Under the pieces are notes generated by a model, which was given only the letters and a program-made list of their open reading frames with translations, was not told where the DNA came from and did no database searches. Source: Fibrobacteria bacterium (GTDB lineage: Bacteria; Fibrobacterota; Fibrobacteria; UBA11236). From it: a stretch of DNA of 64,000 bases. Below, piece by piece: positions 1 to 64,000 of this stretch; the stretch's first letter is position 1, and the number at the start of each line of letters is the position of its first letter. The DNA lies in contig JBGTHM010000115.1 of NCBI GenBank assembly GCA_041746255.1, positions 1 through 64,000 on the forward strand, read 5' to 3'. Position numbers and translations under genes: made by a program.

Positions 1-966
1 GAGCGCAAGTCTGGCCCAGTCCTTAGAGCGCCTGTCCTTACTGAGCGAAAAAATATTGCCGTCCATTTTCGGACTGGACATCATGACCAAAACATCACCG
101 TTGCGGGGATCGAGCGCAACAATAGAGCCTCGGACCGAATCCGGTATAAGCGATTCGGCCAAGGACTGCAATTCCATATCGAGTGTCGTCACAAGATTAT
201 GACCAGGTACGGGATCAAGCTGAGGCATATCGTCCAATACCTCCAATTCCTTCCCATAAGCATTCACCTTAACGTAGCGAACCCCGTCCCTTCCCCTGAA
301 ATACCGCTCATAGTATTTTTCCAGGCCCTTGCGCCCGATGCGATTCCCCAAGCTATAAGATGGAGCATTGACCTGTTTGGTCTTTTGAAGTGCGAATTTG
401 GCGAGTTCATCCTCCTTGATTTCATCCATATAGCCGATTATGTGGGCCGCGTTGGAACCATAGGGATAGGCCCGTCGGGATTCGGCCAGAGTAATCACCC
501 CCGGGACATCCAGTTGGTGTTCTTCTATCATTGCCACCAATTCAGGCGATGCATCTTCCAGGATGACCAACGGTTGAAATCGACGCCATCTCCCCCGTTC
601 CATACTCCATTTCACCAGCGTCGAATCGAAAATGCGCTGTCCCGTGGTATCACGAAACCGCATCAGATTCTGGAATACCATCTCAGGCTCTTTGAGCTCG
701 GTTGGCAAAATCGCAATTTGATGGGAAGCCCGGTTTCGAGCAATCACCTTGTCATTCCTGTCGAGAATCAGCCCGCGGGGCGCATGCAATACCTTGAGCC
801 GCATAAAATTTTGGGCGGACAGGCGCTCATGATAAGGACCTTGAAATATTTGCAGGTAGAAGAGGCGAAACACCAGCAGCAGGACGGCGATGGAAAAGGC
901 GATCATGACCACACGAGCTCGCGTGTTCTTATAGAATTGATCGTCTAAGTGTCCGCCGTCGTTCAT
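1..966 (-). CDS. mrdA: Penicillin-binding protein 2 (N-terminal part; runs off the window edge)
   Basis: Not in the ORF track. Manual translation from ATG at 966 gives MNDGGHLDDQFYKNTRARVVMIAFSIAVLLLVFRLFYLQIFQG...LHAPRGLILDRNDKVIARNR, the typical PBP2 N-terminus (TM, RL.YLQ, APRG.I.DR). Lies directly after mreD. Confidence 0.9.
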   Translation of the reverse strand, partial: MNDGGHLDDQFYKNTRARVVMIAFSIAVLLLVFRLFYLQIFQGPYHERLSAQNFMRLKVLHAPRGLILDRNDKVIARNRASHQIAILPTELKEPEMVFQNLMRFRDTTGQRIFDSTLVKWSMERGRWRRFQPLVILEDASPELVAMIEEHQLDVPGVITLAESRRAYPYGSNAAHIIGYMDEIKEDELAKFALQKTKQVNAPSYSLGNRIGRKGLEKYYERYFRGRDGVRYVKVNAYGKELEVLDDMPQLDPVPGHNLVTTLDMELQSLAESLIPDSVRGSIVALDPRNGDVLVMMSSPKMDGNIFSLSKDRRSKDWARLAL

Positions 967-968
967 CC

Positions 969-1445
969 TTAGGGCTCGGTTCTAGCCGGAGCGATAAGGA
1001 AATAAAATACCAATGCGCCCAGCAATAGGGTATAAATGGCGGACGGAATACTATAACGTAACAAGGCTTCGGCCAATACCGGCCAACTCAAATTGACTGC
1101 GAATCCGTACACCAGGTCGTGCAGGAAAAAGGCGATACCCAAAAAGAAAATTTTGGTGGCAGGCATGATTTTCAAAACTTTTTCATCAAAAAGCCCAGTG
1201 AAATAGCCGACGAGGCATTTGGCCAAAGCATTTGCGCCCAGGGTCTCGATGGCGTAAACATCCTGAATGATTCCAATGAAAAGGCCGCTGAATAGGCCCA
1301 CAACCGTTCCGTACCTCAACGAAATTGCCACTAGAACCACCAAAACGAGATCCGGGCGGATATTCCCGATAGAAATCAATTTTACCACGGTTTGCTGAAG
1401 TATTAACGCGATGATCAGAAAACTTAGGCTTTTGACGAAGTTCAT
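969..1445 (-). CDS. mreD: Rod shape-determining protein MreD
   Basis: Hydrophobic 158 aa with IRPDLVLV and G.F.G.IQD motifs; between mreC and mrdA. Confidence 0.9.
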   Translation of the reverse strand: MNFVKSLSFLIIALILQQTVVKLISIGNIRPDLVLVVLVAISLRYGTVVGLFSGLFIGIIQDVYAIETLGANALAKCLVGYFTGLFDEKVLKIMPATKIFFLGIAFFLHDLVYGFAVNLSWPVLAEALLRYSIPSAIYTLLLGALVFYFLIAPARTEP

Positions 1446-2341
1446 CTCACCCCTCCGAGAGGGTCGGCATTCAGACGGGACGAATCAGGTACCGAGGTCT
1501 GCATATCGGCCTCCATTTTGCCTACAATCCAACTCGGCTGTCTTTTTAGAACAAAAACCTCCTCAACCAAATGCGGGTTTTGGAAAGGTTTGACACGGAC
1601 AGTTTGAACAATATCGGCCATATCGGCGGTACCCAATCCTCCTTCAGTAACCACTCCAACCAAAAGACCCTTGGGGAAAACGCCCCCCATTCCCGACGTG
1701 ACCAGGGTGTCTCCCACAACTACCTGGGCTTCAACGGGAAATTGCGCCGCTAGTTCCCCCACCTTCCAAGATTCCAATATCCCTTTGAACCGGCTGCTCT
1801 GGCACATTATGGATAGCTTGAAATTCGGATCCGTAATCAGTTGGACCAGGCTATGACTATGGAAACCTTTGGAAATCTTGCCAACCACGCCCTTTGGAGT
1901 CAACACCGGCATATTGACGAACACCGAATCCTTTTCGCCTAGATCGATTACCCAGGCTGTGCCGTAACGCCCCGGATCCTGTCCGCTGATTTGCCCAAGT
2001 TTCAGGCTGAATCCGATGGATTCCTGGAAGGCGTTCAGCTCTTGGCTTCGAGGTTGTAGAGAAATGGATTGGCGTAGAAAATCATTCTCGACGCGTAATG
2101 TCATGTTTTGGCGCTTGAGCATTTCGTTCTCGCGCGAAACGAGTACCGTACGGTTTACCCGGGAAAGAATGGCTTGTACCGGCCAAAGGAAAGTAGTGAT
2201 GACCACTTCATGAAAAATGCGTTTTTCCGTGGGTTGCATCGAGAGAAGCACCGCGCAAAAAAGCAGGCAAATCAAGAGGGAGGCAACCCCTTTGGCCGCC
2301 GTGAACAACCGGATGAACCAGTAAACGAAGTTCATTTGCAC
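1442..2341 (-). CDS. mreC: Rod shape-determining protein MreC
   Basis: N-terminal TM and coiled coil; GVVGKI and GDTLVTSGMGGVFPKGLLVG motifs. Confidence 0.95.
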   Translation of the reverse strand: MQMNFVYWFIRLFTAAKGVASLLICLLFCAVLLSMQPTEKRIFHEVVITTFLWPVQAILSRVNRTVLVSRENEMLKRQNMTLRVENDFLRQSISLQPRSQELNAFQESIGFSLKLGQISGQDPGRYGTAWVIDLGEKDSVFVNMPVLTPKGVVGKISKGFHSHSLVQLITDPNFKLSIMCQSSRFKGILESWKVGELAAQFPVEAQVVVGDTLVTSGMGGVFPKGLLVGVVTEGGLGTADMADIVQTVRVKPFQNPHLVEEVFVLKRQPSWIVGKMEADMQTSVPDSSRLNADPLGGVR

Positions 2342-2429
2342 TCGGGAAGAAAATGATTGCCGGCCAGCCGACGGAAGTTGCCTTCCCTGAAGCTGAAGGT
2401 CGTCCGGTCGGAACCTTCGAATCTAGGAG

Positions 2430-3452
2430 TTAGCGGTTGGAATCCATCAGCACTTTATAGTACTTGTCCATATCCTCAAGAATGCGCGCAGTACCCTTGC
2501 ACACGCAAATCAGGGGATCGTCGATGACATTGACGGGAAGGTTGGTTTCGTGGCGAAGCAGTTGGTCGAAACCGCGTAAATGCGAACCACCACCCGTCAT
2601 GACAATGCCCTTGTCCAGAATATCTGCGGAAAGTTCGGGAGGGGTTTGCTCCAATGCCCTTTTTACCGCTTCCAAAATCGCGTTGACGGGTTCAGCCAAG
2701 GCCTCCCGGATTTCCGCTGAGGTGATTTTTAGGGTATGGGGAATGCCGGCCATCAAATCGCGGCCCTTTACCTCCATCTCCAATTCCTGCTCAAGAGGGA
2801 AAGCGGATCCGATTTGCATCTTGATGCGCTCAGCAGTGCCTTCGCCGACGAGAAGATTATAGTTCTTCTTCAAATAGCTGATGATGGCTTCATCCATTTC
2901 ATCCCCGCCGATACGGACGGATGCATCACAGACTATACCGTATAAGGCGATTACCGCAATTTCTGAAGTGCCGCCACCGATATCGATTATCATATTACCG
3001 GAAGGGTCTTCGACGGGTATTCCCATGCCAATGGCCGCCGCCATGGGCTCAGCGACGAGGTAAACCTCACGGGCGCCGGCCTTCTGCGCCGATTCCAATA
3101 CCGCACGTTTTTCCACTTCGGTAATTCCCGAGGGTACGCCAATGACTATGCGCGGACGCAAGAAAAAGAGTGGATATTTCTGAGCAATTTGAATGAGGCG
3201 CGTCAACAGACTTTCCACCATTTGGAAGTCCGCAATCACGCCGTCCTTCATGGGACGCACCGCGATAATTTCACCCGGCGTACGCCCCAGCATCCGCTTA
3301 GCCTCGGTGCCGATGGCGACAACTTTATTAGTCCTTCGCTCGACGGCCACCACGGACGGTTCATTAATGACGATGCCACGACCGTTTACGTGCACAAGGG
3401 TGTTGGCAGTCCCTAAGTCTATTCCGATATCACTTGATAAGAATCCGAACAA
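2430..3452 (-). CDS. mreB: Actin-like rod shape-determining protein MreB
   Basis: [27 protein letters not shown] and TGGGS motifs. Confidence 0.98.
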
Positions 3453-3497
3453 GGTGTTGTTATCTCCCTAAGTACAAGTATTATGCAAACTTAGCAA

Positions 3498-3893
3498 TTA
3501 ATTTTCAAGCTTTCCAAGAAATTTATCAGGTATATGCAACAGTTTTACTTCGTAGCGTTCCCAAATCTTTGCGGTGGTACGATAGCGGTATTTCCGATTC
3601 TGACAGAGTCCGAGGGACTCCAAATAGAAGAAATAAACCGAAGCGTATGCCTGAAATACCCGTGACGTGTCTCCTTGAAATTCTTTGAACTCGTCGATTA
3701 CATAATGCGGATTCGCACTGAGCGCCTTCATCCCCGGCTTTCCACGAAACTCGTTTAGAATATAATCCAAATCGGACTGGAGAATATCGTTCAGACGTAT
3801 TTGTACCACATCGGGTGATGACTTGCAAGCTACGAGAACAAGCGCGAATACCAAAAAAAGGAAACGACCGGGAGATGGCATAAACTTTTCCAA
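3498..3893 (-). CDS. Hypothetical lipoprotein
   Basis: Hydrophobic signal ending in the lipobox LVA-C; co-oriented with neighbours. Start may be the ATG at 3881. Confidence 0.6.
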   Translation of the reverse strand: MEKFMPSPGRFLFLVFALVLVACKSSPDVVQIRLNDILQSDLDYILNEFRGKPGMKALSANPHYVIDEFKEFQGDTSRVFQAYASVYFFYLESLGLCQNRKYRYRTTAKIWERYEVKLLHIPDKFLGKLEN

Positions 3894-3930
3894 TAGGGAT
3901 TCCGCGGCGCGTCATATTCATGGGACCAAC

Positions 3931-5229
3931 TCAAAAGGAATAGGTCGCGGAGATCCGGGAAATAAGGTGATGATGCGGGCCTGAAAACAGGTTCCCAAAA
4001 GTAAAGAGCAGGTCTTCGGCGAGTACCGCGTCAACCTTCAGTTTTTCTTCAACGTTAATCCCGATTCCAAAACCGACATGGTCTTCGGATGTCGCGTTTC
4101 CCGTCGGATTAGTGAAAATATAACTATAAGAACCACCGCTTCCATCGCGTTCTCGATAAGATATTTCCTTGCGCCCCCCTACCCGGAGAACCAACCAATC
4201 ATACCAGATATTTCTTTCGATTCCGAAGGAAATCGCTCCCCCCTGAATTGATTCCGAATTCCGGATATTCAACGCGGTGCTTGTGTACGAAAATCCTCCG
4301 CCGGGAATGTTCGTTATTCCGGTGGTACTTATTTCGTCTAGAATCCCTTCCACGCCTAACCAGAAAAATCCCCGATCCAAGGAGACATTCACGCCGCAAC
4401 CCAAACGGAAGCGAGCCAGTTCCTGACCAGGGGCCCTTAAAATACTGTATTTGATAATTGGAACCAACTCGCCGTTGATAATCTCAAGGGTAGAGAATGT
4501 ACGCGCGGAAAGGAAAAATGACCATTCCGGCTCGATATAGTCCGGTCCATACCCGATATAGGCGGTACCCAAGGCCAACTCAGCATCAACACTTCGAGCT
4601 ATGGGCCAATTCAACCCCAAGTCCCCGCGTAAAAGCTTTACATTGATATCGCTATCCGGAATGGACTCGATTACACCGGACCTCAAATCAGCACCTTCCT
4701 GCACCGCAAAATAGATATGCGATCCAAGCATCCCCCCATTGGCGAAAGTGAAGCCTAAAAAGCCATCAAAATTCGTTGCGGATTCCGGAACTACCTTTCC
4801 GTCTGCGCTGTCTGGAATGACCGCCTGCAGTTCCGGGTCGATGCGGTTGAAGGCGCCACCCAGACTAATTTGTGGGTAAAGATTTGCCGACCCAGCATCC
4901 CTGGAAATCGAATGGGAAAAAATACCCCCAAACCAGGAATTCTCGGGATCCCGATTGTAACCGGCACCCTCCGATCCGGTTATTGCCAACCGTTCCAGGG
5001 CCCTCCTATCGGCGAGTCCCTGTTTGTATACTCCCAATTCGCCAATAAGAAAATTGGGAAAAACATTGATATTCGCCGGGTTTTCAAAGACGCTGATATC
5101 GTCCATGAAAAATGTGGCCCGTTTTCCCATGGATTCGACACGAGAATAGGTCGCATCAATATCCGGTACGAAAAAAAGTAGGCCAGCCGAAAGACCCAAT
5201 GTCCTCAGCCATCCATGCTGCATACTCAT
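3931..5229 (-). CDS. Outer-membrane beta-barrel protein of unknown function
   Basis: Signal peptide, N-terminal NPA motif (FENPANI), amphipathic strands and C-terminal ISATYSF (BAM-type terminal Phe). Confidence 0.7.
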   Translation of the reverse strand: MSMQHGWLRTLGLSAGLLFFVPDIDATYSRVESMGKRATFFMDDISVFENPANINVFPNFLIGELGVYKQGLADRRALERLAITGSEGAGYNRDPENSWFGGIFSHSISRDAGSANLYPQISLGGAFNRIDPELQAVIPDSADGKVVPESATNFDGFLGFTFANGGMLGSHIYFAVQEGADLRSGVIESIPDSDINVKLLRGDLGLNWPIARSVDAELALGTAYIGYGPDYIEPEWSFFLSARTFSTLEIINGELVPIIKYSILRAPGQELARFRLGCGVNVSLDRGFFWLGVEGILDEISTTGITNIPGGGFSYTSTALNIRNSESIQGGAISFGIERNIWYDWLVLRVGGRKEISYRERDGSGGSYSYIFTNPTGNATSEDHVGFGIGINVEEKLKVDAVLAEDLLFTFGNLFSGPHHHLISRISATYSF

Positions 5230-5305
5230 ATCCCCCTATGACCCAATCGCTTTTTCAGGCATACGGAATTTTCCCATAAATGCGCGGACAATGCACCAAA
5301 ATACC

Positions 5306-5343
5306 AAAAAAAATAACCCCCTGTCGAAATCGACAGGGGGTTA
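5306..5343 (-). terminator. Rho-independent terminator after the TonB-domain gene
   Basis: Perfect 13-bp stem taaccccctgtcg / cgacagggggtta with a 4-nt loop. The A-run at 5306-5313 is the U-tract on the minus strand. Confidence 0.85.
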
Positions 5344-5364
5344 AGGGAAAACCGAAAAGTTACA

Positions 5365-6309
5365 CTATTCCGAGAAGGTGAACGGTACCGTTACGACATC
5401 GTTTCCCTTACCTTGGATTGGCTCAAATCTCCAACGGCGGATTTTATCCACGGTTTCCGCATCGAATTCGGATACTCCGGTGGTGCTGGAAACGATGGAA
5501 ATATCGACAATAGCACCTCCAGGAGCGATAGCGAACCGGACGGTTACCTTGCCTTGAAATCCGGGGTGGATTTTAAGGTATTTATTGTAGGTATGCCGTA
5601 AACCAGGCGTATGTTGCCGGATGACACGAAGGATGGACTCGGTAGAACGTTGACCGCCGGACTGACCCATATCGATATCCGTAGCGGTTGGAGCTCTGAG
5701 GTTACCTTTCGCCTTGACGCCGATAGGACCGCTGTCGCCGCCTAAAAGTCCGCCCAACAAGTCATCGATGCCACCCGAACCCCCTGCCGCAAAACCTTCA
5801 TTGAAAGCGGCATCGCTTTTACCACGGCGCCCTCCGATTCGGGTTTCACCGGTTTTAGTCAGACCCGAGACATTGTCAATGACCTTTTGGATATCGCGAT
5901 TGAATTTCGCGTCCAGCAAATCATAGGCGTCCAAGGAGGAGTTGCGTGACTTGGAGCTGATAAGCTTAAGTACACCTTGGGAATTCGGGGCTTTAGGGTC
6001 CCCTTTACCTTTGGGCTTGGAGCTCGCTCCCGATTTCTTCTTGGGATCTGGTTGCTTTTTCTTTTCTTCCGGTTTGTCCTTTTTCATCTCATCAAGCTTC
6101 AGGACCACCTGCGTGGTATCTTCCGTAAAGGTTGACAAGGTAAACGGAATCAAAATCTCAACAGTCGTGACATAGAACCCAGCTGCAGCACCCAGAATGG
6201 CGCAGCCAAGCACAAAGTTACGGATTCGTTTATCCGATTCGACCGCGAAATAATCTTCCAGGTTTTCCGTATGCACGGGTTGCGAGGAGTTTTCAGGATT
6301 TGTGCTCAT
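5365..6309 (-). CDS. TonB-C domain protein (AgmX/PglI/GltG-like C-terminus)
   Basis: N-terminal TM, Lys- and Gly-rich linker, and a C-terminal GKVTVRFAIAPGG...IRRWRF...VPFTF TonB_C pattern. Confidence 0.8.
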   Translation of the reverse strand: MSTNPENSSQPVHTENLEDYFAVESDKRIRNFVLGCAILGAAAGFYVTTVEILIPFTLSTFTEDTTQVVLKLDEMKKDKPEEKKKQPDPKKKSGASSKPKGKGDPKAPNSQGVLKLISSKSRNSSLDAYDLLDAKFNRDIQKVIDNVSGLTKTGETRIGGRRGKSDAAFNEGFAAGGSGGIDDLLGGLLGGDSGPIGVKAKGNLRAPTATDIDMGQSGGQRSTESILRVIRQHTPGLRHTYNKYLKIHPGFQGKVTVRFAIAPGGAIVDISIVSSTTGVSEFDAETVDKIRRWRFEPIQGKGNDVVTVPFTFSE

Positions 6310-6791
6310 ATATCCTCACCCTTTCTAGTGACGGCGAATTTGATGTTGTTATAACCCGCAAACCCGCAAGTTGCCATCACCTTCGTTACGACATCATATT
6401 CCGTATTCTTATCGAATTGCACAACGACCTTACCGGTTGACTCCTTAATAACACCCAGCATCTCCGCCCTGCGTTCTTCCTCACGTTTTTTGCTGAGAAT
6501 TTCCAGCAGAGGCGCGACTATGAGACTATCCTGGCTGCGAACCTTTGCAGTTTCGACTATGACCTCATTATCGGCGAGAATCATAGTCGGTTCGCCCACA
6601 ACAGTGAGCGAAACCTCTGTTGGACTCTTAGCCTGAGCGGACATCGGTAAAATCAGGTTGGAGTTGGAGGACATGAGATTACCCTCCGCGGACATAGTAT
6701 TCAAAAGGAATACCAGTACGATGGTAAACATATCCATCATGGAAGTCAGTTGTAGCTGACTCGCACCTTGTCTGTGAATTTTCTTACTCAT
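6306..6791 (-). CDS. ExbD/TolR family protein (AglS-like)
   Basis: TM LQLTSMMDMFTIVLVFLL with the conserved Asp; C-terminal DKNTEYDVVTKVMATCGFAGY. Confidence 0.85.
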   Translation of the reverse strand: MSKKIHRQGASQLQLTSMMDMFTIVLVFLLNTMSAEGNLMSSNSNLILPMSAQAKSPTEVSLTVVGEPTMILADNEVIVETAKVRSQDSLIVAPLLEILSKKREEERRAEMLGVIKESTGKVVVQFDKNTEYDVVTKVMATCGFAGYNNIKFAVTRKGEDI

Positions 6792-6794
6792 GGC

Positions 6795-7598
6795 TCAGGT
6801 TCCTCCCATCAGAGACAAAGCAACCCGGTCATAGCCTGCGGCTTTTGCCGCATCCATCACCTGTATGACTTTGTCGTAAATAATATCGTCTTCCGCAAGG
6901 ATGACCACGTCATCCACATCGGGAGGCATCGGCTCACGAAGCCTATAGACCTGATTCACCTGTTCGAGCTGACGGGAAATCTCCTGATAGGCGGATAGCC
7001 GGGTGACCTTGCAAAAGGCCGCGGTTTGCGGATCCATTTTACGAATCACCTGATCCCCTATCAACCGATATTCCTGACCCACCGCGGGTACCGTGGTATA
7101 CCAATTTCCGGCGGTATCGAGCAATGCGTTATCATCCGGACCAACTACGACATTCTTGAAAGTGCCGGGATCAGCCTCGTCCTTTTTCTCAATGGCGTGC
7201 AGGAAAATGGTTTCCTTTTCCTGCAATGTCATCAACCTGCCGTCGGTGGGAGAAAAAACCTTCTCGTCTTTGACGAAAGGCTTCCGGAACACGTGTTTAT
7301 CGGAGGTGCTGCGGTATTCCACTTCTTCGAAGTAGAAAACGGTAGGCTGAAAGCCCGCTGCTGCACCAATCGTGATTCCCTTATGCCCGACGACAATGCT
7401 GAGATTCAGTAGGTTGGGATCGACGTTGGATGCCTGTTTAGGAGCATCCGTACGTTCAGGTAACGTGAGTTCCAGAATTCCCAATTTCTCGTAAATCGCC
7501 ACCGAAAGAAGAAAAACGATAAGGACGGAAAAAAGGTTCATGATCGGAAGCAGATTGAGATCCGCTATTTTGTTGGATTTGACCTTAGATTCTTTCAT
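6795..7598 (-). CDS. ExbD/TolR family protein with a large periplasmic insertion (AglQ-like)
   Basis: TM LNLLPIMNLFSVLIVFLL and C-terminal LAEDDIIYDKVIQVMDAAKAAGY; 267 aa, long for this family. Confidence 0.8.
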   Translation of the reverse strand: MKESKVKSNKIADLNLLPIMNLFSVLIVFLLSVAIYEKLGILELTLPERTDAPKQASNVDPNLLNLSIVVGHKGITIGAAAGFQPTVFYFEEVEYRSTSDKHVFRKPFVKDEKVFSPTDGRLMTLQEKETIFLHAIEKKDEADPGTFKNVVVGPDDNALLDTAGNWYTTVPAVGQEYRLIGDQVIRKMDPQTAAFCKVTRLSAYQEISRQLEQVNQVYRLREPMPPDVDDVVILAEDDIIYDKVIQVMDAAKAAGYDRVALSLMGGT

Positions 7599-7648
7599 TG
7601 GCTATTTTCCTTTTGGTTTCCGGGTCTTCCCGACCCGGAGTGTGCCAA

Positions 7649-8260
7649 TTAAAGCAGATTCATGACCTTAACAGCTTTTTCTTCCAACTCTTCTTGCAAT
7701 CTTTCGGCTTGCATGGCCAGAAGTCCATGAGCAAAAAGGGCGGGAATAGCGACAGCAAGACCAAACCAAGTGGTTGCCATAGCGATGGAAATACCATTGG
7801 CAAGAGCCTGGGGACGTTGTGCGGCCGGAAGATTTGCAACCGCATCAAAGGCCATGATAAGACCATAAATGGTTCCCAAAAGTCCAATCAAGGTGGACAC
7901 ATTGGCCACGGTGACGATGAGGTTAAGATAACGGTTAAGCCGGGGTGCCTCGGTCAAGTAGACCTCATCGACGGCCTTTTCAATGGCAGTCACGCCCTTC
8001 GCTTTGTTGTTGAGAACGGCCGAAATAACCTTGGCCAAGGGGAAATTCTGGGAAGCAGCCAAATGACCCGCCTCCGCCACTCGACCCGTCTGCAACAATT
8101 GCGCGATATTCCGCATGAAATTGCCGCGACCGAGAGAAGATTTGATCCAGATATAATAAACACGCTCAGCAACCAATGCCAGGGCAATTACCCCTGCACA
8201 GAGAATCGCCCACATAGCGGCCGAGCCGTCTCCCGAAAAACCCTGAAGAATATAACGCAT
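7649..8260 (-). CDS. MotA/TolQ/ExbB proton channel protein (AglR-like)
   Basis: TLIGLLGTIYGLIMAF and GISIAMATTWFGLAVAIP TM motifs. Confidence 0.9.
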   Translation of the reverse strand: MRYILQGFSGDGSAAMWAILCAGVIALALVAERVYYIWIKSSLGRGNFMRNIAQLLQTGRVAEAGHLAASQNFPLAKVISAVLNNKAKGVTAIEKAVDEVYLTEAPRLNRYLNLIVTVANVSTLIGLLGTIYGLIMAFDAVANLPAAQRPQALANGISIAMATTWFGLAVAIPALFAHGLLAMQAERLQEELEEKAVKVMNLL

Positions 8261-8513
8261 TTTATTGCCCTTCCTAAATTTTAGTGATTAGAGTTAATAG
8301 AGTTATTAGAAATTCGATTGTAAAAAGTCAAAGATTAAAGTGAGCCACCCTGGTCCAAGAGTTTCACCTTGGATGCACCTATAATAGTCTCGAAAATGGA
8401 ATTCCGCACATTTATTTTTAACCCCCTTGAAAATAACTGAAAAATATGACTATATCGAAAAGATTGGATTTAAGCTTCGTTTCAGCCACAGATGCAATGG
8501 ATAGCAACCTGTT

Positions 8514-11500
8514 CTAGTTGCCCAAACTGGACCGGAGAGTGCTGATTTCCTCTTTTGCCTCAGCCTCCATTTGCCGGTACATATTGATTTTTTGATCATC
8601 TGTCAAAGAGTTGTTCTCGTAAATTTTTGCGATGCGTTCCATGTTAGTCGAGTATTTCTCATCATTAGTAGTTTCGGAGGCGCTCCCGGTTCGGGGTACG
8701 CTCGGAAGAGTTTCCGGTTTCAGACCCAGCTCTTCGGCTTCGGGCTCCAACTCCTGCAATCTTCGGGAAATTCTCGACTTGAATTCGTTTTCCAAAGCGA
8801 AATAGGAAGCAGCGCGCAAACCCTCTTTATAGATAGGTTTTGCTTGTTGTTCAGCTTCATAGGCTTTATCCTGCAAAGCGGCCTGATATGCTTCCCGTTC
8901 TTCTTTTTCCAATCCGCTCGGTAAGGGCGCGGATGCGAGTATTTTCCCCAAATCCTCAAAAGTTTGAGCCTTATGCCAATACATACTGAGAAATTTGACA
9001 CCGGTGCTATCTACCCATGGACTACGAATGCCCTGGTTACGGGCCAGTTCAAGATTTTTCTCGTAAATTTCCCGGGCCTTGTCATAGTACCCCGGTAAGG
9101 CCATCTTGATTTGAATTTCTTCGGCGATTCTTTCTTCCTTACCCTTTGCTTGAATCCTTTCATCCCGGGAAATTTCTCCGATTTTTGCGAATACGTCTCC
9201 CATTCGCATAGTTGACCGCAAGGTCCATTCCTCCTCGCCTTGTTCAGCGGATTTGGCGAAATTGGTGATAGCCGGTGCCAGGTGGCCTTGCATGATTTTT
9301 GCATTATTCTGATTGTCTCGCTTGGATCCGTTCAAGCGAATCCCGGAAATTTTCTGAAAATAGCTGTCGCCGATAAGATACGCCGCCTCGGCAGCGAATA
9401 ATGGAGGAAGGCCCTCGGATACACCATGCTTATCCTGGATTTGTACTACGGACCCCAAATGACTCAGACCCTTTTTTTCGTCTCCCATTTTCATGAAGCT
9501 CTTGCCGGCACCCAAATGAGCGCGGATTAGTTTGGGAATATCATTTTTATACTTCTGCGCGAATTCTTCATATGCCGCGGCGGCGCGCTTATGATCACCC
9601 TTTTTTTCCAGTATCAAGGGAACGGAAAATACGGCTTCCAAAGCATAGGTGCTTTTGGGATACTCGTCACCGAGAAGCTTATAAATACGGACAGCCTGGT
9701 CAAATTCATTGGAATTTTCATAAGTCTGGCCCGCATTATAAAGTAGCGAGGGGGTTTTATCCGATTTCGGATAATATTTATGGGCTAACACATAAGTTTC
9801 AGCCGAGGCTTTGGGATCAGGCACTTTTTCATAGGCTTGAGCAGCCCAACTGATTGATAAAAATCCCATGGAATCTTGGGGATATGCTTTTTGAACCATC
9901 AAAAAACTTTCCGCTGAGTTCCGATGTTTACCCTTTTCACCATAAATTGAGGCGGCTTTCAAAATACCGCGGATTGCCAGGGGTGACTTTGGATATTTTT
10001 GATGTATACTGGTCAGGATACGGGCAGCGTCCTCAACCCTCCCTGCTGTGTCGTAATGCAATCCCGCTTCGTAAAGGGCCTTGTCCGCAATTTCTACATC
10101 CTCGAAATCCCGTGCCATTTGACTGTATTTCAAAGCTGCAGCGGAATGATCTCCATTTCTTCCTTGAAACTCAGCTTGTTTGAATTGAGTTGAAGCCAAG
10201 GATTTCCGAACGTCTCCGTATTCCGGACCACTCTTCGGGATTCTACGAAGCAAGGCGCGGAATTGGGTTTCCGCCTTGTCAAAATGACCGGCTTCCAGAT
10301 AGCTTTGACCTAAAGCGCGTTGAATCAGGTTCGTATGTTTATGATTCGGAAAATCTTTCAGCAATTTTTCCAAATTGGTGATGGCCCGGTCATATTGTTT
10401 GGCTTCGTAATGGACGAACGCGGCGTTATAGGCAAGATCCGGCGCAGTAGCCGACTTTCCATACATGGAGAGATACTTTTCTACGGTTGTGAAATAATCC
10501 CGGGTTTCGGTAGAATTATATGCGGCCGCTTTATCGTCGTTAAGACGGGACAGCGCCAGTTTTCGGTTTTCATCCATCATGACGACAGCATTGAAAGCCG
10601 CATCTTGCTTGGAAATGAGATCTTTCTTTTCCGCCGGCTTCTTGCCGTATTTCTCGATTGGAGCATTAGCGCACCACATCCATTCATCAGCCGACCGAGC
10701 ATATTGCTTCATCTTTCCATATACTACGGCAAGATTCTGGTGAACCTGATAAATATCCCAGGAAGTTTCCGCGCTATAGCGGCTGAGATATCCTCGATAA
10801 TGTTCTTCGGCTTTTCCGAGCAATTCCATATCGCCTTCACCGACTTCACCTTGGGTATGGTAAAAAACCGGAATCTGATACATGGCAATTTTAATGGCCT
10901 TTTGCGCATCCTCAAAAGCCTTTTTATTGGACGAATTCTGTGTCGACCAGCTCGAATTAGGCGTATAGCGCTGTACCAGTTCCAAACGAGCTGCTTGCGC
11001 CTCTTCCGCCCTTTTTTGAATTACCAAGATCTCGACAATGATCAAATCGGCATTTGGCGCCCGGGGATAGGTAGGATCCCGCTGCAAAAGAAATTTAAAG
11101 GCATTGACGGATTCATCCAACCGATCATGCGCTTTGTTCTTCTGACCGATTTCGTAGTAAACGTCGTTTTCCCAGGGCTTTCCCTTGTCCCGCAAAAAGG
11201 ATCGGGCGGCATCAAAACCATGGTCCATATCGGCCCAACTGGCCGCCATAAATTCCAAAGCTTCTTCCCGTAAATCGCATTTCAATTTTCCGGCATCACA
11301 AAGATCGACATATTGATAATAAAGCGAAGCCGCGCGCTCGAAGTCAGCCATATTGTAATAGGCTTCCGCATGGTGGTAGAGTGCCAAGCCGGCCTCGGGA
11401 CCGGGATAGTTCACGGGAACTTTTTCATAGTGTTTGATGGCGCTCTGGTATTTTCGCTTCATCATCCAATACTCGCCCAGTCGCAGGTGGGAGGGAATGG

Positions 11501-12179
11501 TAAGCGGGTTATCGGGATACCGGGTCACAAGTAGATTGAGGAGTTCATAAGATCGGTCGGAATTACCTTGTAAATCGGCGATAAAGGCAGACCTAACCAA
11601 AGCGGGCGGAACGTCTTTATGGGTTGAATATTCCTTGAGGAACCGGTCGAAGTAAGCCATCGAGCCGTTATGATTGCGACGGGGCGCGACGGGCTCGGCG
11701 CCTCTACGATCCCGATCTTCCCACTTCGTATAGAGTTTTTCGTATTCTTCCTGCTTGATAAGAAACGCGTCTTCTTCATTTTGAAAAGTCAAATTGGCTA
11801 CTTGAAAAATCGCCGAGGCGCATCTGTCGGTACGTTCGGTACAGCTATTCACATAATCCTGGAATTCTTTAATGCTCCGGTCACGGGATTCCATACGGGT
11901 TTTCAAGTCCTTTGGAGTCGCGTTTCCCTTTCTTTGCAATTCCTTTTGAACATCCGCACGATAACGCTCCAAGTCGCGTTTGTACTTCTCTACTCCCTTG
12001 CTGCGCTTATCGAGGCATTTGGAACGCTCAGGTTCACTCATGGCGTCGCATTTTTGCTGCCACTCATCCAGCTCAAGTTTACGTTTTTTCAGCTCAACCA
12101 AATTACTGGCGGATAGCGGGGCTGCAAATGCAACCACGCCGAGAACTACCAATATTCGGGAAAATTTGATTTTAAACAT
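8514..12179 (-). CDS. Large exported tetratricopeptide-repeat protein (1221 aa; GltD/AgmU-like architecture)
   Basis: Signal peptide followed by many TPR-like helical repeats (AL..AA..Y / ..YP.S) over the whole length. Confidence 0.75.
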   Translation of the reverse strand: MFKIKFSRILVVLGVVAFAAPLSASNLVELKKRKLELDEWQQKCDAMSEPERSKCLDKRSKGVEKYKRDLERYRADVQKELQRKGNATPKDLKTRMESRDRSIKEFQDYVNSCTERTDRCASAIFQVANLTFQNEEDAFLIKQEEYEKLYTKWEDRDRRGAEPVAPRRNHNGSMAYFDRFLKEYSTHKDVPPALVRSAFIADLQGNSDRSYELLNLLVTRYPDNPLTIPSHLRLGEYWMMKRKYQSAIKHYEKVPVNYPGPEAGLALYHHAEAYYNMADFERAASLYYQYVDLCDAGKLKCDLREEALEFMAASWADMDHGFDAARSFLRDKGKPWENDVYYEIGQKNKAHDRLDESVNAFKFLLQRDPTYPRAPNADLIIVEILVIQKRAEEAQAARLELVQRYTPNSSWSTQNSSNKKAFEDAQKAIKIAMYQIPVFYHTQGEVGEGDMELLGKAEEHYRGYLSRYSAETSWDIYQVHQNLAVVYGKMKQYARSADEWMWCANAPIEKYGKKPAEKKDLISKQDAAFNAVVMMDENRKLALSRLNDDKAAAYNSTETRDYFTTVEKYLSMYGKSATAPDLAYNAAFVHYEAKQYDRAITNLEKLLKDFPNHKHTNLIQRALGQSYLEAGHFDKAETQFRALLRRIPKSGPEYGDVRKSLASTQFKQAEFQGRNGDHSAAALKYSQMARDFEDVEIADKALYEAGLHYDTAGRVEDAARILTSIHQKYPKSPLAIRGILKAASIYGEKGKHRNSAESFLMVQKAYPQDSMGFLSISWAAQAYEKVPDPKASAETYVLAHKYYPKSDKTPSLLYNAGQTYENSNEFDQAVRIYKLLGDEYPKSTYALEAVFSVPLILEKKGDHKRAAAAYEEFAQKYKNDIPKLIRAHLGAGKSFMKMGDEKKGLSHLGSVVQIQDKHGVSEGLPPLFAAEAAYLIGDSYFQKISGIRLNGSKRDNQNNAKIMQGHLAPAITNFAKSAEQGEEEWTLRSTMRMGDVFAKIGEISRDERIQAKGKEERIAEEIQIKMALPGYYDKAREIYEKNLELARNQGIRSPWVDSTGVKFLSMYWHKAQTFEDLGKILASAPLPSGLEKEEREAYQAALQDKAYEAEQQAKPIYKEGLRAASYFALENEFKSRISRRLQELEPEAEELGLKPETLPSVPRTGSASETTNDEKYSTNMERIAKIYENNSLTDDQKINMYRQMEAEAKEEISTLRSSLGN

Positions 12180-12222
12180 GCTTCTCTCCTAGATCAATAG
12201 CTTCGATAGCCCGGAAAGGAAG

Positions 12223-14463
12223 TTACTCCACTTCCAAATCTTGCAGTTCCTGTTGTGAGGGCAAGGCCTTTTCACCCTTGGAGCCTCTGACATTAATTAC
12301 GGTTGCTTTGGTGAATTGCGCGTCGCGGATGATACGATCCTTGTTCGCAATGAATTTCTCCATTTGTTCCACACGGCGCATGAATTCCAAGTGGGCTTCG
12401 ATTTGCCCGTGGATATTCTCGAACTTGGGACGCAGCTCTTCACGCTGCTGCAATACTCGAGGTGTAGGCAATTGGTTGGATAATTGCAGGGCTCGTTGTT
12501 GGACCTGCTGGAATTCCCCTTGGGTACCCATCAATTTCTGCCTCTGGTCCTGAATTTCAGCGGCGCTTATGGTTTTCTGCTCTGCGGAACGCATCGCATT
12601 GTCGAAGGAAGCAATGGACTTATCGTAGTCTTTGTCAAAATACTGGGTATATCCCATCAACAGGTGGGCTTCGGGAACAAGGAGGCTCCCCGGTGTTTTA
12701 TTGATGATGTCGCTGGCATAAGCTTGAGCCTCTTTGAAGCGCTGCACTTTCAGAAAAGACCAGGCTAGACCTAAAAGGGCCTCATCATATTTGGTGCAGG
12801 TCGGGGAAACTTGCCCGTAATATTCAGCGGCCTTGACCAGCTGCGGGGGTTCGGCGCTGAAGTAGATATGCCCCAATTTGACGGCGGTTACTTCCTTCAT
12901 CTCCTGCTCGGAAACATTGGTGGCCCTGGTTTGCAAAATATCCATGAAGGCGGACTCGGCTTCACGCATTCTTTTCAAATTGACATAGCTCATTCCCAAT
13001 GTATAACGTGCGTAAACATAATTGGAGTTGCCTGGAAGAATAGGTGACAGGAGGGAAATGGCGGTTTGGTAATCCTTTTGGATGAACCGGATCTGGCCTT
13101 CAACGTAGTCGGCATCCGACTTGACATCGGAATCGGGGAAAAGGCTTCCGATTTGACGGTAGCGCTTGGTAGCCTCGTCGAATTTCCCTTCCTTATAGTC
13201 GATGTTCATCAACTGGAACATGTATTTGGGGCGCTGCTCCGAATCGGTGTATCGCTTGAGCGCGTCGTTATAGACATCGCGGGCCGCCTGATGCATACGC
13301 AGGTTTTCAAAGGATTTTCCCTTGTAAAAGGCGGCCTGATCCACGAGGTGAAAGGAAGGATATTTTGTGATAACCTTTCCGAAAGCATAGGACGCCAACA
13401 GGAATTTGCGGGCCAAGTAGAGGCGCATGGCTTCGCGGTAGGCGTTTTCGGGTTCGAGTTTCAACCTGCGATATCGGGCTTCGCCGATCCGTTCTTCGCG
13501 CGTGGGGCCTACGCGTGTAGTAGCCTTGAAGTTCCACACGAAACCACGGGATTTATCCTCCATGGATAGCTTGTCATGCGACATGTCCAAATCAAGCTGG
13601 AGATACCGGAAAAGATTGACGCGTTTAACATTGACGGTCGCTCCGAGTACCGGATAGCTGAGCTTGTTGAATTTGATTTTGAGGCCGAGCAGAGGGCTCA
13701 GGTAATAGGTAGCGCGTGCGCTACCAACGATATCGAGGCCTTCGGCTCCTTCGGTATCGATATGCACAAGGTCGATAGCGCTGATAGAACCGGCCAACTC
13801 GAGTCGGCGGTTGAACCCCCTCCAAAATACCGAAGTATTCATGTTCATTGGAATTTTGTAGGTACCCCCATCTGGCAATTCCACCAGAGGTTGCAAAACG
13901 TTCTGAATGGCCAGACCCAATTGCAGGTGGCCAAAACGCGAACTGCTCATAGGGTTGTAGCCCAAGCCAAAATCGATTCCATGGCCGAAGCTTTTGGTAA
14001 TACCAAATGCGTCGAATTGAATAAGGGAGTAGTTGACGCCCAAGGCAATTTTATGCGACAACCCAGCCGGAAAGCCGAAAGGCATACGCATGGCATACGA
14101 GAGCGTATAGGCATTTTCAAGGTATACCGAATTGGTATTGTCGATGCGGGAGCCGTTCTCGAAAACCGAGAGGCCCAACGAATGATTGTAGCCAAAGGGA
14201 TGAACGGCCGAAAGAAATTCCTGGCCGGCTTTTCCCGATATGGTCTGGAACAATCCGATACCGATTTCAATCTGATCATTCTCGGCGATGGAGGCCGGAT
14301 TTACATAGATCGCGGTGTTGTCTCCATACTCCGAAAACCAGTCGTTTTGCTGGTAGAAATGCGGTTTGTACGGGGCCTGAGCCGAACTGAGGGACCAGGC
14401 GAGACCAACTAGGGCCGGAATAGTAATTATTCGCTTCAATTTACACGCTCCCCTATTCATCAC
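12223..14463 (-). CDS. Outer-membrane barrel (PorV/FadL-like NPA N-terminus) fused to a C-terminal TPR array
   Basis: Signal peptide, YVNPASIA motif, about 290 aa of beta-strand pattern, then TPR repeats and a coiled coil. Confidence 0.6.
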   Translation of the reverse strand: MMNRGACKLKRIITIPALVGLAWSLSSAQAPYKPHFYQQNDWFSEYGDNTAIYVNPASIAENDQIEIGIGLFQTISGKAGQEFLSAVHPFGYNHSLGLSVFENGSRIDNTNSVYLENAYTLSYAMRMPFGFPAGLSHKIALGVNYSLIQFDAFGITKSFGHGIDFGLGYNPMSSSRFGHLQLGLAIQNVLQPLVELPDGGTYKIPMNMNTSVFWRGFNRRLELAGSISAIDLVHIDTEGAEGLDIVGSARATYYLSPLLGLKIKFNKLSYPVLGATVNVKRVNLFRYLQLDLDMSHDKLSMEDKSRGFVWNFKATTRVGPTREERIGEARYRRLKLEPENAYREAMRLYLARKFLLASYAFGKVITKYPSFHLVDQAAFYKGKSFENLRMHQAARDVYNDALKRYTDSEQRPKYMFQLMNIDYKEGKFDEATKRYRQIGSLFPDSDVKSDADYVEGQIRFIQKDYQTAISLLSPILPGNSNYVYARYTLGMSYVNLKRMREAESAFMDILQTRATNVSEQEMKEVTAVKLGHIYFSAEPPQLVKAAEYYGQVSPTCTKYDEALLGLAWSFLKVQRFKEAQAYASDIINKTPGSLLVPEAHLLMGYTQYFDKDYDKSIASFDNAMRSAEQKTISAAEIQDQRQKLMGTQGEFQQVQQRALQLSNQLPTPRVLQQREELRPKFENIHGQIEAHLEFMRRVEQMEKFIANKDRIIRDAQFTKATVINVRGSKGEKALPSQQELQDLEVE

Positions 14464-15746
14464 TTAATCCGGTAAAATTCGATGCGACGATTGATTTGGC
14501 GACCCGCCGCGGTATTATTGGTCGCCTTCGGCTTGGTTGAACCATAGCCCTTGGCAACCAAACGACCTCCTTGAATTCCCCGGTTAACCAGGTATTCACG
14601 AACGGCATTGGCCCGGTCATAAGACAACTGATTATTGATTTTATCCGAGCCCGTATTATCGGTGTGTCCGGAAATTTCGAACCTACGATCCGGAACGGCC
14701 ATCAATTGCTCATAGACATAATCCAGATGCTGGAAAGACTCTTCCAGGATTTCCGCGCTGCCCGTCGCGAAGACAATGCCTTCCACGATGAAATTTTCCT
14801 CGATAGGCTTGATCTCCCGTTTTGGCGGAGGCGGAGGCGGCGGTGGGGCCGGTTTGGTCATAACTACAGGAGGCGGTGGCGCAGGCTCCTCATAGGGTAT
14901 CGGGTCAGGCGCGCGCTCAATTTGCGCAGGAACTTCTTTGGCCAACAATCCGATATCCACCTGTCCGTATCCGCGCCGGACCATGGGTGATTTGGAGGCT
15001 ACAAAGAAATTCGGGCTTCCCAAGCTCGGGTTCAGAAACATCGGCTCATTGGAGATATTGGTTTTATTGACACGCGAATAGCGATTGAAGGGAATGACAT
15101 TCTTGAAAATGTTATTGTAGATGATTTGCGATTGTCCCGAAGCGGGGTCGGAGTAGACGCCATATTCATGGTTTTCCATCAATATGTTGTTCCGAATCAT
15201 GATACGGCTGGGGCCCTTAAGCGTCAGCCCGCTATATCCATTACGCAGGACGACATTGTTTTCAATGCGCGTATCAAGAGACTTGGCGCCCCAAGCCAGT
15301 ATTCCGGACCATCGATTTCCATAGACGACGTTATTATAAATTTGAGGCAGCGAGATAAACGCACCGATACCAGCGCCCTGATTGTCGATAATCCAGTTGT
15401 GATGGATATATCCCGAAGCGTTTTCGCATAGGATGCCGTCAATTCCATTGGTGATGGTAAAGCGACCGATTTCGGATCCTGTGACCATGTAAACTGTCGG
15501 ACCCTTGCGCATTCCGTCGATGATGCATTCGAGGGGGTTGGTACCCAGCAGGGTAACGCCCTGGACTAGAGTGATGTTCTCCCTGTAGCGACCGGGAGAA
15601 ACCAGAACTGTGTCACCGTAGTCTGCGCTCGTAAGAGCCCCATTGATGGTGGGGAAGCCGCCCGGAACCCGAATCACTTTGGATTCGGTAATCGAGGGGA
15701 CGAGCAAGGTGCAGCACAGCCATGCCGCGGGCAAATGTTTTCGCAT
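14460..15746 (-). CDS. Parallel beta-helix protein with Pro-rich linker and OmpA-like peptidoglycan-binding domain
   Basis: VPGGFPTIN.A...GDTVLVSPGRYRE start, I.NN.I..N repeats, poly-Pro linker, and GHTDNTGS...LSYDRANAV...NRRIEF OmpA_C motifs. Confidence 0.85.
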   Translation of the reverse strand: MRKHLPAAWLCCTLLVPSITESKVIRVPGGFPTINGALTSADYGDTVLVSPGRYRENITLVQGVTLLGTNPLECIIDGMRKGPTVYMVTGSEIGRFTITNGIDGILCENASGYIHHNWIIDNQGAGIGAFISLPQIYNNVVYGNRWSGILAWGAKSLDTRIENNVVLRNGYSGLTLKGPSRIMIRNNILMENHEYGVYSDPASGQSQIIYNNIFKNVIPFNRYSRVNKTNISNEPMFLNPSLGSPNFFVASKSPMVRRGYGQVDIGLLAKEVPAQIERAPDPIPYEEPAPPPPVVMTKPAPPPPPPPPKREIKPIEENFIVEGIVFATGSAEILEESFQHLDYVYEQLMAVPDRRFEISGHTDNTGSDKINNQLSYDRANAVREYLVNRGIQGGRLVAKGYGSTKPKATNNTAAGRQINRRIEFYRIK

Positions 15747-16047
15747 AAAGTAATTCCCTACTATCCGAAGGTTACAATCACGACTGGATTAGGATGAAGT
15801 GGATTCAAATCCATGGGTAACTTATCCTCTGAACTGAATTAAGTCAAATGATTTTTGCCAAAAGATGCGGAGATTTCTTAAACGAGATACCCTTCTCAGG
15901 TAGTTTGGCATCCCAGAGGCGCAAGATGGAAAAAATTGCTAACTTGAACCACCTCCAATGAACGTGAAGGCGGCAAATAAACACCCGGTTTCATATACGT
16001 TCCTCCTCCAACTTGCAATACCCATGGTTAAGGGAGATTCCACCGGC

Positions 16048-17628
16048 ATGAAAAGATTTTTCGGGGCAAGTTTAATCATCGGTTTTGCGATTTTCCAAGG
16101 ATGCCAGAAGGATGGAACCGCTCCCGGCCAGGTTTTACGGGTCATAAACACTGCCGAGCCCGCCACTCTCGACTTACACAAGGCTACGGGGCAACCGGAG
16201 TTCAGAATCCTCGGCGCCCTGTTCGAGGGCTTGGTAACGCGCGGAACCGGTGGAAAGATTGAACCGGGGCTGGCCTATTCCTGGGATATTTCGGAAGACG
16301 GCCTGACTTATACTTTCCACCTTCGCCCCAGTTCCTGGTCGGACGGATCTCCGCTCAAGGCCGAGGAGATCGTCCGGTCCTGGAGAAGATTTGTCGACCC
16401 CCGAACCGCGAGCCAATATTCCGCCTTGCTGGGATCCGTAGTCAACGGCTCAGCCATCCGTCTGGGTGAAATGCCTCCCGATTCTCTCGGCATCGCCGCC
16501 CCTAACGATTCCACCGTCGTTGTCAGGCTCGAGCATCCCGTTGGTTTTTTTCTGCAATTATGCGCTTTTGAGCCCCTTTTCCCGATTCGTGTAGAAATCG
16601 CCGAAAAATACCAGGAAAGCTGGACCCGACCCGAGCATATTGTCGGGAATGGTCCCTTCCGCATGCTCTCCTGGAGCCGAAACCGGGATTTGGTGGTGGA
16701 AAAGAATCCCCATTATTGGGATTCGGCCTCGGTCACGCAAGCCCAGATTTCCTTCAAACCCGTAGAAGACCCACTTACCGCATATAATATGTTCCTAACG
16801 GGCGAAGCCCATTGGATCTTCAATATTCCTCCCAGCAAGTTGGAAGAGGCATCCCGAAAAGCGGAATACCATACTCAACCCATGTTCGGAACCTATTACT
16901 ATTCCGTCAATTGCACCAAACCCGGCTTCGACTCCCCCGCCTTACGTAAAGCCCTGGCGTATGCCATCGACCGGAAAAAAATTGTTGACCATGTTCTAAA
17001 AGGCGGGCAGGTTCCCGCATCCGGTTTCCTTCCTCCTCTCGAAGGCTATGCCGGAGCCGGCATGGAATTGTATGACCCTGAAAAAGCCCGCCGTTTCCTG
17101 AAAGAAAGCGGCTTCAGCGCCGAAAATCCTCCGAAAGGCCTGCAAATTTTATTCAACAACAGTGAAACCCATAAAAGCGTGGCGGAAGTTGTACGGCAAA
17201 TGTGGAGGGAGGAACTCGGTTTCGAAACGGAACTCGTCAATTACGAATGGAAGGTCTACCTGGATAATACCCGCAACCTGACCTATGCCTCCATTGCCCG
17301 TTCCTCCTGGATAGGGGACTTCGCGGATCCGGTTACCTTTTTGGAATTATCCGTCTCGGACAATGGAAACAACCGTACGGGTTATCGCAACCCTCGCTAT
17401 GATCAGATGCTGGCGGAGTCGTGGACCATTCAGGATGCCGGAAAACGCATGCAGCACCTGCTGGAAGCCGAAAAGTTGCTTCTGGAGGATATGCCCGTCA
17501 TACCCATTTATTATTACACCATCAACGAATTACGTAGCCGCTCCTTACGCGGCGCCGACGCCGACCCCCTGGGAATGTATTCCTGGAAACGGGTTTTTCT
17601 CGAGTCCGCCCACGGCGCACGGGATTGA
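16048..17628 (+). CDS. oppA: Oligopeptide ABC transporter substrate-binding lipoprotein
   Basis: Lipobox FQG-C after the ATG at 16048; EPATLD, FEGL, YTFHLR...WSDG and GNGPF SBP family 5 motifs. Confidence 0.9.
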   Translation: MKRFFGASLIIGFAIFQGCQKDGTAPGQVLRVINTAEPATLDLHKATGQPEFRILGALFEGLVTRGTGGKIEPGLAYSWDISEDGLTYTFHLRPSSWSDGSPLKAEEIVRSWRRFVDPRTASQYSALLGSVVNGSAIRLGEMPPDSLGIAAPNDSTVVVRLEHPVGFFLQLCAFEPLFPIRVEIAEKYQESWTRPEHIVGNGPFRMLSWSRNRDLVVEKNPHYWDSASVTQAQISFKPVEDPLTAYNMFLTGEAHWIFNIPPSKLEEASRKAEYHTQPMFGTYYYSVNCTKPGFDSPALRKALAYAIDRKKIVDHVLKGGQVPASGFLPPLEGYAGAGMELYDPEKARRFLKESGFSAENPPKGLQILFNNSETHKSVAEVVRQMWREELGFETELVNYEWKVYLDNTRNLTYASIARSSWIGDFADPVTFLELSVSDNGNNRTGYRNPRYDQMLAESWTIQDAGKRMQHLLEAEKLLLEDMPVIPIYYYTINELRSRSLRGADADPLGMYSWKRVFLESAHGARD

Positions 17629-17637
17629 GAAGCACCA

Positions 17638-18558
17638 GTGGAAAAGCGCATTCGGTTTTTTAAAAGGCTGGGTCTCCGGCTCCTGATAAACCTCTTTACG
17701 CTTTTCATCATCGTCAGCCTTTCCTACGCCATCATGAAGGTCGCGCCCGGAAACCCTTTTGAACAGGAAAGGGCGGTGAGTGCGGAGGTTCTGGCTGAGT
17801 TGAAGCTAAAGTATGAGTTCGGCTATTGGGAATATCTTTCCGGCGTATTCCTGAAGGGCGATTTCCGTTATTCCTATTCGCATCGTGACTTAAAAGTCAT
17901 GGAGATTATCGGGGAGGCTTTGCCCGTCTCGCTGGAATTGGGGGCCTATGCCATGGCGCTCGCGGTTTTGATGGGGCTGGGCTGGGGCGTAAGTTCGGCC
18001 TTGGTACAGGGTAAAGGCTACCAGGCCTTGATACTCGGCGTGGCTATGCTGGGAATCGCCATTCCCAATTTCGTACTCGGCACGTTTTTGCAGTTGGTTT
18101 TCGCCTTGGAGTTGCAATGGACCCGTGTGGCCGGATGGGATGGATTTTCCGGTAAAATTTTACCCGTAATAACCTTGAGCCTGTCTTATATCGCCTATAT
18201 CACGCGGATATCGCGGGGCAGCTTCTTGGAAAACCTGAATCGGGATTATGTCCGCACGGCCCGAGCCAAGGGGCTGGCCATGGGACGTATCTTGTGGAAG
18301 CATGTCTTACGGAACAGCCTATTACCCGTGGTCAATTACATGGCTCCCGCGGCGGCGGCCATCCTGACGGGAACCCTGGTTGTCGAGAAAATTTTCAATA
18401 TTCCCGGCATGGGCCGATATTTCGTCGAATCCGTTTTCCAACGCGATTATCCTCTGGCGCTTGGAGTCATCATCGTATATTCGCTTTTTCTGCTCTCCTT
18501 GAATCTTATCGCGGATATTCTACAAACGCTTATCGATCCCCGGATAGAACTACAATGA
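17638..18558 (+). CDS. oppB: Oligopeptide ABC transporter permease
   Basis: APGNPF, DYVRTARAKGL and VEKIFNIPGMGRYFV motifs. Confidence 0.92.
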   Translation: MEKRIRFFKRLGLRLLINLFTLFIIVSLSYAIMKVAPGNPFEQERAVSAEVLAELKLKYEFGYWEYLSGVFLKGDFRYSYSHRDLKVMEIIGEALPVSLELGAYAMALAVLMGLGWGVSSALVQGKGYQALILGVAMLGIAIPNFVLGTFLQLVFALELQWTRVAGWDGFSGKILPVITLSLSYIAYITRISRGSFLENLNRDYVRTARAKGLAMGRILWKHVLRNSLLPVVNYMAPAAAAILTGTLVVEKIFNIPGMGRYFVESVFQRDYPLALGVIIVYSLFLLSLNLIADILQTLIDPRIELQ

Positions 18559-19415
18559 CGACCTCTGCCCTGTCAGCGGGAATTTCTCCGTGGCGAGCCG
18601 CCCTGCTGCAATTAGCACGCGATCGACGCGCCGTATTTTCCGGTGGATTTCTGGCCCTTTTGATTCTCTCGGTAATTTTCGGCCCCTGGGTGTTGCCGCA
18701 TTTTGAAGCCCAGACTCTGGAATTGCAATTGGCTTCGCCCTCGCTCGGCAATTTATTGGGGACGGATCATTTAGGGCGGGACTTGCTGGCGCGTATTCTG
18801 GTGGGAGGCCGTCTTTCCCTGGCCATCGGAATTTTAGCTACTGTCGTGAGCGTGATTATCGGTACATCTTATGGTTGTATAGCCGGATTTTTCCATGAAA
18901 AGCTGGACCTGGTGATGATGCGGGTGGTTGACATCCTCTATACTCTGCCCTATATGTTTTTGGTCATCATTCTCATTTTTCTATTCGGAAAAAACATTTA
19001 CGTGCTGTTTCTGGCGCTGGGGCTGGTCCAATGGCTTACCATCGCCCGTATTGTCAGGGGCCAGGTCCTTTCGTTGAAAAACGAGGAATTCATCCTGGCA
19101 GCTCGGGCGTTGGGGGTATCCCGGAGCCGGATTATCCTACGCCACATTATTCCGAATGTAATGGGAATAGTGATTATTTACGCCACCTTAACGGTGCCCA
19201 GCGTTATTTTGCAAGAAGCGTTTCTAAGCTTTTTGGGACTGAACGTCCAGAATTGCACCTGGGGGGTGTTGGTGGCCGAGGGGAAGGATTATATGGATTC
19301 GGCGTGGTGGCTGATAGTCTTCCCGGGAGCCGTTTTGACCCTGTGCCTACTTTGCATGAACTTTTTGGGCGATAGCTTACGGGATGCTTTGGATCCCACT
19401 TCCCGACCACGGTAA
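18555..19415 (+). CDS. oppC: Oligopeptide ABC transporter permease
   Basis: ATGA overlap with oppB; LLGTDHLGRD, EFILAARALG and GDSLRDALDP motifs. Confidence 0.92.
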   Translation: MTTSALSAGISPWRAALLQLARDRRAVFSGGFLALLILSVIFGPWVLPHFEAQTLELQLASPSLGNLLGTDHLGRDLLARILVGGRLSLAIGILATVVSVIIGTSYGCIAGFFHEKLDLVMMRVVDILYTLPYMFLVIILIFLFGKNIYVLFLALGLVQWLTIARIVRGQVLSLKNEEFILAARALGVSRSRIILRHIIPNVMGIVIIYATLTVPSVILQEAFLSFLGLNVQNCTWGVLVAEGKDYMDSAWWLIVFPGAVLTLCLLCMNFLGDSLRDALDPTSRPR

Positions 19416-19440
19416 GGCCACCAGGGCCTTATTCCAATAA

Positions 19441-19471
19441 AAAAAGGCCTCATGGTTAATGGGGCCTTTTT
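19441..19471. terminator. Bidirectional intrinsic terminator between convergent oppC and the Hc1-like gene
   Basis: aaaaaggcctcat-ggtta-atggggccttttt stem flanked by A and T runs. Confidence 0.75.
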
Positions 19472-19521
19472 GATGGTGAAATCCTGACCTTGGGCGGAGA
19501 TTTACCGCCTAGGGCAGTGGA

Positions 19522-19713
19522 TTAGGCGGACGGAGCCGAATCCGTAGTTTTCTTTTCGCTTTGAATTCCCACCCTTAAATCTTGGGAAATTTTCTTGATG
19601 TTCTGCAGAACCTTACGAGCCCGCGTGCCGGCGGATTTATTGCCGCGCTCGAACTTCTCGTATTCTTCTTTCAAAACGGCAATCTCGTTTTCCAAATCTT
19701 GAATTGTACTCAT
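19522..19713 (-). CDS. Histone H1-like Hc1-family small protein
   Basis: 63 aa with KFERGNKSAGTRARK, the Hc1-family signature; upstream GGGAGG RBS. Confidence 0.8.
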   Translation of the reverse strand: MSTIQDLENEIAVLKEEYEKFERGNKSAGTRARKVLQNIKKISQDLRVGIQSEKKTTDSAPSA

Positions 19714-19830
19714 TGAACTAGACCTCCCGAGGTAAGAAATGTTTTTTAGGCTTTTCTTGGCCTATCGAACCTTTAAATTGCATAAGCGGATTAGAAATGT
19801 CAAACCGAAAACCCCTTTTTTATTTAAAAT

Positions 19831-20676
19831 TCAAGGTTTCGGCAATAAAACATCCATTTTTTTGATAATTTCGACATATTCAGCTGCACGGGCAGTATCC
19901 GAACAACCCTCAACTCCGACCAAACCCGCCGATGAAGCGTAAAAAAGGACGGGAACGCCCATGTCCGTCCACCCTTGGAAGCGCATTTCCCTCCCCCATG
20001 AAAGGGTATCGACTTGGCCCTGCCAATAGCGGGTCATCTCTGCCAAACGCGCTTGGGCGGCCTTTCCCGGCAATCGAATGATTTGCGCGGTATCAATTTG
20101 ACAGGGGTAGGCTACCGAAAAAGCGGGCGTTTCCCAAGAGAAACCCATGGGTTGCCCTAAATGTACCCGTTCACTGCCCGCCACTCTATGTAAACGGGGG
20201 AAAGCCCGAAAAACCTCGGGCAGGCGACCCAATTCAAAGTCTTTTAGGCTTTCCTGCAAATAGGCTTGAGGTACCAGGGCATGGTGGGAATAATGAACCT
20301 CCCCCAGAAAATGACCCAAATGGAATAGCAAAGAAGGTCCTTTGCGATACACCCCCTTGTCCAATTCCGCATCCGGAGGTGCATTCCGCTGAAATAGAAA
20401 ATAGGCCCAATAATCCTGGGAAAATTCCCATAACCGCACCTCCAAGGTATCGTGTGCCACAAAAAAGAGACTGTGGATCTGTGCGGGTACTCGTTGTTCG
20501 AGATTCCCCATGCCGAAATCGACTAGCGTGTCGCGGGTATGCGCGGTTGTAGGACGACGCTCGAGCCAGTGGAACTCAGCCGGCCAATTCGGTTTCCTTT
20601 CCGGCTCCGGCCCGTTGCTACAAGCCATCAGGGCAATCCCAGCCCATGCCGAAAGCGTAAAACGTATTACACTCAA
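19831..20676 (-). CDS. Hypothetical lipoprotein
   Basis: Lipobox LMA-C; TTGA overlap with the upstream gene. Confidence 0.6.
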   Translation of the reverse strand: MSVIRFTLSAWAGIALMACSNGPEPERKPNWPAEFHWLERRPTTAHTRDTLVDFGMGNLEQRVPAQIHSLFFVAHDTLEVRLWEFSQDYWAYFLFQRNAPPDAELDKGVYRKGPSLLFHLGHFLGEVHYSHHALVPQAYLQESLKDFELGRLPEVFRAFPRLHRVAGSERVHLGQPMGFSWETPAFSVAYPCQIDTAQIIRLPGKAAQARLAEMTRYWQGQVDTLSWGREMRFQGWTDMGVPVLFYASSAGLVGVEGCSDTARAAEYVEIIKKMDVLLPKP

Positions 20677-21497
20677 AGGATTTTACCCGGACAGAAACGC
20701 TCCAGCGGGCAGGAAGAACAGTTTCCCATCAAAGTTCTGCATTTCCAGGAATTGAGGCCGGAACGATTTAAAAAGGCTTCCAAGGGAATAAAGGCGCGCG
20801 TTGCGCCCCCTTCAACCGTCCTTTCCAAAAAGTTGTGATATTGCTCCAATCGTTGCGGCAAGGGAGGGTTGGAAACCCCCTTATAAGGCCCTACCCAACT
20901 CATAAAACGCACATGCCCCCCTGTGAGTGGAGGCATTATGGTTGGAACCCGCAGCGACCCGCTTAAGGATGCCAGCCCACATAGCCACAGGAAATAACGT
21001 GCTTTAAAGCGGTGCAGGGAGGTTTTTCCCATGAGGAAAATTTCCCGGGCCAGGAAAGCGACTTCCTCTTCCCCGTCGTTGCATTGTGAAAGCCTTTCCC
21101 TAAGGCCTCCATGCGTGAAAAAGAAATCGCAGACGCTGCGGAGGATTCCCGGCACCTTCAACAATAATGGCCATTGCCTCCAGGCAGGGACAGCGTTCAC
21201 CGTCGACTGTAGGATGTCGAAGGGAATTTTATTTAAGCGGAATATTTGGTCGCCGATTTCTTGGTAGAGCTGGCCCAGCCCCTCGGAAAGGCGCTCCTCT
21301 CCAATTTCCTGAAAGAGAGCGCTGAAGTGCAATAACATTCCCAGGCCCTTATCGCTATCCGGAGCAAAGGGGAAAATTCCCTGGTGAGAATCCGAACTTT
21401 TAAAAAGGGATAAGGCCGTCGGTTTCTCCGCCGAAAACCGGTCGATATAGGCATTGAGTCCCTCGACCAGCGGCGCATTACGCTCCTGCCAATTCAA
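20673..21497 (-). CDS. Hypothetical protein with a C-terminal EndoIII-type 4Fe-4S motif
   Basis: C-RTLMGN-C-SS-C-PLERF-C matches C-X6-C-X2-C-X5-C; translationally coupled to psd. Confidence 0.6.
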   Translation of the reverse strand: MNWQERNAPLVEGLNAYIDRFSAEKPTALSLFKSSDSHQGIFPFAPDSDKGLGMLLHFSALFQEIGEERLSEGLGQLYQEIGDQIFRLNKIPFDILQSTVNAVPAWRQWPLLLKVPGILRSVCDFFFTHGGLRERLSQCNDGEEEVAFLAREIFLMGKTSLHRFKARYFLWLCGLASLSGSLRVPTIMPPLTGGHVRFMSWVGPYKGVSNPPLPQRLEQYHNFLERTVEGGATRAFIPLEAFLNRSGLNSWKCRTLMGNCSSCPLERFCPGKIL

Positions 21498-22336
21498 CGG
21501 CTCAAACCCTGGCCCATTTTAACCGGTTTGCCCCCCGCGACGGGAAAATCCGGCTTGCATGCTTGGGTTAAGGCGCCGTCCAAAAGGAGTACTACGGTGG
21601 AACCCAATTCGAAACACCCAAGCTCTTCTCCTTTTCCGATAGGCAGGGTTGAGGGAGGCGTCCATTCTCGGATGGTTTTCACATGCGCTTCATTCGCAAG
21701 CATATCCGGTGTGAAGGCCAGAGAAATGCGACCCACATTGGTGGCTCCCACAAGAATGACCAGAGCCACGCCCTCCGTGGTTTTGATTTCAATGATAATA
21801 CGCTCGTTGGCGGCGAAAAGCCCATCGATAGTCTGTACGCTCCACGGGTTTACGGGCCAAAGAGCGCCTGGAATATGCACCGCGCGAACGATTTCACCGC
21901 TGACGGGGGCATGGACGCGGTGGTAATTATGCGGGGCCAAATAGAGGGTGAAAAATGAGCCTCCCGAAAAGGAATCCGCTTTGAACCGACTCCGGGTCAA
22001 TTGGGAAAACGAGTAGCGCCTCCCCTTCACCTGGGTCAACCACAAATCCGGAGATTCGAGCCATCCGGATTGGGTCAACAAACCGTCCACGGGCGATACC
22101 AGGGAATCAGGAGCAATAGGACGCTCACCCTTTTTCAATCGGCGTATGAAATAATCGCCTAGAGTTGCATATTGCGACGGCGGCGCCTCGGCCTCAAGGG
22201 TATTGATGCGGTAGAACCGAATGAATCGATCGCGGATGAGACCATGCAAACCGAAGGGGAAACGGGTCCGCACGATACGGCCCATGAGTCGGCTTAGCCA
22301 GTTTTTAGGCAGCAGAAGAAAAAGCACATAACGCAT
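21494..22336 (-). CDS. psd: Phosphatidylserine decarboxylase proenzyme
   Basis: SPVDG, YLAPHNYHRVH, VGATNVG and the FELGST self-cleavage motif. Start moved to ATG 22336 because the ORF-track extension overlaps the tRNA. Confidence 0.93.
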   Translation of the reverse strand: MRYVLFLLLPKNWLSRLMGRIVRTRFPFGLHGLIRDRFIRFYRINTLEAEAPPSQYATLGDYFIRRLKKGERPIAPDSLVSPVDGLLTQSGWLESPDLWLTQVKGRRYSFSQLTRSRFKADSFSGGSFFTLYLAPHNYHRVHAPVSGEIVRAVHIPGALWPVNPWSVQTIDGLFAANERIIIEIKTTEGVALVILVGATNVGRISLAFTPDMLANEAHVKTIREWTPPSTLPIGKGEELGCFELGSTVVLLLDGALTQACKPDFPVAGGKPVKMGQGLSR

Positions 22337-22378
22337 AGGGTACCTGTACGATTCACTGCCGTATGGGAAAGGAAATGT

Positions 22379-22465
22379 TGGTGCGGTCGGGCGGACTTGA
22401 ACCGCCATGGGTTTGCACCCGCCAGCCCCTCAAGCTGGTGTGTCTACCAATTTCACCACGACCGC
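22379..22465 (-). tRNA. tRNA-Leu (anticodon GAG)
   Basis: GCGGTCG acceptor stem, TGGTAGAC D-loop, CCAGC-TT-GAG-GG-GCTGG anticodon arm, long variable arm, GGTTCAAGTCC T-arm and encoded CCA; downstream of secG. Confidence 0.95.
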
Positions 22466-22522
22466 ATCTTTGGATTTACGTCAATTTTCCTTTTCAGCTT
22501 TTCCGACCCGAGCAACAGTTGG

Positions 22523-22906
22523 TTATTCCTGCGTTTCCGGCTGGGGGGAAGTCTCAAGACCGGGAATACCTTCGGAGGGTGCGTCACCCGGCGTCATAGC
22601 AGGAAGAATAGTGGAAAGCCCCCTATCTCCGGCGGCACCCTTGAGTTCGGATTGCGCTTGCGGACTGGTACTATTGGCCATTGCGTTCAAAACCAAAATG
22701 ACTACAAAAGAGGCCATAGCCACCCAAGTCGTCAATTTGGTTATGAAAGTCGCAGCGGATCCGCCGGAAAAGGCGGCGCCGCCTCCCATGCCGCCCAAGG
22801 CGCCGGCCAAGCCGCCGCCCTTATCGTTTTGCAGCAACACAAGTCCGATTAGCACGAAGCTGAGGAAGACGTGCAGGAGGAGAAGAAGTATGAACGAAAT
22901 TGTCAT
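22523..22906 (-). CDS. secG: Preprotein translocase subunit SecG
   Basis: LIGLVLLQNDKGGGLAG...ITKLTTW; conserved tpiA-secG-tRNA-Leu order. Confidence 0.92.
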   Translation of the reverse strand: MTISFILLLLLHVFLSFVLIGLVLLQNDKGGGLAGALGGMGGGAAFSGGSAATFITKLTTWVAMASFVVILVLNAMANSTSPQAQSELKGAAGDRGLSTILPAMTPGDAPSEGIPGLETSPQPETQE

Positions 22907-22928
22907 GAATTCATCCGTTTTGGAATTT

Positions 22929-23690
22929 TCAAGCGGCCCTAATAATATCTATAAAACTGGACGCCTTCAAGGAAGCGCCGCCGATCAACCCACCGTCCAC
23001 ATCCGGCTGGCTTAGAAGCTCAGCTGCGTTCTCCGGCTTCATGCTGCCGCCGTATTGGATTCGGATGGCGCCCGCGGCGGAATCTCCGAAAAGTTCGACC
23101 AGTCTTTCCCGCACAAAACGATGCGCATCTTGCGCCTGCTGGGTGGTCGCCGTTTTACCGGTGCCAATGGCCCAAACCGGCTCATAAGCTAGAACCAACT
23201 TGATGGCTTGCTCAGGCGCCAAGCCTTTCAGGCTTCCCTTTACCTGTTCGGAAAGCACTTGTTCGGTTTGATCCGCTTCGCGCTGTTCCAGGGTTTCGCC
23301 GATACATACGATGGGAATAAGATTTTCCGCCAAGGCTTTTTTCACCTTACGGTTCACCGTTTCGTCGGTTTCCTGAAAATACGATCTTTGTTCGGAATGG
23401 CCCAATATCACATATTCGGCGCCGGCGTCGCGAATCATGTCGAATGAAACCTTTCCGGTGAAAGCGCCCGGGTTTTCCCAATGACCGTCTTGGGCGCCCA
23501 CGCGCACCTTGCTTCCGGCAACGGCTTTGGCCACCTGCGCTAAAGCGATAAAGGTGGGGCATACCACCACGTCCACGCTTTCCCGTTGGGATATCGCCTC
23601 GAGAGCCGTGACGATTTCACGCGCCAGGCTTTCGGACTGTGCCAGGGATTGGTTCATTTTCCAATTGCCGGCGATGATTTTACGACGCAT
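22929..23690 (-). CDS. tpiA: Triosephosphate isomerase
   Basis: [22 protein letters not shown] and YGGS motifs. Confidence 0.98.
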
Positions 23691-23705
23691 ACGAATTTTC
23701 CTTGT

Positions 23706-24902
23706 TTATTTATCGGTTAGGGCGGCCACGCCCGGAAGCACTTTGCCTTCCAGAAATTCCAGGGAAGCGCCGCCACCCGTGGAAACGTGGGAAACTTGAT
23801 CGGCCAAGCCGCGTTGTTCAATGGCCGCGGCCGAATCGCCACCACCAATAATGGTAATAGCCCCTTTTTCGGTGGCTTCGACCAAAGCTTCGGCAATCGC
23901 GAAAGTTCCGGCCGCGCTGGCGGGAATTTCAAAAACTCCCATGGGCCCGTTCCACACCACGGTCTTGGAGCCGACGATGATTCGGGCAAAATGCCTTACC
24001 GATTCAGGACCGATATCCACGCTTTCCATCTCGACGGGAATCCCCTTTTGGGAAACCGTGCTCATCGTCCCCAAAGTGCGGGCCTTGAAATCGAGCTTAT
24101 CCGTCACCTTGAAGTCGATGGGAAGCTCGATTTTACCGCCGAAACTTTCCAGCAAGGACTTGGCCAGGTCTATTTTGTCGTTTTCAACCAGTGATTTACC
24201 GATTTCCAGTCCCATGGCTTTCAAAAAGGTATAAGCCATCCCGCCGCCGATGAGCAATTTATCCACCTTGGGTAGGAGCGCCTGCATCACATCGATCTTG
24301 CCGGAAATTTTGGCGCCACCGATAATGGATACAAAGGGACGCGCGGGATTCTCCAGCGCACCCCCAAGAAAATCGAGTTCCTTTTTCATCAAGTAACCGG
24401 AAGCGCTCTGCTTGATGAAACGGGTAATTCCTTCGGTGGAGGCGTGGGCGCGATGCGCCGAACCGAAGGCGTCGTTCACATAAAGGTCGGCTAGCGCGGC
24501 CAATTTCTTCGCGAAACCTGTTTCGTTTTCTTCCTCTTCGGCATGGAAACGCAGATTTTCGAGGAGGAGAATCTGGCCGTCGGCAAGTGCATTAACGGCT
24601 TGTTCGGCCTGGGGTCCGACGCATTCCCGGGAGAAGGCTACGGGACGGCCCAGTAAATCGGCGAGGACCTTGGCGACCGGTTCCAGGCTCATCCCCTCGG
24701 TAGGCTTACCTTTTGGCCGTCCGAGGTGGGACATTAGAATGGTTTTAGCCCCCTGGCCCTGTAAAAATCGGATGGTGGGTAGGGATTCGCGCAAGCGCTT
24801 GTCACTTTCCACCACACCGTTCTTAAGAGGCACGTTGAAATCCACCCTGACGATAACGCGTTTTCCCGCGACATCAAGATCTTCCACGAAGAGCTTGGCC
24901 AT
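23706..24902 (-). CDS. pgk: Phosphoglycerate kinase
   Basis: RVDFNVP, SHLGRP, LLENLRF and [13 protein letters not shown] motifs. Confidence 0.98.
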
Positions 24903-24933
24903 TCGGCATTCCTTTCAAATGAGACATCGGTAG

Positions 24934-24970
24934 AAAAAGAGCCGCCGCGTATCGACACGGGGCTCTTTTT
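24934..24970 (-). terminator. Intra-operon stem-loop or terminator between gap and pgk
   Basis: aaaaagagcc...ggctcttttt inverted repeat immediately after the gap stop codon. Confidence 0.6.
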
Positions 24971-24974
24971 GGAA

Positions 24975-25979
<1,005 letters not shown>

Positions 25980-26093
25980 TCATTCTCCTACGCTGTTATG
26001 AGACCAGGTTCTATTTATTGGTTTCGAGCCAGAAATGTAAACGAGCCGGCTCTCGGCTGCAAGGCGCTTAAGGAAGCGGTTATTTCCGAATCT

Positions 26094-27689
26094 TCAGGGC
26101 GGAAACCCGTATCGATCCCGATTTTTGTCGATTATCATAGTCGCAATGATTTTGGGAACGTACTCGTTGGTTTCCTGGGCCAGATATCCCATACGGTAAA
26201 TATACCAGAAATCTCTGTTATTGACGGGGTCGTCAATCCGACGCAAGGCCCCACGCACACGGCCTTCACCGGCATTGTATGCCGCCATCGCCAAGGCCAC
26301 GTCTCCGAATTCGGCGTAAAGCCGCTTGAGATAGCGTATCGCCGCCCGCGTCGACATCAACGGGTTGGTCCGTTGATCCTGGGCGATGGGCGCTGAGCGC
26401 CAATCGTTCGGGACATGCAAACCGTAATCCCGGCCCGTGGCCGGCATGAACTGCCACAAGCCTCGTGCGCCCGCGCTGCTCACAATGGCCGTATCCAAAC
26501 CACTCTCATGCACGGCCAAATAGAAAAAGGCCAAAGGCATTCCCGCATCGAGCAATTCGCGCTGGATGAGGTCGTAATACCGGCTCTTGCGGGTAAGCGC
26601 AAGCTGGATGGAGTTTTTTACCGAGGTGCGCGTAAAAGTGCGAATGTGCTTCTCGACCTGCGCGATAAAAATATCGGGAACCACGTAATTCTGCTTCCCG
26701 AAGCCTTCCAGGATAATCTGGATTTCTTTTCCCAGGGGATTGGAATAAGTGTTGATGAGATCCTTCGACCGCAAATGGCCGCGAAGGTTCATCAACTGCC
26801 TTTCGGCGGCGCGCAACTGGGCCACCATCATGCTTTTTTCCGAATCCTGCCCGGGTTCCGGCGCATCGGACCCGGTTTCCATGTGGGCGAGTTTTGCTTC
26901 CAATTGTTCGATGTTGGCAAATAATTTTTCCTGTTGGACCAGGCGTTTCCGGTAGACAAATATTTGCACTACCAACATTATTATTACAATAAGGGAAACC
27001 GAGGCGATACCCCCCGCCACCCATCTCCCCCGCCTACGCGAACGGGAATAGGTTTCCGCGGCGTGGCCGATCATGCGGGCGTCGCGTTTCCCCAGGGCAT
27101 TGCTGGCTACCAGACGTTTGACACGCCCGGAATTACGCATCAAATCCTTGATTTCCTCTTCACCCGCCTCATCTTCGGATATGCGCTGAGCCAAACCCAG
27201 GGTAAAGCTGCCCGCATCGATTCCGGAGGCGACGGAAGGCGCCATCGGCGCCGTCGAGGGCATTTCCGGCCGGGTGGGTGAGCCCGGGGGAAGCGAGTTT
27301 TCCCTCGACCCGGAAAATCCGCCCGTACTTTTATCATAACGGAGGCCGGGAGTCAGCGGCATGCTGCGGGAGAAGGTCTCGGTGCCACCGGTTTGCACGC
27401 GTAATTTGGGTCCGTTTTGCCCCAAACTGACAACTTCGTTGAGGGCCAATCGATGTTCGAAAACCCGCACTCCATTGACGAAGACTCCGTTACGGCTGTC
27501 CAGGTCGCGTAAAATCAAATCGCCGCCCACCCGCTCGACAACCGCATGCCTGCCGGATACCAATCCGGCGTCGGGACCGGTGAAGGTTACGGTGTTTTCG
27601 GGCGATCGACCTAAACCCACCTTGTCCTCGATTTTTATTTTCCGGCCCGCCTTGGATCCGGAGATGACATGGAGAAATAAGTCGTCCAT
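26094..27689 (-). CDS. FHA-domain / TM / coiled-coil / SLT lytic transglycosylase (MltD-like) fusion
   Basis: FHA motifs GR...VSGRHA...SRNGVFVNG, a TM segment, and SLT motifs HESG, GARGLWQFMPATG, AAYNAGEG and ETNEYVPK. TAATG overlap with the upstream gene. Confidence 0.85.
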   Translation of the reverse strand: MDDLFLHVISGSKAGRKIKIEDKVGLGRSPENTVTFTGPDAGLVSGRHAVVERVGGDLILRDLDSRNGVFVNGVRVFEHRLALNEVVSLGQNGPKLRVQTGGTETFSRSMPLTPGLRYDKSTGGFSGSRENSLPPGSPTRPEMPSTAPMAPSVASGIDAGSFTLGLAQRISEDEAGEEEIKDLMRNSGRVKRLVASNALGKRDARMIGHAAETYSRSRRRGRWVAGGIASVSLIVIIMLVVQIFVYRKRLVQQEKLFANIEQLEAKLAHMETGSDAPEPGQDSEKSMMVAQLRAAERQLMNLRGHLRSKDLINTYSNPLGKEIQIILEGFGKQNYVVPDIFIAQVEKHIRTFTRTSVKNSIQLALTRKSRYYDLIQRELLDAGMPLAFFYLAVHESGLDTAIVSSAGARGLWQFMPATGRDYGLHVPNDWRSAPIAQDQRTNPLMSTRAAIRYLKRLYAEFGDVALAMAAYNAGEGRVRGALRRIDDPVNNRDFWYIYRMGYLAQETNEYVPKIIATMIIDKNRDRYGFPP

Positions 27690-29023
27690 TATCGAGACGG
27701 GGCGAGTGGGGTTAGAGGCGGAAACCGTACGGTATCGGCGCCCACGGCTCCGTTGGCCCAATTGCAGCCGGACGCCGAAGCATCCCTGATCTGGGTTTCC
27801 GTGCGTAACTCTTGCGTAGAGAAAGCTTTTGCCGGTCCATCGTGCACATCCTGATCTTCCACCAACAAATATTTATCCCGGAAATCGCCGGGAGAGGCGT
27901 TTTCGGCAAGCATGCCTTCCAAAAAAGTCACCAGTGCGGGTTGGAAAAGACAGCGCTCCGCAACGGGGCCTGCCACGCGGCGGGCCACGCGACCGGCGAA
28001 AAGAAAAATTCGCGCGGCCTCAGGATGGGTGCGTAAAAAGTTTATCCAGGCCTGTGATTCGCTTTCGGAATCCATTTCAAATTGAATACACATCGCGGCC
28101 TGTAGCGAAGCGCCGAGCCAGGCCAATTTATCCCATTCGGCGACGTCGGCCTGTGGATCGGAAGCGAGCCCTACTCGCACATAGGGAAAACACAGCGCCG
28201 CGACCCGGGCATCACCGGCCTCTCCATTCGCATAAGGTTTTAAGTATTCCCCCAATTCCCCGGCCCTCCAGGTATTAGGTACCAAATGAATGATTTGCTT
28301 TTTCCGCCCATTGGCCTTTTTGGCCAACCGGTTTAATCCCACCAGAAATGCAAGGGTCTGTTCAATACGGGGATCGGAAAGCAAGGCATCCAGAGCCTTT
28401 CCCGCTGCCTGGCGAAGTTCTTTTAAGAGCCCGGCAACACCTGACTCGTTGAGTTCAAATCCCGTGGCTTGGCCACCCACGGCGGCTATCAACTCTTGCA
28501 CGCCACCTACCCCGCTTTGCGTGGAGCCTTCTGAAGTCCGAAAAGAACTTTCCAGGACCCGGTTCCGGTAAAACGCCGGTAATTGCAAAAGGTCTAGGTT
28601 GCGCTTGGCTTCGGCGAAGGGAATTTGCCGTTTCAGAACCCGCTCGAGAAGGGCGACCAAATCATCGAGAAGTGCGAGTGAATCCACACCGCGTAAGGCT
28701 ATCGGTGGTTTTAGGGCGGCTATACCCTCGACTCCCCAATGCACGGGTCCGGGTCCTTGCGTCCAAGGCAAATGGAGATCGATTTCCAAATCGGCGCGTA
28801 CCGCGATAGCCTGGGCCAAATCGTCGCGGGCGAAGTTATTGAAGGCTACCGGCCCATTGAGAGAGAGTTCCGTGGGAGCCGACAAGACATAATGCCAAAC
28901 CGAATCGGCTTGGGTTCGAGGAAGAACGGCGGCGGAGGGATTGTTTCCGGCAATCGGGTCTGTATGCGACTCGGATAACGAAGCGTCAAGCCCGACTTTG
29001 ACGCTGTGGATTTCTTCTCCCAT
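27689..29023 (-). CDS. Putative diverged TssB-TssC (T6SS contractile sheath) fusion protein
   Basis: Several segments align by eye, in order, with TssB and then the N-terminal/central part of TssC (see findings); low identity. Confidence 0.5.
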   Translation of the reverse strand: MGEEIHSVKVGLDASLSESHTDPIAGNNPSAAVLPRTQADSVWHYVLSAPTELSLNGPVAFNNFARDDLAQAIAVRADLEIDLHLPWTQGPGPVHWGVEGIAALKPPIALRGVDSLALLDDLVALLERVLKRQIPFAEAKRNLDLLQLPAFYRNRVLESSFRTSEGSTQSGVGGVQELIAAVGGQATGFELNESGVAGLLKELRQAAGKALDALLSDPRIEQTLAFLVGLNRLAKKANGRKKQIIHLVPNTWRAGELGEYLKPYANGEAGDARVAALCFPYVRVGLASDPQADVAEWDKLAWLGASLQAAMCIQFEMDSESESQAWINFLRTHPEAARIFLFAGRVARRVAGPVAERCLFQPALVTFLEGMLAENASPGDFRDKYLLVEDQDVHDGPAKAFSTQELRTETQIRDASASGCNWANGAVGADTVRFPPLTPLAPSR

Positions 29024-29243
29024 GCTGTTCCAATTGTGGCGGTTCGATTGAGTTGAATTGAATTGGCCAAGCGGGGTTTCCGGCGTTATGATTACTGGAT
29101 GTCACGCGCTTGAAGGGTTAATTTAATTAATTACCTGGGTTCGAGGCGTTTACGAATAAGCGGGAAAAAGGATTTTTCCTACGTTATGCTGGATAGAGGC
29201 AGGTTTATCGCACCCTTAATCGCAAAAAAGCAGCCGTTCATTC

Positions 29244-32200
29244 ATGTTTAGCCGAATCCAATCCCATATACCGTTTTCCTATACGGCCATTCGGTGGTGC
29301 CTGCCCTTGCTGGGATCGCTGCTTTTATGGGGCTGTGGATCCTCAGGAAAAAGCCTGCGTACGAAAGCCTGGGCCACGAACGACTCACTGGCCTACGGGT
29401 TGCCGGGAGGAGTGGATTTACCCGCATACCTTCCCTATTTTGAGGGTTTTTCCAGTGGCGCCGGATTCGGTTTACGGGCAGAACCCGGGACCTGGGTGCA
29501 AATCCCATCCGAAAGAACGGTGCAAGGTCTTCCCCTGCTGACTGCCGTTGAAGCACGCGAAAGGCATACCCGACTCCGGATTTTTGAAACACGCCGATAT
29601 GCGGGAATTCCCGATTCCACTGAATTTTTGGAAATGCTGGGCTTTCTCTTTAAACTCGGACCTTGCAACGCGGCCGCGATCCCGAAAACCACGGTGGAAG
29701 GGATGATGATAAACCCGGAACCTGCAATCCTATGCGATACGGGAGATACCCTTTACCACTGGGCCACCCTGGTACAACTCGACAGTACCGTATTGCTTGC
29801 TTTGGTGGAATCCAAACTCCCCATGGACCGCGAAAAGGCCGGTTCCTGGCAAAACCTGAACCTCAGTCTAAAAGAGGAAAGCGACGTTCCCCCCGAAACC
29901 GAAGAAGCTTCGCAATCCTTTATGGCCGCGGTATTGAATGCCTCGGGTCTGAAGGCTTTGGAAGATTCGTTGCATGTTCTCGCCATGGAGCGTTTTCAAT
30001 CCGCTCTGAAATTGGACAGCGCTTGTGCTTCCTGCCTCATCAACATCGTGGGGCTCCACCAATTCCGTAATCAAAATGCCGCGGGCATAACGGAGCTAAC
30101 TCGGCACGCTGGCCTGGTAGCCTCATCCTGGCGTCTCATGTCCATTTTTGGGTCGCTCTATGAAGCCGTCGGCGACTTTGAAGAGGCCAAGAATTGGGCG
30201 CTTCGATCGCTGGAGAAAAACCCGGACGATTTGGAAACCCTTATTAACCTGAGTGATGCTCTATGGGGTCTCGGCGATCGGGTCCGTTCGAAGACGGTCT
30301 TGCTTAAACCCTATGGTATCAGGCCTAATTTCCGGCTCGCCGTCTACCTGGCCAGTACCCACCTGGGACTGGAGGAGTTCGAAAAGGCCTTGGAAGTACT
30401 GCAAACCGCCCACCGCGAAAGCGAGCCCGACAAACGCTCCACCGAGTTTACCCTGCGGGCCCTCCTGGGTCTGAAACGTTATGAGGATGCTTTGGCGTTT
30501 TTACGCAAAAAACCCGATAGCGTAACCCACACCTCGGCTAACCTGTACCTTCAGGGTGTCGCCGAATTCCATCTCAAGCTGTATCGGCTGGCATCCCAAT
30601 CCCTGAGTCAAGCCCTTGAACTGGACGGAACCAATCGGGAAGCCCAGCAACTGGCCACACAGACGTCGGCCATAATCGGAAACAAGTCGAACCATATCCT
30701 GCGAACCCCCATCGCTCCCCTGCGAACCGAATCCGTTTTGAAAAAAGCCCTCAACCTGATCACAACTCCCGAGGCGCGCCAGGCCGCTACGGAACACCCC
30801 TACATCGTCCTCAACCGGCATATCGCCTACCGGTGGGCACCGAACGGCAAGTGGAAACGCACGGAGCATCAATTGAGCTACGTCCCGGACGGCGCAAAAC
30901 TCATCCGTTTTTCCGAGCTCACCTATAACGTGGTTCCGGGCTATAGCCGCTTTCATGTAAACATGTTCCGGATCTACGATGCGAAGTTGAAACCCGTGGG
31001 TGACGGCGATATTTCCCGTTATTATGTGACAAAAAATCACAATACCACCTTGCATCCGGAAAACCTGCTCATCCACCTCCCCATTGAGGCGAGACCGGGA
31101 GCTTTTTTCCTGGAGGTGGTGACTACCGAAGAAGCGGAAAACCCGTCTCCCGAATTTCCCTACCTCGATTATGTCAACTCATCGGCTTATCCGGTATTGC
31201 GAACCCGTTTCGATATTCTTTCTCCGCCTTCGGGTTTGCGAGTGGACGCCTTCGGGGGAGGCCAGGTGGACAGCTCCGCTCGCATGACCACCATCGAGCT
31301 TTCCGAAGCGCTCATCGCCGAACCCGAACGGTTCAGCCCCGCCCTGGATCAAATAGCCGGAGGCTTTTCCGCCGCCCCACTTAAAACCTGGAAGGAAGTG
31401 GGAGAGGATTATCTGCATCGGCTCCACGCGGAAGGAATTCGACTCGACAGCGTTCCGCTGGCGGTGCGGGAGGTGACGGGTGAAGCCATGCAAGGCGCGA
31501 CGGGCGATCCCGTGCTTACGCTCTACCGTTTCGTACGCGACTCCATCCGCTATACCAATTACGAGTTCAACCTGCACGCCATGGTGCCGACCACGCCCGA
31601 GGCGGTGCTGGAAAAACGGATTTCCGACTGCAAGGGCCATGCCGTATTGCTCGCGCAAATGCTGATCACCTTAGGCATCGAAGCGCGCCTGAGTCTCGTG
31701 CATCTTACCCAAACCGGGTTTGCCAATCAGCCCAGTCTACACCAATTCAATCACATGATAGTGCATGTGCCCGCTCGCGAAGGCAGGGAGGAACTCTTCC
31801 TCGATCCCACGGAAAAATTCCAACCCTTTCGCTCCTCTCCGCTGGCCTTGGAAGGGAAGAACGTACTTTCGCTCCATCCAGGCCGTTCCGCTCTGACCAC
31901 CATTCCCGAGGTCCATAAACCAGGGGAGCATGGTGTCCGCATTTTTCATGTTCTCAACGTGGCCCCCGACCAATCCGCCTCCGGAGTCGACAGCGTTGTC
32001 ATGACGGGGAAAATCGCAGCGGAGTTCCGTTCCCAATTGTCGAGGTGGAAATTCAATTACCAGCGCAGCGCTAACATTTTGAGCTGGCTGGCCGAAAGCT
32101 ATCCCCATTTCACGGACGAAAATTTCACCATTTTGAACGAGAAGGATCCGGATAAACCGTTGATCATGTTACTGAAGTACCGGCATAAATTCCTTTTCCA

Positions 32201-32564
32201 GGCGCATATGGAGGAATTCGTGCACTACCCCAAACTGGAGTTGAGTTTTCTGCGCTATCCCAAACCCCAGTCCCGTAAAGCCCCCATCTATATTCCCCAT
32301 GAAGTGGAAATAAATTCCCAATGGATTTACCGCATTCCCAGCGGTTATGCCTGGAGGTCGCTATCGTTGGACCGTGAATTTTCAGGCCGGAATCTGCATT
32401 GGAAATTGTCGATTAACCACGCGAAACCGGAAGAAATCCTGATCTTGCAGAATTGGCAGGTTTCTCCCTTTCTGGCCTCGCCCGACGAATACGAGGCGAT
32501 ACGTAAGGAGTGGGACTCGATTCTGGGTAGTGCTGAGCTCAAATTGATGTTAGTCCGCAAATAA
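29244..32564 (+). CDS. Lipoprotein with TPR repeats, DUF3857-like region and transglutaminase-like domain
   Basis: Lipobox LWG-C, TPRs, and Cys-His-Asp triad motifs SDCKGHA / FNHMIV / FLDPT. Confidence 0.75.
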
Positions 32565-32685
32565 GCGGTTTTCCCACACCCGGATAAGCCACCCCGCCGC
32601 GCGCTTTTCTCCCCCGCCCAGACCAGGTATTCCCCGCGAATTTTTACCTTTGCTCCTATTCAGAAAAATCATTCGGGAAGGACTC

Positions 32686-34365
32686 ATGACCACTCCATTG
32701 AACAAATTCAGTTCGCGCCTCACCCAAAACGTGGACCAGCCCGGCTCCAAAGCCATGTTGTACGCCCTGGGACTTAGCGACGACGATATGCAAAAGGCCC
32801 AGGTCGGCATCGCCTCCACGGGTTACGAGGGCAACCCCTGCAACATGCACCTTAACGATTTGGCCAAGCATATCAAGGGCGGCGTGCAGGAAGCGGGTCT
32901 GCTCGGCCTCATCTTCCATACCATCGGGGTGAGCGACGGCATTTCCATGGGTACCGAAGGCATGAACTATTCCCTGCAATCGCGTGACCTGATTGCCGAT
33001 TCCATCGAAACCGTAATGGCTTCGATGTGGTATGACGCCAATATTTCGGTAGTGGGATGCGACAAGAACATGCCGGGTTCGGTGATGGCCATGGGAAGGA
33101 TTAACCGGCCTTCCATCATGGTTTATGGCGGCACCATTTTACCGGGTCATCTCGACGGCAAAACGCTGGACGTGGTTTCGGCCTTCGAAGCCTATGGAGA
33201 ATATCTCTCCGGAGCGAAAACCGAAGCCGAGGTGAACGAAGTCTTGAAGCATGCCTGTCCGGGCCAAGGCGCCTGCGGCGGCATGTACACGGCCAATACC
33301 ATGGCCTCGGCCATCGAAACCCTGGGTCTCACCCTTCCCTATGGCTCATCGAGCCCGGCGGTAAGCGATGAAAAATTCCGCGAATGCCTAAGGGCGGGAG
33401 CGGCCATCCGCGTATTGCTGGAAAGGGATATCAAACCGCGCGACATCATGACGCGCCAAGCCTTCGAAAATGCCATGGTGATTGTCATGGCTCTGGGCGG
33501 CTCCACCAATGCCGTGCTTCACCTCATCGCCATGGCCAAATCCGTCGACGTGAAACTCACCATCGACGATTTCCAGAAAACCAGCGACCGAACTCCCTTT
33601 ATCGCCGACTTGAAGCCCAGCGGCAAATTCGTGATGGAGGATTTGCACAAAGTCGGAGGCGTGCCCGCCGTACAGAAACTCCTGCTCAAAGAAGGCTTGC
33701 TCACGGGCGATTGCCTCACCGTAACCGGAAAAACCCTGGCGGAAAACCTGGAGGATTTACCGGGTTTAACCGCAGGACAAAAAATCATTTATCCCCTGAG
33801 CCAACCCATCAAGGCTTCCGGGCATTTGCGCATCCTCTATGGAAACCTGGCTCCCAAGGGCGCCGTCGCCAAGATCACGGGTAAAGAAGGGCTTTCCTTT
33901 ACCGGCCCCGCACGCGTGTTCGAATCGGAAGAAGAATGCATCCTGGCTTTGGAGCAAAAACGCATCCGGGCCGGCGACGTGGCCGTCATTCGTTACGAAG
34001 GCCCCAAGGGCGGTCCGGGCATGAGTGAAATGCTCAAGGTCACTTCCGCCATCATGGGCGCGGGACTGGGAAAATCGGTGGCTTTGCTCACCGACGGCCG
34101 CTTTTCCGGAGGCACGCATGGATTCGTTGTCGGGCATATCACGCCTGAAGCCCAGGAAGGAGGAACCATCGGCTTATTGGTCGACGGCGACGTAATCACC
34201 ATCGACGCCGTGAAAAATTCTTTGGAAGTGGATCTCACCGAGGCGGATTTGGCCGAGCGGCGCAAAAGTTGGAAGGCTCCTCCCTATAAGGCGGTGAAGG
34301 GGACGTTGTACAAATACATCAAAACCGTGAGCCCCGCCTCCGAAGGTTGCGTCACCGACGCCTGA
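32686..34365 (+). CDS. ilvD: Dihydroxy-acid dehydratase
   Basis: [24 protein letters not shown] and TDGRFSGG motifs; GGAAGGA RBS before ATG 32686. Confidence 0.97.
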
Positions 34366-34373
34366 GAATTGCC

Positions 34374-35558
34374 ATGCAGCCATTAAGCGCCCGGTCACAG
34401 GGACTGAAGCCCTCGCAAACAGTGGCCATCGATACACGCTATAAGGAGCTGAAATCCCAGGGCGCGGATATCATCAGCCTGGCGGCGGGTGAACCGGATT
34501 TCGATACACCCGAAGGCGCAAAAAACGCGGCCATCGATTCCATTCGGGGGGGCTTGACCAAGTATACGGCCGTAACCGGCTTGCCGGAATTGCGTAAAGC
34601 GCTCTCCATCCATTTACAGGAAAGCCGCGGCGTGGCTTATTCACCCGAAGAAATCGTGGTTTCCGGCGGGGCCAAAACCTGCGTGTTCAACGCCTTGCAG
34701 GCCCTATGCGATGCCGGCGACGAAGTGTTGGTTCCTTCGCCCTACTGGGTGACCTATCCGGAGTTGGTGCGTTTTGTAGGCGGCGTACCGGTGATTCTGC
34801 CGACATCGCCCGCATCCGGTTTCAAAATCTCCGCCGCTCAATTACGCGACGCCCTTACTCCTCGCAGTAAGGCTCTGATGCTTAATTCTCCCAGCAATCC
34901 CACGGGGGCGATGTATACTGAAGATGAGTTGGGTGAGATCGCGGAAGTGCTGGTGGAGAATGACCTGTACTGCATATCGGATGAGATTTACGGAAGCCTT
35001 TGCTACGGGGATGCCCACCACACCAGTCCCGCGGCGGTAAGTTCAGACATGCGGGAGCGCACCCTGCTCATCGACGGCTTTTCCAAAAGCCATGCCATGA
35101 CGGGATGGCGACTGGGTTTTCTCGCCGCCCCCCTATCCATCGCCCGTACGGTGGCAAGCATTCAAAGCCAAACCACGCACCACCCGGCCAACGCCTCGCA
35201 AATCGCGGGCCTGGCGGCGCTGAAAGACGGCGGCGCATTTACCCGTGCCATGACCCGGGAATTCACGCAACGCAGAAGTTACGTGCTCGATCGCTTGGCC
35301 GCCCTGCCGGGCGTAAGCGCCTTTCCGCCCCAGGGCGCGTTCTACGTCTTCTTTTCGGTGCGGGAGGCGTTAGCCCGCAAAGGCGGCGTGTCCTCGTTGG
35401 ATTTCTGCCGGTATTTGCTTGAGGAAAAAGGCTTGGCCCTGGTTCCCGGCGAGGGATTCGGCATGGAAGGCTTCGTACGCCTTTCCTTCGCGGCCTCTCC
35501 GGATAATTTACGCCTGGGTCTTGATCGCCTGGAAGCGGGCCTGCAAGATTTCCTATAA
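34374..35558 (+). CDS. aspC: Aspartate-type PLP aminotransferase (class I/II)
   Basis: GEPDFDTP, NSPSNPTG, DEIY and SKSHAMTGWRLG motifs. Confidence 0.85.
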   Translation: MQPLSARSQGLKPSQTVAIDTRYKELKSQGADIISLAAGEPDFDTPEGAKNAAIDSIRGGLTKYTAVTGLPELRKALSIHLQESRGVAYSPEEIVVSGGAKTCVFNALQALCDAGDEVLVPSPYWVTYPELVRFVGGVPVILPTSPASGFKISAAQLRDALTPRSKALMLNSPSNPTGAMYTEDELGEIAEVLVENDLYCISDEIYGSLCYGDAHHTSPAAVSSDMRERTLLIDGFSKSHAMTGWRLGFLAAPLSIARTVASIQSQTTHHPANASQIAGLAALKDGGAFTRAMTREFTQRRSYVLDRLAALPGVSAFPPQGAFYVFFSVREALARKGGVSSLDFCRYLLEEKGLALVPGEGFGMEGFVRLSFAASPDNLRLGLDRLEAGLQDFL

Positions 35559-35615
35559 TTAACCGCATCACAGACCGACGGCGCGGGTTCCGCCGGATGC
35601 GTGGAAAGGACTCGC

Positions 35616-37079
35616 ATGGAATACAGCAGAGTGCAGGATTTCCAGATTCATCCCAATCAACCCGCGCAATTCGCGGGATACCAAATCCTGGAGCATCTGG
35701 GCAAGGGCGGCATGGGCGATGTTTACAAAGCCCTGCAAATCGGCTTGGATAGGACCGTGGCCCTGAAAATCCTGCCTTCCCTCCTCGCCCGTAATCCCCA
35801 ATTTTCCGAACGTTTTTTCTCGGAAGCCTATGCGATTTCACGACTCCAACACCAGAATATCGTAACCATCTACGACTATGGCGAAGAAAATTACCAGAAA
35901 TACATCGCCATGCAATACGTGCAAGGCCCCACATTAAGCCAATTGCTTAAGCAAAACGGTCCGCTCAATTGGCCGCGTATCATCCACATCACCAAGCAAA
36001 TCGGGCGCGGACTCAAATATGCGCATCAAAGCGATATCGTCCATCGCGACATCAAATCCGGCAACATCATGGTGGAGGCGGGAGATCGCGTCTATATCTC
36101 CGACTTCGGCATTGCCAAGGTCATCGACGCCCCCAATATTACGACTACGGGCATGACCATGGGCACACCGGAATATATGGCGCCGGAACAATGCCAGGGC
36201 GGAATCGTAGACGGACAAAGCGACATTTACGGTCTCGGCATCATCCTGTTCGAACTGGTTACGGGAAAGCCTCCCTTTTTGGCCGACACCTCGCTGGCCG
36301 TCGCCTTCAAGCAAGTTCACGAAGCGCCGCCGCTGCTCAGCCAAATCAGGCGCGACATACCGCCCCGGCTGGAACTCATCGTGGCCAAGTGCCTGAAAAA
36401 AGATAAGGCCGACCGCTATAAAAATGCCGATGAATTATTACACGATCTCGACTCGGTGGATAAGCCCTCCCCTATTCAGGTAGATGTTCCCGCCGCCCCG
36501 AGCAACCAGCGTATTACCGACCGCCGGGAAATGCCCCGGCGACGGGGGCTGACACCGCAAATCCGTCGGCGGGTGGAATTCCTTCAACCCGTATTGATAG
36601 TCATCTTGTTTCTGGGTCTGGCCTATGCCTGGATTCGCCCCACGGCGAACCCCGGCTTACACCTTGCCTCGCCAGTAGCCGCGGAAGGAAAAATATTTTC
36701 CGACGGTGTCGGCGAATATCCCCCGCAACTAGCGGTCGATGGAGACCCCACCACCGCTTGGGTAACCCTTCCTTTGAACGTAACCGCGGATGCGGAGTTA
36801 CGCCTGCCGGTGCCCCCAGGACATTTACTGATGGGAATCACCCTGGAGGTGGGACCGGCGGGAGAAAGCACCGGCATCCTGCTCGGCGCCCCATCCCGGG
36901 TAATCGTCGGGTTACGGGGGGAAGAGCCGCGCCCGTTTGATTTACTCGCCACATCCGCTCCACAATACCTTCCCTTGTCTGGTTCGACCTCAGGCGATGT
37001 GTCCCTGCGTTTCGAAGCTCCGGAAAATTCGCCGCCTCTGGCGGTACGCGAACTGCGCCTGGCCCTGCTCCCGCTCTGA
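35616..37079 (+). CDS. Membrane Hanks-type Ser/Thr protein kinase with extracytoplasmic discoidin-like domain
   Basis: GKGGMG, VALK, HRDIKSGN, DFG and APE motifs; TM segment; C-terminal AVDGDPTTAW motif. Confidence 0.9.
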   Translation: MEYSRVQDFQIHPNQPAQFAGYQILEHLGKGGMGDVYKALQIGLDRTVALKILPSLLARNPQFSERFFSEAYAISRLQHQNIVTIYDYGEENYQKYIAMQYVQGPTLSQLLKQNGPLNWPRIIHITKQIGRGLKYAHQSDIVHRDIKSGNIMVEAGDRVYISDFGIAKVIDAPNITTTGMTMGTPEYMAPEQCQGGIVDGQSDIYGLGIILFELVTGKPPFLADTSLAVAFKQVHEAPPLLSQIRRDIPPRLELIVAKCLKKDKADRYKNADELLHDLDSVDKPSPIQVDVPAAPSNQRITDRREMPRRRGLTPQIRRRVEFLQPVLIVILFLGLAYAWIRPTANPGLHLASPVAAEGKIFSDGVGEYPPQLAVDGDPTTAWVTLPLNVTADAELRLPVPPGHLLMGITLEVGPAGESTGILLGAPSRVIVGLRGEEPRPFDLLATSAPQYLPLSGSTSGDVSLRFEAPENSPPLAVRELRLALLPL

Positions 37080-37080
37080 A

Positions 37081-37476
37081 ATGACGGTCTTGCGCGAAAA
37101 CCATAAGCAACTGGGCGCGCGCGGCGAAGCCCTGGCTCTTGAGCATTTGCTGGGCAAGGGCTACCGCTTGCGCGAAAAGAATTTCCGCAACCGCGCGGGC
37201 GAAATCGATCTGATCGTGGATTCGCCCGAGGGCACCCTGGTATTCGTGGAGGTGAAAACCGACCGCTCCGGCCAGGCGGGAATCCCCGAAGGCTGGGTGC
37301 AGGCCAAAAAAATGCGCCAACTGCAAAGACTGGCCCAACGTTTTTGCCATGAAAGAGGGCAGACGGAGCGGGACATGCGTTTCGACGTAGTGGGCATCAG
37401 CCTGCGTGAGAACGGTGCTCCCGAAATCCGCCACCTCGAAAATGCCTTTTTACCAGACGCCTCGGGCTATTATTGA
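37081..37476 (+). CDS. yraN: YraN family (UPF0102) PD-(D/E)XK protein
   Basis: LGARGE.LA..HL...GY, GEIDLI, LVFVEVK and RFDVV motifs. Confidence 0.9.
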   Translation: MTVLRENHKQLGARGEALALEHLLGKGYRLREKNFRNRAGEIDLIVDSPEGTLVFVEVKTDRSGQAGIPEGWVQAKKMRQLQRLAQRFCHERGQTERDMRFDVVGISLRENGAPEIRHLENAFLPDASGYY

Positions 37477-37587
37477 AACGCGGCGCATACCCCATCGTCG
37501 TCCCGCCGAAATTTATATTTTCCCCGCAGCGTGGCCCGAAACGCGTCGACGCCCGCTTCAATGAAAAGGTTCTACCGGAATTTACCC

Positions 37588-38205
37588 ATGCCAACAGCCA
37601 CTCGCATCGAATTGCACCCGGTAACTCCGCAGTCACGCTTCATCCGGCGCATCCATGAAATCCTGGAGAAAGACGGGCTCATCATCTATCCCCTGGACTC
37701 GGGCTATGCCTTGGGCTGCAGCGCCCGCTCGCGCAAGGCCGCCAATCGGCTTTACCAACTGAAGGGCACCCGCACGAAATACCTGACGGCGCTGGTGGCG
37801 GCTGATTTCAGCATGGTCTCGGAGTTCGCTAAAGTAGATAATTATGCTTACCGTTACATGAAGCATATGCTTCCCGGCCCGTATACTTTCATTCTGCCGG
37901 TGGCGCATCAAGGCAAACGCATCCTGGACGTTAACCGGACGGAGGTGGGAATCCGTATGCCCAACAGCGCATTTTTGGCGGCGCTTTACGAAATTGATCC
38001 TTCGCTGGTGTTGCTGGCCACATCCGCGCGCGTCTCGGACGAGGAGGCGATTCAGGACCCTGATGATATTGAAGCCAAATATGCCGGGCAGGTGGATGCT
38101 ATTGTCGACATGGGGCCCATACCGGTGCAGCCGACTACGATTATTTCGCTTGTGGGTGGGCAGCCGGAAGTCTTGCGTGAGGGTGCGGGTCCGATTCCAG
38201 GTTGA
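37588..38205 (+). CDS. Sua5/YciO/YrdC family protein (YciO-like)
   Basis: HP.TPQ.R.I N-terminus; YPLDSGYALGC, LPGPYTFIL and VGIRMP motifs. Confidence 0.8.
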   Translation: MPTATRIELHPVTPQSRFIRRIHEILEKDGLIIYPLDSGYALGCSARSRKAANRLYQLKGTRTKYLTALVAADFSMVSEFAKVDNYAYRYMKHMLPGPYTFILPVAHQGKRILDVNRTEVGIRMPNSAFLAALYEIDPSLVLLATSARVSDEEAIQDPDDIEAKYAGQVDAIVDMGPIPVQPTTIISLVGGQPEVLREGAGPIPG

Positions 38206-38242
38206 ATAGCATTCGGTGGGATGGGCTCAATTGTGCTTGTGG

Positions 38243-38442
38243 AGACGGCGCTGCGGTCCGGCTCCCCAGGCCGGGGAGATTTTTCCGGCACGCTCCGCCC
38301 ATTCCGCTTTGCGATGCGGTTGCCGACGCAACTCGCCCGCTTCGCGGGCTCAGACAGGCGCCGGTCAACCTTCGCAAAGCGGGGGCTTCGCTGACGCCTC
38401 CAAAATCGCCTCGGCAGGGGCCTCCGGTCCGCAGCGGTGTTT
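38243..38442. repeat. About 200-bp nested imperfect inverted repeat (REP/MITE-like or structured RNA)
   Basis: Concentric pairings cgctgcgg/ccgcagcg, gatttt/aaaatc, ccgctttgcga/tcgcaaagcgg, ggttg/caacc, and the central gcccgc-ttc-gcgggc. Confidence 0.65.
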
Positions 38443-38524
38443 GCGTGGCACCGGCCTTTTTGTCGCTATCGGAATCGGGGGTATCCTTGTAGTTTGTGGC
38501 CCCGCGTTATTTGGAGTGCCGACC

Positions 38525-39907
38525 ATGAAATTTTATGCCTCTGCCATACTATGCTTATCCCTTTTGTTTTCTCCCGGGCTTATCCAGGCGGAGTTCGCCC
38601 ATCCCGGGCTCTTTCTCGACTCCGCGGAAATCGCCTCCATCCGTTCTCGCGTCGATTCCGGTGAGCAACCTTGGAAGCAAGGCTATGATGCTCTCATCAA
38701 GGAGGCTGACGCCGCTTTACAGCAGAGCGACCTCAGCGTCACGTTCCAGGGGTCGAAGGGAAATGACTATTTCACTGAACAACCCTATTGCGGTTGGTCT
38801 ACGACCAATAGCCCTTGTGGAACGTCTTGCTGCGACGGGAAAATCAATCCCCAGGCCGACCGCGCCGATTATAAATCCGTTTCCGATTTAAGCCGCAGCG
38901 TAAGAACACTGGGTTTGGCCTATGCGCTATCGGGCGAATCGCGCTATGCCGATAAAGCCGTAACCCTGTTACGCGCCTGGTTTATCGCTCCCGCGACGCG
39001 TATGAATCCGAAAATCACCAATAACCAGTCGCAAATCGAGCTTTACATCACCATTCCGGGGATTTATTACGGTGCGGATTTGATATGGCACCATTCGGGA
39101 TGGTCGGAAAAGGAGCGTGAGGATTTCCAGGCTTGGACCGCGACATTTATGCAAGACGTTAAAGCGAGATCGCATGGAACCAACTACGAGAATTGGCGTT
39201 TGGTGCTGCTTAGCGCAGGTGCTTATATCGGTGGAGATTCTGCTCTGCTCGACGTGGCTTTCGAAACCTGGAAAAACAAGATTCGCGACCAGGTAAATGC
39301 CAAGGGTGAATTGACGCCCGAATTGGATCGCACCAAGTCCCTTGATTATTCCACTTATGCCCTGAATGCCATGGCGCAAACCGCGGAAATCGCCCGCCAC
39401 CAGGGAATCGATCTCTACAACTATAAACTGAATGACGGGAGAGGCTTGGAATTGGTGCTCGATTACCATGCACCTTTCATCGTGAATCCCGGCAATTGGA
39501 CTCACCCGCAAATCGACGCATACAAAGGGGAAAATGGCGCCATCTATGAATTAGCCTATTCGATATGGCAGAAGCCTGCCTATAAAGCGGTAATCGACAA
39601 GCTGGGCCGTCCGCTTAATGAAATCCGTACCCTGGGGTTGACTACCCTCACCCACTCCTTCGGAATTCAAGGGACGACATCGATTCAAGTGGAGAGTTCT
39701 CTCCCTGGCAGCAAATTTCAGGGGAATAAACTCTTCATAGGCGAAGGAGCTGCGCTTCCACTGCAAGACATGCACAACCCAGCATCGCTACGCGACATGC
39801 AAGGACGTATTTTCCAACCGGGAGAGAAGCCTGCGCGGGGAGTGTTCGTTATACCCGAGGTGGCCGCTCCCGACAGAATCGCAGAACCCGATACCGCGAG
39901 CTATTGA
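38525..39907 (+). CDS. Secreted alginate-lyase-family (alpha/alpha toroid) protein with C-terminal sorting-like tail
   Basis: Signal peptide MKFYAS...IQA; HPGL, AWF...TRMNP and ELDRTKSLDYSTYAL motifs; tail RDMQGR...RGVFVI. Confidence 0.75.
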   Translation: MKFYASAILCLSLLFSPGLIQAEFAHPGLFLDSAEIASIRSRVDSGEQPWKQGYDALIKEADAALQQSDLSVTFQGSKGNDYFTEQPYCGWSTTNSPCGTSCCDGKINPQADRADYKSVSDLSRSVRTLGLAYALSGESRYADKAVTLLRAWFIAPATRMNPKITNNQSQIELYITIPGIYYGADLIWHHSGWSEKEREDFQAWTATFMQDVKARSHGTNYENWRLVLLSAGAYIGGDSALLDVAFETWKNKIRDQVNAKGELTPELDRTKSLDYSTYALNAMAQTAEIARHQGIDLYNYKLNDGRGLELVLDYHAPFIVNPGNWTHPQIDAYKGENGAIYELAYSIWQKPAYKAVIDKLGRPLNEIRTLGLTTLTHSFGIQGTTSIQVESSLPGSKFQGNKLFIGEGAALPLQDMHNPASLRDMQGRIFQPGEKPARGVFVIPEVAAPDRIAEPDTASY

Positions 39908-40776
39908 AAATTGAATCCCAGATTAAAAGCGGTATAATGGATCCAATTCTCGGAATAACCGTCTCCCGGCCCCCTAAAATTCGGGTTATTCGATCGGCTT
40001 CCTCCACCGATATAGCGAATTCCGGCGAAGGGCTGAAAGTAAGGCTTCATGCCCAACCCGAGCCTTAACCCCGCGCCGAGAAAGGTACCTACTCCGTCGT
40101 CATCGCCGTCTATAAAGAATCGCGTGGGCACATAAATACCCTGCGCATCTCCCGCCAGCCAAACCCTTTTTGGAAAAGGGGCACGGAAACGGAAATTAAG
40201 CAAAGGAACCGGACCCATATTTCGGCGCGAACGAAAAAGCGCGCCGTCTAAGGAGGCGAATTCGAAAAGCGCGCGCCGCAATTGCAGGGAAAACCCTAGG
40301 GAAAGTTCCGAACGGGGCGCCTGAAAAAAATCGTAGAGATAGGATAGGCGGTAATAGGGAAAGCTGTACAGCAATCTTACGGGAGTGGCCTCGGGAAAAA
40401 CCAACCCGTCAACGGTCACATCGCGATCGAGGTTCACGCGGGTTTCCAATTCCAACGGCTGGTATAAAAACAGAAATCGGTGCCGTCCCTTCAAACCGAT
40501 TTCCGCTTCATAACGCGCGAAGGGAAATACCAGGTCCTGTCCGCCTTCCTCCACGTAGTCGAAAAGGGTTCCGTTCCCGCCCAGTTGGATTTGATTTTTC
40601 ACGGGGAGCAATAACCCGGCTTCCATCCCCAGCCGGAATTCCACCAGCGAAGGTCTTTCGGCCAACAATAGCGTAGATCCGAAAATTTTCTCCCGCACCC
40701 AATCCAATATCTCGCCGAAATCCTGCGCCTGGGTTCCCGTAGAAAACAACAACATTAACGCCATGCAAAGCTTCAT
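39901..40776 (-). CDS. Putative outer-membrane beta-barrel protein
   Basis: Signal peptide, aromatic amphipathic strands and C-terminal FNLGFNFQ. Confidence 0.6.
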   Translation of the reverse strand: MKLCMALMLLFSTGTQAQDFGEILDWVREKIFGSTLLLAERPSLVEFRLGMEAGLLLPVKNQIQLGGNGTLFDYVEEGGQDLVFPFARYEAEIGLKGRHRFLFLYQPLELETRVNLDRDVTVDGLVFPEATPVRLLYSFPYYRLSYLYDFFQAPRSELSLGFSLQLRRALFEFASLDGALFRSRRNMGPVPLLNFRFRAPFPKRVWLAGDAQGIYVPTRFFIDGDDDGVGTFLGAGLRLGLGMKPYFQPFAGIRYIGGGSRSNNPNFRGPGDGYSENWIHYTAFNLGFNFQ

Positions 40777-40892
40777 CAATTCACCCCGTATCCTCGCCTT
40801 ACAGGCAATGCGGGAAAATTAGATTTTCGCAATCTTGAACGCGAGAATTAAAGCCGGAAGTACCCATCACTCCGTAATTTTCCCTAAGGGAT

Positions 40893-43340
40893 TCACAAGC
40901 TGGAGCTACTGAGCGCCTTCGGTAAATCGATTCCCACACCGAATTGCACGTAGAGATAAGGGGAGTCTTGATTCAACCCCCCCAAGCCGGCGCGTACGGG
41001 ACCGGCCGGCGAGGCCCAATCCAGGCCCGTTTCCCAATAGTATTGACGCGGAGTGATTTCCATCCCATGTTGTGCATGTAATTTTTCCATGCCATCGCCC
41101 AGCCTTTCAAATGCACCGACTCCCAAAAGCAAAGTCCACCGTTTCCAGGTTGGCCGCCAATTTACTCGGGCGTTCAGGAAATATTCGGATAAAAAAGGCA
41201 ACATCATCGCGGTATTTTGGAAGGAGAGGGCCTGCGCCTCACCCAAGACCAGGATTTCGGGAGGGAATTTGACTACTGGATCCAAATCCGACCAATAATA
41301 ATGGCCATGCATGGCCCAGTCACCCCAATGTAAATCCACGCCGGCCTCACGCACTTGCGAAGGCGGTTTGGGCGCTCCGAAAAGGATTTCCGGGTTTCGA
41401 TGTTTATAGCGTAGGAAAAATTGGTGCGTCGCCTTTAAAAAGTCTTTCGGCGAACGAATGCGGATTTCCTGGGTAAAGTCGGTGGAAAGATAGGAACCAC
41501 TGGGTATGACCAGGATGGGCAGAATCTCAGGCGTCTCGATTTCGACATCCTCGTCCTTATACAAAATTTCCACGCGGGCAATTTGAGTCGAGAATTCGAG
41601 GGGGGAATCGGGGAAAAGCCGTAAAAAAAGTTCGCCCTGGTCCAGTTTCACATCGGTGGAGATGGCGCCGAGTTTCCGTAAGGCCCGTGTGGGCTCCGGA
41701 TGAAGCCACTCCTGGATATACCTGCGAACTCCAAATTGCAGCGTTACCGGATGCAAGGGATGCGCGAAAACTTGTCCTCCGTAACCGCTCCCTCTGCCTC
41801 CGAGAGCCAATGCGCCGTCGACCACGAAAGGAACGTAAAAGGGCTCCGCCCACGTCAGCCTCCCGAATGCCTGGGTATTCCGGCCGCTTAGCCAATTCCC
41901 TCCACCCTGAAGGGTGATTTTCGATTTTTCCATCCCCTCGAATAACAAAGAGGAGCGCCCAATCACCGAATCGCGCACCCAGGAAACATCCAGGTTACTA
42001 TAAAACCCGGAAAACGCCAGCGATTCCATCGCCACCCGGTTCAATTCGGGAGTCTGTTTTTTTGATTCCCGTTGCAACATGTCCAGCAGCAATTGCCTGC
42101 CTCCCGACGCCAATTCATCCACCGACACATGTTCAATGCCCAAGGGAAGCCGGGCGGAAGCCATGGTTTTCCCGTCCCCCTCTTTTTTTCCCAACACCGC
42201 CCGCAACACGTCCATCATTTCCAGAACCGCGACATATCCCCGCATCCGCCACGCTTCGGGCTTCAACCTCTCCGCGGAATCCAGGGGAGGAATCACCGGT
42301 ATTTCCAAAATTTTATCCTCGTTACCGCTCCAACTCTGTTGTGAAGACCTTCGTTTCACCTGCTGGTTGAGAGAATCGATCCAAGGCGGATCGCCATGCG
42401 AGAAACCCGGAACAGCGCCGCTACCGGAACGGAAATCGACGATAAGCAACCTGTCGAAAGTGAAAGCGGAATCCCGCAATATCGGCATATTCCCGGAGAC
42501 CAAGGAGCCCGATGTCAGGAAAGAGCGGTACTGCCTCTCTCGAACCCACTCGCTTGGAAGCACCGAAGCCTTGAGCAATTCCTGCAGTGAACCGCTGCCC
42601 GCAGTGACGATATCCCCCGTACGGGTATCGGTCATTTGTAAATACAACTTGCGGCGCGTATGCTCCAATCGATCCACGGGCCCACCCGGCGCCTCGTGAC
42701 TCACTTGCGCCATCAGCCAGGCGGCATGCACATGCTCCGATGTCAGTGTGCTGGGACGGGTTCCCAAACGTAAATTTTCACCGCTACCGCTGATATTACC
42801 CAGCCGGTATTCCAATTGGGGACGACCATGCCGCCGAAAAAAATCGGCGGGCCCTGTAGGCGGAACCCTTTCCAAAGGACGAAAATAATAGCCGGGATCG
42901 CGCTCCAGCAATCGCACACCCAATTCATCCAAGGGATAATCGACGGCCCAGGCGGCGCCCAGCAAGGCGGATATCCCCTCCGCCAAAACCACATCGGGCT
43001 CCAGTCCATAATCGCGCATGGCTTGCAATGCGCCCAATTGGGTAAACAGCAACCAATTATCGCTGCTGAGAAACAGCACGTTGCCATGATGCTCACTTCC
43101 CGGAAGCGCTTTCTGGGCTCCGGAGTCCGGCACAGAAACGGCCGCCGTATTGTGCGGTTCTGGCTGCTCAGGAGGCTTTGGTAAGCTCGTGCCTACGGTG
43201 TCTTCAGCTTGTTCGGGAGGGTCGGGAAGGTTTTCCGAGGTATCCAGCGTTACGAACGCGAAGGAAGAGGTCACCAGCAGGGCTAGAGTCCCAAAAGCCA
43301 GGGCGGTTGTGTTTTTCCGGGATCGCTTTTTAATTTGCAT
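40893..43340 (-). CDS. Degenerate patatin-like domain fused to a C-terminal beta-barrel (PlpD-like architecture)
   Basis: Signal peptide, patatin-like spacing without the catalytic motifs, and a C-terminal WASPAGPVRAG...YVQFG Omp85-like end. Confidence 0.6.
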   Translation of the reverse strand: MQIKKRSRKNTTALAFGTLALLVTSSFAFVTLDTSENLPDPPEQAEDTVGTSLPKPPEQPEPHNTAAVSVPDSGAQKALPGSEHHGNVLFLSSDNWLLFTQLGALQAMRDYGLEPDVVLAEGISALLGAAWAVDYPLDELGVRLLERDPGYYFRPLERVPPTGPADFFRRHGRPQLEYRLGNISGSGENLRLGTRPSTLTSEHVHAAWLMAQVSHEAPGGPVDRLEHTRRKLYLQMTDTRTGDIVTAGSGSLQELLKASVLPSEWVRERQYRSFLTSGSLVSGNMPILRDSAFTFDRLLIVDFRSGSGAVPGFSHGDPPWIDSLNQQVKRRSSQQSWSGNEDKILEIPVIPPLDSAERLKPEAWRMRGYVAVLEMMDVLRAVLGKKEGDGKTMASARLPLGIEHVSVDELASGGRQLLLDMLQRESKKQTPELNRVAMESLAFSGFYSNLDVSWVRDSVIGRSSLLFEGMEKSKITLQGGGNWLSGRNTQAFGRLTWAEPFYVPFVVDGALALGGRGSGYGGQVFAHPLHPVTLQFGVRRYIQEWLHPEPTRALRKLGAISTDVKLDQGELFLRLFPDSPLEFSTQIARVEILYKDEDVEIETPEILPILVIPSGSYLSTDFTQEIRIRSPKDFLKATHQFFLRYKHRNPEILFGAPKPPSQVREAGVDLHWGDWAMHGHYYWSDLDPVVKFPPEILVLGEAQALSFQNTAMMLPFLSEYFLNARVNWRPTWKRWTLLLGVGAFERLGDGMEKLHAQHGMEITPRQYYWETGLDWASPAGPVRAGLGGLNQDSPYLYVQFGVGIDLPKALSSSSL

Positions 43341-43342
43341 TC

Positions 43343-43669
43343 ATGCACGTATTACTGGTTTACATTACTACTCAAGATAAGTCCGAAGCCAGAAAAATAG
43401 GGGCCGCCCTGGTGAAAAACCGCCTGGCGGCCTGCGTGAATATTCTGGAGGGAATGGAATCGATTTATTGGTGGCAGGGCAAGCTGGAAGAAGGACACGA
43501 ATGCGTTCTCATCGCCAAAACCGTAGAGGAGAAATTTTCCGAACTCCAGGCCATGGTGCTGGAACTCCACAGTTATTCTTGTCCCTGCGTGATTTCCGTA
43601 AAAGTGGAGGCGGGTAATCCGGATTACCTTGCATGGATAGCCGCCGAATGCGGAAGTCAGCATGCCTAG
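43343..43669 (+). CDS. cutA: Divalent-cation tolerance protein CutA
   Basis: RLAACVNI, SIYWWQG and HSYSCP motifs. Confidence 0.93.
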   Translation: MHVLLVYITTQDKSEARKIGAALVKNRLAACVNILEGMESIYWWQGKLEEGHECVLIAKTVEEKFSELQAMVLELHSYSCPCVISVKVEAGNPDYLAWIAAECGSQHA

Positions 43670-44219
43670 GGTATTCGTGGGAATCGACCTGCCCCGCCCC
43701 ACCAAAGATGAAATCGCCGAGGTGGCGCAGGGTTTGATCGGCGCGCGATGGACGGACCCGGATAATTACCATGTGACCTTACGCTTTCTGGGGGATTTAA
43801 GCAGCCCGGATTTGCAAGCCCTTCGGGAAAGGCTGGGGAGTCTCCGTTGCCCAAATTTTCCTTTGCGTATTCGGGGCATGGGTCATTTTCCTCCCCGGGG
43901 TCAGCCGACAACTTTATGGGCGGGAGTAGAGCGCTCGGATGAGTTGGTTTCCCTCCGTAACCGGGTGGAACGCCTGGCCGTAAAAATGGGCTTCCCCGGC
44001 GATTCCCGCAATTTCTTCCCGCATATCTCGCTTGCGAATGTGAAGGGCGCACGTCCCGATCAGGTGGGCTTGTTTCTGCAAAATTTTTCGCTTTTCGAGG
44101 CGGAAGTGATTACCGCCCGGGCCTTTAGCTTATACTCCAGCTTACTGACTTCGGAGGGCCCTGTTTATACCATTGAAGCCGAATACGGCCTGGACGGCGA
44201 GCCGAACGGGGATGATTGA
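43662..44219 (+). CDS. thpR: RNA 2',3'-cyclic phosphodiesterase (2H family)
   Basis: Two HxT/S motifs, YHVTLRFLG and PHISLA. Confidence 0.9.
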   Translation: MPRVFVGIDLPRPTKDEIAEVAQGLIGARWTDPDNYHVTLRFLGDLSSPDLQALRERLGSLRCPNFPLRIRGMGHFPPRGQPTTLWAGVERSDELVSLRNRVERLAVKMGFPGDSRNFFPHISLANVKGARPDQVGLFLQNFSLFEAEVITARAFSLYSSLLTSEGPVYTIEAEYGLDGEPNGDD

Positions 44220-44253
44220 TTTAGCCGCGAGGTCGGTCGCGAAGCGTTGAAGT

Positions 44254-45060
44254 TTAGAGGAAATCGCGACGGTTAAACCACAGGCAGGTAATCAGCAATA
44301 TGGCCCCTATGAACGACATGCCATAAATCGTGGTCAATACCAGATAATTCTCCGGAACCGGCAAATCATAGACCACTCTCCCCCGGATGTTGAAATTTTC
44401 CAGGTTGGGAATGAAATAATAGGTGGCTTTCGCGATGCCTTCCGTCCACGGGGAAACCTCAGGGTTACCGGGGAGACGGCTGCCGTATTTTTTAATGAAG
44501 GCGATGTGGTTCAAGATATCCCCGGAAAGGTGGCCCGCCACATAGACGCCCAGGGTAAATACCGCGCTCAGGGTCGGAGTGGAAAAGGAGGAGAACAGCA
44601 GGGCCACGGCCACGATCACGGCCATTTCCCAATAGATCAGGTAAATCGCTCCCAGTAGTCGCCAATCGGGGTGATAGTGTCCGAACCATAAAATGGCATA
44701 GAAGAAAACCGTCATCACCGACAAATTGATCAGCAACACCGCCAGCAATCCCAGGTATTTGCCGACAATGAAATACCAGCGCGGAATGGGCTTGGCGAGC
44801 AAGGTCAAAGCCGTTTTACGCTGAATTTCCTTTTGCACCAAACCGATGCCTACGAAAATGGACATGAGCAATCCGCTGATGGACATGACCGCCAAGGTGA
44901 AGTCCTTAATGACTTTTTCGGCGCCGAGTACCGACCATTCCCCCAGCACCAGGGAAAAACAAATCAGCCCCAAGGCGAAAATCACCAGATTATAGAGGAT
45001 TTTATCGCGGACTGTTTCGCGAAACGCATTGAAGGCAATGGTACTGATCGCTTGTATCAT
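44254..45060 (-). CDS. ABC-2 type transporter permease (PilI-like)
   Basis: IA.N.FRE.VRDK and EI...T....LAKP..R..FIVGKY motifs; C-terminal F.RRD. Confidence 0.8.
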   Translation of the reverse strand: MIQAISTIAFNAFRETVRDKILYNLVIFALGLICFSLVLGEWSVLGAEKVIKDFTLAVMSISGLLMSIFVGIGLVQKEIQRKTALTLLAKPIPRWYFIVGKYLGLLAVLLINLSVMTVFFYAILWFGHYHPDWRLLGAIYLIYWEMAVIVAVALLFSSFSTPTLSAVFTLGVYVAGHLSGDILNHIAFIKKYGSRLPGNPEVSPWTEGIAKATYYFIPNLENFNIRGRVVYDLPVPENYLVLTTIYGMSFIGAILLITCLWFNRRDFL

Positions 45061-45959
45061 ACTTTCGCGACCTCCTGCGCCAATACGTCTTCCAGGGAGC
45101 CACGTAACGGTTCCATCTGTTCGATTTCCAAATTCTTATCCAGGGCGAATCGCAGGAATTCCCGTTTGGAGGCGGCCGTCGAGCAATGGATGTGGAATTG
45201 ATCAGTCGTTTCGCAATCCGCGGGCAATTCGCCCGTCGGTAAGGGCTGCGAAAGCCGTATTTGAAAACCGTCGGAATGGTCTCCGATGACTTCGGATACC
45301 GAACCTTCGCGTCGGATACTTCCGTCCACAATCATGGCTATGCGAGTGCAAATGGCTTCGACATCACTGAGCACATGCGTGGAATAGAACACCGTGGTTC
45401 CTTCCCTGTGGAGACGCTGCAGCAGAAGGCGGACGTCGCGCCTTCCCATGGGATCGAGCCCCGACATGGGTTCGTCAAAAATGACTGCCTTCGGACGCGA
45501 AATCAGCGCCTGGGCCAATCCGACCCGTTGCAGCATCCCTTTACTGTACGACCGCAATCTCCGCTCCAGCCAAACCGGATCGGCGCCGGCCAAAGCCGCC
45601 GATTCTTCGATTCGCTGCTGCAATTCACGACCCCGGAGTCCGCCCAATTTGCCGTAGAACCGGAGTAACTCGTGGCCGGTAAGATAATCGTAGAAATAGG
45701 GCTGCTCGGGCAGATAGCCGACATATCGGCGGCTTTCGGGATGGCCTGCCGGTCGACCCATCAACATGACCTTTCCCGAAGTGGCCTTCAATAAACCCAG
45801 GACCACCTTGATTGTGGAGGATTTTCCGGAACCATTAGGCCCGATAAACCCGAACAAATCTCCCTCCCGTACTTCCAAATTGATGCCTTTCAAAGCATAT
45901 ACGGGTTTGCGCAAAAATTCGGGTTTAAAGGTTTTGCGCAAATCGGAAATTTGAATCAT
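45057..45959 (-). CDS. ABC transporter ATP-binding protein (PilH-like)
   Basis: GPNGSGKS, YSKGMLQR and DEPMSGLDP motifs. Confidence 0.9.
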   Translation of the reverse strand: MIQISDLRKTFKPEFLRKPVYALKGINLEVREGDLFGFIGPNGSGKSSTIKVVLGLLKATSGKVMLMGRPAGHPESRRYVGYLPEQPYFYDYLTGHELLRFYGKLGGLRGRELQQRIEESAALAGADPVWLERRLRSYSKGMLQRVGLAQALISRPKAVIFDEPMSGLDPMGRRDVRLLLQRLHREGTTVFYSTHVLSDVEAICTRIAMIVDGSIRREGSVSEVIGDHSDGFQIRLSQPLPTGELPADCETTDQFHIHCSTAASKREFLRFALDKNLEIEQMEPLRGSLEDVLAQEVAKV

Positions 45960-46270
45960 CCGCCTCTTCCCTTTCTTTTTCCCATCCGGTGCCGATAAAA
46001 GAGGATGCGACCCAGAAAGTATGACATCGCACCCGCCATCAATAGGTATTTCCCCAGTAAATTAGCGTCTATCACGAAATCATCGTATTGCAAAGGGTGA
46101 TTTCGGGAGAGATAAAAACATAATCCGGCCAATAGAATCGAGACGAATCCACCTATAACCAGAGTCCGGCTGAGCCGTTCGGTCCAGGGTGGTTTTTCGA
46201 AAAGCGCCTCCTGAGGCGACAATCTGGGTTTTCCGGACGGCATGGAATGGTTTTCAGGTTTTTCACTCAT
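45956..46270 (-). CDS. Small two-TM membrane protein
   Basis: Two hydrophobic helices; AAGGA RBS; ATGA overlap with the ATPase gene. Confidence 0.6.
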   Translation of the reverse strand: MSEKPENHSMPSGKPRLSPQEALFEKPPWTERLSRTLVIGGFVSILLAGLCFYLSRNHPLQYDDFVIDANLLGKYLLMAGAMSYFLGRILFYRHRMGKRKGRGG

Positions 46271-46399
46271 TGCATTTTCCTTTTATCGGGGAAAAGAATT
46301 CAAGGTTAGGATCGGTTTTTCCAAGTTAACAATTCCGGAGGGACGAATCCGCCGACTTTAACCCTTTCGGGCGTGAATAAGCGTATGCGTGAACGAATA

Positions 46400-47071
46400 T
46401 CAATGGAGATCTTCGGCCCGCACCCTGACTCCACCGAACTGCTCGAGCAAATACACAGCCTGGCGGATAGGATCCGATTCCTTGCTTCGCGCCAGACTTT
46501 CCGCTCCTTGCAGGATCAAGGGGAAGGTCCGGTACAAATCGAGCTTCCAACCGCCGCGTTCATTCACAAAATGGAAAACGGGAACCCGATCGGCTTTCGC
46601 AAACCCTAATTCCGCCGAATTACCGAAAACATGGTAGTTTCCCAGACCGCCTTTCAAGATGCTGCTCTTGACGGTCGAATTATGCATAACGGCTTTCTCG
46701 AGGATGGACATGGGAGTGGGTATGAAAGCGGGATTAAGGCGCTGCTCCACGCGTAAGGCCACAACCGTCAGCACTTCAAAGAAGGGGCGTTCCCGCAATC
46801 TGTCCGCCTTCTCGGCCCGGGCCGAATAACGCATGTCTTGCAGCCATTCCTGTGTCCGGGTGGAAAGCCCCTGCAATACCGCTTCGGAATTTCCCGCCTG
46901 GACGGCCTGGCGGAAAGAGAGGAAGAACTTCTCCACCGCCGCCGCGGCTTCGGGATCCGACTCCGCCACCCGCTGGGAAGCGCTTCCTCCGGCACATCCC
47001 ACAAGCAAAGCCGTCACAACGAGCAACAGGGCAGGAAATAAGGAGTTACTTCCTCTTAGCACGGCTCTCAC
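46400..47071 (-). CDS. Hypothetical lipoprotein
   Basis: Lipobox LVG-C; start overlaps the stop of the upstream gene. Confidence 0.6.
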   Translation of the reverse strand: MRAVLRGSNSLFPALLLVVTALLVGCAGGSASQRVAESDPEAAAAVEKFFLSFRQAVQAGNSEAVLQGLSTRTQEWLQDMRYSARAEKADRLRERPFFEVLTVVALRVEQRLNPAFIPTPMSILEKAVMHNSTVKSSILKGGLGNYHVFGNSAELGFAKADRVPVFHFVNERGGWKLDLYRTFPLILQGAESLARSKESDPIRQAVYLLEQFGGVRVRAEDLH

Positions 47072-49398
47072 CGCAGATTATCCTCTAAAACGGCCAGCCG
47101 ATTCGCGAAAGCAGCGCGTTTCTTTTCCCAACTTTTTCGACTCCATTCGTCGTCGGGTCGGAACTGTTTGTGCGTGAAAAAATCCAGGAAATCCGCCAAG
47201 GCATCCCTGTCAAAGGGGTTTTGGAAAATGAGGTAACCTTCGGCAATAGCCAATGCCTCGTCGATATTCCGGTTATCGATGTTCGTATTTTCCCGCCACG
47301 TCCAATAGGCCAAGGCCGCCGCTTCCGCCTCCACTCCTTGCTGTAATCCCAAAGCCTTCAGTGCGAATCCCCGGGCCATTTGCGGGTTGGATTGGATTTC
47401 CGGTTGCCGCAACAGAAAATCCAGGGAAAGTCCGTCCAGTTCTTCGCTGTCAATACGGTACAACATGGCCTGCAAGGCTTCCACACGCTCTCCCTCCCGC
47501 AAGAGACAACCTGCGAGCAAAATCGCCATACCCCCGGAAAGCCTCCTTTCGCGGCTGTATAGTCTGATGAAATTTATGGCGCGAGCGTATTCCCCGGATT
47601 GATAAAGGCTGCGTAAATATTCCAGCATCTGGCTTTCGTACACCTGGTGTTTCAGGAGAAATTCCGACATGACGGAATCGGCGTCGGAATCCTGGGACTT
47701 TATACCCGTCCAATAGCGGTATTCCCAATCCGGGAAATGCAATCCCGTTCCTGCCGACCTGCCGAGATGGTGGATGACGTCCGGTAAATCCTTGCCGGAG
47801 GAATGCGCCAAAAGGTATTGCAAATACGCTTCGCTTTGGGCCTCCGCATCTTTTCCGAGAATTCCAATCACTTCGTCATAACGGGAGTCCGGAACGACAA
47901 CGGCAAGAGTATTGTAAAGACGGCTCCAATCTTCTCCAAAGCGAGTCCATCTTTGGTCGTCCCAGATATCGTAGGTATTGACGTCGTAGGTTACCAGCGT
48001 GCGTAAAACCTCATCGTATCCGAAAACCGCCAGCACATGGCCCGGTATGAATGTCAGCACGGGAATACCGGCATCGATAAGCCGGAATAAATCCTCCATT
48101 TTTCTCAACGGCAAAACCAGATTCCGGAATCCCCGCGATTCCGCGAAGAAAACCTCGTCCGTCATAAGGCTTCCCTGTTCCAATTGCGTGATTTCGGCTC
48201 CGATATGCCTGGCTCCCGCCCGATCACCCCAAAAGTTTAAAATGAGTCCCAGCGAATTCGGAACGCAATAGGCGCTTTTGTATTCCGTCTTCGCTTCGAT
48301 GCCCGGTATCACCACCCTGCGGCTACGTTCCCCGTCCGCGGTATCCAACCTGTCCTTGAAATCATGCGCATCCAAAAGCAACTGCGATTGCCGGTTATGC
48401 TTGACGATCATGGACACGAACGCTTCTTTCGCCTCTAAGATTTTCCCGTTCTTGCGATGGAGCAAACCTAAACGGAATTGCAGATAAGACTTCAGCGATG
48501 CCGATTCGGATCCTTCCAAGGCGCGTGAATAGAAGGGTACGGACCAATGCGTCATCCCCTGCTTTTCAAAATATTGTCCCAACAAAAGCGCATAGCTTAC
48601 CGGGGTGCCGGTAAAGAAGGTTACACCGGCCATGGACACCAGCAACGCACCCATGCGCCGGCCGAATCGCCCGGTAAAGCGTCGGTTGAACGACAAAGCT
48701 CCCTTCGAATCCTGGAAAGCGAGAATGACGGGAGGTAAGGCGATTAGCCATAACAAGAGGAAAAGGGATTGCCGCGTGGTCTCAAACCAGGAAGGAAACA
48801 AACCCAAAGAGGCGACCTGCCAAAAAGGAACGACTACGGCAATGAGGAATAACTGGTAAATCACCATATGTGTGGTGAATGCCAGCAGGCAAAATCCCGC
48901 GAAACCGGGAACCGTGGGCGCTTTGCCGAAACGTGCGAGCGGCAGCGCGCAGAAAAAAACCAACAAAATCAGGGAAGTCCAAGCTACGCCCAACCCGGTG
49001 GAGATTCCCTCCAAGGAGGCGTTAACCGGATAATACCGGCTCCATAACGCATCCGCCAGCCATTGTTCCCAGGCAGCCCACATGAGCGCGGGAGGGGCGG
49101 CCGCCAGGGTAACGGCGGCGGCGATGCGGAGCGTGTTGATTCTCCGTTGCGGATGCGGCTGACGAGGCCCGGAGTGGCGTGCTATCAGATAAAGGAAAAA
49201 GGGAAGATTCCAAAACAGGTATCCAGCGGGCGGCAACCACCAGGCGGGCGACCAAATCAGCAGCAGATAAGGAGGAAGTCCGCCCAGAAGGAAAATCCGC
49301 TTCATCCGCCGGGAAAATTCCGTTCCCATGAAGAAAAGCGCCGCCCAGGGTCCGCCCAATAGCGCCAACAAGCTTGCGAAGCGGGGCAGTTTTGTCAT
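47068..49398 (-). CDS. Multi-TM protein with TPR and C39-like cysteine peptidase domain
   Basis: Hydrophobic N-terminal third; SAYCVPNSL (Cys), GHVLAVFGYD (His) and VTYD (Asp). Confidence 0.7.
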   Translation of the reverse strand: MTKLPRFASLLALLGGPWAALFFMGTEFSRRMKRIFLLGGLPPYLLLIWSPAWWLPPAGYLFWNLPFFLYLIARHSGPRQPHPQRRINTLRIAAAVTLAAAPPALMWAAWEQWLADALWSRYYPVNASLEGISTGLGVAWTSLILLVFFCALPLARFGKAPTVPGFAGFCLLAFTTHMVIYQLFLIAVVVPFWQVASLGLFPSWFETTRQSLFLLLWLIALPPVILAFQDSKGALSFNRRFTGRFGRRMGALLVSMAGVTFFTGTPVSYALLLGQYFEKQGMTHWSVPFYSRALEGSESASLKSYLQFRLGLLHRKNGKILEAKEAFVSMIVKHNRQSQLLLDAHDFKDRLDTADGERSRRVVIPGIEAKTEYKSAYCVPNSLGLILNFWGDRAGARHIGAEITQLEQGSLMTDEVFFAESRGFRNLVLPLRKMEDLFRLIDAGIPVLTFIPGHVLAVFGYDEVLRTLVTYDVNTYDIWDDQRWTRFGEDWSRLYNTLAVVVPDSRYDEVIGILGKDAEAQSEAYLQYLLAHSSGKDLPDVIHHLGRSAGTGLHFPDWEYRYWTGIKSQDSDADSVMSEFLLKHQVYESQMLEYLRSLYQSGEYARAINFIRLYSRERRLSGGMAILLAGCLLREGERVEALQAMLYRIDSEELDGLSLDFLLRQPEIQSNPQMARGFALKALGLQQGVEAEAAALAYWTWRENTNIDNRNIDEALAIAEGYLIFQNPFDRDALADFLDFFTHKQFRPDDEWSRKSWEKKRAAFANRLAVLEDNLR

Positions 49399-52031
49399 CG
49401 CGACGTTCTCCCACTCCGCTCAAGCCATCTTTCATGCAAGGACGCCGCAGCCGAATCATTCCTTGAGCGCGCGATTTCAGCCATCATGGCATGGGTTTCA
49501 GGCATGCCTTTATTCAGTTTGAGACTTTTTTCCAACCAGGGCCGCGCCGCTCTCGGCTTACCTTTCCATAAAGCCAAGGCGCCCTGCATGGTCAGGTAGC
49601 GGGGTTCGTTTTCAAAGCCTTGGCTTTTCGCAAGCGCATGTGGGAGTTCCTCCATGTTACCGGATTTAAACAGGGTCCAGGCCAAGCGATAATGGCTATG
49701 CGAATGAATACCGGGCTTCATTCCAATTGACCGTCGCAACAAGGGTACGGCCGTTTCCCAATTTCCCATGCGCATGTGCAAACCGGCCAGTGAGTCGACG
49801 AAATCGGACTCATAGGGATCCAGTTCATGCAATACCCGGTAAACGTCCAATTGTAAACTATCCTGAAACCTTCTTTGCGCATAGGTCGCGGGTCCGCTAC
49901 TTTGCGAAGACCAACCCATCAATAAAAACCGGCCTAAAGCGCCGGTCCGGATTTTTCTCTTTACATTCGCCTCCGTATCGGAATCGAGCTGGAGGTCGTG
50001 AAACCACGCGGGAATGCCCGGAGCCTCAAACAGGCTGAGGTAACTCCGGGGATCGCCTTTTTTTTGCATATGGAGATTCCGCAAATAGACCATGCGCGCG
50101 GCGACATATTCACTCGGAAAAAGCGCATAGGCCTGGCGGTAATCTTCAGCCGCTTTAGCGTAATCGCCGTATTGCTGATACCTCAGATCACCCAGCTCAA
50201 CCAGAAAAGCGGAGCGGTTTTCCTCCTCCGAAACAAAAGCGCTATCGCCTAAAATGACTCCGACTCCGCCGATGTCGTGCAAATGGTTTTCCAGTTCCTG
50301 CGCCAGGATGAAGCGGCGCAAACCCGATTCGCCGGCATCCACGCTGCGTTGTGAGGCCCGGCTACTGTTTTCCGTATCCTTCGCCGGAGCGAACAAATCG
50401 TCCCGATCGCCCCAAAGTACGCGAGGCTTGGCCCTTCGGCTGTCGTAATCCAGGTAGTAATAGCCCTTTCGCACGGGGTCATAACCGCAAAGCGCCACCC
50501 AATGGCCATGCCGATAGAGATAGGGTATAAGTCCCTTCCCCAAAGCCTGCCGCAATAGTTCTCCATTCAGAAACGCCGCCGTTGACGGCACTCCTAATTG
50601 TCTGAGCACCGGAGACAGTGCGGGAAGGGTGGAGATGTCGGGCAAGGAAATATGCAGGGTGGTGGAAATGTCCAACAATCGGGTTTTAATACGTAGGTCA
50701 TCTTCTCCCGGATTCAAATAGGCGATTGCGCTTAATAGACCGTACCAATCGGTGTTCAGATAATTTGCCGGCTGTATCGCAGGAACATCGAGCAAAAGAG
50801 CCGTATCCGCCAGATTCCCATGGTTGTGGGCCTGCCAGTTTTCCTGCATGCTCACGGCTTCGAAATGGTGGCGCCCATGGTATTCCCTGCGTCCGCTGCG
50901 GGCCACCCACTTTTCCAATCGCTTTTCCGCCAGATCCACTCTTCCGGATTGGTAAACCCTTTCCAGAAGGTTCTTTTCCCATTCCGGCGCCAGATACGCT
51001 CCGGGGGTGCGTTTCAATTGCAGGCTCAAGGCGGCATCACGAAGACCGTAAGCCCGCTGCTCACCCAGAAGCGTTCCCATTCCCGCAAGATAACGGTTCC
51101 AATGTCCGCTATAAAACATCAGATTCAGGTAAACCAGAAGGATGGGAAGTCCCAGGCTCATGGCGCGACGGAGAAAGACCCCCGTCCCGGGTGCGCGTAC
51201 CAGATAGGCGATCCCCATCAGGGCGCCTGATCCGTAAAAAGCGATTTGCAATCCTTTCCGAAAACTTAACTCCGGAGCGAAGTCGAAAAACAACGGTTCC
51301 CGCGATGCGGCGCCTAAAAATTCCAGCACACCCTGGTCGATTTTTTCCCAGAGAACAATCCACACCAACAGGATGGGAAAGGCCGCATAAAAGAAGAGTA
51401 ATTGACGGAGGCCGAAGCGGAAGTTTTTGGTATGGACCCAAACCGATCCCAAAAGGACGATGGGTGTAGCCCATAAGGACCAGAAAAGCGATTCGGTAAA
51501 AACCGCGCTCGGCAAATGAATGGAAAAGGATTTCATCTCGCCCAGCATGCGCAGCAAACCCCAAAAATAAAACGGAGGGTAAACCGCCAGGGCAATCGAA
51601 AGCAGCGAGTGGCTGAACGGCGCTTTGGGCTTGGCCGTCATTTGGCCGGAAACAGAGGATTGACTCGCGCCCTGCAGAAAACCCTGCGGGTCACGCCTGG
51701 CAAAGTGGATACCGGAAAAGAGGGAAAAGCCAAAATGGAAAAGCAACAACAACAGATTAGGCACGGGTAACAAAAAAAGCGCGGAGCAATAGGCTACCGT
51801 GAAGGCCGTCAGTAAGGCCAGGTTGCGCGCCGCGGGAAAACCCGGATCACGCCGGGCTCGCTTGCCTATCAGCAGGAAACCCGGTACGAAAGGCCCTAAA
51901 AGCAAGCACAGCAAGACAAGAGGAGCCCGCTTGAAAAAAATTGAAAAAGCAACCCGCGCAGAATCCAGTTCGGTTCTCCAGACAAATAAAATCAAAATCG
52001 CCGGCTGCCTTGCCGCCGAACCCGCCGGCAT
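49395..52031 (-). CDS. Multi-TM protein with degenerate C39-like domain and TPRs (start uncertain)
   Basis: Same architecture as its neighbour. GHWVALCGYD and YLD are kept, but no Cys appears at the expected nucleophile position (LDVPAIQPANYLNTDWYG). Confidence 0.6.
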   Translation of the reverse strand: MPAGSAARQPAILILFVWRTELDSARVAFSIFFKRAPLVLLCLLLGPFVPGFLLIGKRARRDPGFPAARNLALLTAFTVAYCSALFLLPVPNLLLLLFHFGFSLFSGIHFARRDPQGFLQGASQSSVSGQMTAKPKAPFSHSLLSIALAVYPPFYFWGLLRMLGEMKSFSIHLPSAVFTESLFWSLWATPIVLLGSVWVHTKNFRFGLRQLLFFYAAFPILLVWIVLWEKIDQGVLEFLGAASREPLFFDFAPELSFRKGLQIAFYGSGALMGIAYLVRAPGTGVFLRRAMSLGLPILLVYLNLMFYSGHWNRYLAGMGTLLGEQRAYGLRDAALSLQLKRTPGAYLAPEWEKNLLERVYQSGRVDLAEKRLEKWVARSGRREYHGRHHFEAVSMQENWQAHNHGNLADTALLLDVPAIQPANYLNTDWYGLLSAIAYLNPGEDDLRIKTRLLDISTTLHISLPDISTLPALSPVLRQLGVPSTAAFLNGELLRQALGKGLIPYLYRHGHWVALCGYDPVRKGYYYLDYDSRRAKPRVLWGDRDDLFAPAKDTENSSRASQRSVDAGESGLRRFILAQELENHLHDIGGVGVILGDSAFVSEEENRSAFLVELGDLRYQQYGDYAKAAEDYRQAYALFPSEYVAARMVYLRNLHMQKKGDPRSYLSLFEAPGIPAWFHDLQLDSDTEANVKRKIRTGALGRFLLMGWSSQSSGPATYAQRRFQDSLQLDVYRVLHELDPYESDFVDSLAGLHMRMGNWETAVPLLRRSIGMKPGIHSHSHYRLAWTLFKSGNMEELPHALAKSQGFENEPRYLTMQGALALWKGKPRAARPWLEKSLKLNKGMPETHAMMAEIARSRNDSAAASLHERWLERSGRTSR

Positions 52032-52091
52032 GGTTGCCGGTATTTCGGATATTGTACTTAATGTACAAAGCGGGTGGGAATGCCGAAGACC

Positions 52092-52220
52092 TCAACCCCA
52101 CAGGCTTATCAAGGTTGACAACAAAATAAAAATCCAAAAGTAGGCCAGGAAATGCGGTGATTGCCAGAATTTCGGGGCGCTCTCCTTTTCAAATCGCGCA
52201 TACCCAAACGATGCTTCCAC
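52092..52220 (-). CDS. Putative 42-aa small membrane protein (not in ORF track)
   Basis: SD AAGGAGGTGA at 52233-52224, GTG start, MEASFGYARFEKESAPKFWQSPHFLAYFWIFILLSTLISLWG*, C-terminal TM; intergenic position. Confidence 0.6.
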   Translation of the reverse strand: MEASFGYARFEKESAPKFWQSPHFLAYFWIFILLSTLISLWG

Positions 52221-52411
52221 AGTTCACCTCCTTGTGCGGGATTCAGGCAGCTGAGTCCTGGAATCGAACCCTTCTATCCCATGGGCGTAAGACGCTATTG
52301 GCGGCACAGGGGTAAGCTAATTTTTCGGGGGAGAATGGGGAAGTTTTTTCACCGAGAACGGTAATGCGCCTTCAAGCACGCGCATAAGTCATTGATATCA
52401 AGGATTTTATG

Positions 52412-54286
52412 TCAAATAGCGGCGGTTTTGACGGAAGTGCGTGCCTGCAAGTGAAAAAGCAGTCCGGAAATGTCCGCGGGAGTGACTCCGGCGATACGTT
52501 GGGCCAAACCCACCGTGAGCGGCCTTCGCACCGCCAACTTTTGCCTAGCCTCGGTGGAAAGCGCATGGGCGGCGGCATAATCAAATTCCGCGGGTATCCT
52601 CAATTCCGAAAGTCGCCGGGTTCTTTCGATTTCCCGTAATTGCCGCTCGTAGAAACCACGGTAACTTTCCGACGCCTCTAGATTAAGTAATTCCCCGCGG
52701 TCCAATTCGGTGGTCCACCCGGTGAGCGCAAGCAATTCCCGCATCCCGACATCCGGTCTTTTCAGCAAGGACAAAGCGTCCGTGGGAGCGGACAGAGGGC
52801 TGAATTCCCGGCCCGCGAAGGTCTCGGTAAAAGTTTGCGGTGCAACGCGAAAATCCTTCAACCTGCGCCGCAGCGCCTCGATACGGCTACGCGAAGCTTC
52901 AAAATTGCGCAAGACATCTTCATCCACCAAACCCAGATTCCGGCCTTTTTCAAGTAAACGCTCCTCGGCATTGTCCTGACGCAGATGCAAACGGTATTCC
53001 GCGCGCGAAGTAAACATGCGATAGGGTTCGTCCAGGTCGGTGCTTACCAGGTCATCGCACAAAACCCCGATATAGGATTCACTGCGCGCAAGTAGAAAAG
53101 GCTCCTTGTCGGCCAGCCGTAACGCTGCGTTGATACCGGCCATCAATCCCTGCGCGGCCGCTTCTTCATAACCGGATGTTCCATTGACCTGCCCGGCGAA
53201 GTAAAGCCCGGGCATATCGCGGCACTCCATGGTGGGATGCAATTGCAAGGCATCGACGGAATCGTATTCCACGGCATAGCCGTAGCGGATGACCCGGCAG
53301 GCCTCCAGTCCCGGTACCGTGCGTAAGGCCCGGTCCTGAATCTCGGCAGGCAAGCTGGAGGAAAACCCGTTCACATAAATGCGGTTGTTTCCCAGCCCTT
53401 CCGGTTCGAGAAATAAGTGGTGGGAAGCCTTGTCCGCGAAGCGACCGATTTTATCCTCGATGGAAGGACAGTAACGGGGCCCGATTCCACTAATGGCGCC
53501 GGTAAACATGGGGCTTTCGTCAAACCCCTCGCGTAAAATCGCATGGGTGTTTTCGTTGGTATGCGTTATCCAGCAAATCGCCCGGTTTTTCAGCGGCTGT
53601 TGTGTGCGGAAAGAAAAGGGAAACGGAATTTCATCCCCTTGCTGCTCTTCCACACGGGAATAATCCAGCGAATCGGCCACAAGCCGGGCCGGGGTTCCGG
53701 TTTTGAGGCGGCGCGTTTGCAAGCCTTGTTCCCTCAGGGTTACCGATAAACGTTCCGCCGCCGGCTCCCCTACCCTGCCGCCAGGGATGGGATTGAGACC
53801 CGTATACATAACCGCGCCGAGAAAGGTGCCCGAAGTGATAATGAGCGCCCGGCAGGCGAGCTTGCCGCCATTGCTCAAATCCAAGACGAAGCCGCCATCG
53901 GGCTGTCGCGTGAAATCCAACAGCTCACCCCCGATAAGCGCAAGATCGGGCATGCGGCGCAAATAGGCCTGCATGAAGCGCGCATACTCCTCCATGTCCA
54001 TTTGGGCGCGAGGCCCCCAAACCGCCGGACCTTTGGAGCTATTGAGCATACGGAATTGAATGCCCGCGGAATCCGCCGCCAAACCCATCAAGCCCCCGAG
54101 CGCGTCCAAGTCGCGTACGAGCTGTCCTTTGGCGACACCGCCTATGGCCGGGTTGCACGACATGCGCCCGATGGCCTCGACATCCAGGGTGACCATCGCC
54201 GTGGTGCGTCCCAGTTTCGCGGAAGCCCACGCGGCTTCAATGCCGGCATGGCCGCCGCCGATTACGACAACTTCGAATTTCTGCAT
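52412..54286 (-). CDS. mnmG: tRNA U34 5-carboxymethylaminomethyl modification enzyme MnmG (GidA)
   Basis: GGGHAG, MSCNPAIGG, GPRYCPSIEDK and AGQVNGTSGYEEAAAQG motifs; start at ATG 54286. Confidence 0.97.
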   Translation of the reverse strand: MQKFEVVVIGGGHAGIEAAWASAKLGRTTAMVTLDVEAIGRMSCNPAIGGVAKGQLVRDLDALGGLMGLAADSAGIQFRMLNSSKGPAVWGPRAQMDMEEYARFMQAYLRRMPDLALIGGELLDFTRQPDGGFVLDLSNGGKLACRALIITSGTFLGAVMYTGLNPIPGGRVGEPAAERLSVTLREQGLQTRRLKTGTPARLVADSLDYSRVEEQQGDEIPFPFSFRTQQPLKNRAICWITHTNENTHAILREGFDESPMFTGAISGIGPRYCPSIEDKIGRFADKASHHLFLEPEGLGNNRIYVNGFSSSLPAEIQDRALRTVPGLEACRVIRYGYAVEYDSVDALQLHPTMECRDMPGLYFAGQVNGTSGYEEAAAQGLMAGINAALRLADKEPFLLARSESYIGVLCDDLVSTDLDEPYRMFTSRAEYRLHLRQDNAEERLLEKGRNLGLVDEDVLRNFEASRSRIEALRRRLKDFRVAPQTFTETFAGREFSPLSAPTDALSLLKRPDVGMRELLALTGWTTELDRGELLNLEASESYRGFYERQLREIERTRRLSELRIPAEFDYAAAHALSTEARQKLAVRRPLTVGLAQRIAGVTPADISGLLFHLQARTSVKTAAI

Positions 54287-54372
54287 GAGGGAATAACCTT
54301 GGAAGCCCGGTAAATCGCGAGGCCGGAATAAAACTACTATTCCGGCGGAAACCCTCCAAAAGGAGCCCTGCC

Positions 54373-54870
54373 ATGAGACCGCGATTCTGGTTGATGAAAA
54401 CCGAGCCTGAAGCCTTTTCCATTTGGGATTTGCGCAAAAGACCGCGGAAAACCGAAGGTTGGGACGGAGTAAGGAATTACCAGGCCCGCAACAACCTGCA
54501 GGCGATGCAAAAAGGCGACAAGGCCCTGTTTTACCATTCCAATGCCGCACCTGCGGGGGTAATCGGGATTGTCCGCATTTCCAAACCCGCCTATCCGGAT
54601 GTTTGCGCCCTGAACCCGGAATCCAAGTATTATGATGCCCGGGCCAAACCGGATAAAAACCCCTGGGTGATGGTCGATGTCACCTTTGAAAAGGAATTCT
54701 CGCGGCTGATTCCCTTGGCGGAATTGCGGCAAATCCCCGGACTTGAGAAAATGGAGGTGCTGCGGGTTGGCTCACGCTTGTCGGTACAGCCGGTTACGGC
54801 GGAAGAGTTTTCCCTCATTTCAGGGTATGCGGAGGGAATCCAAGCCGGATCGGCTTTGCAAGGGCGCTAA
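54373..54870 (+). CDS. EVE domain protein
   Basis: WLMKTEP, WDGVRNYQARN, FYHS and SRLSVQPV motifs. Confidence 0.93.
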   Translation: MRPRFWLMKTEPEAFSIWDLRKRPRKTEGWDGVRNYQARNNLQAMQKGDKALFYHSNAAPAGVIGIVRISKPAYPDVCALNPESKYYDARAKPDKNPWVMVDVTFEKEFSRLIPLAELRQIPGLEKMEVLRVGSRLSVQPVTAEEFSLISGYAEGIQAGSALQGR

Positions 54871-54893
54871 AACCCATTTTTGCTCAAAATCCT

Positions 54894-54920
54894 TAAGTTT
54901 GGAGTGTTCCATTCCGATAT
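54894..54920 (+). promoter_or_regulatory. Candidate sigma-28 (FliA)-type promoter
   Basis: TAAG-N15-TCCGATAT versus consensus TAAA-N15-GCCGATAA, 50 bp upstream of the ATG at 54971. Confidence 0.45.
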
Positions 54921-54970
54921 ATAAGTAAGGCCCCGGACGGAAATCACCGTGCCGTGGCTACTTTTTGGGA

Positions 54971-55288
54971 ATGCAAATGGAACAGTTGAATCCAGCCGGA
55001 AATCCCTCTCCCCTTATCGGGAATGTGGAGTCCTTGGATAACGACGTCGCCGCCCGGGATTATCACCTGCAGCAGCGTGATGAGCGCATGCTGGAAGAAT
55101 TACGTGATAGTTTGAACAAAAAGAAAAAAAAGCGCAAAGAAAAAGAAGACGAGAAGGCCGGCGAAAAGGAATCCGAAGAAGAGGCGGGCGAAGACCATTA
55201 CGAGCCTCAGCGCTTGACCCGGAAAATCTGCTGGCAGTATGACCAGCAGGGCCGTAAAATTCCCATGTTCCGCCGCCCCTATATGTAA
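54971..55288 (+). CDS. Small highly charged hypothetical protein
   Basis: Fills the gap between EVE and cmoA; K-rich then E-rich tract; C-terminal YDQQG. Confidence 0.55.
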   Translation: MQMEQLNPAGNPSPLIGNVESLDNDVAARDYHLQQRDERMLEELRDSLNKKKKKRKEKEDEKAGEKESEEEAGEDHYEPQRLTRKICWQYDQQGRKIPMFRRPYM

Positions 55289-55357
55289 TCCCCCGTCATT
55301 CGGCCCCAGCGCAAGGGGCCATTGGTGTTTCCACCCCGGACTGCTAAATTTACGCCC

Positions 55358-56092
55358 ATGGGCGAATCCTCCCGCGATAACATCTATTCCCTCCCCCTGG
55401 ACAAAATCGAGCCGTTTCGCTTCGACTCACCGGTGGCCGACGTTTTCGACGATATGGCGGCTCGCTCCATTCCCTATTACTCGGCTCTGCACGACGCCGC
55501 TGCCAGCCTCTCCCGCCACTTCCATTCCGGCCAGGCCGCGATTCTCGACCTCGGCTGCTCCACCGGCTCCATGCTGGTGCGCGCCTCGCTGGCCTTGAAC
55601 GATCCCCGGGCGGAATTTATCGGGGTCGACGCCTCCGAGGCCATGGTGCGCAAATGTCGGGAGAAACTTGCGGGTTACCGTCTTCCGGGAACCTTCGCTT
55701 TGGCGCATTCCGATTTGCTGAACTATGCGGCCCCTCCCGCAGAAATCGTCTATCTCCATTTCGTGCTGCAGTTTTTGCGGCCCGAGGATAAACCCGCCGC
55801 CCTTGCCCGCATCGCGCAAACCCTGCTTCCCGAAGGCGCGCTCTTTCTTTCGGAAAAGATCCGGCAGGACGATGCGAAAGCGGAAGCCTGTTTCACCGAG
55901 GAACATTTCGCCTATAAGCGCAGCCACGGATATTCCCGGCTGGAAATCGCGCAGAAGCGGGATGCCCTGGAAGATGTATTGCGCCCCAACACCCTAGCGG
56001 AATTGACGCGCCTCCTGGAACAGGCCGGCTTTTCCCGCATCCAGGTCTATTTTCAATGGCTAAACTTTGTCTCCATTCTGGCAATACGATAA
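55358..56092 (+). CDS. cmoA: Carboxy-SAM synthase CmoA
   Basis: F.FD..VA.VF.DM..RSIP.Y, DLGCSTG and GYS.LEI.QKR..LE.VL motifs. Confidence 0.9.
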   Translation: MGESSRDNIYSLPLDKIEPFRFDSPVADVFDDMAARSIPYYSALHDAAASLSRHFHSGQAAILDLGCSTGSMLVRASLALNDPRAEFIGVDASEAMVRKCREKLAGYRLPGTFALAHSDLLNYAAPPAEIVYLHFVLQFLRPEDKPAALARIAQTLLPEGALFLSEKIRQDDAKAEACFTEEHFAYKRSHGYSRLEIAQKRDALEDVLRPNTLAELTRLLEQAGFSRIQVYFQWLNFVSILAIR

Positions 56093-57080
56093 AACCCCCG
56101 AACTGGATGCGCTGCTCGCCTTGCGCCGCAGCCGCGGCAAAGGATCCGTCGACCGGGAAAATTTACTGGCCGCCCTTAGAGACGGCGACAAGCGCCTGCT
56201 GGCCCGGGATTGCGATACCTTCCGTCGCAATCACGAAGCTCTGCCAAAATGCGAGCCTTCTTCCATGCATATGAACCTTCCCGCCATTACCCTCGGGACT
56301 GCCGCGGACTTCGAAAAATGCGGCGTGGATATCTGCGTTCTGGATAAAAGTATTCGCGACCTTATTCCCTGGCGCAAAGGTCCCTTCAATCTCTTCGGTA
56401 TATACGTGGACGCCGAATGGCGCTCCGACCGCAAGTGGAATCGCCTGGCGCCCTTTCTTCCGGACCTGTCCGGAAAAACCGTCGTCGATATCGGATGCAA
56501 CAACGGATATTATTTGATGAAGCTGGCGGCTCTGGGGCCCAGCGTGGCCCTGGGCATCGACCCGGTATTCCGTTTCCGTTTTCAATTCGAATTGATGCGC
56601 AAATACTGCCCGCTTCCCAACCTGCGCTATTGGCCGCTGGGCATCGAGCATCTGGCGTGGCTTCCCGGTCAGTTCGACCTGGCGCTATGCATGGGCGTAC
56701 TCTATCATCAGCGTTCGCCGCTCGATAGCCTGCGAAACCTGAAACTCTGCCTTGGCGAAAATTCACGGCTTATCCTCGAAACCCTCGTGATACCGGGAGA
56801 CGGGGAAACCTGCCTGTCACCCCAGGCGACTTATGCGAAGATGGGAAACGTGCATTTCATTCCCACGCGCCGCACGTTGCTGGGCTGGATGCGGAAAACC
56901 GGATTCAAGCAGCCGGAAATCATTGATGAAAACCATACCTCCACGGATGAACAACGTCTCACGGAATATTGCCCTCCGCCGGCGCAAACCCTTGCGGATT
57001 TCCTCATGCCCGGCGACCCAACCCGCACGGTAGAGGGCTACCCCGCCCCCCTCCGGGTTATTATTACGGCTCAAACCTAG
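56067..57080 (+). CDS. cmoB: tRNA U34 carboxymethyltransferase CmoB
   Basis: PWRKGPF, DAEWRSD.KW, DIGCNNGY, MGVLYH and TVEGYPAP motifs. Confidence 0.92.
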   Translation: MSPFWQYDKTPELDALLALRRSRGKGSVDRENLLAALRDGDKRLLARDCDTFRRNHEALPKCEPSSMHMNLPAITLGTAADFEKCGVDICVLDKSIRDLIPWRKGPFNLFGIYVDAEWRSDRKWNRLAPFLPDLSGKTVVDIGCNNGYYLMKLAALGPSVALGIDPVFRFRFQFELMRKYCPLPNLRYWPLGIEHLAWLPGQFDLALCMGVLYHQRSPLDSLRNLKLCLGENSRLILETLVIPGDGETCLSPQATYAKMGNVHFIPTRRTLLGWMRKTGFKQPEIIDENHTSTDEQRLTEYCPPPAQTLADFLMPGDPTRTVEGYPAPLRVIITAQT

Positions 57081-57236
57081 GGCTAATTCCTCAAAGCGTT
57101 TGAAAAAACGCCTCCCATCCGCAAACTTCCCGCCAAACTGCTCAAATCCTTCTAATCAAACATAGTGGAAAAAGATTGTCGCCGGGCGAAGCCCGCCCCT
57201 ACAATGGAAAATGAGAAATAACCAGGTTGGATCATT

Positions 57237-57764
57237 ATGCTAACGAATAAACCGAATAAATTGACCCACCGCAAAGTCTGGTCGCCTGCGGAGCTGGCCC
57301 TGCTGCAACGCCAGGATCCCAAGGCTTTCCTGCTCGCGAAGTCCCATGCCAAATTAACCCGGCCCTCGCAGGCCCCGTCCCTGCTTTTAGCCCATGAGAA
57401 AAAGCTGAAGGTCAAGCGCACCAGTCTAAAACCCTTTTTAATGCCGGTTTTGGGAACCGTAGCCCTGGCCCTGGGAGTTTGGCTATGGCCTACCAATGAA
57501 AATGCCGCTTTGGCCCCGGCTGCCGCAAGCAAGGTGACTCCGCTTTCCGAACCGGCCGTGGAATTGAGCCCCAATCAACAAGCCTTATATTGGACTTACG
57601 CTCTCTACGACTTCGACAGACTCAAAGAGGATTTCCGGGTTCCCGCGCACACGATAGTCGACCATACCCATGCCTCCGCGGCGCTGCAGGCGCTGATGCC
57701 GTCCATCGATCGTCCGACCCGATACATAATCGACCGGTACATACCCCAGGGCAGGAAAATATGA
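57237..57764 (+). CDS. Bitopic membrane protein of the pilin cluster (paralog of 60845..61303)
   Basis: Basic N-terminus, one TM and a conserved YW.YALYD motif; ATGA overlap with the pilin gene. Confidence 0.65.
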   Translation: MLTNKPNKLTHRKVWSPAELALLQRQDPKAFLLAKSHAKLTRPSQAPSLLLAHEKKLKVKRTSLKPFLMPVLGTVALALGVWLWPTNENAALAPAAASKVTPLSEPAVELSPNQQALYWTYALYDFDRLKEDFRVPAHTIVDHTHASAALQALMPSIDRPTRYIIDRYIPQGRKI

Positions 57765-58147
57765 TAAGGCCGCAAGCCGGATTTTCCATGTTGGAAGTGT
57801 TGGTCTCCATGGTCATCGTGGGGATATTGGCCTCGTCGCTTTTCTACTTCCTTTCCGCCCAGAACAAAATGGGAATTATGACCACCGATATGACCAACGG
57901 ACTGAATTTCGGCAAGCAGGCCATGGACTCCCTCAAAGTACTGGACTATTCCGAAATAGCCGCCGGATCGGACATCATTCAGGAACGCTATATCCGGAGC
58001 TGGACCATCACCACGGTGAGCGATGACATGGGAGTGCCGATGGGACGTAAGCGCATCGATGTCAACGTTTTCTGGCCGCTCACAGCCGATCACGGAGTTT
58101 CCATGGTAACCCTGTTAAGCGACGATGAGTTCAAGGAGAATCAATGA
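57761..58147 (+). CDS. Minor type IV pilin (PilV-like)
   Basis: Class III signal QAG/FSMLEVLV with E5. Confidence 0.85.
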   Translation: MIRPQAGFSMLEVLVSMVIVGILASSLFYFLSAQNKMGIMTTDMTNGLNFGKQAMDSLKVLDYSEIAAGSDIIQERYIRSWTITTVSDDMGVPMGRKRIDVNVFWPLTADHGVSMVTLLSDDEFKENQ

Positions 58148-58902
58148 ATACCGGGGGCAAAAGAGCGGATAGGGGTTTCACCCTGGTGGAAATCCTGATC
58201 GGCATGCTGATCAGTTCCGTCGTCCTCACCGGGCTCTACCGAATGTGGCTCAGCAGCAGCGAGCAAAGCGTACAGCTTCGCCAGAAAATCGAAGTGCGCA
58301 ATCAAATCACCCTGGCGAGCAAAAACCTGCAATCGGCCATAACCCTGGCGGGTTTCGGCATGCAGGGTGTAAAGAATATCGAGAAATTCGACGGTGTGGG
58401 AACCGACACCCTGCTGATTTTTTCCAACAAAAGCAGTCATCAAACTGCTTTGGGCGTGAGTTATTGGTCCGGGCAAGATCATTTCAATGTTTCGGATCCC
58501 TCCATTTTTTCCGGCGCGGCCTATATCGCGATAAAAGATGACGCGGGCGGCGAAATCCGTAAAATCACCTGGAAAAATTCCAACAATATCGGCGTGGAAG
58601 AAGCCATCGGCCGTAATTTCGATATGGATAACAGCATCGTCATGCCGATCTTCCTCGACAAATACTATACCGATCAAACCCATCAGAAACTGATGGCGGT
58701 TTCCAATGGCGCGGGCCGCATCATAGGCCACAACCTTACCAATTTCCAGGTGGCTTTCAAGGATAAGGACGGCGTTTCCACTTCGATTGTCAATGATATC
58801 CGTTCCGTCACTTTTTCGTTTACGGGAGTCTTTTCGGCCAAGGAAGGCGCAATCAGCAATATCAACTTCACTACTACGGCCATCCCACGGAATCTGATCT
58901 AA
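58144..58902 (+). CDS. Minor type IV pilin (PilW-like)
   Basis: RG/FTLVEILIG, I.LAGFG, N.Q..F and the C-terminal PRN motif. Confidence 0.85.
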   Translation: MNTGGKRADRGFTLVEILIGMLISSVVLTGLYRMWLSSSEQSVQLRQKIEVRNQITLASKNLQSAITLAGFGMQGVKNIEKFDGVGTDTLLIFSNKSSHQTALGVSYWSGQDHFNVSDPSIFSGAAYIAIKDDAGGEIRKITWKNSNNIGVEEAIGRNFDMDNSIVMPIFLDKYYTDQTHQKLMAVSNGAGRIIGHNLTNFQVAFKDKDGVSTSIVNDIRSVTFSFTGVFSAKEGAISNINFTTTAIPRNLI

Positions 58903-58968
58903 CCGGGATAGCGGGAAAAAATTGAAGGGGATTACACGAGTCGAATGAACCCTGTCCGGAGGAAAACC

Positions 58969-59853
58969 ATGAAAAATATGAAGTCATTCATCACCACCAT
59001 CCAAGATCATGTGAAAAAAGGCATTTCTCCCGGGGAACGGGGAGCCGGGTTGCTTTCGGTAGTGACGGGCATGGGCGTCGTCGCCGCCATGGTACAAGGT
59101 TCCTTGTATTACCAGGCCAAAACCAGCAATGACTTCATCGCCGGCGAAGCCCATAAAACCTTGGCCCGCGAAATGGCCGAGGCCGGCATCGAAGCCAATA
59201 TCGCCGATATCGGGCTGGGAAACCTGACCATTACCGCCAACATGAACGGACATCCCTCTTACCGGAATGAACCGCTCGGCTCGGGAACCTATAGCACCGA
59301 CCTCTATGCCGTAAGCACCTCCGAATCCACCGATACGGTGGATGTGAAATCCACCGGACAATTCCGGGGAGGGGCTCATTCCATCTTCGCCCGGCTCAAG
59401 GTCAACAAATATCTGGACACGGTAAAAGTGGTGGATGCCGTTACGGTTCTGGTGCCAAGAGAAGTGACCACGACAACTTCCGTTCCCACCACGGTAACCA
59501 CCACGACGCAACTGTCGCCGGGCGACATGCCGGCCTTGGACCAGCAGCCCGCCTATGACGCCTGCATGGCTTCCGGAAACGTGCAATGCCAAATATGCCA
59601 CTTGCCGCTTGGAAATGTAGACAACCGAAGAGTTGTCGATGTCGCACGGCCGTCGGTTAAAACCCATATCGATCATCATGGAGATTATATCTCCACCGAC
59701 GGAACCTGTGACATGTACGATCCGGTGGAAACCATTACGACCACCTATGTTGAGGTTACGGAAACGGTAACCGTCATGGATGAAGTGATTACCGAAGCCG
59801 AAATCGAACAGATTCAAGAGCGTGCGCGCGTCCAGGTGCTATCCTGGAAATAA
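58969..59853 (+). CDS. PilX-like minor pilin with Cys/His-rich insertion
   Basis: ERG/AGLLSVV (no E5), A..MAEAGI and a C-terminal SW motif; CQICH...HIDHHGD; GGAGG RBS. Confidence 0.75.
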   Translation: MKNMKSFITTIQDHVKKGISPGERGAGLLSVVTGMGVVAAMVQGSLYYQAKTSNDFIAGEAHKTLAREMAEAGIEANIADIGLGNLTITANMNGHPSYRNEPLGSGTYSTDLYAVSTSESTDTVDVKSTGQFRGGAHSIFARLKVNKYLDTVKVVDAVTVLVPREVTTTTSVPTTVTTTTQLSPGDMPALDQQPAYDACMASGNVQCQICHLPLGNVDNRRVVDVARPSVKTHIDHHGDYISTDGTCDMYDPVETITTTYVEVTETVTVMDEVITEAEIEQIQERARVQVLSWK

Positions 59854-59875
59854 CCAGAAAGCGAAGAGGGGAATT

Positions 59876-60760
59876 ATGGAAAAGCTGAACTCATTCATTG
59901 CCCGTCTTGGATTTCGGCGCCGCACCCCGCGGCTGTCCGGAGAGTCGGGGGCCGGCTTGCTGTCGGTGGTTACCGGTATGGGGGTGGTGGCTGCCATGGT
60001 TCAGGGTTCCCTCTATTACCAGGCTAAAACCAGCCATGCCTTCATTGCCGGCGAGGCCAATAAAACCTTGGCTCGCGAAATGGCCGAGGCCGGCATCGAA
60101 GCCAATATCGCCGATATCGGAATCGGGTCGCTTTCCATTACTCCGAATATGGCCGGATACGCCACCTATCAAAATGAACCCCTTGGGGGCGGGGGGTTTA
60201 CCACTCTGCTTACCACGGTGGGTACTTCGGAAATCGCGGATACCGTCGATTTGAGTTCCACGGGGATGTTTCGAGGTGGAACCCACTCCATTTTCGCTCG
60301 CCTACGTGTGGGCAAGTATATCGATACCTCGGTGGTAATCAATATGAATACGGTGATTACGCCTCGGGATTCGGCATTTACCGAATTGGTACCGTCCGTC
60401 GTTACTACAACCACCCAAATGGACCCACATGACATGCCCCCACTTTCAGAGCAGCCTGCCTATGATGCCTGTATGGCTTCCGCCGCAGTTCAATGTCAAA
60501 TTTGCCATCTTCCCCCAGGAAATGTGGAGAATCGTCAAGTTATCGACGTCGCTAAGCCTTCTATCCGTACCCATATAGACCACCACGGGGATTATGTAAC
60601 TACGGACGGCTCATGCGATATGTATGACCCGGTGGAAACGACGACAACCATCTACAATACGGTAACCGGTACGGTAACGGTAATGGATACGACCTCCATT
60701 TTTGAAGAGGATTTGACGATTAGCGAACGGTCCCGCGTCAAAATCCTTTCCTGGAAATAA
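59876..60760 (+). CDS. PilX-like minor pilin paralog with Cys/His-rich insertion
   Basis: Close paralog of the previous gene with the same motifs. Confidence 0.75.
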   Translation: MEKLNSFIARLGFRRRTPRLSGESGAGLLSVVTGMGVVAAMVQGSLYYQAKTSHAFIAGEANKTLAREMAEAGIEANIADIGIGSLSITPNMAGYATYQNEPLGGGGFTTLLTTVGTSEIADTVDLSSTGMFRGGTHSIFARLRVGKYIDTSVVINMNTVITPRDSAFTELVPSVVTTTTQMDPHDMPPLSEQPAYDACMASAAVQCQICHLPPGNVENRQVIDVAKPSIRTHIDHHGDYVTTDGSCDMYDPVETTTTIYNTVTGTVTVMDTTSIFEEDLTISERSRVKILSWK

Positions 60761-60844
60761 GGCGGCGGCCGGAAAAGGAGAATTGCATTTTCCCCGGGCC
60801 GCCCATATAATCGGAGCAGACCCTATCCGGCATGGAAAGCCTTG

Positions 60845-61303
60845 ATGAAACCGACGGCGATACATAAAAAAGAGGAGCTGCTGGTCAAAATGCGGGGCCG
60901 TTTGGCCCGGCCCATGGCGCCCTCTCCTCCCAATGGAAAATCCCTTAAACGCAGAAAAGCCAAGGGTTCTTGGTTCTGGCCCATAACCGTTTTCGTCGCC
61001 CTCGTGCTGATCAGCGGCTTATGGGTCGGAAAGGACCTCCAGGGAAATACCGCTCCGGCCGCCCCGTCCCCCATCTCTCCCTTGCCCTCTCCCCCTCCGG
61101 AACTTTCGGTCAATGACCAGGCTTTTTATTGGGCTTATGCCCTTTATGATATGGAAAAATTCAGGGAAACTTTTGGCGCCCAAAGCCTGGTAGCCGTCAA
61201 CTCGCACCAGGCCAAGGAAAATTTGAAAACCCTGCTTCCGCAAACCACCGATCGCGTTCGCTATTTAATCGGGCGTTATCTTCCGCCAGGGGGACTACCT
61301 TGA
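60845..61303 (+). CDS. Bitopic membrane protein (paralog of 57237..57764)
   Basis: TM plus LSVNDQAFYWAYALYD, matching LSPNQQALYWTYALYD. Confidence 0.65.
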   Translation: MKPTAIHKKEELLVKMRGRLARPMAPSPPNGKSLKRRKAKGSWFWPITVFVALVLISGLWVGKDLQGNTAPAAPSPISPLPSPPPELSVNDQAFYWAYALYDMEKFRETFGAQSLVAVNSHQAKENLKTLLPQTTDRVRYLIGRYLPPGGLP

Positions 61304-61686
61304 CAAGAAATCAGGCCGGATTCAGCATGCTGGAAATCCTGGTATCCATCGTGGTTTTCAGTTTGATGTCCACTTCCATTTTTTATTTCCTGTCCACGCA
61401 AAACAAATTCAGCGCCAATAGCAACGACATGACGCGAGGGATCAGTTTGGGCAAACTGACCATGGATTCGCTGAAGGTGGTCGATTATGACGCGCTTACC
61501 GCGGGTTCAGATACGGTTGGGGAAAGGTTTATCCGCACTTGGAGCGTTTCGCCCCAAACCAACGAGGATAATACCCCGAAAGGCCGGAAATTACTGCAAG
61601 TGGTGGTCTTTTGGCCGCTGACGGCGGAACAAACCATGAGTTTTACCACCTTGGTAGGCGATGACGAATACAAGGAGGACCGCTAA
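61300..61686 (+). CDS. Minor type IV pilin (PilV-like paralog)
   Basis: QAG/FSMLEILV; similar to 57761..58147 over its full length. Confidence 0.85.
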   Translation: MTRNQAGFSMLEILVSIVVFSLMSTSIFYFLSTQNKFSANSNDMTRGISLGKLTMDSLKVVDYDALTAGSDTVGERFIRTWSVSPQTNEDNTPKGRKLLQVVVFWPLTAEQTMSFTTLVGDDEYKEDR

Positions 61687-62180
61687 CGGAGGATTTTCAA
61701 ATCGCTGACCCAGACGGTACGATTGCCATCGGTGGTTATCGACAAGGTATAATCCCCGTCTGATAGGAATTCCACCCGGTACCAGCTACCTTGGCCTATC
61801 AAATCATCATCGGAAGTCGGCATTTGCAGGAGATCGCCCGTCACATCCCGATAGCCGATTTTAAATATACCCACCGGAACTTTAAAGTTTTTCGACTGAT
61901 TTGCAGGGATGGATCCTAAGGTTTTGAACACCGGCGCGCCATGGATGTTTTGCACGTTTGCGGAGAAAAGCAGGAAAGTAAGCTCTCCCGGGTCTTGAGT
62001 CTTTTGATTGAGGATTTTCAAATTCGCTTCCTGAGTTCCGGCGGGCGGAGCGGGACTTTTGGATTCATCAATCTCGATGGCATCGCATCCGCACAGCGCG
62101 AAAACCAAGCATAACGGGAAAAACCAATTTATCAGGCGCTGCGAAGCCAAGTTTTTCGGAGCGAAGAATTTTATGGACAT
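61683..62180 (-). CDS. Hypothetical lipoprotein
   Basis: Lipobox LCG-C; AAGGAG RBS. Confidence 0.6.
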   Translation of the reverse strand: MSIKFFAPKNLASQRLINWFFPLCLVFALCGCDAIEIDESKSPAPPAGTQEANLKILNQKTQDPGELTFLLFSANVQNIHGAPVFKTLGSIPANQSKNFKVPVGIFKIGYRDVTGDLLQMPTSDDDLIGQGSWYRVEFLSDGDYTLSITTDGNRTVWVSDLKILR

Positions 62181-62225
62181 ATCAGTCTCCTTGAACCAGC
62201 CTATTTTACCATATTCCCACCCCGA

Positions 62226-63362
62226 TTATCCGGAATAAACCCTTTCCACCCGGTTTCCCAGCGAGCAGATGATATCGTAGGGATGGGTTTGCTTGATGCG
62301 CGCCCAATCCTCCATGGTAATTTCCTCCTTGCCGGAACGCCCGGCAATGACCACGGTATCGCCGACCCGCGACTTTGGACATTCCCCCAAATCGACGGTG
62401 ATATAATCCATGGACACCCGACCGATAATCGGGCAGCGTTTTCCACGTATCAGCACTCGCCCCGAATTGCTGGCGGCGAGGGGAATCCCATCGGCATATC
62501 CCGCCGGAATGGTACCGACCCAGGTATCGCGCATCAGTGTGTGAGTGCAGCCGTAGCCTATGGTAAAACCCGCGGGCAGCAGCCTTTTGGAGAGGAGCCG
62601 GGATTTGAGCGATAAGGAGGGCTTGAGGTGGTAGCGGCGGCATCCCTCCAAATCAAAAACACCGTAAAGATTGATGCCCGGCCTGACCATATCGAAATGG
62701 GTTTCCGGAAAATTATTGATGGCATCCGAATTGGCCAGATGCACCAGAGGGAATACAATACCCTGGGCTTCCAGTTCATGCAAGAGCCGAGAAAAAAGCG
62801 TGACCTGCTCCCGGGTTTTAGCATGTTGGGCATTGTTCGCATTGGCGAAATGGGTATAAAAGCCTTCGATTTCAAGCCCGGGAAGGCGAAGAATCTTGAG
62901 TATGACTGCGGAAGCTTCGAAGTGCGGTAGCCCCAAGCGCCCCATACCGGTGTCTACTTTGATATGCACTTTGGCTTTTTTCCCCTGGCGAACCGCCTCG
63001 GAGGAAAGCTTTTTGGCAATGGCCAAATCACCCACGGGGCAAATTATTCCAGCCCGGACACAATGCTCCGCCTCATCGGCCAGCAACCCCCCGATAATCT
63101 GTACCGGCTGCTTCACTTTACGCCGCAAAGCGATGGCCTCTTTCGCCTCCGCCACGCCGAACCGCGCGGGCGCTTCGCCGGCAAGCGCTGCCGCTATCCG
63201 GCCCGCGCCCAACCCATACGCGTCCGCCTTGAGAATGGGCATGACCAGGGCGGGCGCCACTGAGGCTCGGATACGCCGGAAATTTTCCCGGATGGCATCG
63301 AGGTCTATTTCCAACCAGACTCGCGATTGCACCGGGGGTGTGGAAAACCGGCTTTCCGGCAA
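62226..63362 (-). CDS. alr: Alanine racemase
   Basis: ILKADAYGLG, KVDTGMGRLG, VRPGI.LYG and GRVSMD motifs; TTG start at 63362 after an AGGAGG RBS. Confidence 0.95.
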   Translation of the reverse strand: MPESRFSTPPVQSRVWLEIDLDAIRENFRRIRASVAPALVMPILKADAYGLGAGRIAAALAGEAPARFGVAEAKEAIALRRKVKQPVQIIGGLLADEAEHCVRAGIICPVGDLAIAKKLSSEAVRQGKKAKVHIKVDTGMGRLGLPHFEASAVILKILRLPGLEIEGFYTHFANANNAQHAKTREQVTLFSRLLHELEAQGIVFPLVHLANSDAINNFPETHFDMVRPGINLYGVFDLEGCRRYHLKPSLSLKSRLLSKRLLPAGFTIGYGCTHTLMRDTWVGTIPAGYADGIPLAASNSGRVLIRGKRCPIIGRVSMDYITVDLGECPKSRVGDTVVIAGRSGKEEITMEDWARIKQTHPYDIICSLGNRVERVYSG

Positions 63363-63581
63363 GAAATCCTCCTGGAGTTGGGAATACCGTGCGAACGCTA
63401 GATATCTTAGGTAAATTAGTAATCTTGAAACCACCTCTATTTCGGGAAAGCTTACAGCTCTCTCGATTTATGGGAAGCGATGAATTATATTCCTGGAGGA
63501 GTTTCAACCACCGCCCTCAAGTCGGGTCATGAACCCGTAACGGTTTAATTGCAACTAAACATTAATGGGAAAAAATCCGTT

Positions 63582-64000
63582 ATGACGCTTCGCTCCGGAA
63601 CTAATCTATCGTTCGCTTGGGTGCTCTTGGCTCTTCTGGTTTCGGCCGGCGCCAAGGAAAAATTCGAGGAAAGGGATTTTTCCGGTCAAGGTTTTACCGG
63701 CCGCGATTTAAGCGGAATGGTATTCAAAGATTGCAATTTGGAAAACGCCCGCTTTAACCAGGCCATGGGTAATAAAATATCCTTCGAGGGCTCCAAAGGA
63801 TCCAAGATCAATTTCAATAGCGCACATTTCGGCCAAAGCTCGTTCCGCAACGTCGAATTCGGAGACGGCGAATTCCGGGGCGCCGATATCCGGGAAAGCG
63901 ATTTCAAAAACGCAGCGTTGCCTCGGGCTGATTTTCAGAGAGCGGTTTTGGCGGGTTCCAATTTCGGCGGCGCCGATCTCAAGGCCGCCAATTTCATCGG
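63582..64000 (+). CDS. Exported pentapeptide-repeat protein (runs off the right edge)
   Basis: Manual translation MTLRSGTNLSFAWVLLALLVSAGA-KEKFEERDFSGQGFTGRDLSG...ADFQRAVLAGSNFGGADLKAANF shows a signal peptide and A(D/N)Lxx repeats. Confidence 0.8.
   Translation, partial: MTLRSGTNLSFAWVLLALLVSAGAKEKFEERDFSGQGFTGRDLSGMVFKDCNLENARFNQAMGNKISFEGSKGSKINFNSAHFGQSSFRNVEFGDGEFRGADIRESDFKNAALPRADFQRAVLAGSNFGGADLKAANFI

Follow-up and report, generated by a model that had tools for sequence, protein, structure and literature searches.

The sheath of T6SS is commonly seen as a dedicated polymer of two proteins, TssB and TssC, which assemble around an Hcp tube and contract. Its handshake layer, which is formed by the C-terminal domain, is needed for tubules (PMC3597794; PMC5807055). 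Tubules do not form without the C terminus of HsiC1, and phage gp18 sheath fragments without the C-terminal part are folded and do not polymerise, as described in PMC3597794. In V. cholerae, the target of ClpV is the N-terminal helices of TssC (PMC5807055). MltE and TagX are wall-cutting T6SS helpers (PMC13584744), and TagH/Fha1 with PpkA/PppA makes up the threonine phosphorylation pathway of T6SS (PMC3953482, PMC5995506). Natural fused or shortened sheath paralogues are not described in the literature that we searched, including the accessible part of the review PMC13584744.

We analysed a stretch of 64,000 nucleotides from a Fibrobacteria bacterium, the whole of which is called the window below, and found a single-chain, C-terminally shortened TssB-TssC-like sheath paralogue, ORF A (27689..29023, minus strand; 444 aa, ATG start), followed by a second gene, ORF B. 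On the minus strand, ORF A comprises an N-terminal arm (residues 1-16; 28976..29023), recognised by comparison of the N-termini of the family, a TssB-like part (residues about 43-165; 28529..28897), placed by profile, hhalign, and structural alignment, and a TssC-like part (residues about 189-444; 27692..28459), placed by structural alignment and hhalign. The protein is cytoplasmic, as it contains no hydrophobic segment, the highest 19-residue Kyte-Doolittle mean being 1.5.

Curated models did not detect ORF A. There was no Pfam or NCBIfam match at E≤1, and PF05591, PF05943, TIGR03358, and TIGR03355 did not recognise the protein, which therefore has been overlooked by annotation pipelines. BLASTP against TssB and TssC of the same genome gave E values of 1.1 or worse (1.4 for TssC), and a profile search of PDB sequences with the ORF A family gave seven matches at E≤10, of which none was a sheath chain. 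Profile comparison with TssB and TssC, by which the preliminary description had proposed to check its reading, thus failed with the Pfam and NCBIfam models and succeeded with the family profile and fused TssB-TssC proteins.

Such natural fusions are of two types here, t1 (570-625 aa; e.g. P0010) and t2 (500-620 aa; e.g. L049:7125-8792). Type t1 aligns with TssC residues 4-492, and t2 aligns with t1 up to residue 622 of 625, the C-terminal region included. In a library of 1.84 billion proteins, the A1 profile found P0010 (625 aa) at E 2.1e-10, and the Pfam content of this protein is VipA (5.1e-21) and VipB (2.6e-45). When P0010 was removed from the ORF A family and the two were compared with hhalign, the probability was 97.2% (E 3.2e-11, 285 columns). 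The same program aligned the family with t2 (E 6.4e-11, 287 columns) and with t1 (E 4.7e-10, 365 columns), and the intermediates were linked to one another and to the canonical proteins (t2 to t1, 4.3e-31; t1 to TssC, 8.2e-51; t1 to TssB, 1.1e-15; t2 to TssB, 2e-8). Direct comparisons were weak, both for ORF A 78-146 with TssB 71-143 (E 1.5e-3, probability 17%) and for ORF A 174-312 with TssC 47-195 (E 0.01, probability 4%). In three genomes (G019, G022, and G025), the A3 profile matched canonical 172-aa TssB ORFs over profile positions 47-137, with per-genome E values between 1.2e-4 and 3.7e-4. In the ESM Atlas, 24 of the 30 clusters nearest ORF A carried VipB plus VipA, with a score of 0.93.

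The AlphaFold (AF2) model of ORF A had a pLDDT of 83.7 and a pTM of 0.81. The top Foldseek match of the model was VipB (E 3.9e-7), and the other best matches were TssC and further sheaths, as the preliminary description would have led one to expect. VIA-align superposed it on TssC1 (5n8n_B; Z 16.3, rmsd 4.1, 263 residues) and on VipB (5myu; Z 16.1, rmsd 3.1, 248 residues), and all 50 of the matches listed were contractile sheath proteins. The model covers TssC/VipB residues of about 46-374: residues 192-444 align with VipB 61-368, and residues 169-236 with TssC1 from residue 46 onward, which are the N-terminal helices of TssC. Single-chain sheaths align with ORF A from model residue 38. The fold predicted for ORF A is thus the one that VipB has in its N-terminal domain (PF05943 region).

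The resemblance of ORF A to the sheath exceeds chance, because the match to P0010 has an E value of 2.1e-10 and every listed VIA-align entry is a sheath. Three independent lines, the profiles, the predicted fold, and the language-model features, lead to the sheath, and we conclude that ORF A is a descendant of the T6SS contractile sheath in which TssB is fused to TssC in one chain. That a diverged TssB-then-TssC fusion is coupled to an FHA-TM-SLT gene had been proposed from the letters of the sequence, and synteny supports this reading as well. All five segment pairings named at that time are in register with the computed alignments (TssB-like 78-146, TssC-like 174-312; the later two against P0010).

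ORF A ends early, as had also been noticed. Its last residue, 444, aligns to VipB 368 and TssC1 374, residue 437 aligns to residue 509 of P0010, and the protein stops where VipB_2 (PF18945) would begin. The 24 genomic homologues are all of similar length (435-484 aa), and in the genome from which the window comes PF18945 occurs in the canonical tssC only. ORF A therefore lacks the C-terminal gp25-like domain, the inner "handshake" layer of the sheath, and retains domains 2 and 3 of the protomer (numbering of PMC5807055), the middle-layer and outer helical parts, together with the N-terminal arm. Because the PF18945 domain is missing, ORF A is predicted not to polymerise. The arm has a short conserved motif, I..[FS]xV..G, which the family shares with the t2 fused paralogues and behind which comes a variable linker of low complexity; pLDDT is below 50 over residues 1-33, and the hhalign alignment with t2 begins at ORF A residue 2. 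The arm probably occupies the position of the N-terminal donor strand of TssB, and may be equivalent to strand beta-1.

A shortened protein that every curated model misses could be what remains of a sheath gene that was duplicated and is now decaying, or the likeness could arise by chance or as a modelling artefact. The fast divergence of ORF A (27% identity between genera g1 and g3, as against about 53% for ORF B and about 82% for gap) would fit such an explanation, as would the pLDDT of 43 in a first AF2 run on two sequences. We regard it as very improbable, since the reading frame is intact and the length conserved in 24 of 24 genomic homologues, and since profile, predicted fold, and language-model features agree on a sheath. 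The dN/dS of ORF A was 0.11-0.25 in the 15 lowest-dS pairs of genus g3, with dS near saturation in many of the pairs used, and on this ground we rejected the relic, which the preliminary description had offered as one of its inferences.

ORF B (26094..27689, minus strand; 531 aa) encodes an FHA domain, a conserved cytoplasmic segment, a transmembrane helix, and a periplasmic SLT lytic transglycosylase domain. It is called at 26094..27761 on the minus strand in the ORF listing (TTG start, 555 aa); alignment with 14 orthologues moves the start to the ATG at 27689. The junction with ORF A reads ...cgaTAATGgac... on the minus strand, so that the TAATG overlap of the two genes, claimed earlier, is borne out by both the sequence and the orthologue alignment. 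The FHA domain (residues about 26-90; 27420..27614, minus strand) matches PF00498 at E 9.8e-12 (45.6 bits; cut-off 20.7), and the SLT domain (residues about 385-484; 26238..26537, minus strand), located by Pfam and alignment, matches PF01464 at E 1.5e-22 (79.8 bits; cut-off 21.3). Between them lies the single hydrophobic segment (residues 227-245; 26955..27011, minus strand; mean Kyte-Doolittle 2.74). Glu395-Ser396 (HES) is invariant in all 15 aligned sequences, and Glu395 is presumably the catalytic residue of the transglycosylase. The match to the TagH model TIGR03354 is weak (E 2.2e-6; 27.7 bits, under the cut-off of 120.25).

The pair lies in a conserved housekeeping block with the order aminotransferase, ilvD, gene C / ORF A, ORF B, gap, pgk, tpiA. 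The last three (22929..25976, minus strand) are directly downstream of ORF B, gap beginning after 117 nt, in agreement with the earlier remark that the pair sits beside it. Gene C (29244..32564, plus strand; 1106 aa), which has TPR repeats and a transglutaminase-like core in Pfam and a lipobox-like N-terminus, is the divergent neighbour of ORF A and is syntenic across family f1, which does not imply that it belongs to the same module. The A-B operon contains no kinase, the nearest being 6.6 kb away. A Pfam scan of 54 of the 55 non-overlapping ORFs of at least 90 aa in the window (3 scanned at E≤1 and 51 at E≤1e-5, the antisense ORF 22407-23015(+) being left out) gave no T6SS family, and so agrees with the earlier failure to recognise hcp, vgrG, or baseplate genes. 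The term "orphan" used at that time holds for the T6SS genes, which are absent nearby, and does not hold for ORF A itself, whose family is present in 25 of the 296 genomes of the phylum.

ORF B is directly downstream of ORF A in 21 of these 25 genomes, with short or overlapping junctions, so the pair is conserved in relatives. That this adjacency is held although ORF A diverges fast suggests that selection favours co-expression. The pairing is not strict: ORF A is present without a full-length ORF B in G238 and G239, the two genes are on separate contigs in G245, and in G263 ORF A has been lost cleanly while ORF B, gap, gene C, and T6SS have been kept. The losses on either side would suit a protein that regulates sheath turnover with no functional tie to ORF B, as a ClpV decoy or adaptor acting through the domain-3 helices or as a length-setting chain terminator, with the neighbourhood of ORF B being historical. 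ORF A also keeps the region aligned to the TssC N-terminal helices, which are the ClpV target in V. cholerae (PMC5807055). We consider this explanation unlikely in view of the adjacency and its compact junctions.

Does the pair serve T6SS at all? All 25 genomes with ORF A have a canonical tssC, as against 115 of 296 across the phylum, a comparison that involves related genomes and thus few independent events. In the genome of the window, a search for T6SS genes found tssK, L, M, A, B, and C as well as tssF, hcp, and clpV (1060 bits) on other contigs (C62, C26, and C66). In genus g6, ORF A, full-length ORF B, and tssC are found together in G269 and G274 only, and the other 10 genomes lack all three; these are small (1.9-2.7 Mb), and general gene loss could explain the absence. 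The A-B pair of G274, a closed genome, is 275 kb from the T6SS cluster, in which no FHA, SLT, or STK gene was seen at E≤1e-8 within 40 kb. In the distant relative G045, the T6SS cluster contains, beside tssM, genes for an STK and for a B-like FHA-SLT protein of 618 aa; this FHA-SLT copy matches TIGR03354 at E 9.1e-9 and is 32% identical to ORF B over residues 159-529. Among the three inferences of the preliminary description, a satellite of T6SS encoded elsewhere is the best supported, by the T6SS genes on the other contigs and the constant presence of tssC. It had been added there that a complete T6SS elsewhere, with ORF A as an ordinary accessory copy, would lessen the novelty. T6SS genes do lie elsewhere, and ORF A is no ordinary extra copy because the polymerisation domain is absent and every curated model missed it.

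Some observations point away from T6SS. The pair is in a housekeeping block apart from the T6SS cluster, 90 of the 115 genomes with tssC have no ORF A, so that T6SS mostly exists without it in the phylum, and an ORF B paralogue is present in an unrelated context on contig C130 of the same genome. The t1/t2 paralogues of the phylum also sit among housekeeping genes. Of 14 t1/t2 loci fetched, 10 scanned loci (42 neighbour proteins) and also L048 and L049 showed no T6SS gene, L092 and L098 being outside the neighbour scan. In G045 and G064, the t2 operon consists of a fused sheath paralogue, a FecR/LysM protein, a CHASE2 Ser/Thr kinase, an FHA-TM-SLT protein (35% identical to ORF B over the full length), and a radical SAM enzyme, and this presumed ancestral operon has no T6SS part nearby. 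To this FHA-TM-SLT protein ORF B is closer than to the copy in the T6SS cluster of G045. The sheath fold might accordingly have been reused independently of T6SS and its firing: ORF A would serve as a scaffold or a switch in the cytoplasm, within a Ser/Thr phosphorylation pathway that controls wall remodelling by way of ORF B and perhaps of lipoprotein C. We hold this possible but on the doubtful side: ORF A was never seen without tssC, genus g6 loses ORF A, full-length ORF B, and T6SS together, the T6SS cluster of G045 includes a gene of the B family, and the best explanation of the conserved arm is a handshake-type partner, which, judging from PMC5807055, is known only from sheath and baseplate proteins.

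In a quick ML tree, ORF A adjoined t2, the split {A,t2}|{t1,TssC} having an SH-aLRT of 98. Like ORF A, the fused t1/t2 paralogues are single chains in which a TssC-like part follows a TssB-like one, and are found in addition to the canonical sheath pair; t2 further shares the N-terminal arm motif and, in G045 and G064, the linked FHA-TM-SLT gene. They differ in having the full TssC length, ORF A ending about 115 residues earlier, and ORF A has no Pfam-detectable similarity left. The A-B pair may be a displaced, reduced form of an older operon of the t2 type that persists in distant relatives.

The explanation that we prefer, with confidence that is about evenly balanced, is that ORF A and ORF B, a sheath subunit unable to polymerise and a phospho-regulated cell-wall cutter, together form a T6SS accessory pair that has been displaced. 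ORF A would be unable to form a tube alone and would act as a non-polymerising mimic of the sheath subunit, serving the canonical T6SS whose genes lie elsewhere in the genome. ORF B, translationally coupled to it, would be a bitopic inner-membrane protein, whose TagH-like FHA domain may read a phospho-threonine signal in the cytoplasm and whose SLT domain may cut periplasmic peptidoglycan, opening the wall at the site of T6SS assembly in the manner of MltE and TagX. During assembly, the sheath or baseplate might provide ORF A with a docking place, for instance a gp25-like acceptor (TssE or domain 1 of TssC, say) that takes up its arm; once docked, ORF A would either tie the activity of ORF B to the site or cap or modulate sheath growth. 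More tentatively, a sheath protomer that has no polymerising inner domain but has the donor arm and outer domains could be an adaptor that links the cytoplasmic tail of T6SS with a lytic transglycosylase that spans the membrane and is under phospho-regulation, and in lineages with ORF A and no ORF B the fold could be a switch outside secretion.

The ORF A family indicates that a sheath protomer can exist as a fusion, without its polymerisation domain, and still be maintained by selection in another role. Surveys of T6SS accessory genes that are confined to clusters would miss it. If ORF A docks on T6SS, it would represent a new class of accessory factor, a mimic of the sheath subunit, and the pair would be a handle on where T6SS opens peptidoglycan and how this is tied to Thr-phosphorylation signalling; were it an adaptor, the place and time at which the cell opens its wall would be signalled by a structural mimic of the sheath as it grows.

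Among known systems, the enzyme side of the pair resembles MltE of enteroaggregative E. coli in its SLT lytic transglycosylase domain and TagX of Acinetobacter in its inner-membrane anchor and periplasmic enzyme domain, whereas ORF B, unlike these two as they are described in the available part of PMC13584744, carries an FHA domain on its cytoplasmic side as part of the same chain, so that a phospho-signal and the cutting of the wall would be combined in one protein, and has a sheath-derived partner. TagH/Fha1 shares the cytoplasmic FHA domain, and a Ser/Thr kinase adjoins the cluster copy of G045; in contrast to TagH, ORF B scores far under the TIGR03354 cut-off and combines a membrane anchor with an enzyme domain, and its operon with ORF A has no kinase.

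ORF A itself is closest to the T6SS sheath proteins TssB/TssC (VipA/VipB, HsiB1/HsiC1; PDB 3j9g, 5myu, 5n8n, 5urw). It shares with them the predicted fold of TssB and the TssC N-terminal domain (Z 16, 247-263 residues), the order of the parts, and remote profile homology through fused intermediates. It is one chain where they are two; TssB is a separate small protein of about 170 aa whose gene immediately precedes tssC, TssC has the PF18945 C-terminal domain, and the canonical tssC is in the T6SS cluster beside tssB and hcp, whereas ORF A is away from T6SS genes. The phage gp18 fragments show the same non-polymerising behaviour that we predict for ORF A, but those fragments are laboratory constructs, and ORF A is a natural conserved gene.

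ORF A (27689-29023, minus strand) encodes 444 amino acid residues from an ATG start codon, and the gene directly downstream, B, encodes a protein with an FHA domain, a transmembrane segment and an SLT domain. The automatic ORF call for B begins at a TTG codon (27761); alignment with 14 orthologues placed the start at the ATG at 27689, which gives a protein of 531 aa. The A/B junction reads TAATG, so that the stop codon of A and the start codon of B have one base in common. In B, Pfam detected FHA (E 9.8e-12) and SLT (E 1.5e-22), a single hydrophobic segment lies at residues 227-245, and His-Glu-Ser at residues 394-396 is invariant among the aligned sequences (B and the 14 orthologues). A has no hydrophobic segment and is thus expected to be cytoplasmic. 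The next genes on the same strand are gap, pgk and tpiA.

No Pfam or NCBIfam family matched A at E<=1, and BLASTP against TssB and TssC of the same genome reached only chance level (E 1.1 or worse); A is invisible to curated models. In a word-indexed search of 5.8 billion proteins, A alone found one relative with 53% identity (two proteins were returned for the single sequence and three for the alignment A4). Exhaustive HMMER searching of 1.84 billion representatives with a two-sequence profile gave 16 proteins, including P0010 (625 aa, E 2.1e-10). The word index falls short of the A family, whereas the exhaustive representative search and the genome search succeed. P0010 is a natural TssB-TssC fusion (Pfam VipA 5.1e-21, VipB 2.6e-45). 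When a family profile built without P0010 was compared with P0010 by hhalign, the probability was 97.2% (E 3.2e-11, 285 columns), and the alignment ran from the TssB-like part through the linker into the beginning of the TssC-like part.

Fused paralogues of two kinds, t1 (570-625 aa) and t2 (500-620 aa), occur in the phylum and join A to the canonical proteins by a chain of hhalign matches: A to t2 (6.4e-11), A to t1 (4.7e-10), t2 to t1 (4.3e-31), and t1 to TssC (8.2e-51, over TssC residues 4-492) and to TssB (1.1e-15). Compared directly, A matched canonical TssB and TssC weakly (E 1.5e-3 and 1e-2, respectively), with the parts in the right order and register. In the 296 genomes of the phylum, the A-family profile also matched canonical 172-aa TssB genes weakly (E ~1e-4 per genome), and in the ESM Atlas VipB and VipA were found in 24 of the 30 nearest clusters (score 0.93). 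A search of PDB sequences with the A3 profile of the family gave seven matches at E<=10, none of which was a sheath chain; the best was 9hnh_A (173 aa, no molecule name; E 1.4e-4). The latter match consists of two 31-residue stretches aligned to profile positions 127-157 (A residues ~135-160).

The preliminary description had proposed that A is a diverged TssB-TssC-like fusion, and the predicted fold agreed with it. AlphaFold2 with a two-sequence alignment was unusable (pLDDT 43); thus, we used the run with 16 sequences (pLDDT 83.7, pTM 0.81). In Foldseek, the top match for this model was VipB (3j9g, E 3.9e-7), followed by other T6SS, pyocin, AFP/PVC, and phage sheaths. In VIA-align, sheath proteins made up all 50 of the entries listed. 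Model residues 169-444 aligned with residues 46-374 of P. aeruginosa TssC1 (Z 16.3), and residues 192-444 with residues 61-368 of VipB (Z 16.1, rmsd 3.1 A over 248 residues); single-chain sheaths, for example R2 pyocin, aligned from model residue 38 on. By these alignments of a predicted fold, A consists of TssB plus TssC, ending with the VipB N-terminal region (PF05943).

Past the end of A, canonical TssC runs on for about 120 residues, which form the 'gpW/gp25-like' domain VipB_2 of Pfam (PF18945), for example residues 399-508 of the 513-aa TssC of genome G019. A and all 24 of its genomic homologues (435-484 aa) end at the border of this domain. We regard the sheath homology and the truncation of A as established. 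Supply of the domain in trans was rejected, with PF18945 found in the window's own genome only in canonical tssC at E<=0.1; a version too diverged for Pfam is possible.

In the P. aeruginosa sheath, according to the available text of PMC5807055, domain 1 is the inner layer, a sheet in which two TssC strands are joined by two from adjacent subunits, the C-terminal strand of another TssC and the N-terminal strand of another TssB (the 'handshake'); TssB and TssC both contribute to the sheet of domain 2, and three helices form the bundle of domain 3. In the available text of PMC3597794, tubule formation requires the HsiC1 C terminus, and the first 212 residues of HsiC1 suffice for HsiB1 binding. 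A would thus retain domains 2 and 3 and be unable to accept handshake strands; therefore, A alone would probably form no tube. The N-terminus of A contains a short conserved motif followed by a variable low-complexity linker, and residues 1-33 are disordered in the model (pLDDT <50). The motif is common to the t2 paralogues and occupies the position of the TssB donor strand, and it may be a functional donor arm. Candidate phospho-threonine sites in the pair are an S/T-rich linker of A, T187 of A, which is almost invariant, and T163 of B, which is invariant.

A was found in 25 of the 296 genomes: 20 of 31 in family f1 plus the window's own genome, 1 of 6 in f2, 1 of 1 in f3, and 2 of 2 in f7. 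One of the 25 (G254) is unpublished; it supplies a single entry in the tallies and alignments, and none of the claims depends on this genome by itself. Between the genera g1 and g3, identity is ~27% for A, ~53% for B, and ~82% for gap. In the 15 g3 pairs of lowest dS, dN/dS was 0.11-0.25 for A and 0.08-0.19 for B, with dS near saturation in many pairs. A evolves fast yet under purifying selection. The earlier suggestion that A could be a relic was not borne out, as the intact frames and these dN/dS values rule out a pseudogene; we consider a relic or an artefact very improbable.

In 21 of the 25 genomes, the gene that immediately follows A on its strand is B; the pair first noticed in the window is kept in relatives. 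The two genes are on different contigs in G245, full-length B is absent from G238 and G239, and adjacency is undecidable in G269, where the contig ends. In G263, B, gap, and C, the gene divergent from A, are in place without A, and ~150 bp separate B from C. The pairing is therefore strong, not obligatory. A third reading, that A regulates sheath turnover and is unrelated to B, would fit these exceptions and would have to accommodate the 21 adjacent pairs; we consider it improbable. When A and the cytoplasmic segment of B (residues 1-232) were modelled as a complex without controls, both runs scored 0.00, which is evidence neither way. The window's own genome has a second FHA-TM-SLT paralogue (G000:C130:28411-29940; L085:10412-11941) with 44% identity to B; it is flanked by carotenoid-type genes and by a gene for an HtrA-like protease, and none of its neighbours is sheath-like.

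C (29244-32564, plus strand, 1106 aa) combines TPR repeats with a transglutaminase-like core, and its N-terminus is lipobox-like. It is syntenic with A-B throughout family f1, as well as in G263, and may be a periplasmic partner of B. At a distance of 6.6 kb from A, beyond ilvD and an aminotransferase gene, is a Ser/Thr protein kinase gene (35601-37079, plus strand; Pkinase E 5.7e-54). As a conserved partner of A-B it was rejected: a clear orthologue in the same place exists only in G265 (74%) and G263 (56%), and the only kinase-domain matches in genus g3 have ~32% identity and the other orientation. We take this kinase as context, not as a member of the module. Elsewhere in the window, a row of small genes at 57590-61686 (plus strand), three of which encode N-terminal methylation motifs of the prepilin type, resembles a cluster for type IV pilins or pseudopilins. 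Pfam gave no family at E<=1e-5 for two large ORFs on the minus strand, 40893-43340 (815 aa) and 47068-49398 (776 aa).

The preliminary description had recognized no hcp, vgrG, or baseplate genes in the 64 kb, and T6SS families were found in none of the 54/55 non-overlapping window ORFs of at least 90 aa that were scanned. Genes for a T6SS encoded elsewhere, which it had considered, are present in the genome, all outside the window: the end of contig C62 encodes TssK, TssL, TssM, TssA, TssB, and TssC, C26 encodes TssF and Hcp, and C66 a ClpV above the curated cut-off. Weak Hcp-domain matches (E ~1e-6) were also seen at C123:9452-9895, C89:30898-31341, C80:9351-9800, and C125:82118-82546; they stand at the start of open frames of 636-1111 aa, which may be Hcp-effector fusions. 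The T6SS, TonB/ExbD, OmpA, and MreBCD genes of the genome indicate a diderm, and the record title 'uncultured Bifidobacteriales' of a same-genus MAG (L004, CAYNXV010000005.1) looks wrong.

Canonical tssC is present in all 25 genomes with A, versus 115 of 296 in the phylum. In genus g6, A, full-length B, and tssC occur only in G269 and G274, and all three are absent from the other 10 genomes (completeness 74-100%, 1.9-2.7 Mb), losses that general genome reduction could explain. As the genomes are kin, these co-occurrence counts represent few events. Stronger evidence for a link to T6SS comes from G045, of another family, in which the canonical cluster (TssE, Hcp, TssC, TssB, TssA, TssL, TssK, an unknown ORF, TssM) leads into genes for an FHA-SLT member of the B family (618 aa) and a Ser/Thr kinase (899 aa); the locus is L104, G045:C193:24000-43000. 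In G274, a closed genome, the T6SS genes and the A-B pair are 275 kb apart, and the 40 kb around the T6SS genes gave no FHA, SLT, or kinase gene at E<=1e-8.

In G045 and G064, t2 is the first gene of an operon that continues with a FecR (plus LysM) protein, a CHASE2 Ser/Thr kinase, an FHA-TM-SLT protein with 33-35% identity to B over the full length, and a radical SAM enzyme. The t2 paralogue of L049 is recognized by Pfam (VipA 1.4e-6, above the cut-off; VipB 6.3e-5). In a maximum-likelihood tree, a quick search only with long branches and possible long-branch attraction, A was monophyletic (SH-aLRT 100) and lay beside t2, with support of 98 for the split of A and t2 from t1 and TssC. The simplest history would derive A-B from the t2 operon by reduction, with A losing its C-terminal domain and the genes for FecR and the kinase disappearing or moving elsewhere. 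The other t1 and t2 loci of the phylum are among housekeeping genes; as members of T6SS clusters they were rejected, with T6SS proteins at 0 of 42 neighbours scanned. Sheath-paralogue loci repeatedly abut glycolytic genes (L048:5873-7387, L094:7266-8852, window 22929-25976), namely iPGM beside t2 (G045, G066) and gap-pgk-tpiA beside A-B, which may be coincidence or shared regulation. Directly downstream of t1-type paralogues in three genomes are ORFs (L087:7557-8747, 396 aa; L088:7515-8699, 394 aa; L097:8182-9366, 394 aa) that have no NCBIfam match and may encode a t1 partner.

We give about an even chance to A-B being a displaced T6SS accessory pair. The homology, truncation, selection, synteny, T6SS co-occurrence, and the B relative inside a T6SS cluster have been shown; for the physical interactions and function we infer the following. 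B would open peptidoglycan under phospho-threonine control, and A would be a subunit mimic that docks on the sheath or baseplate and cannot propagate the polymer; its role would be either to connect B with the site of assembly or to modulate the growth of the sheath. The main rival, reuse of the pair independently of T6SS as a phospho-regulated wall-remodelling module, draws on the housekeeping context of A-B and the make-up of the t2 operon; with the G045 cluster and the tssC tallies on the other side, we consider it rather unlikely.

In the literature searched, including the available text of a 2026 review on accessory factors of the T6SS (PMC13584744), we found no report of sheath paralogues that are naturally fused or truncated; in the review text, 'sheath-like' and 'truncated' each have 0 occurrences. 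Among the known wall-cutting helpers of T6SS in the same text are TagX and MltE, the latter with its gene outside the cluster. In the T6SS cluster of G045, an FHA reader and a wall-cutting enzyme are united in one cluster-encoded protein.
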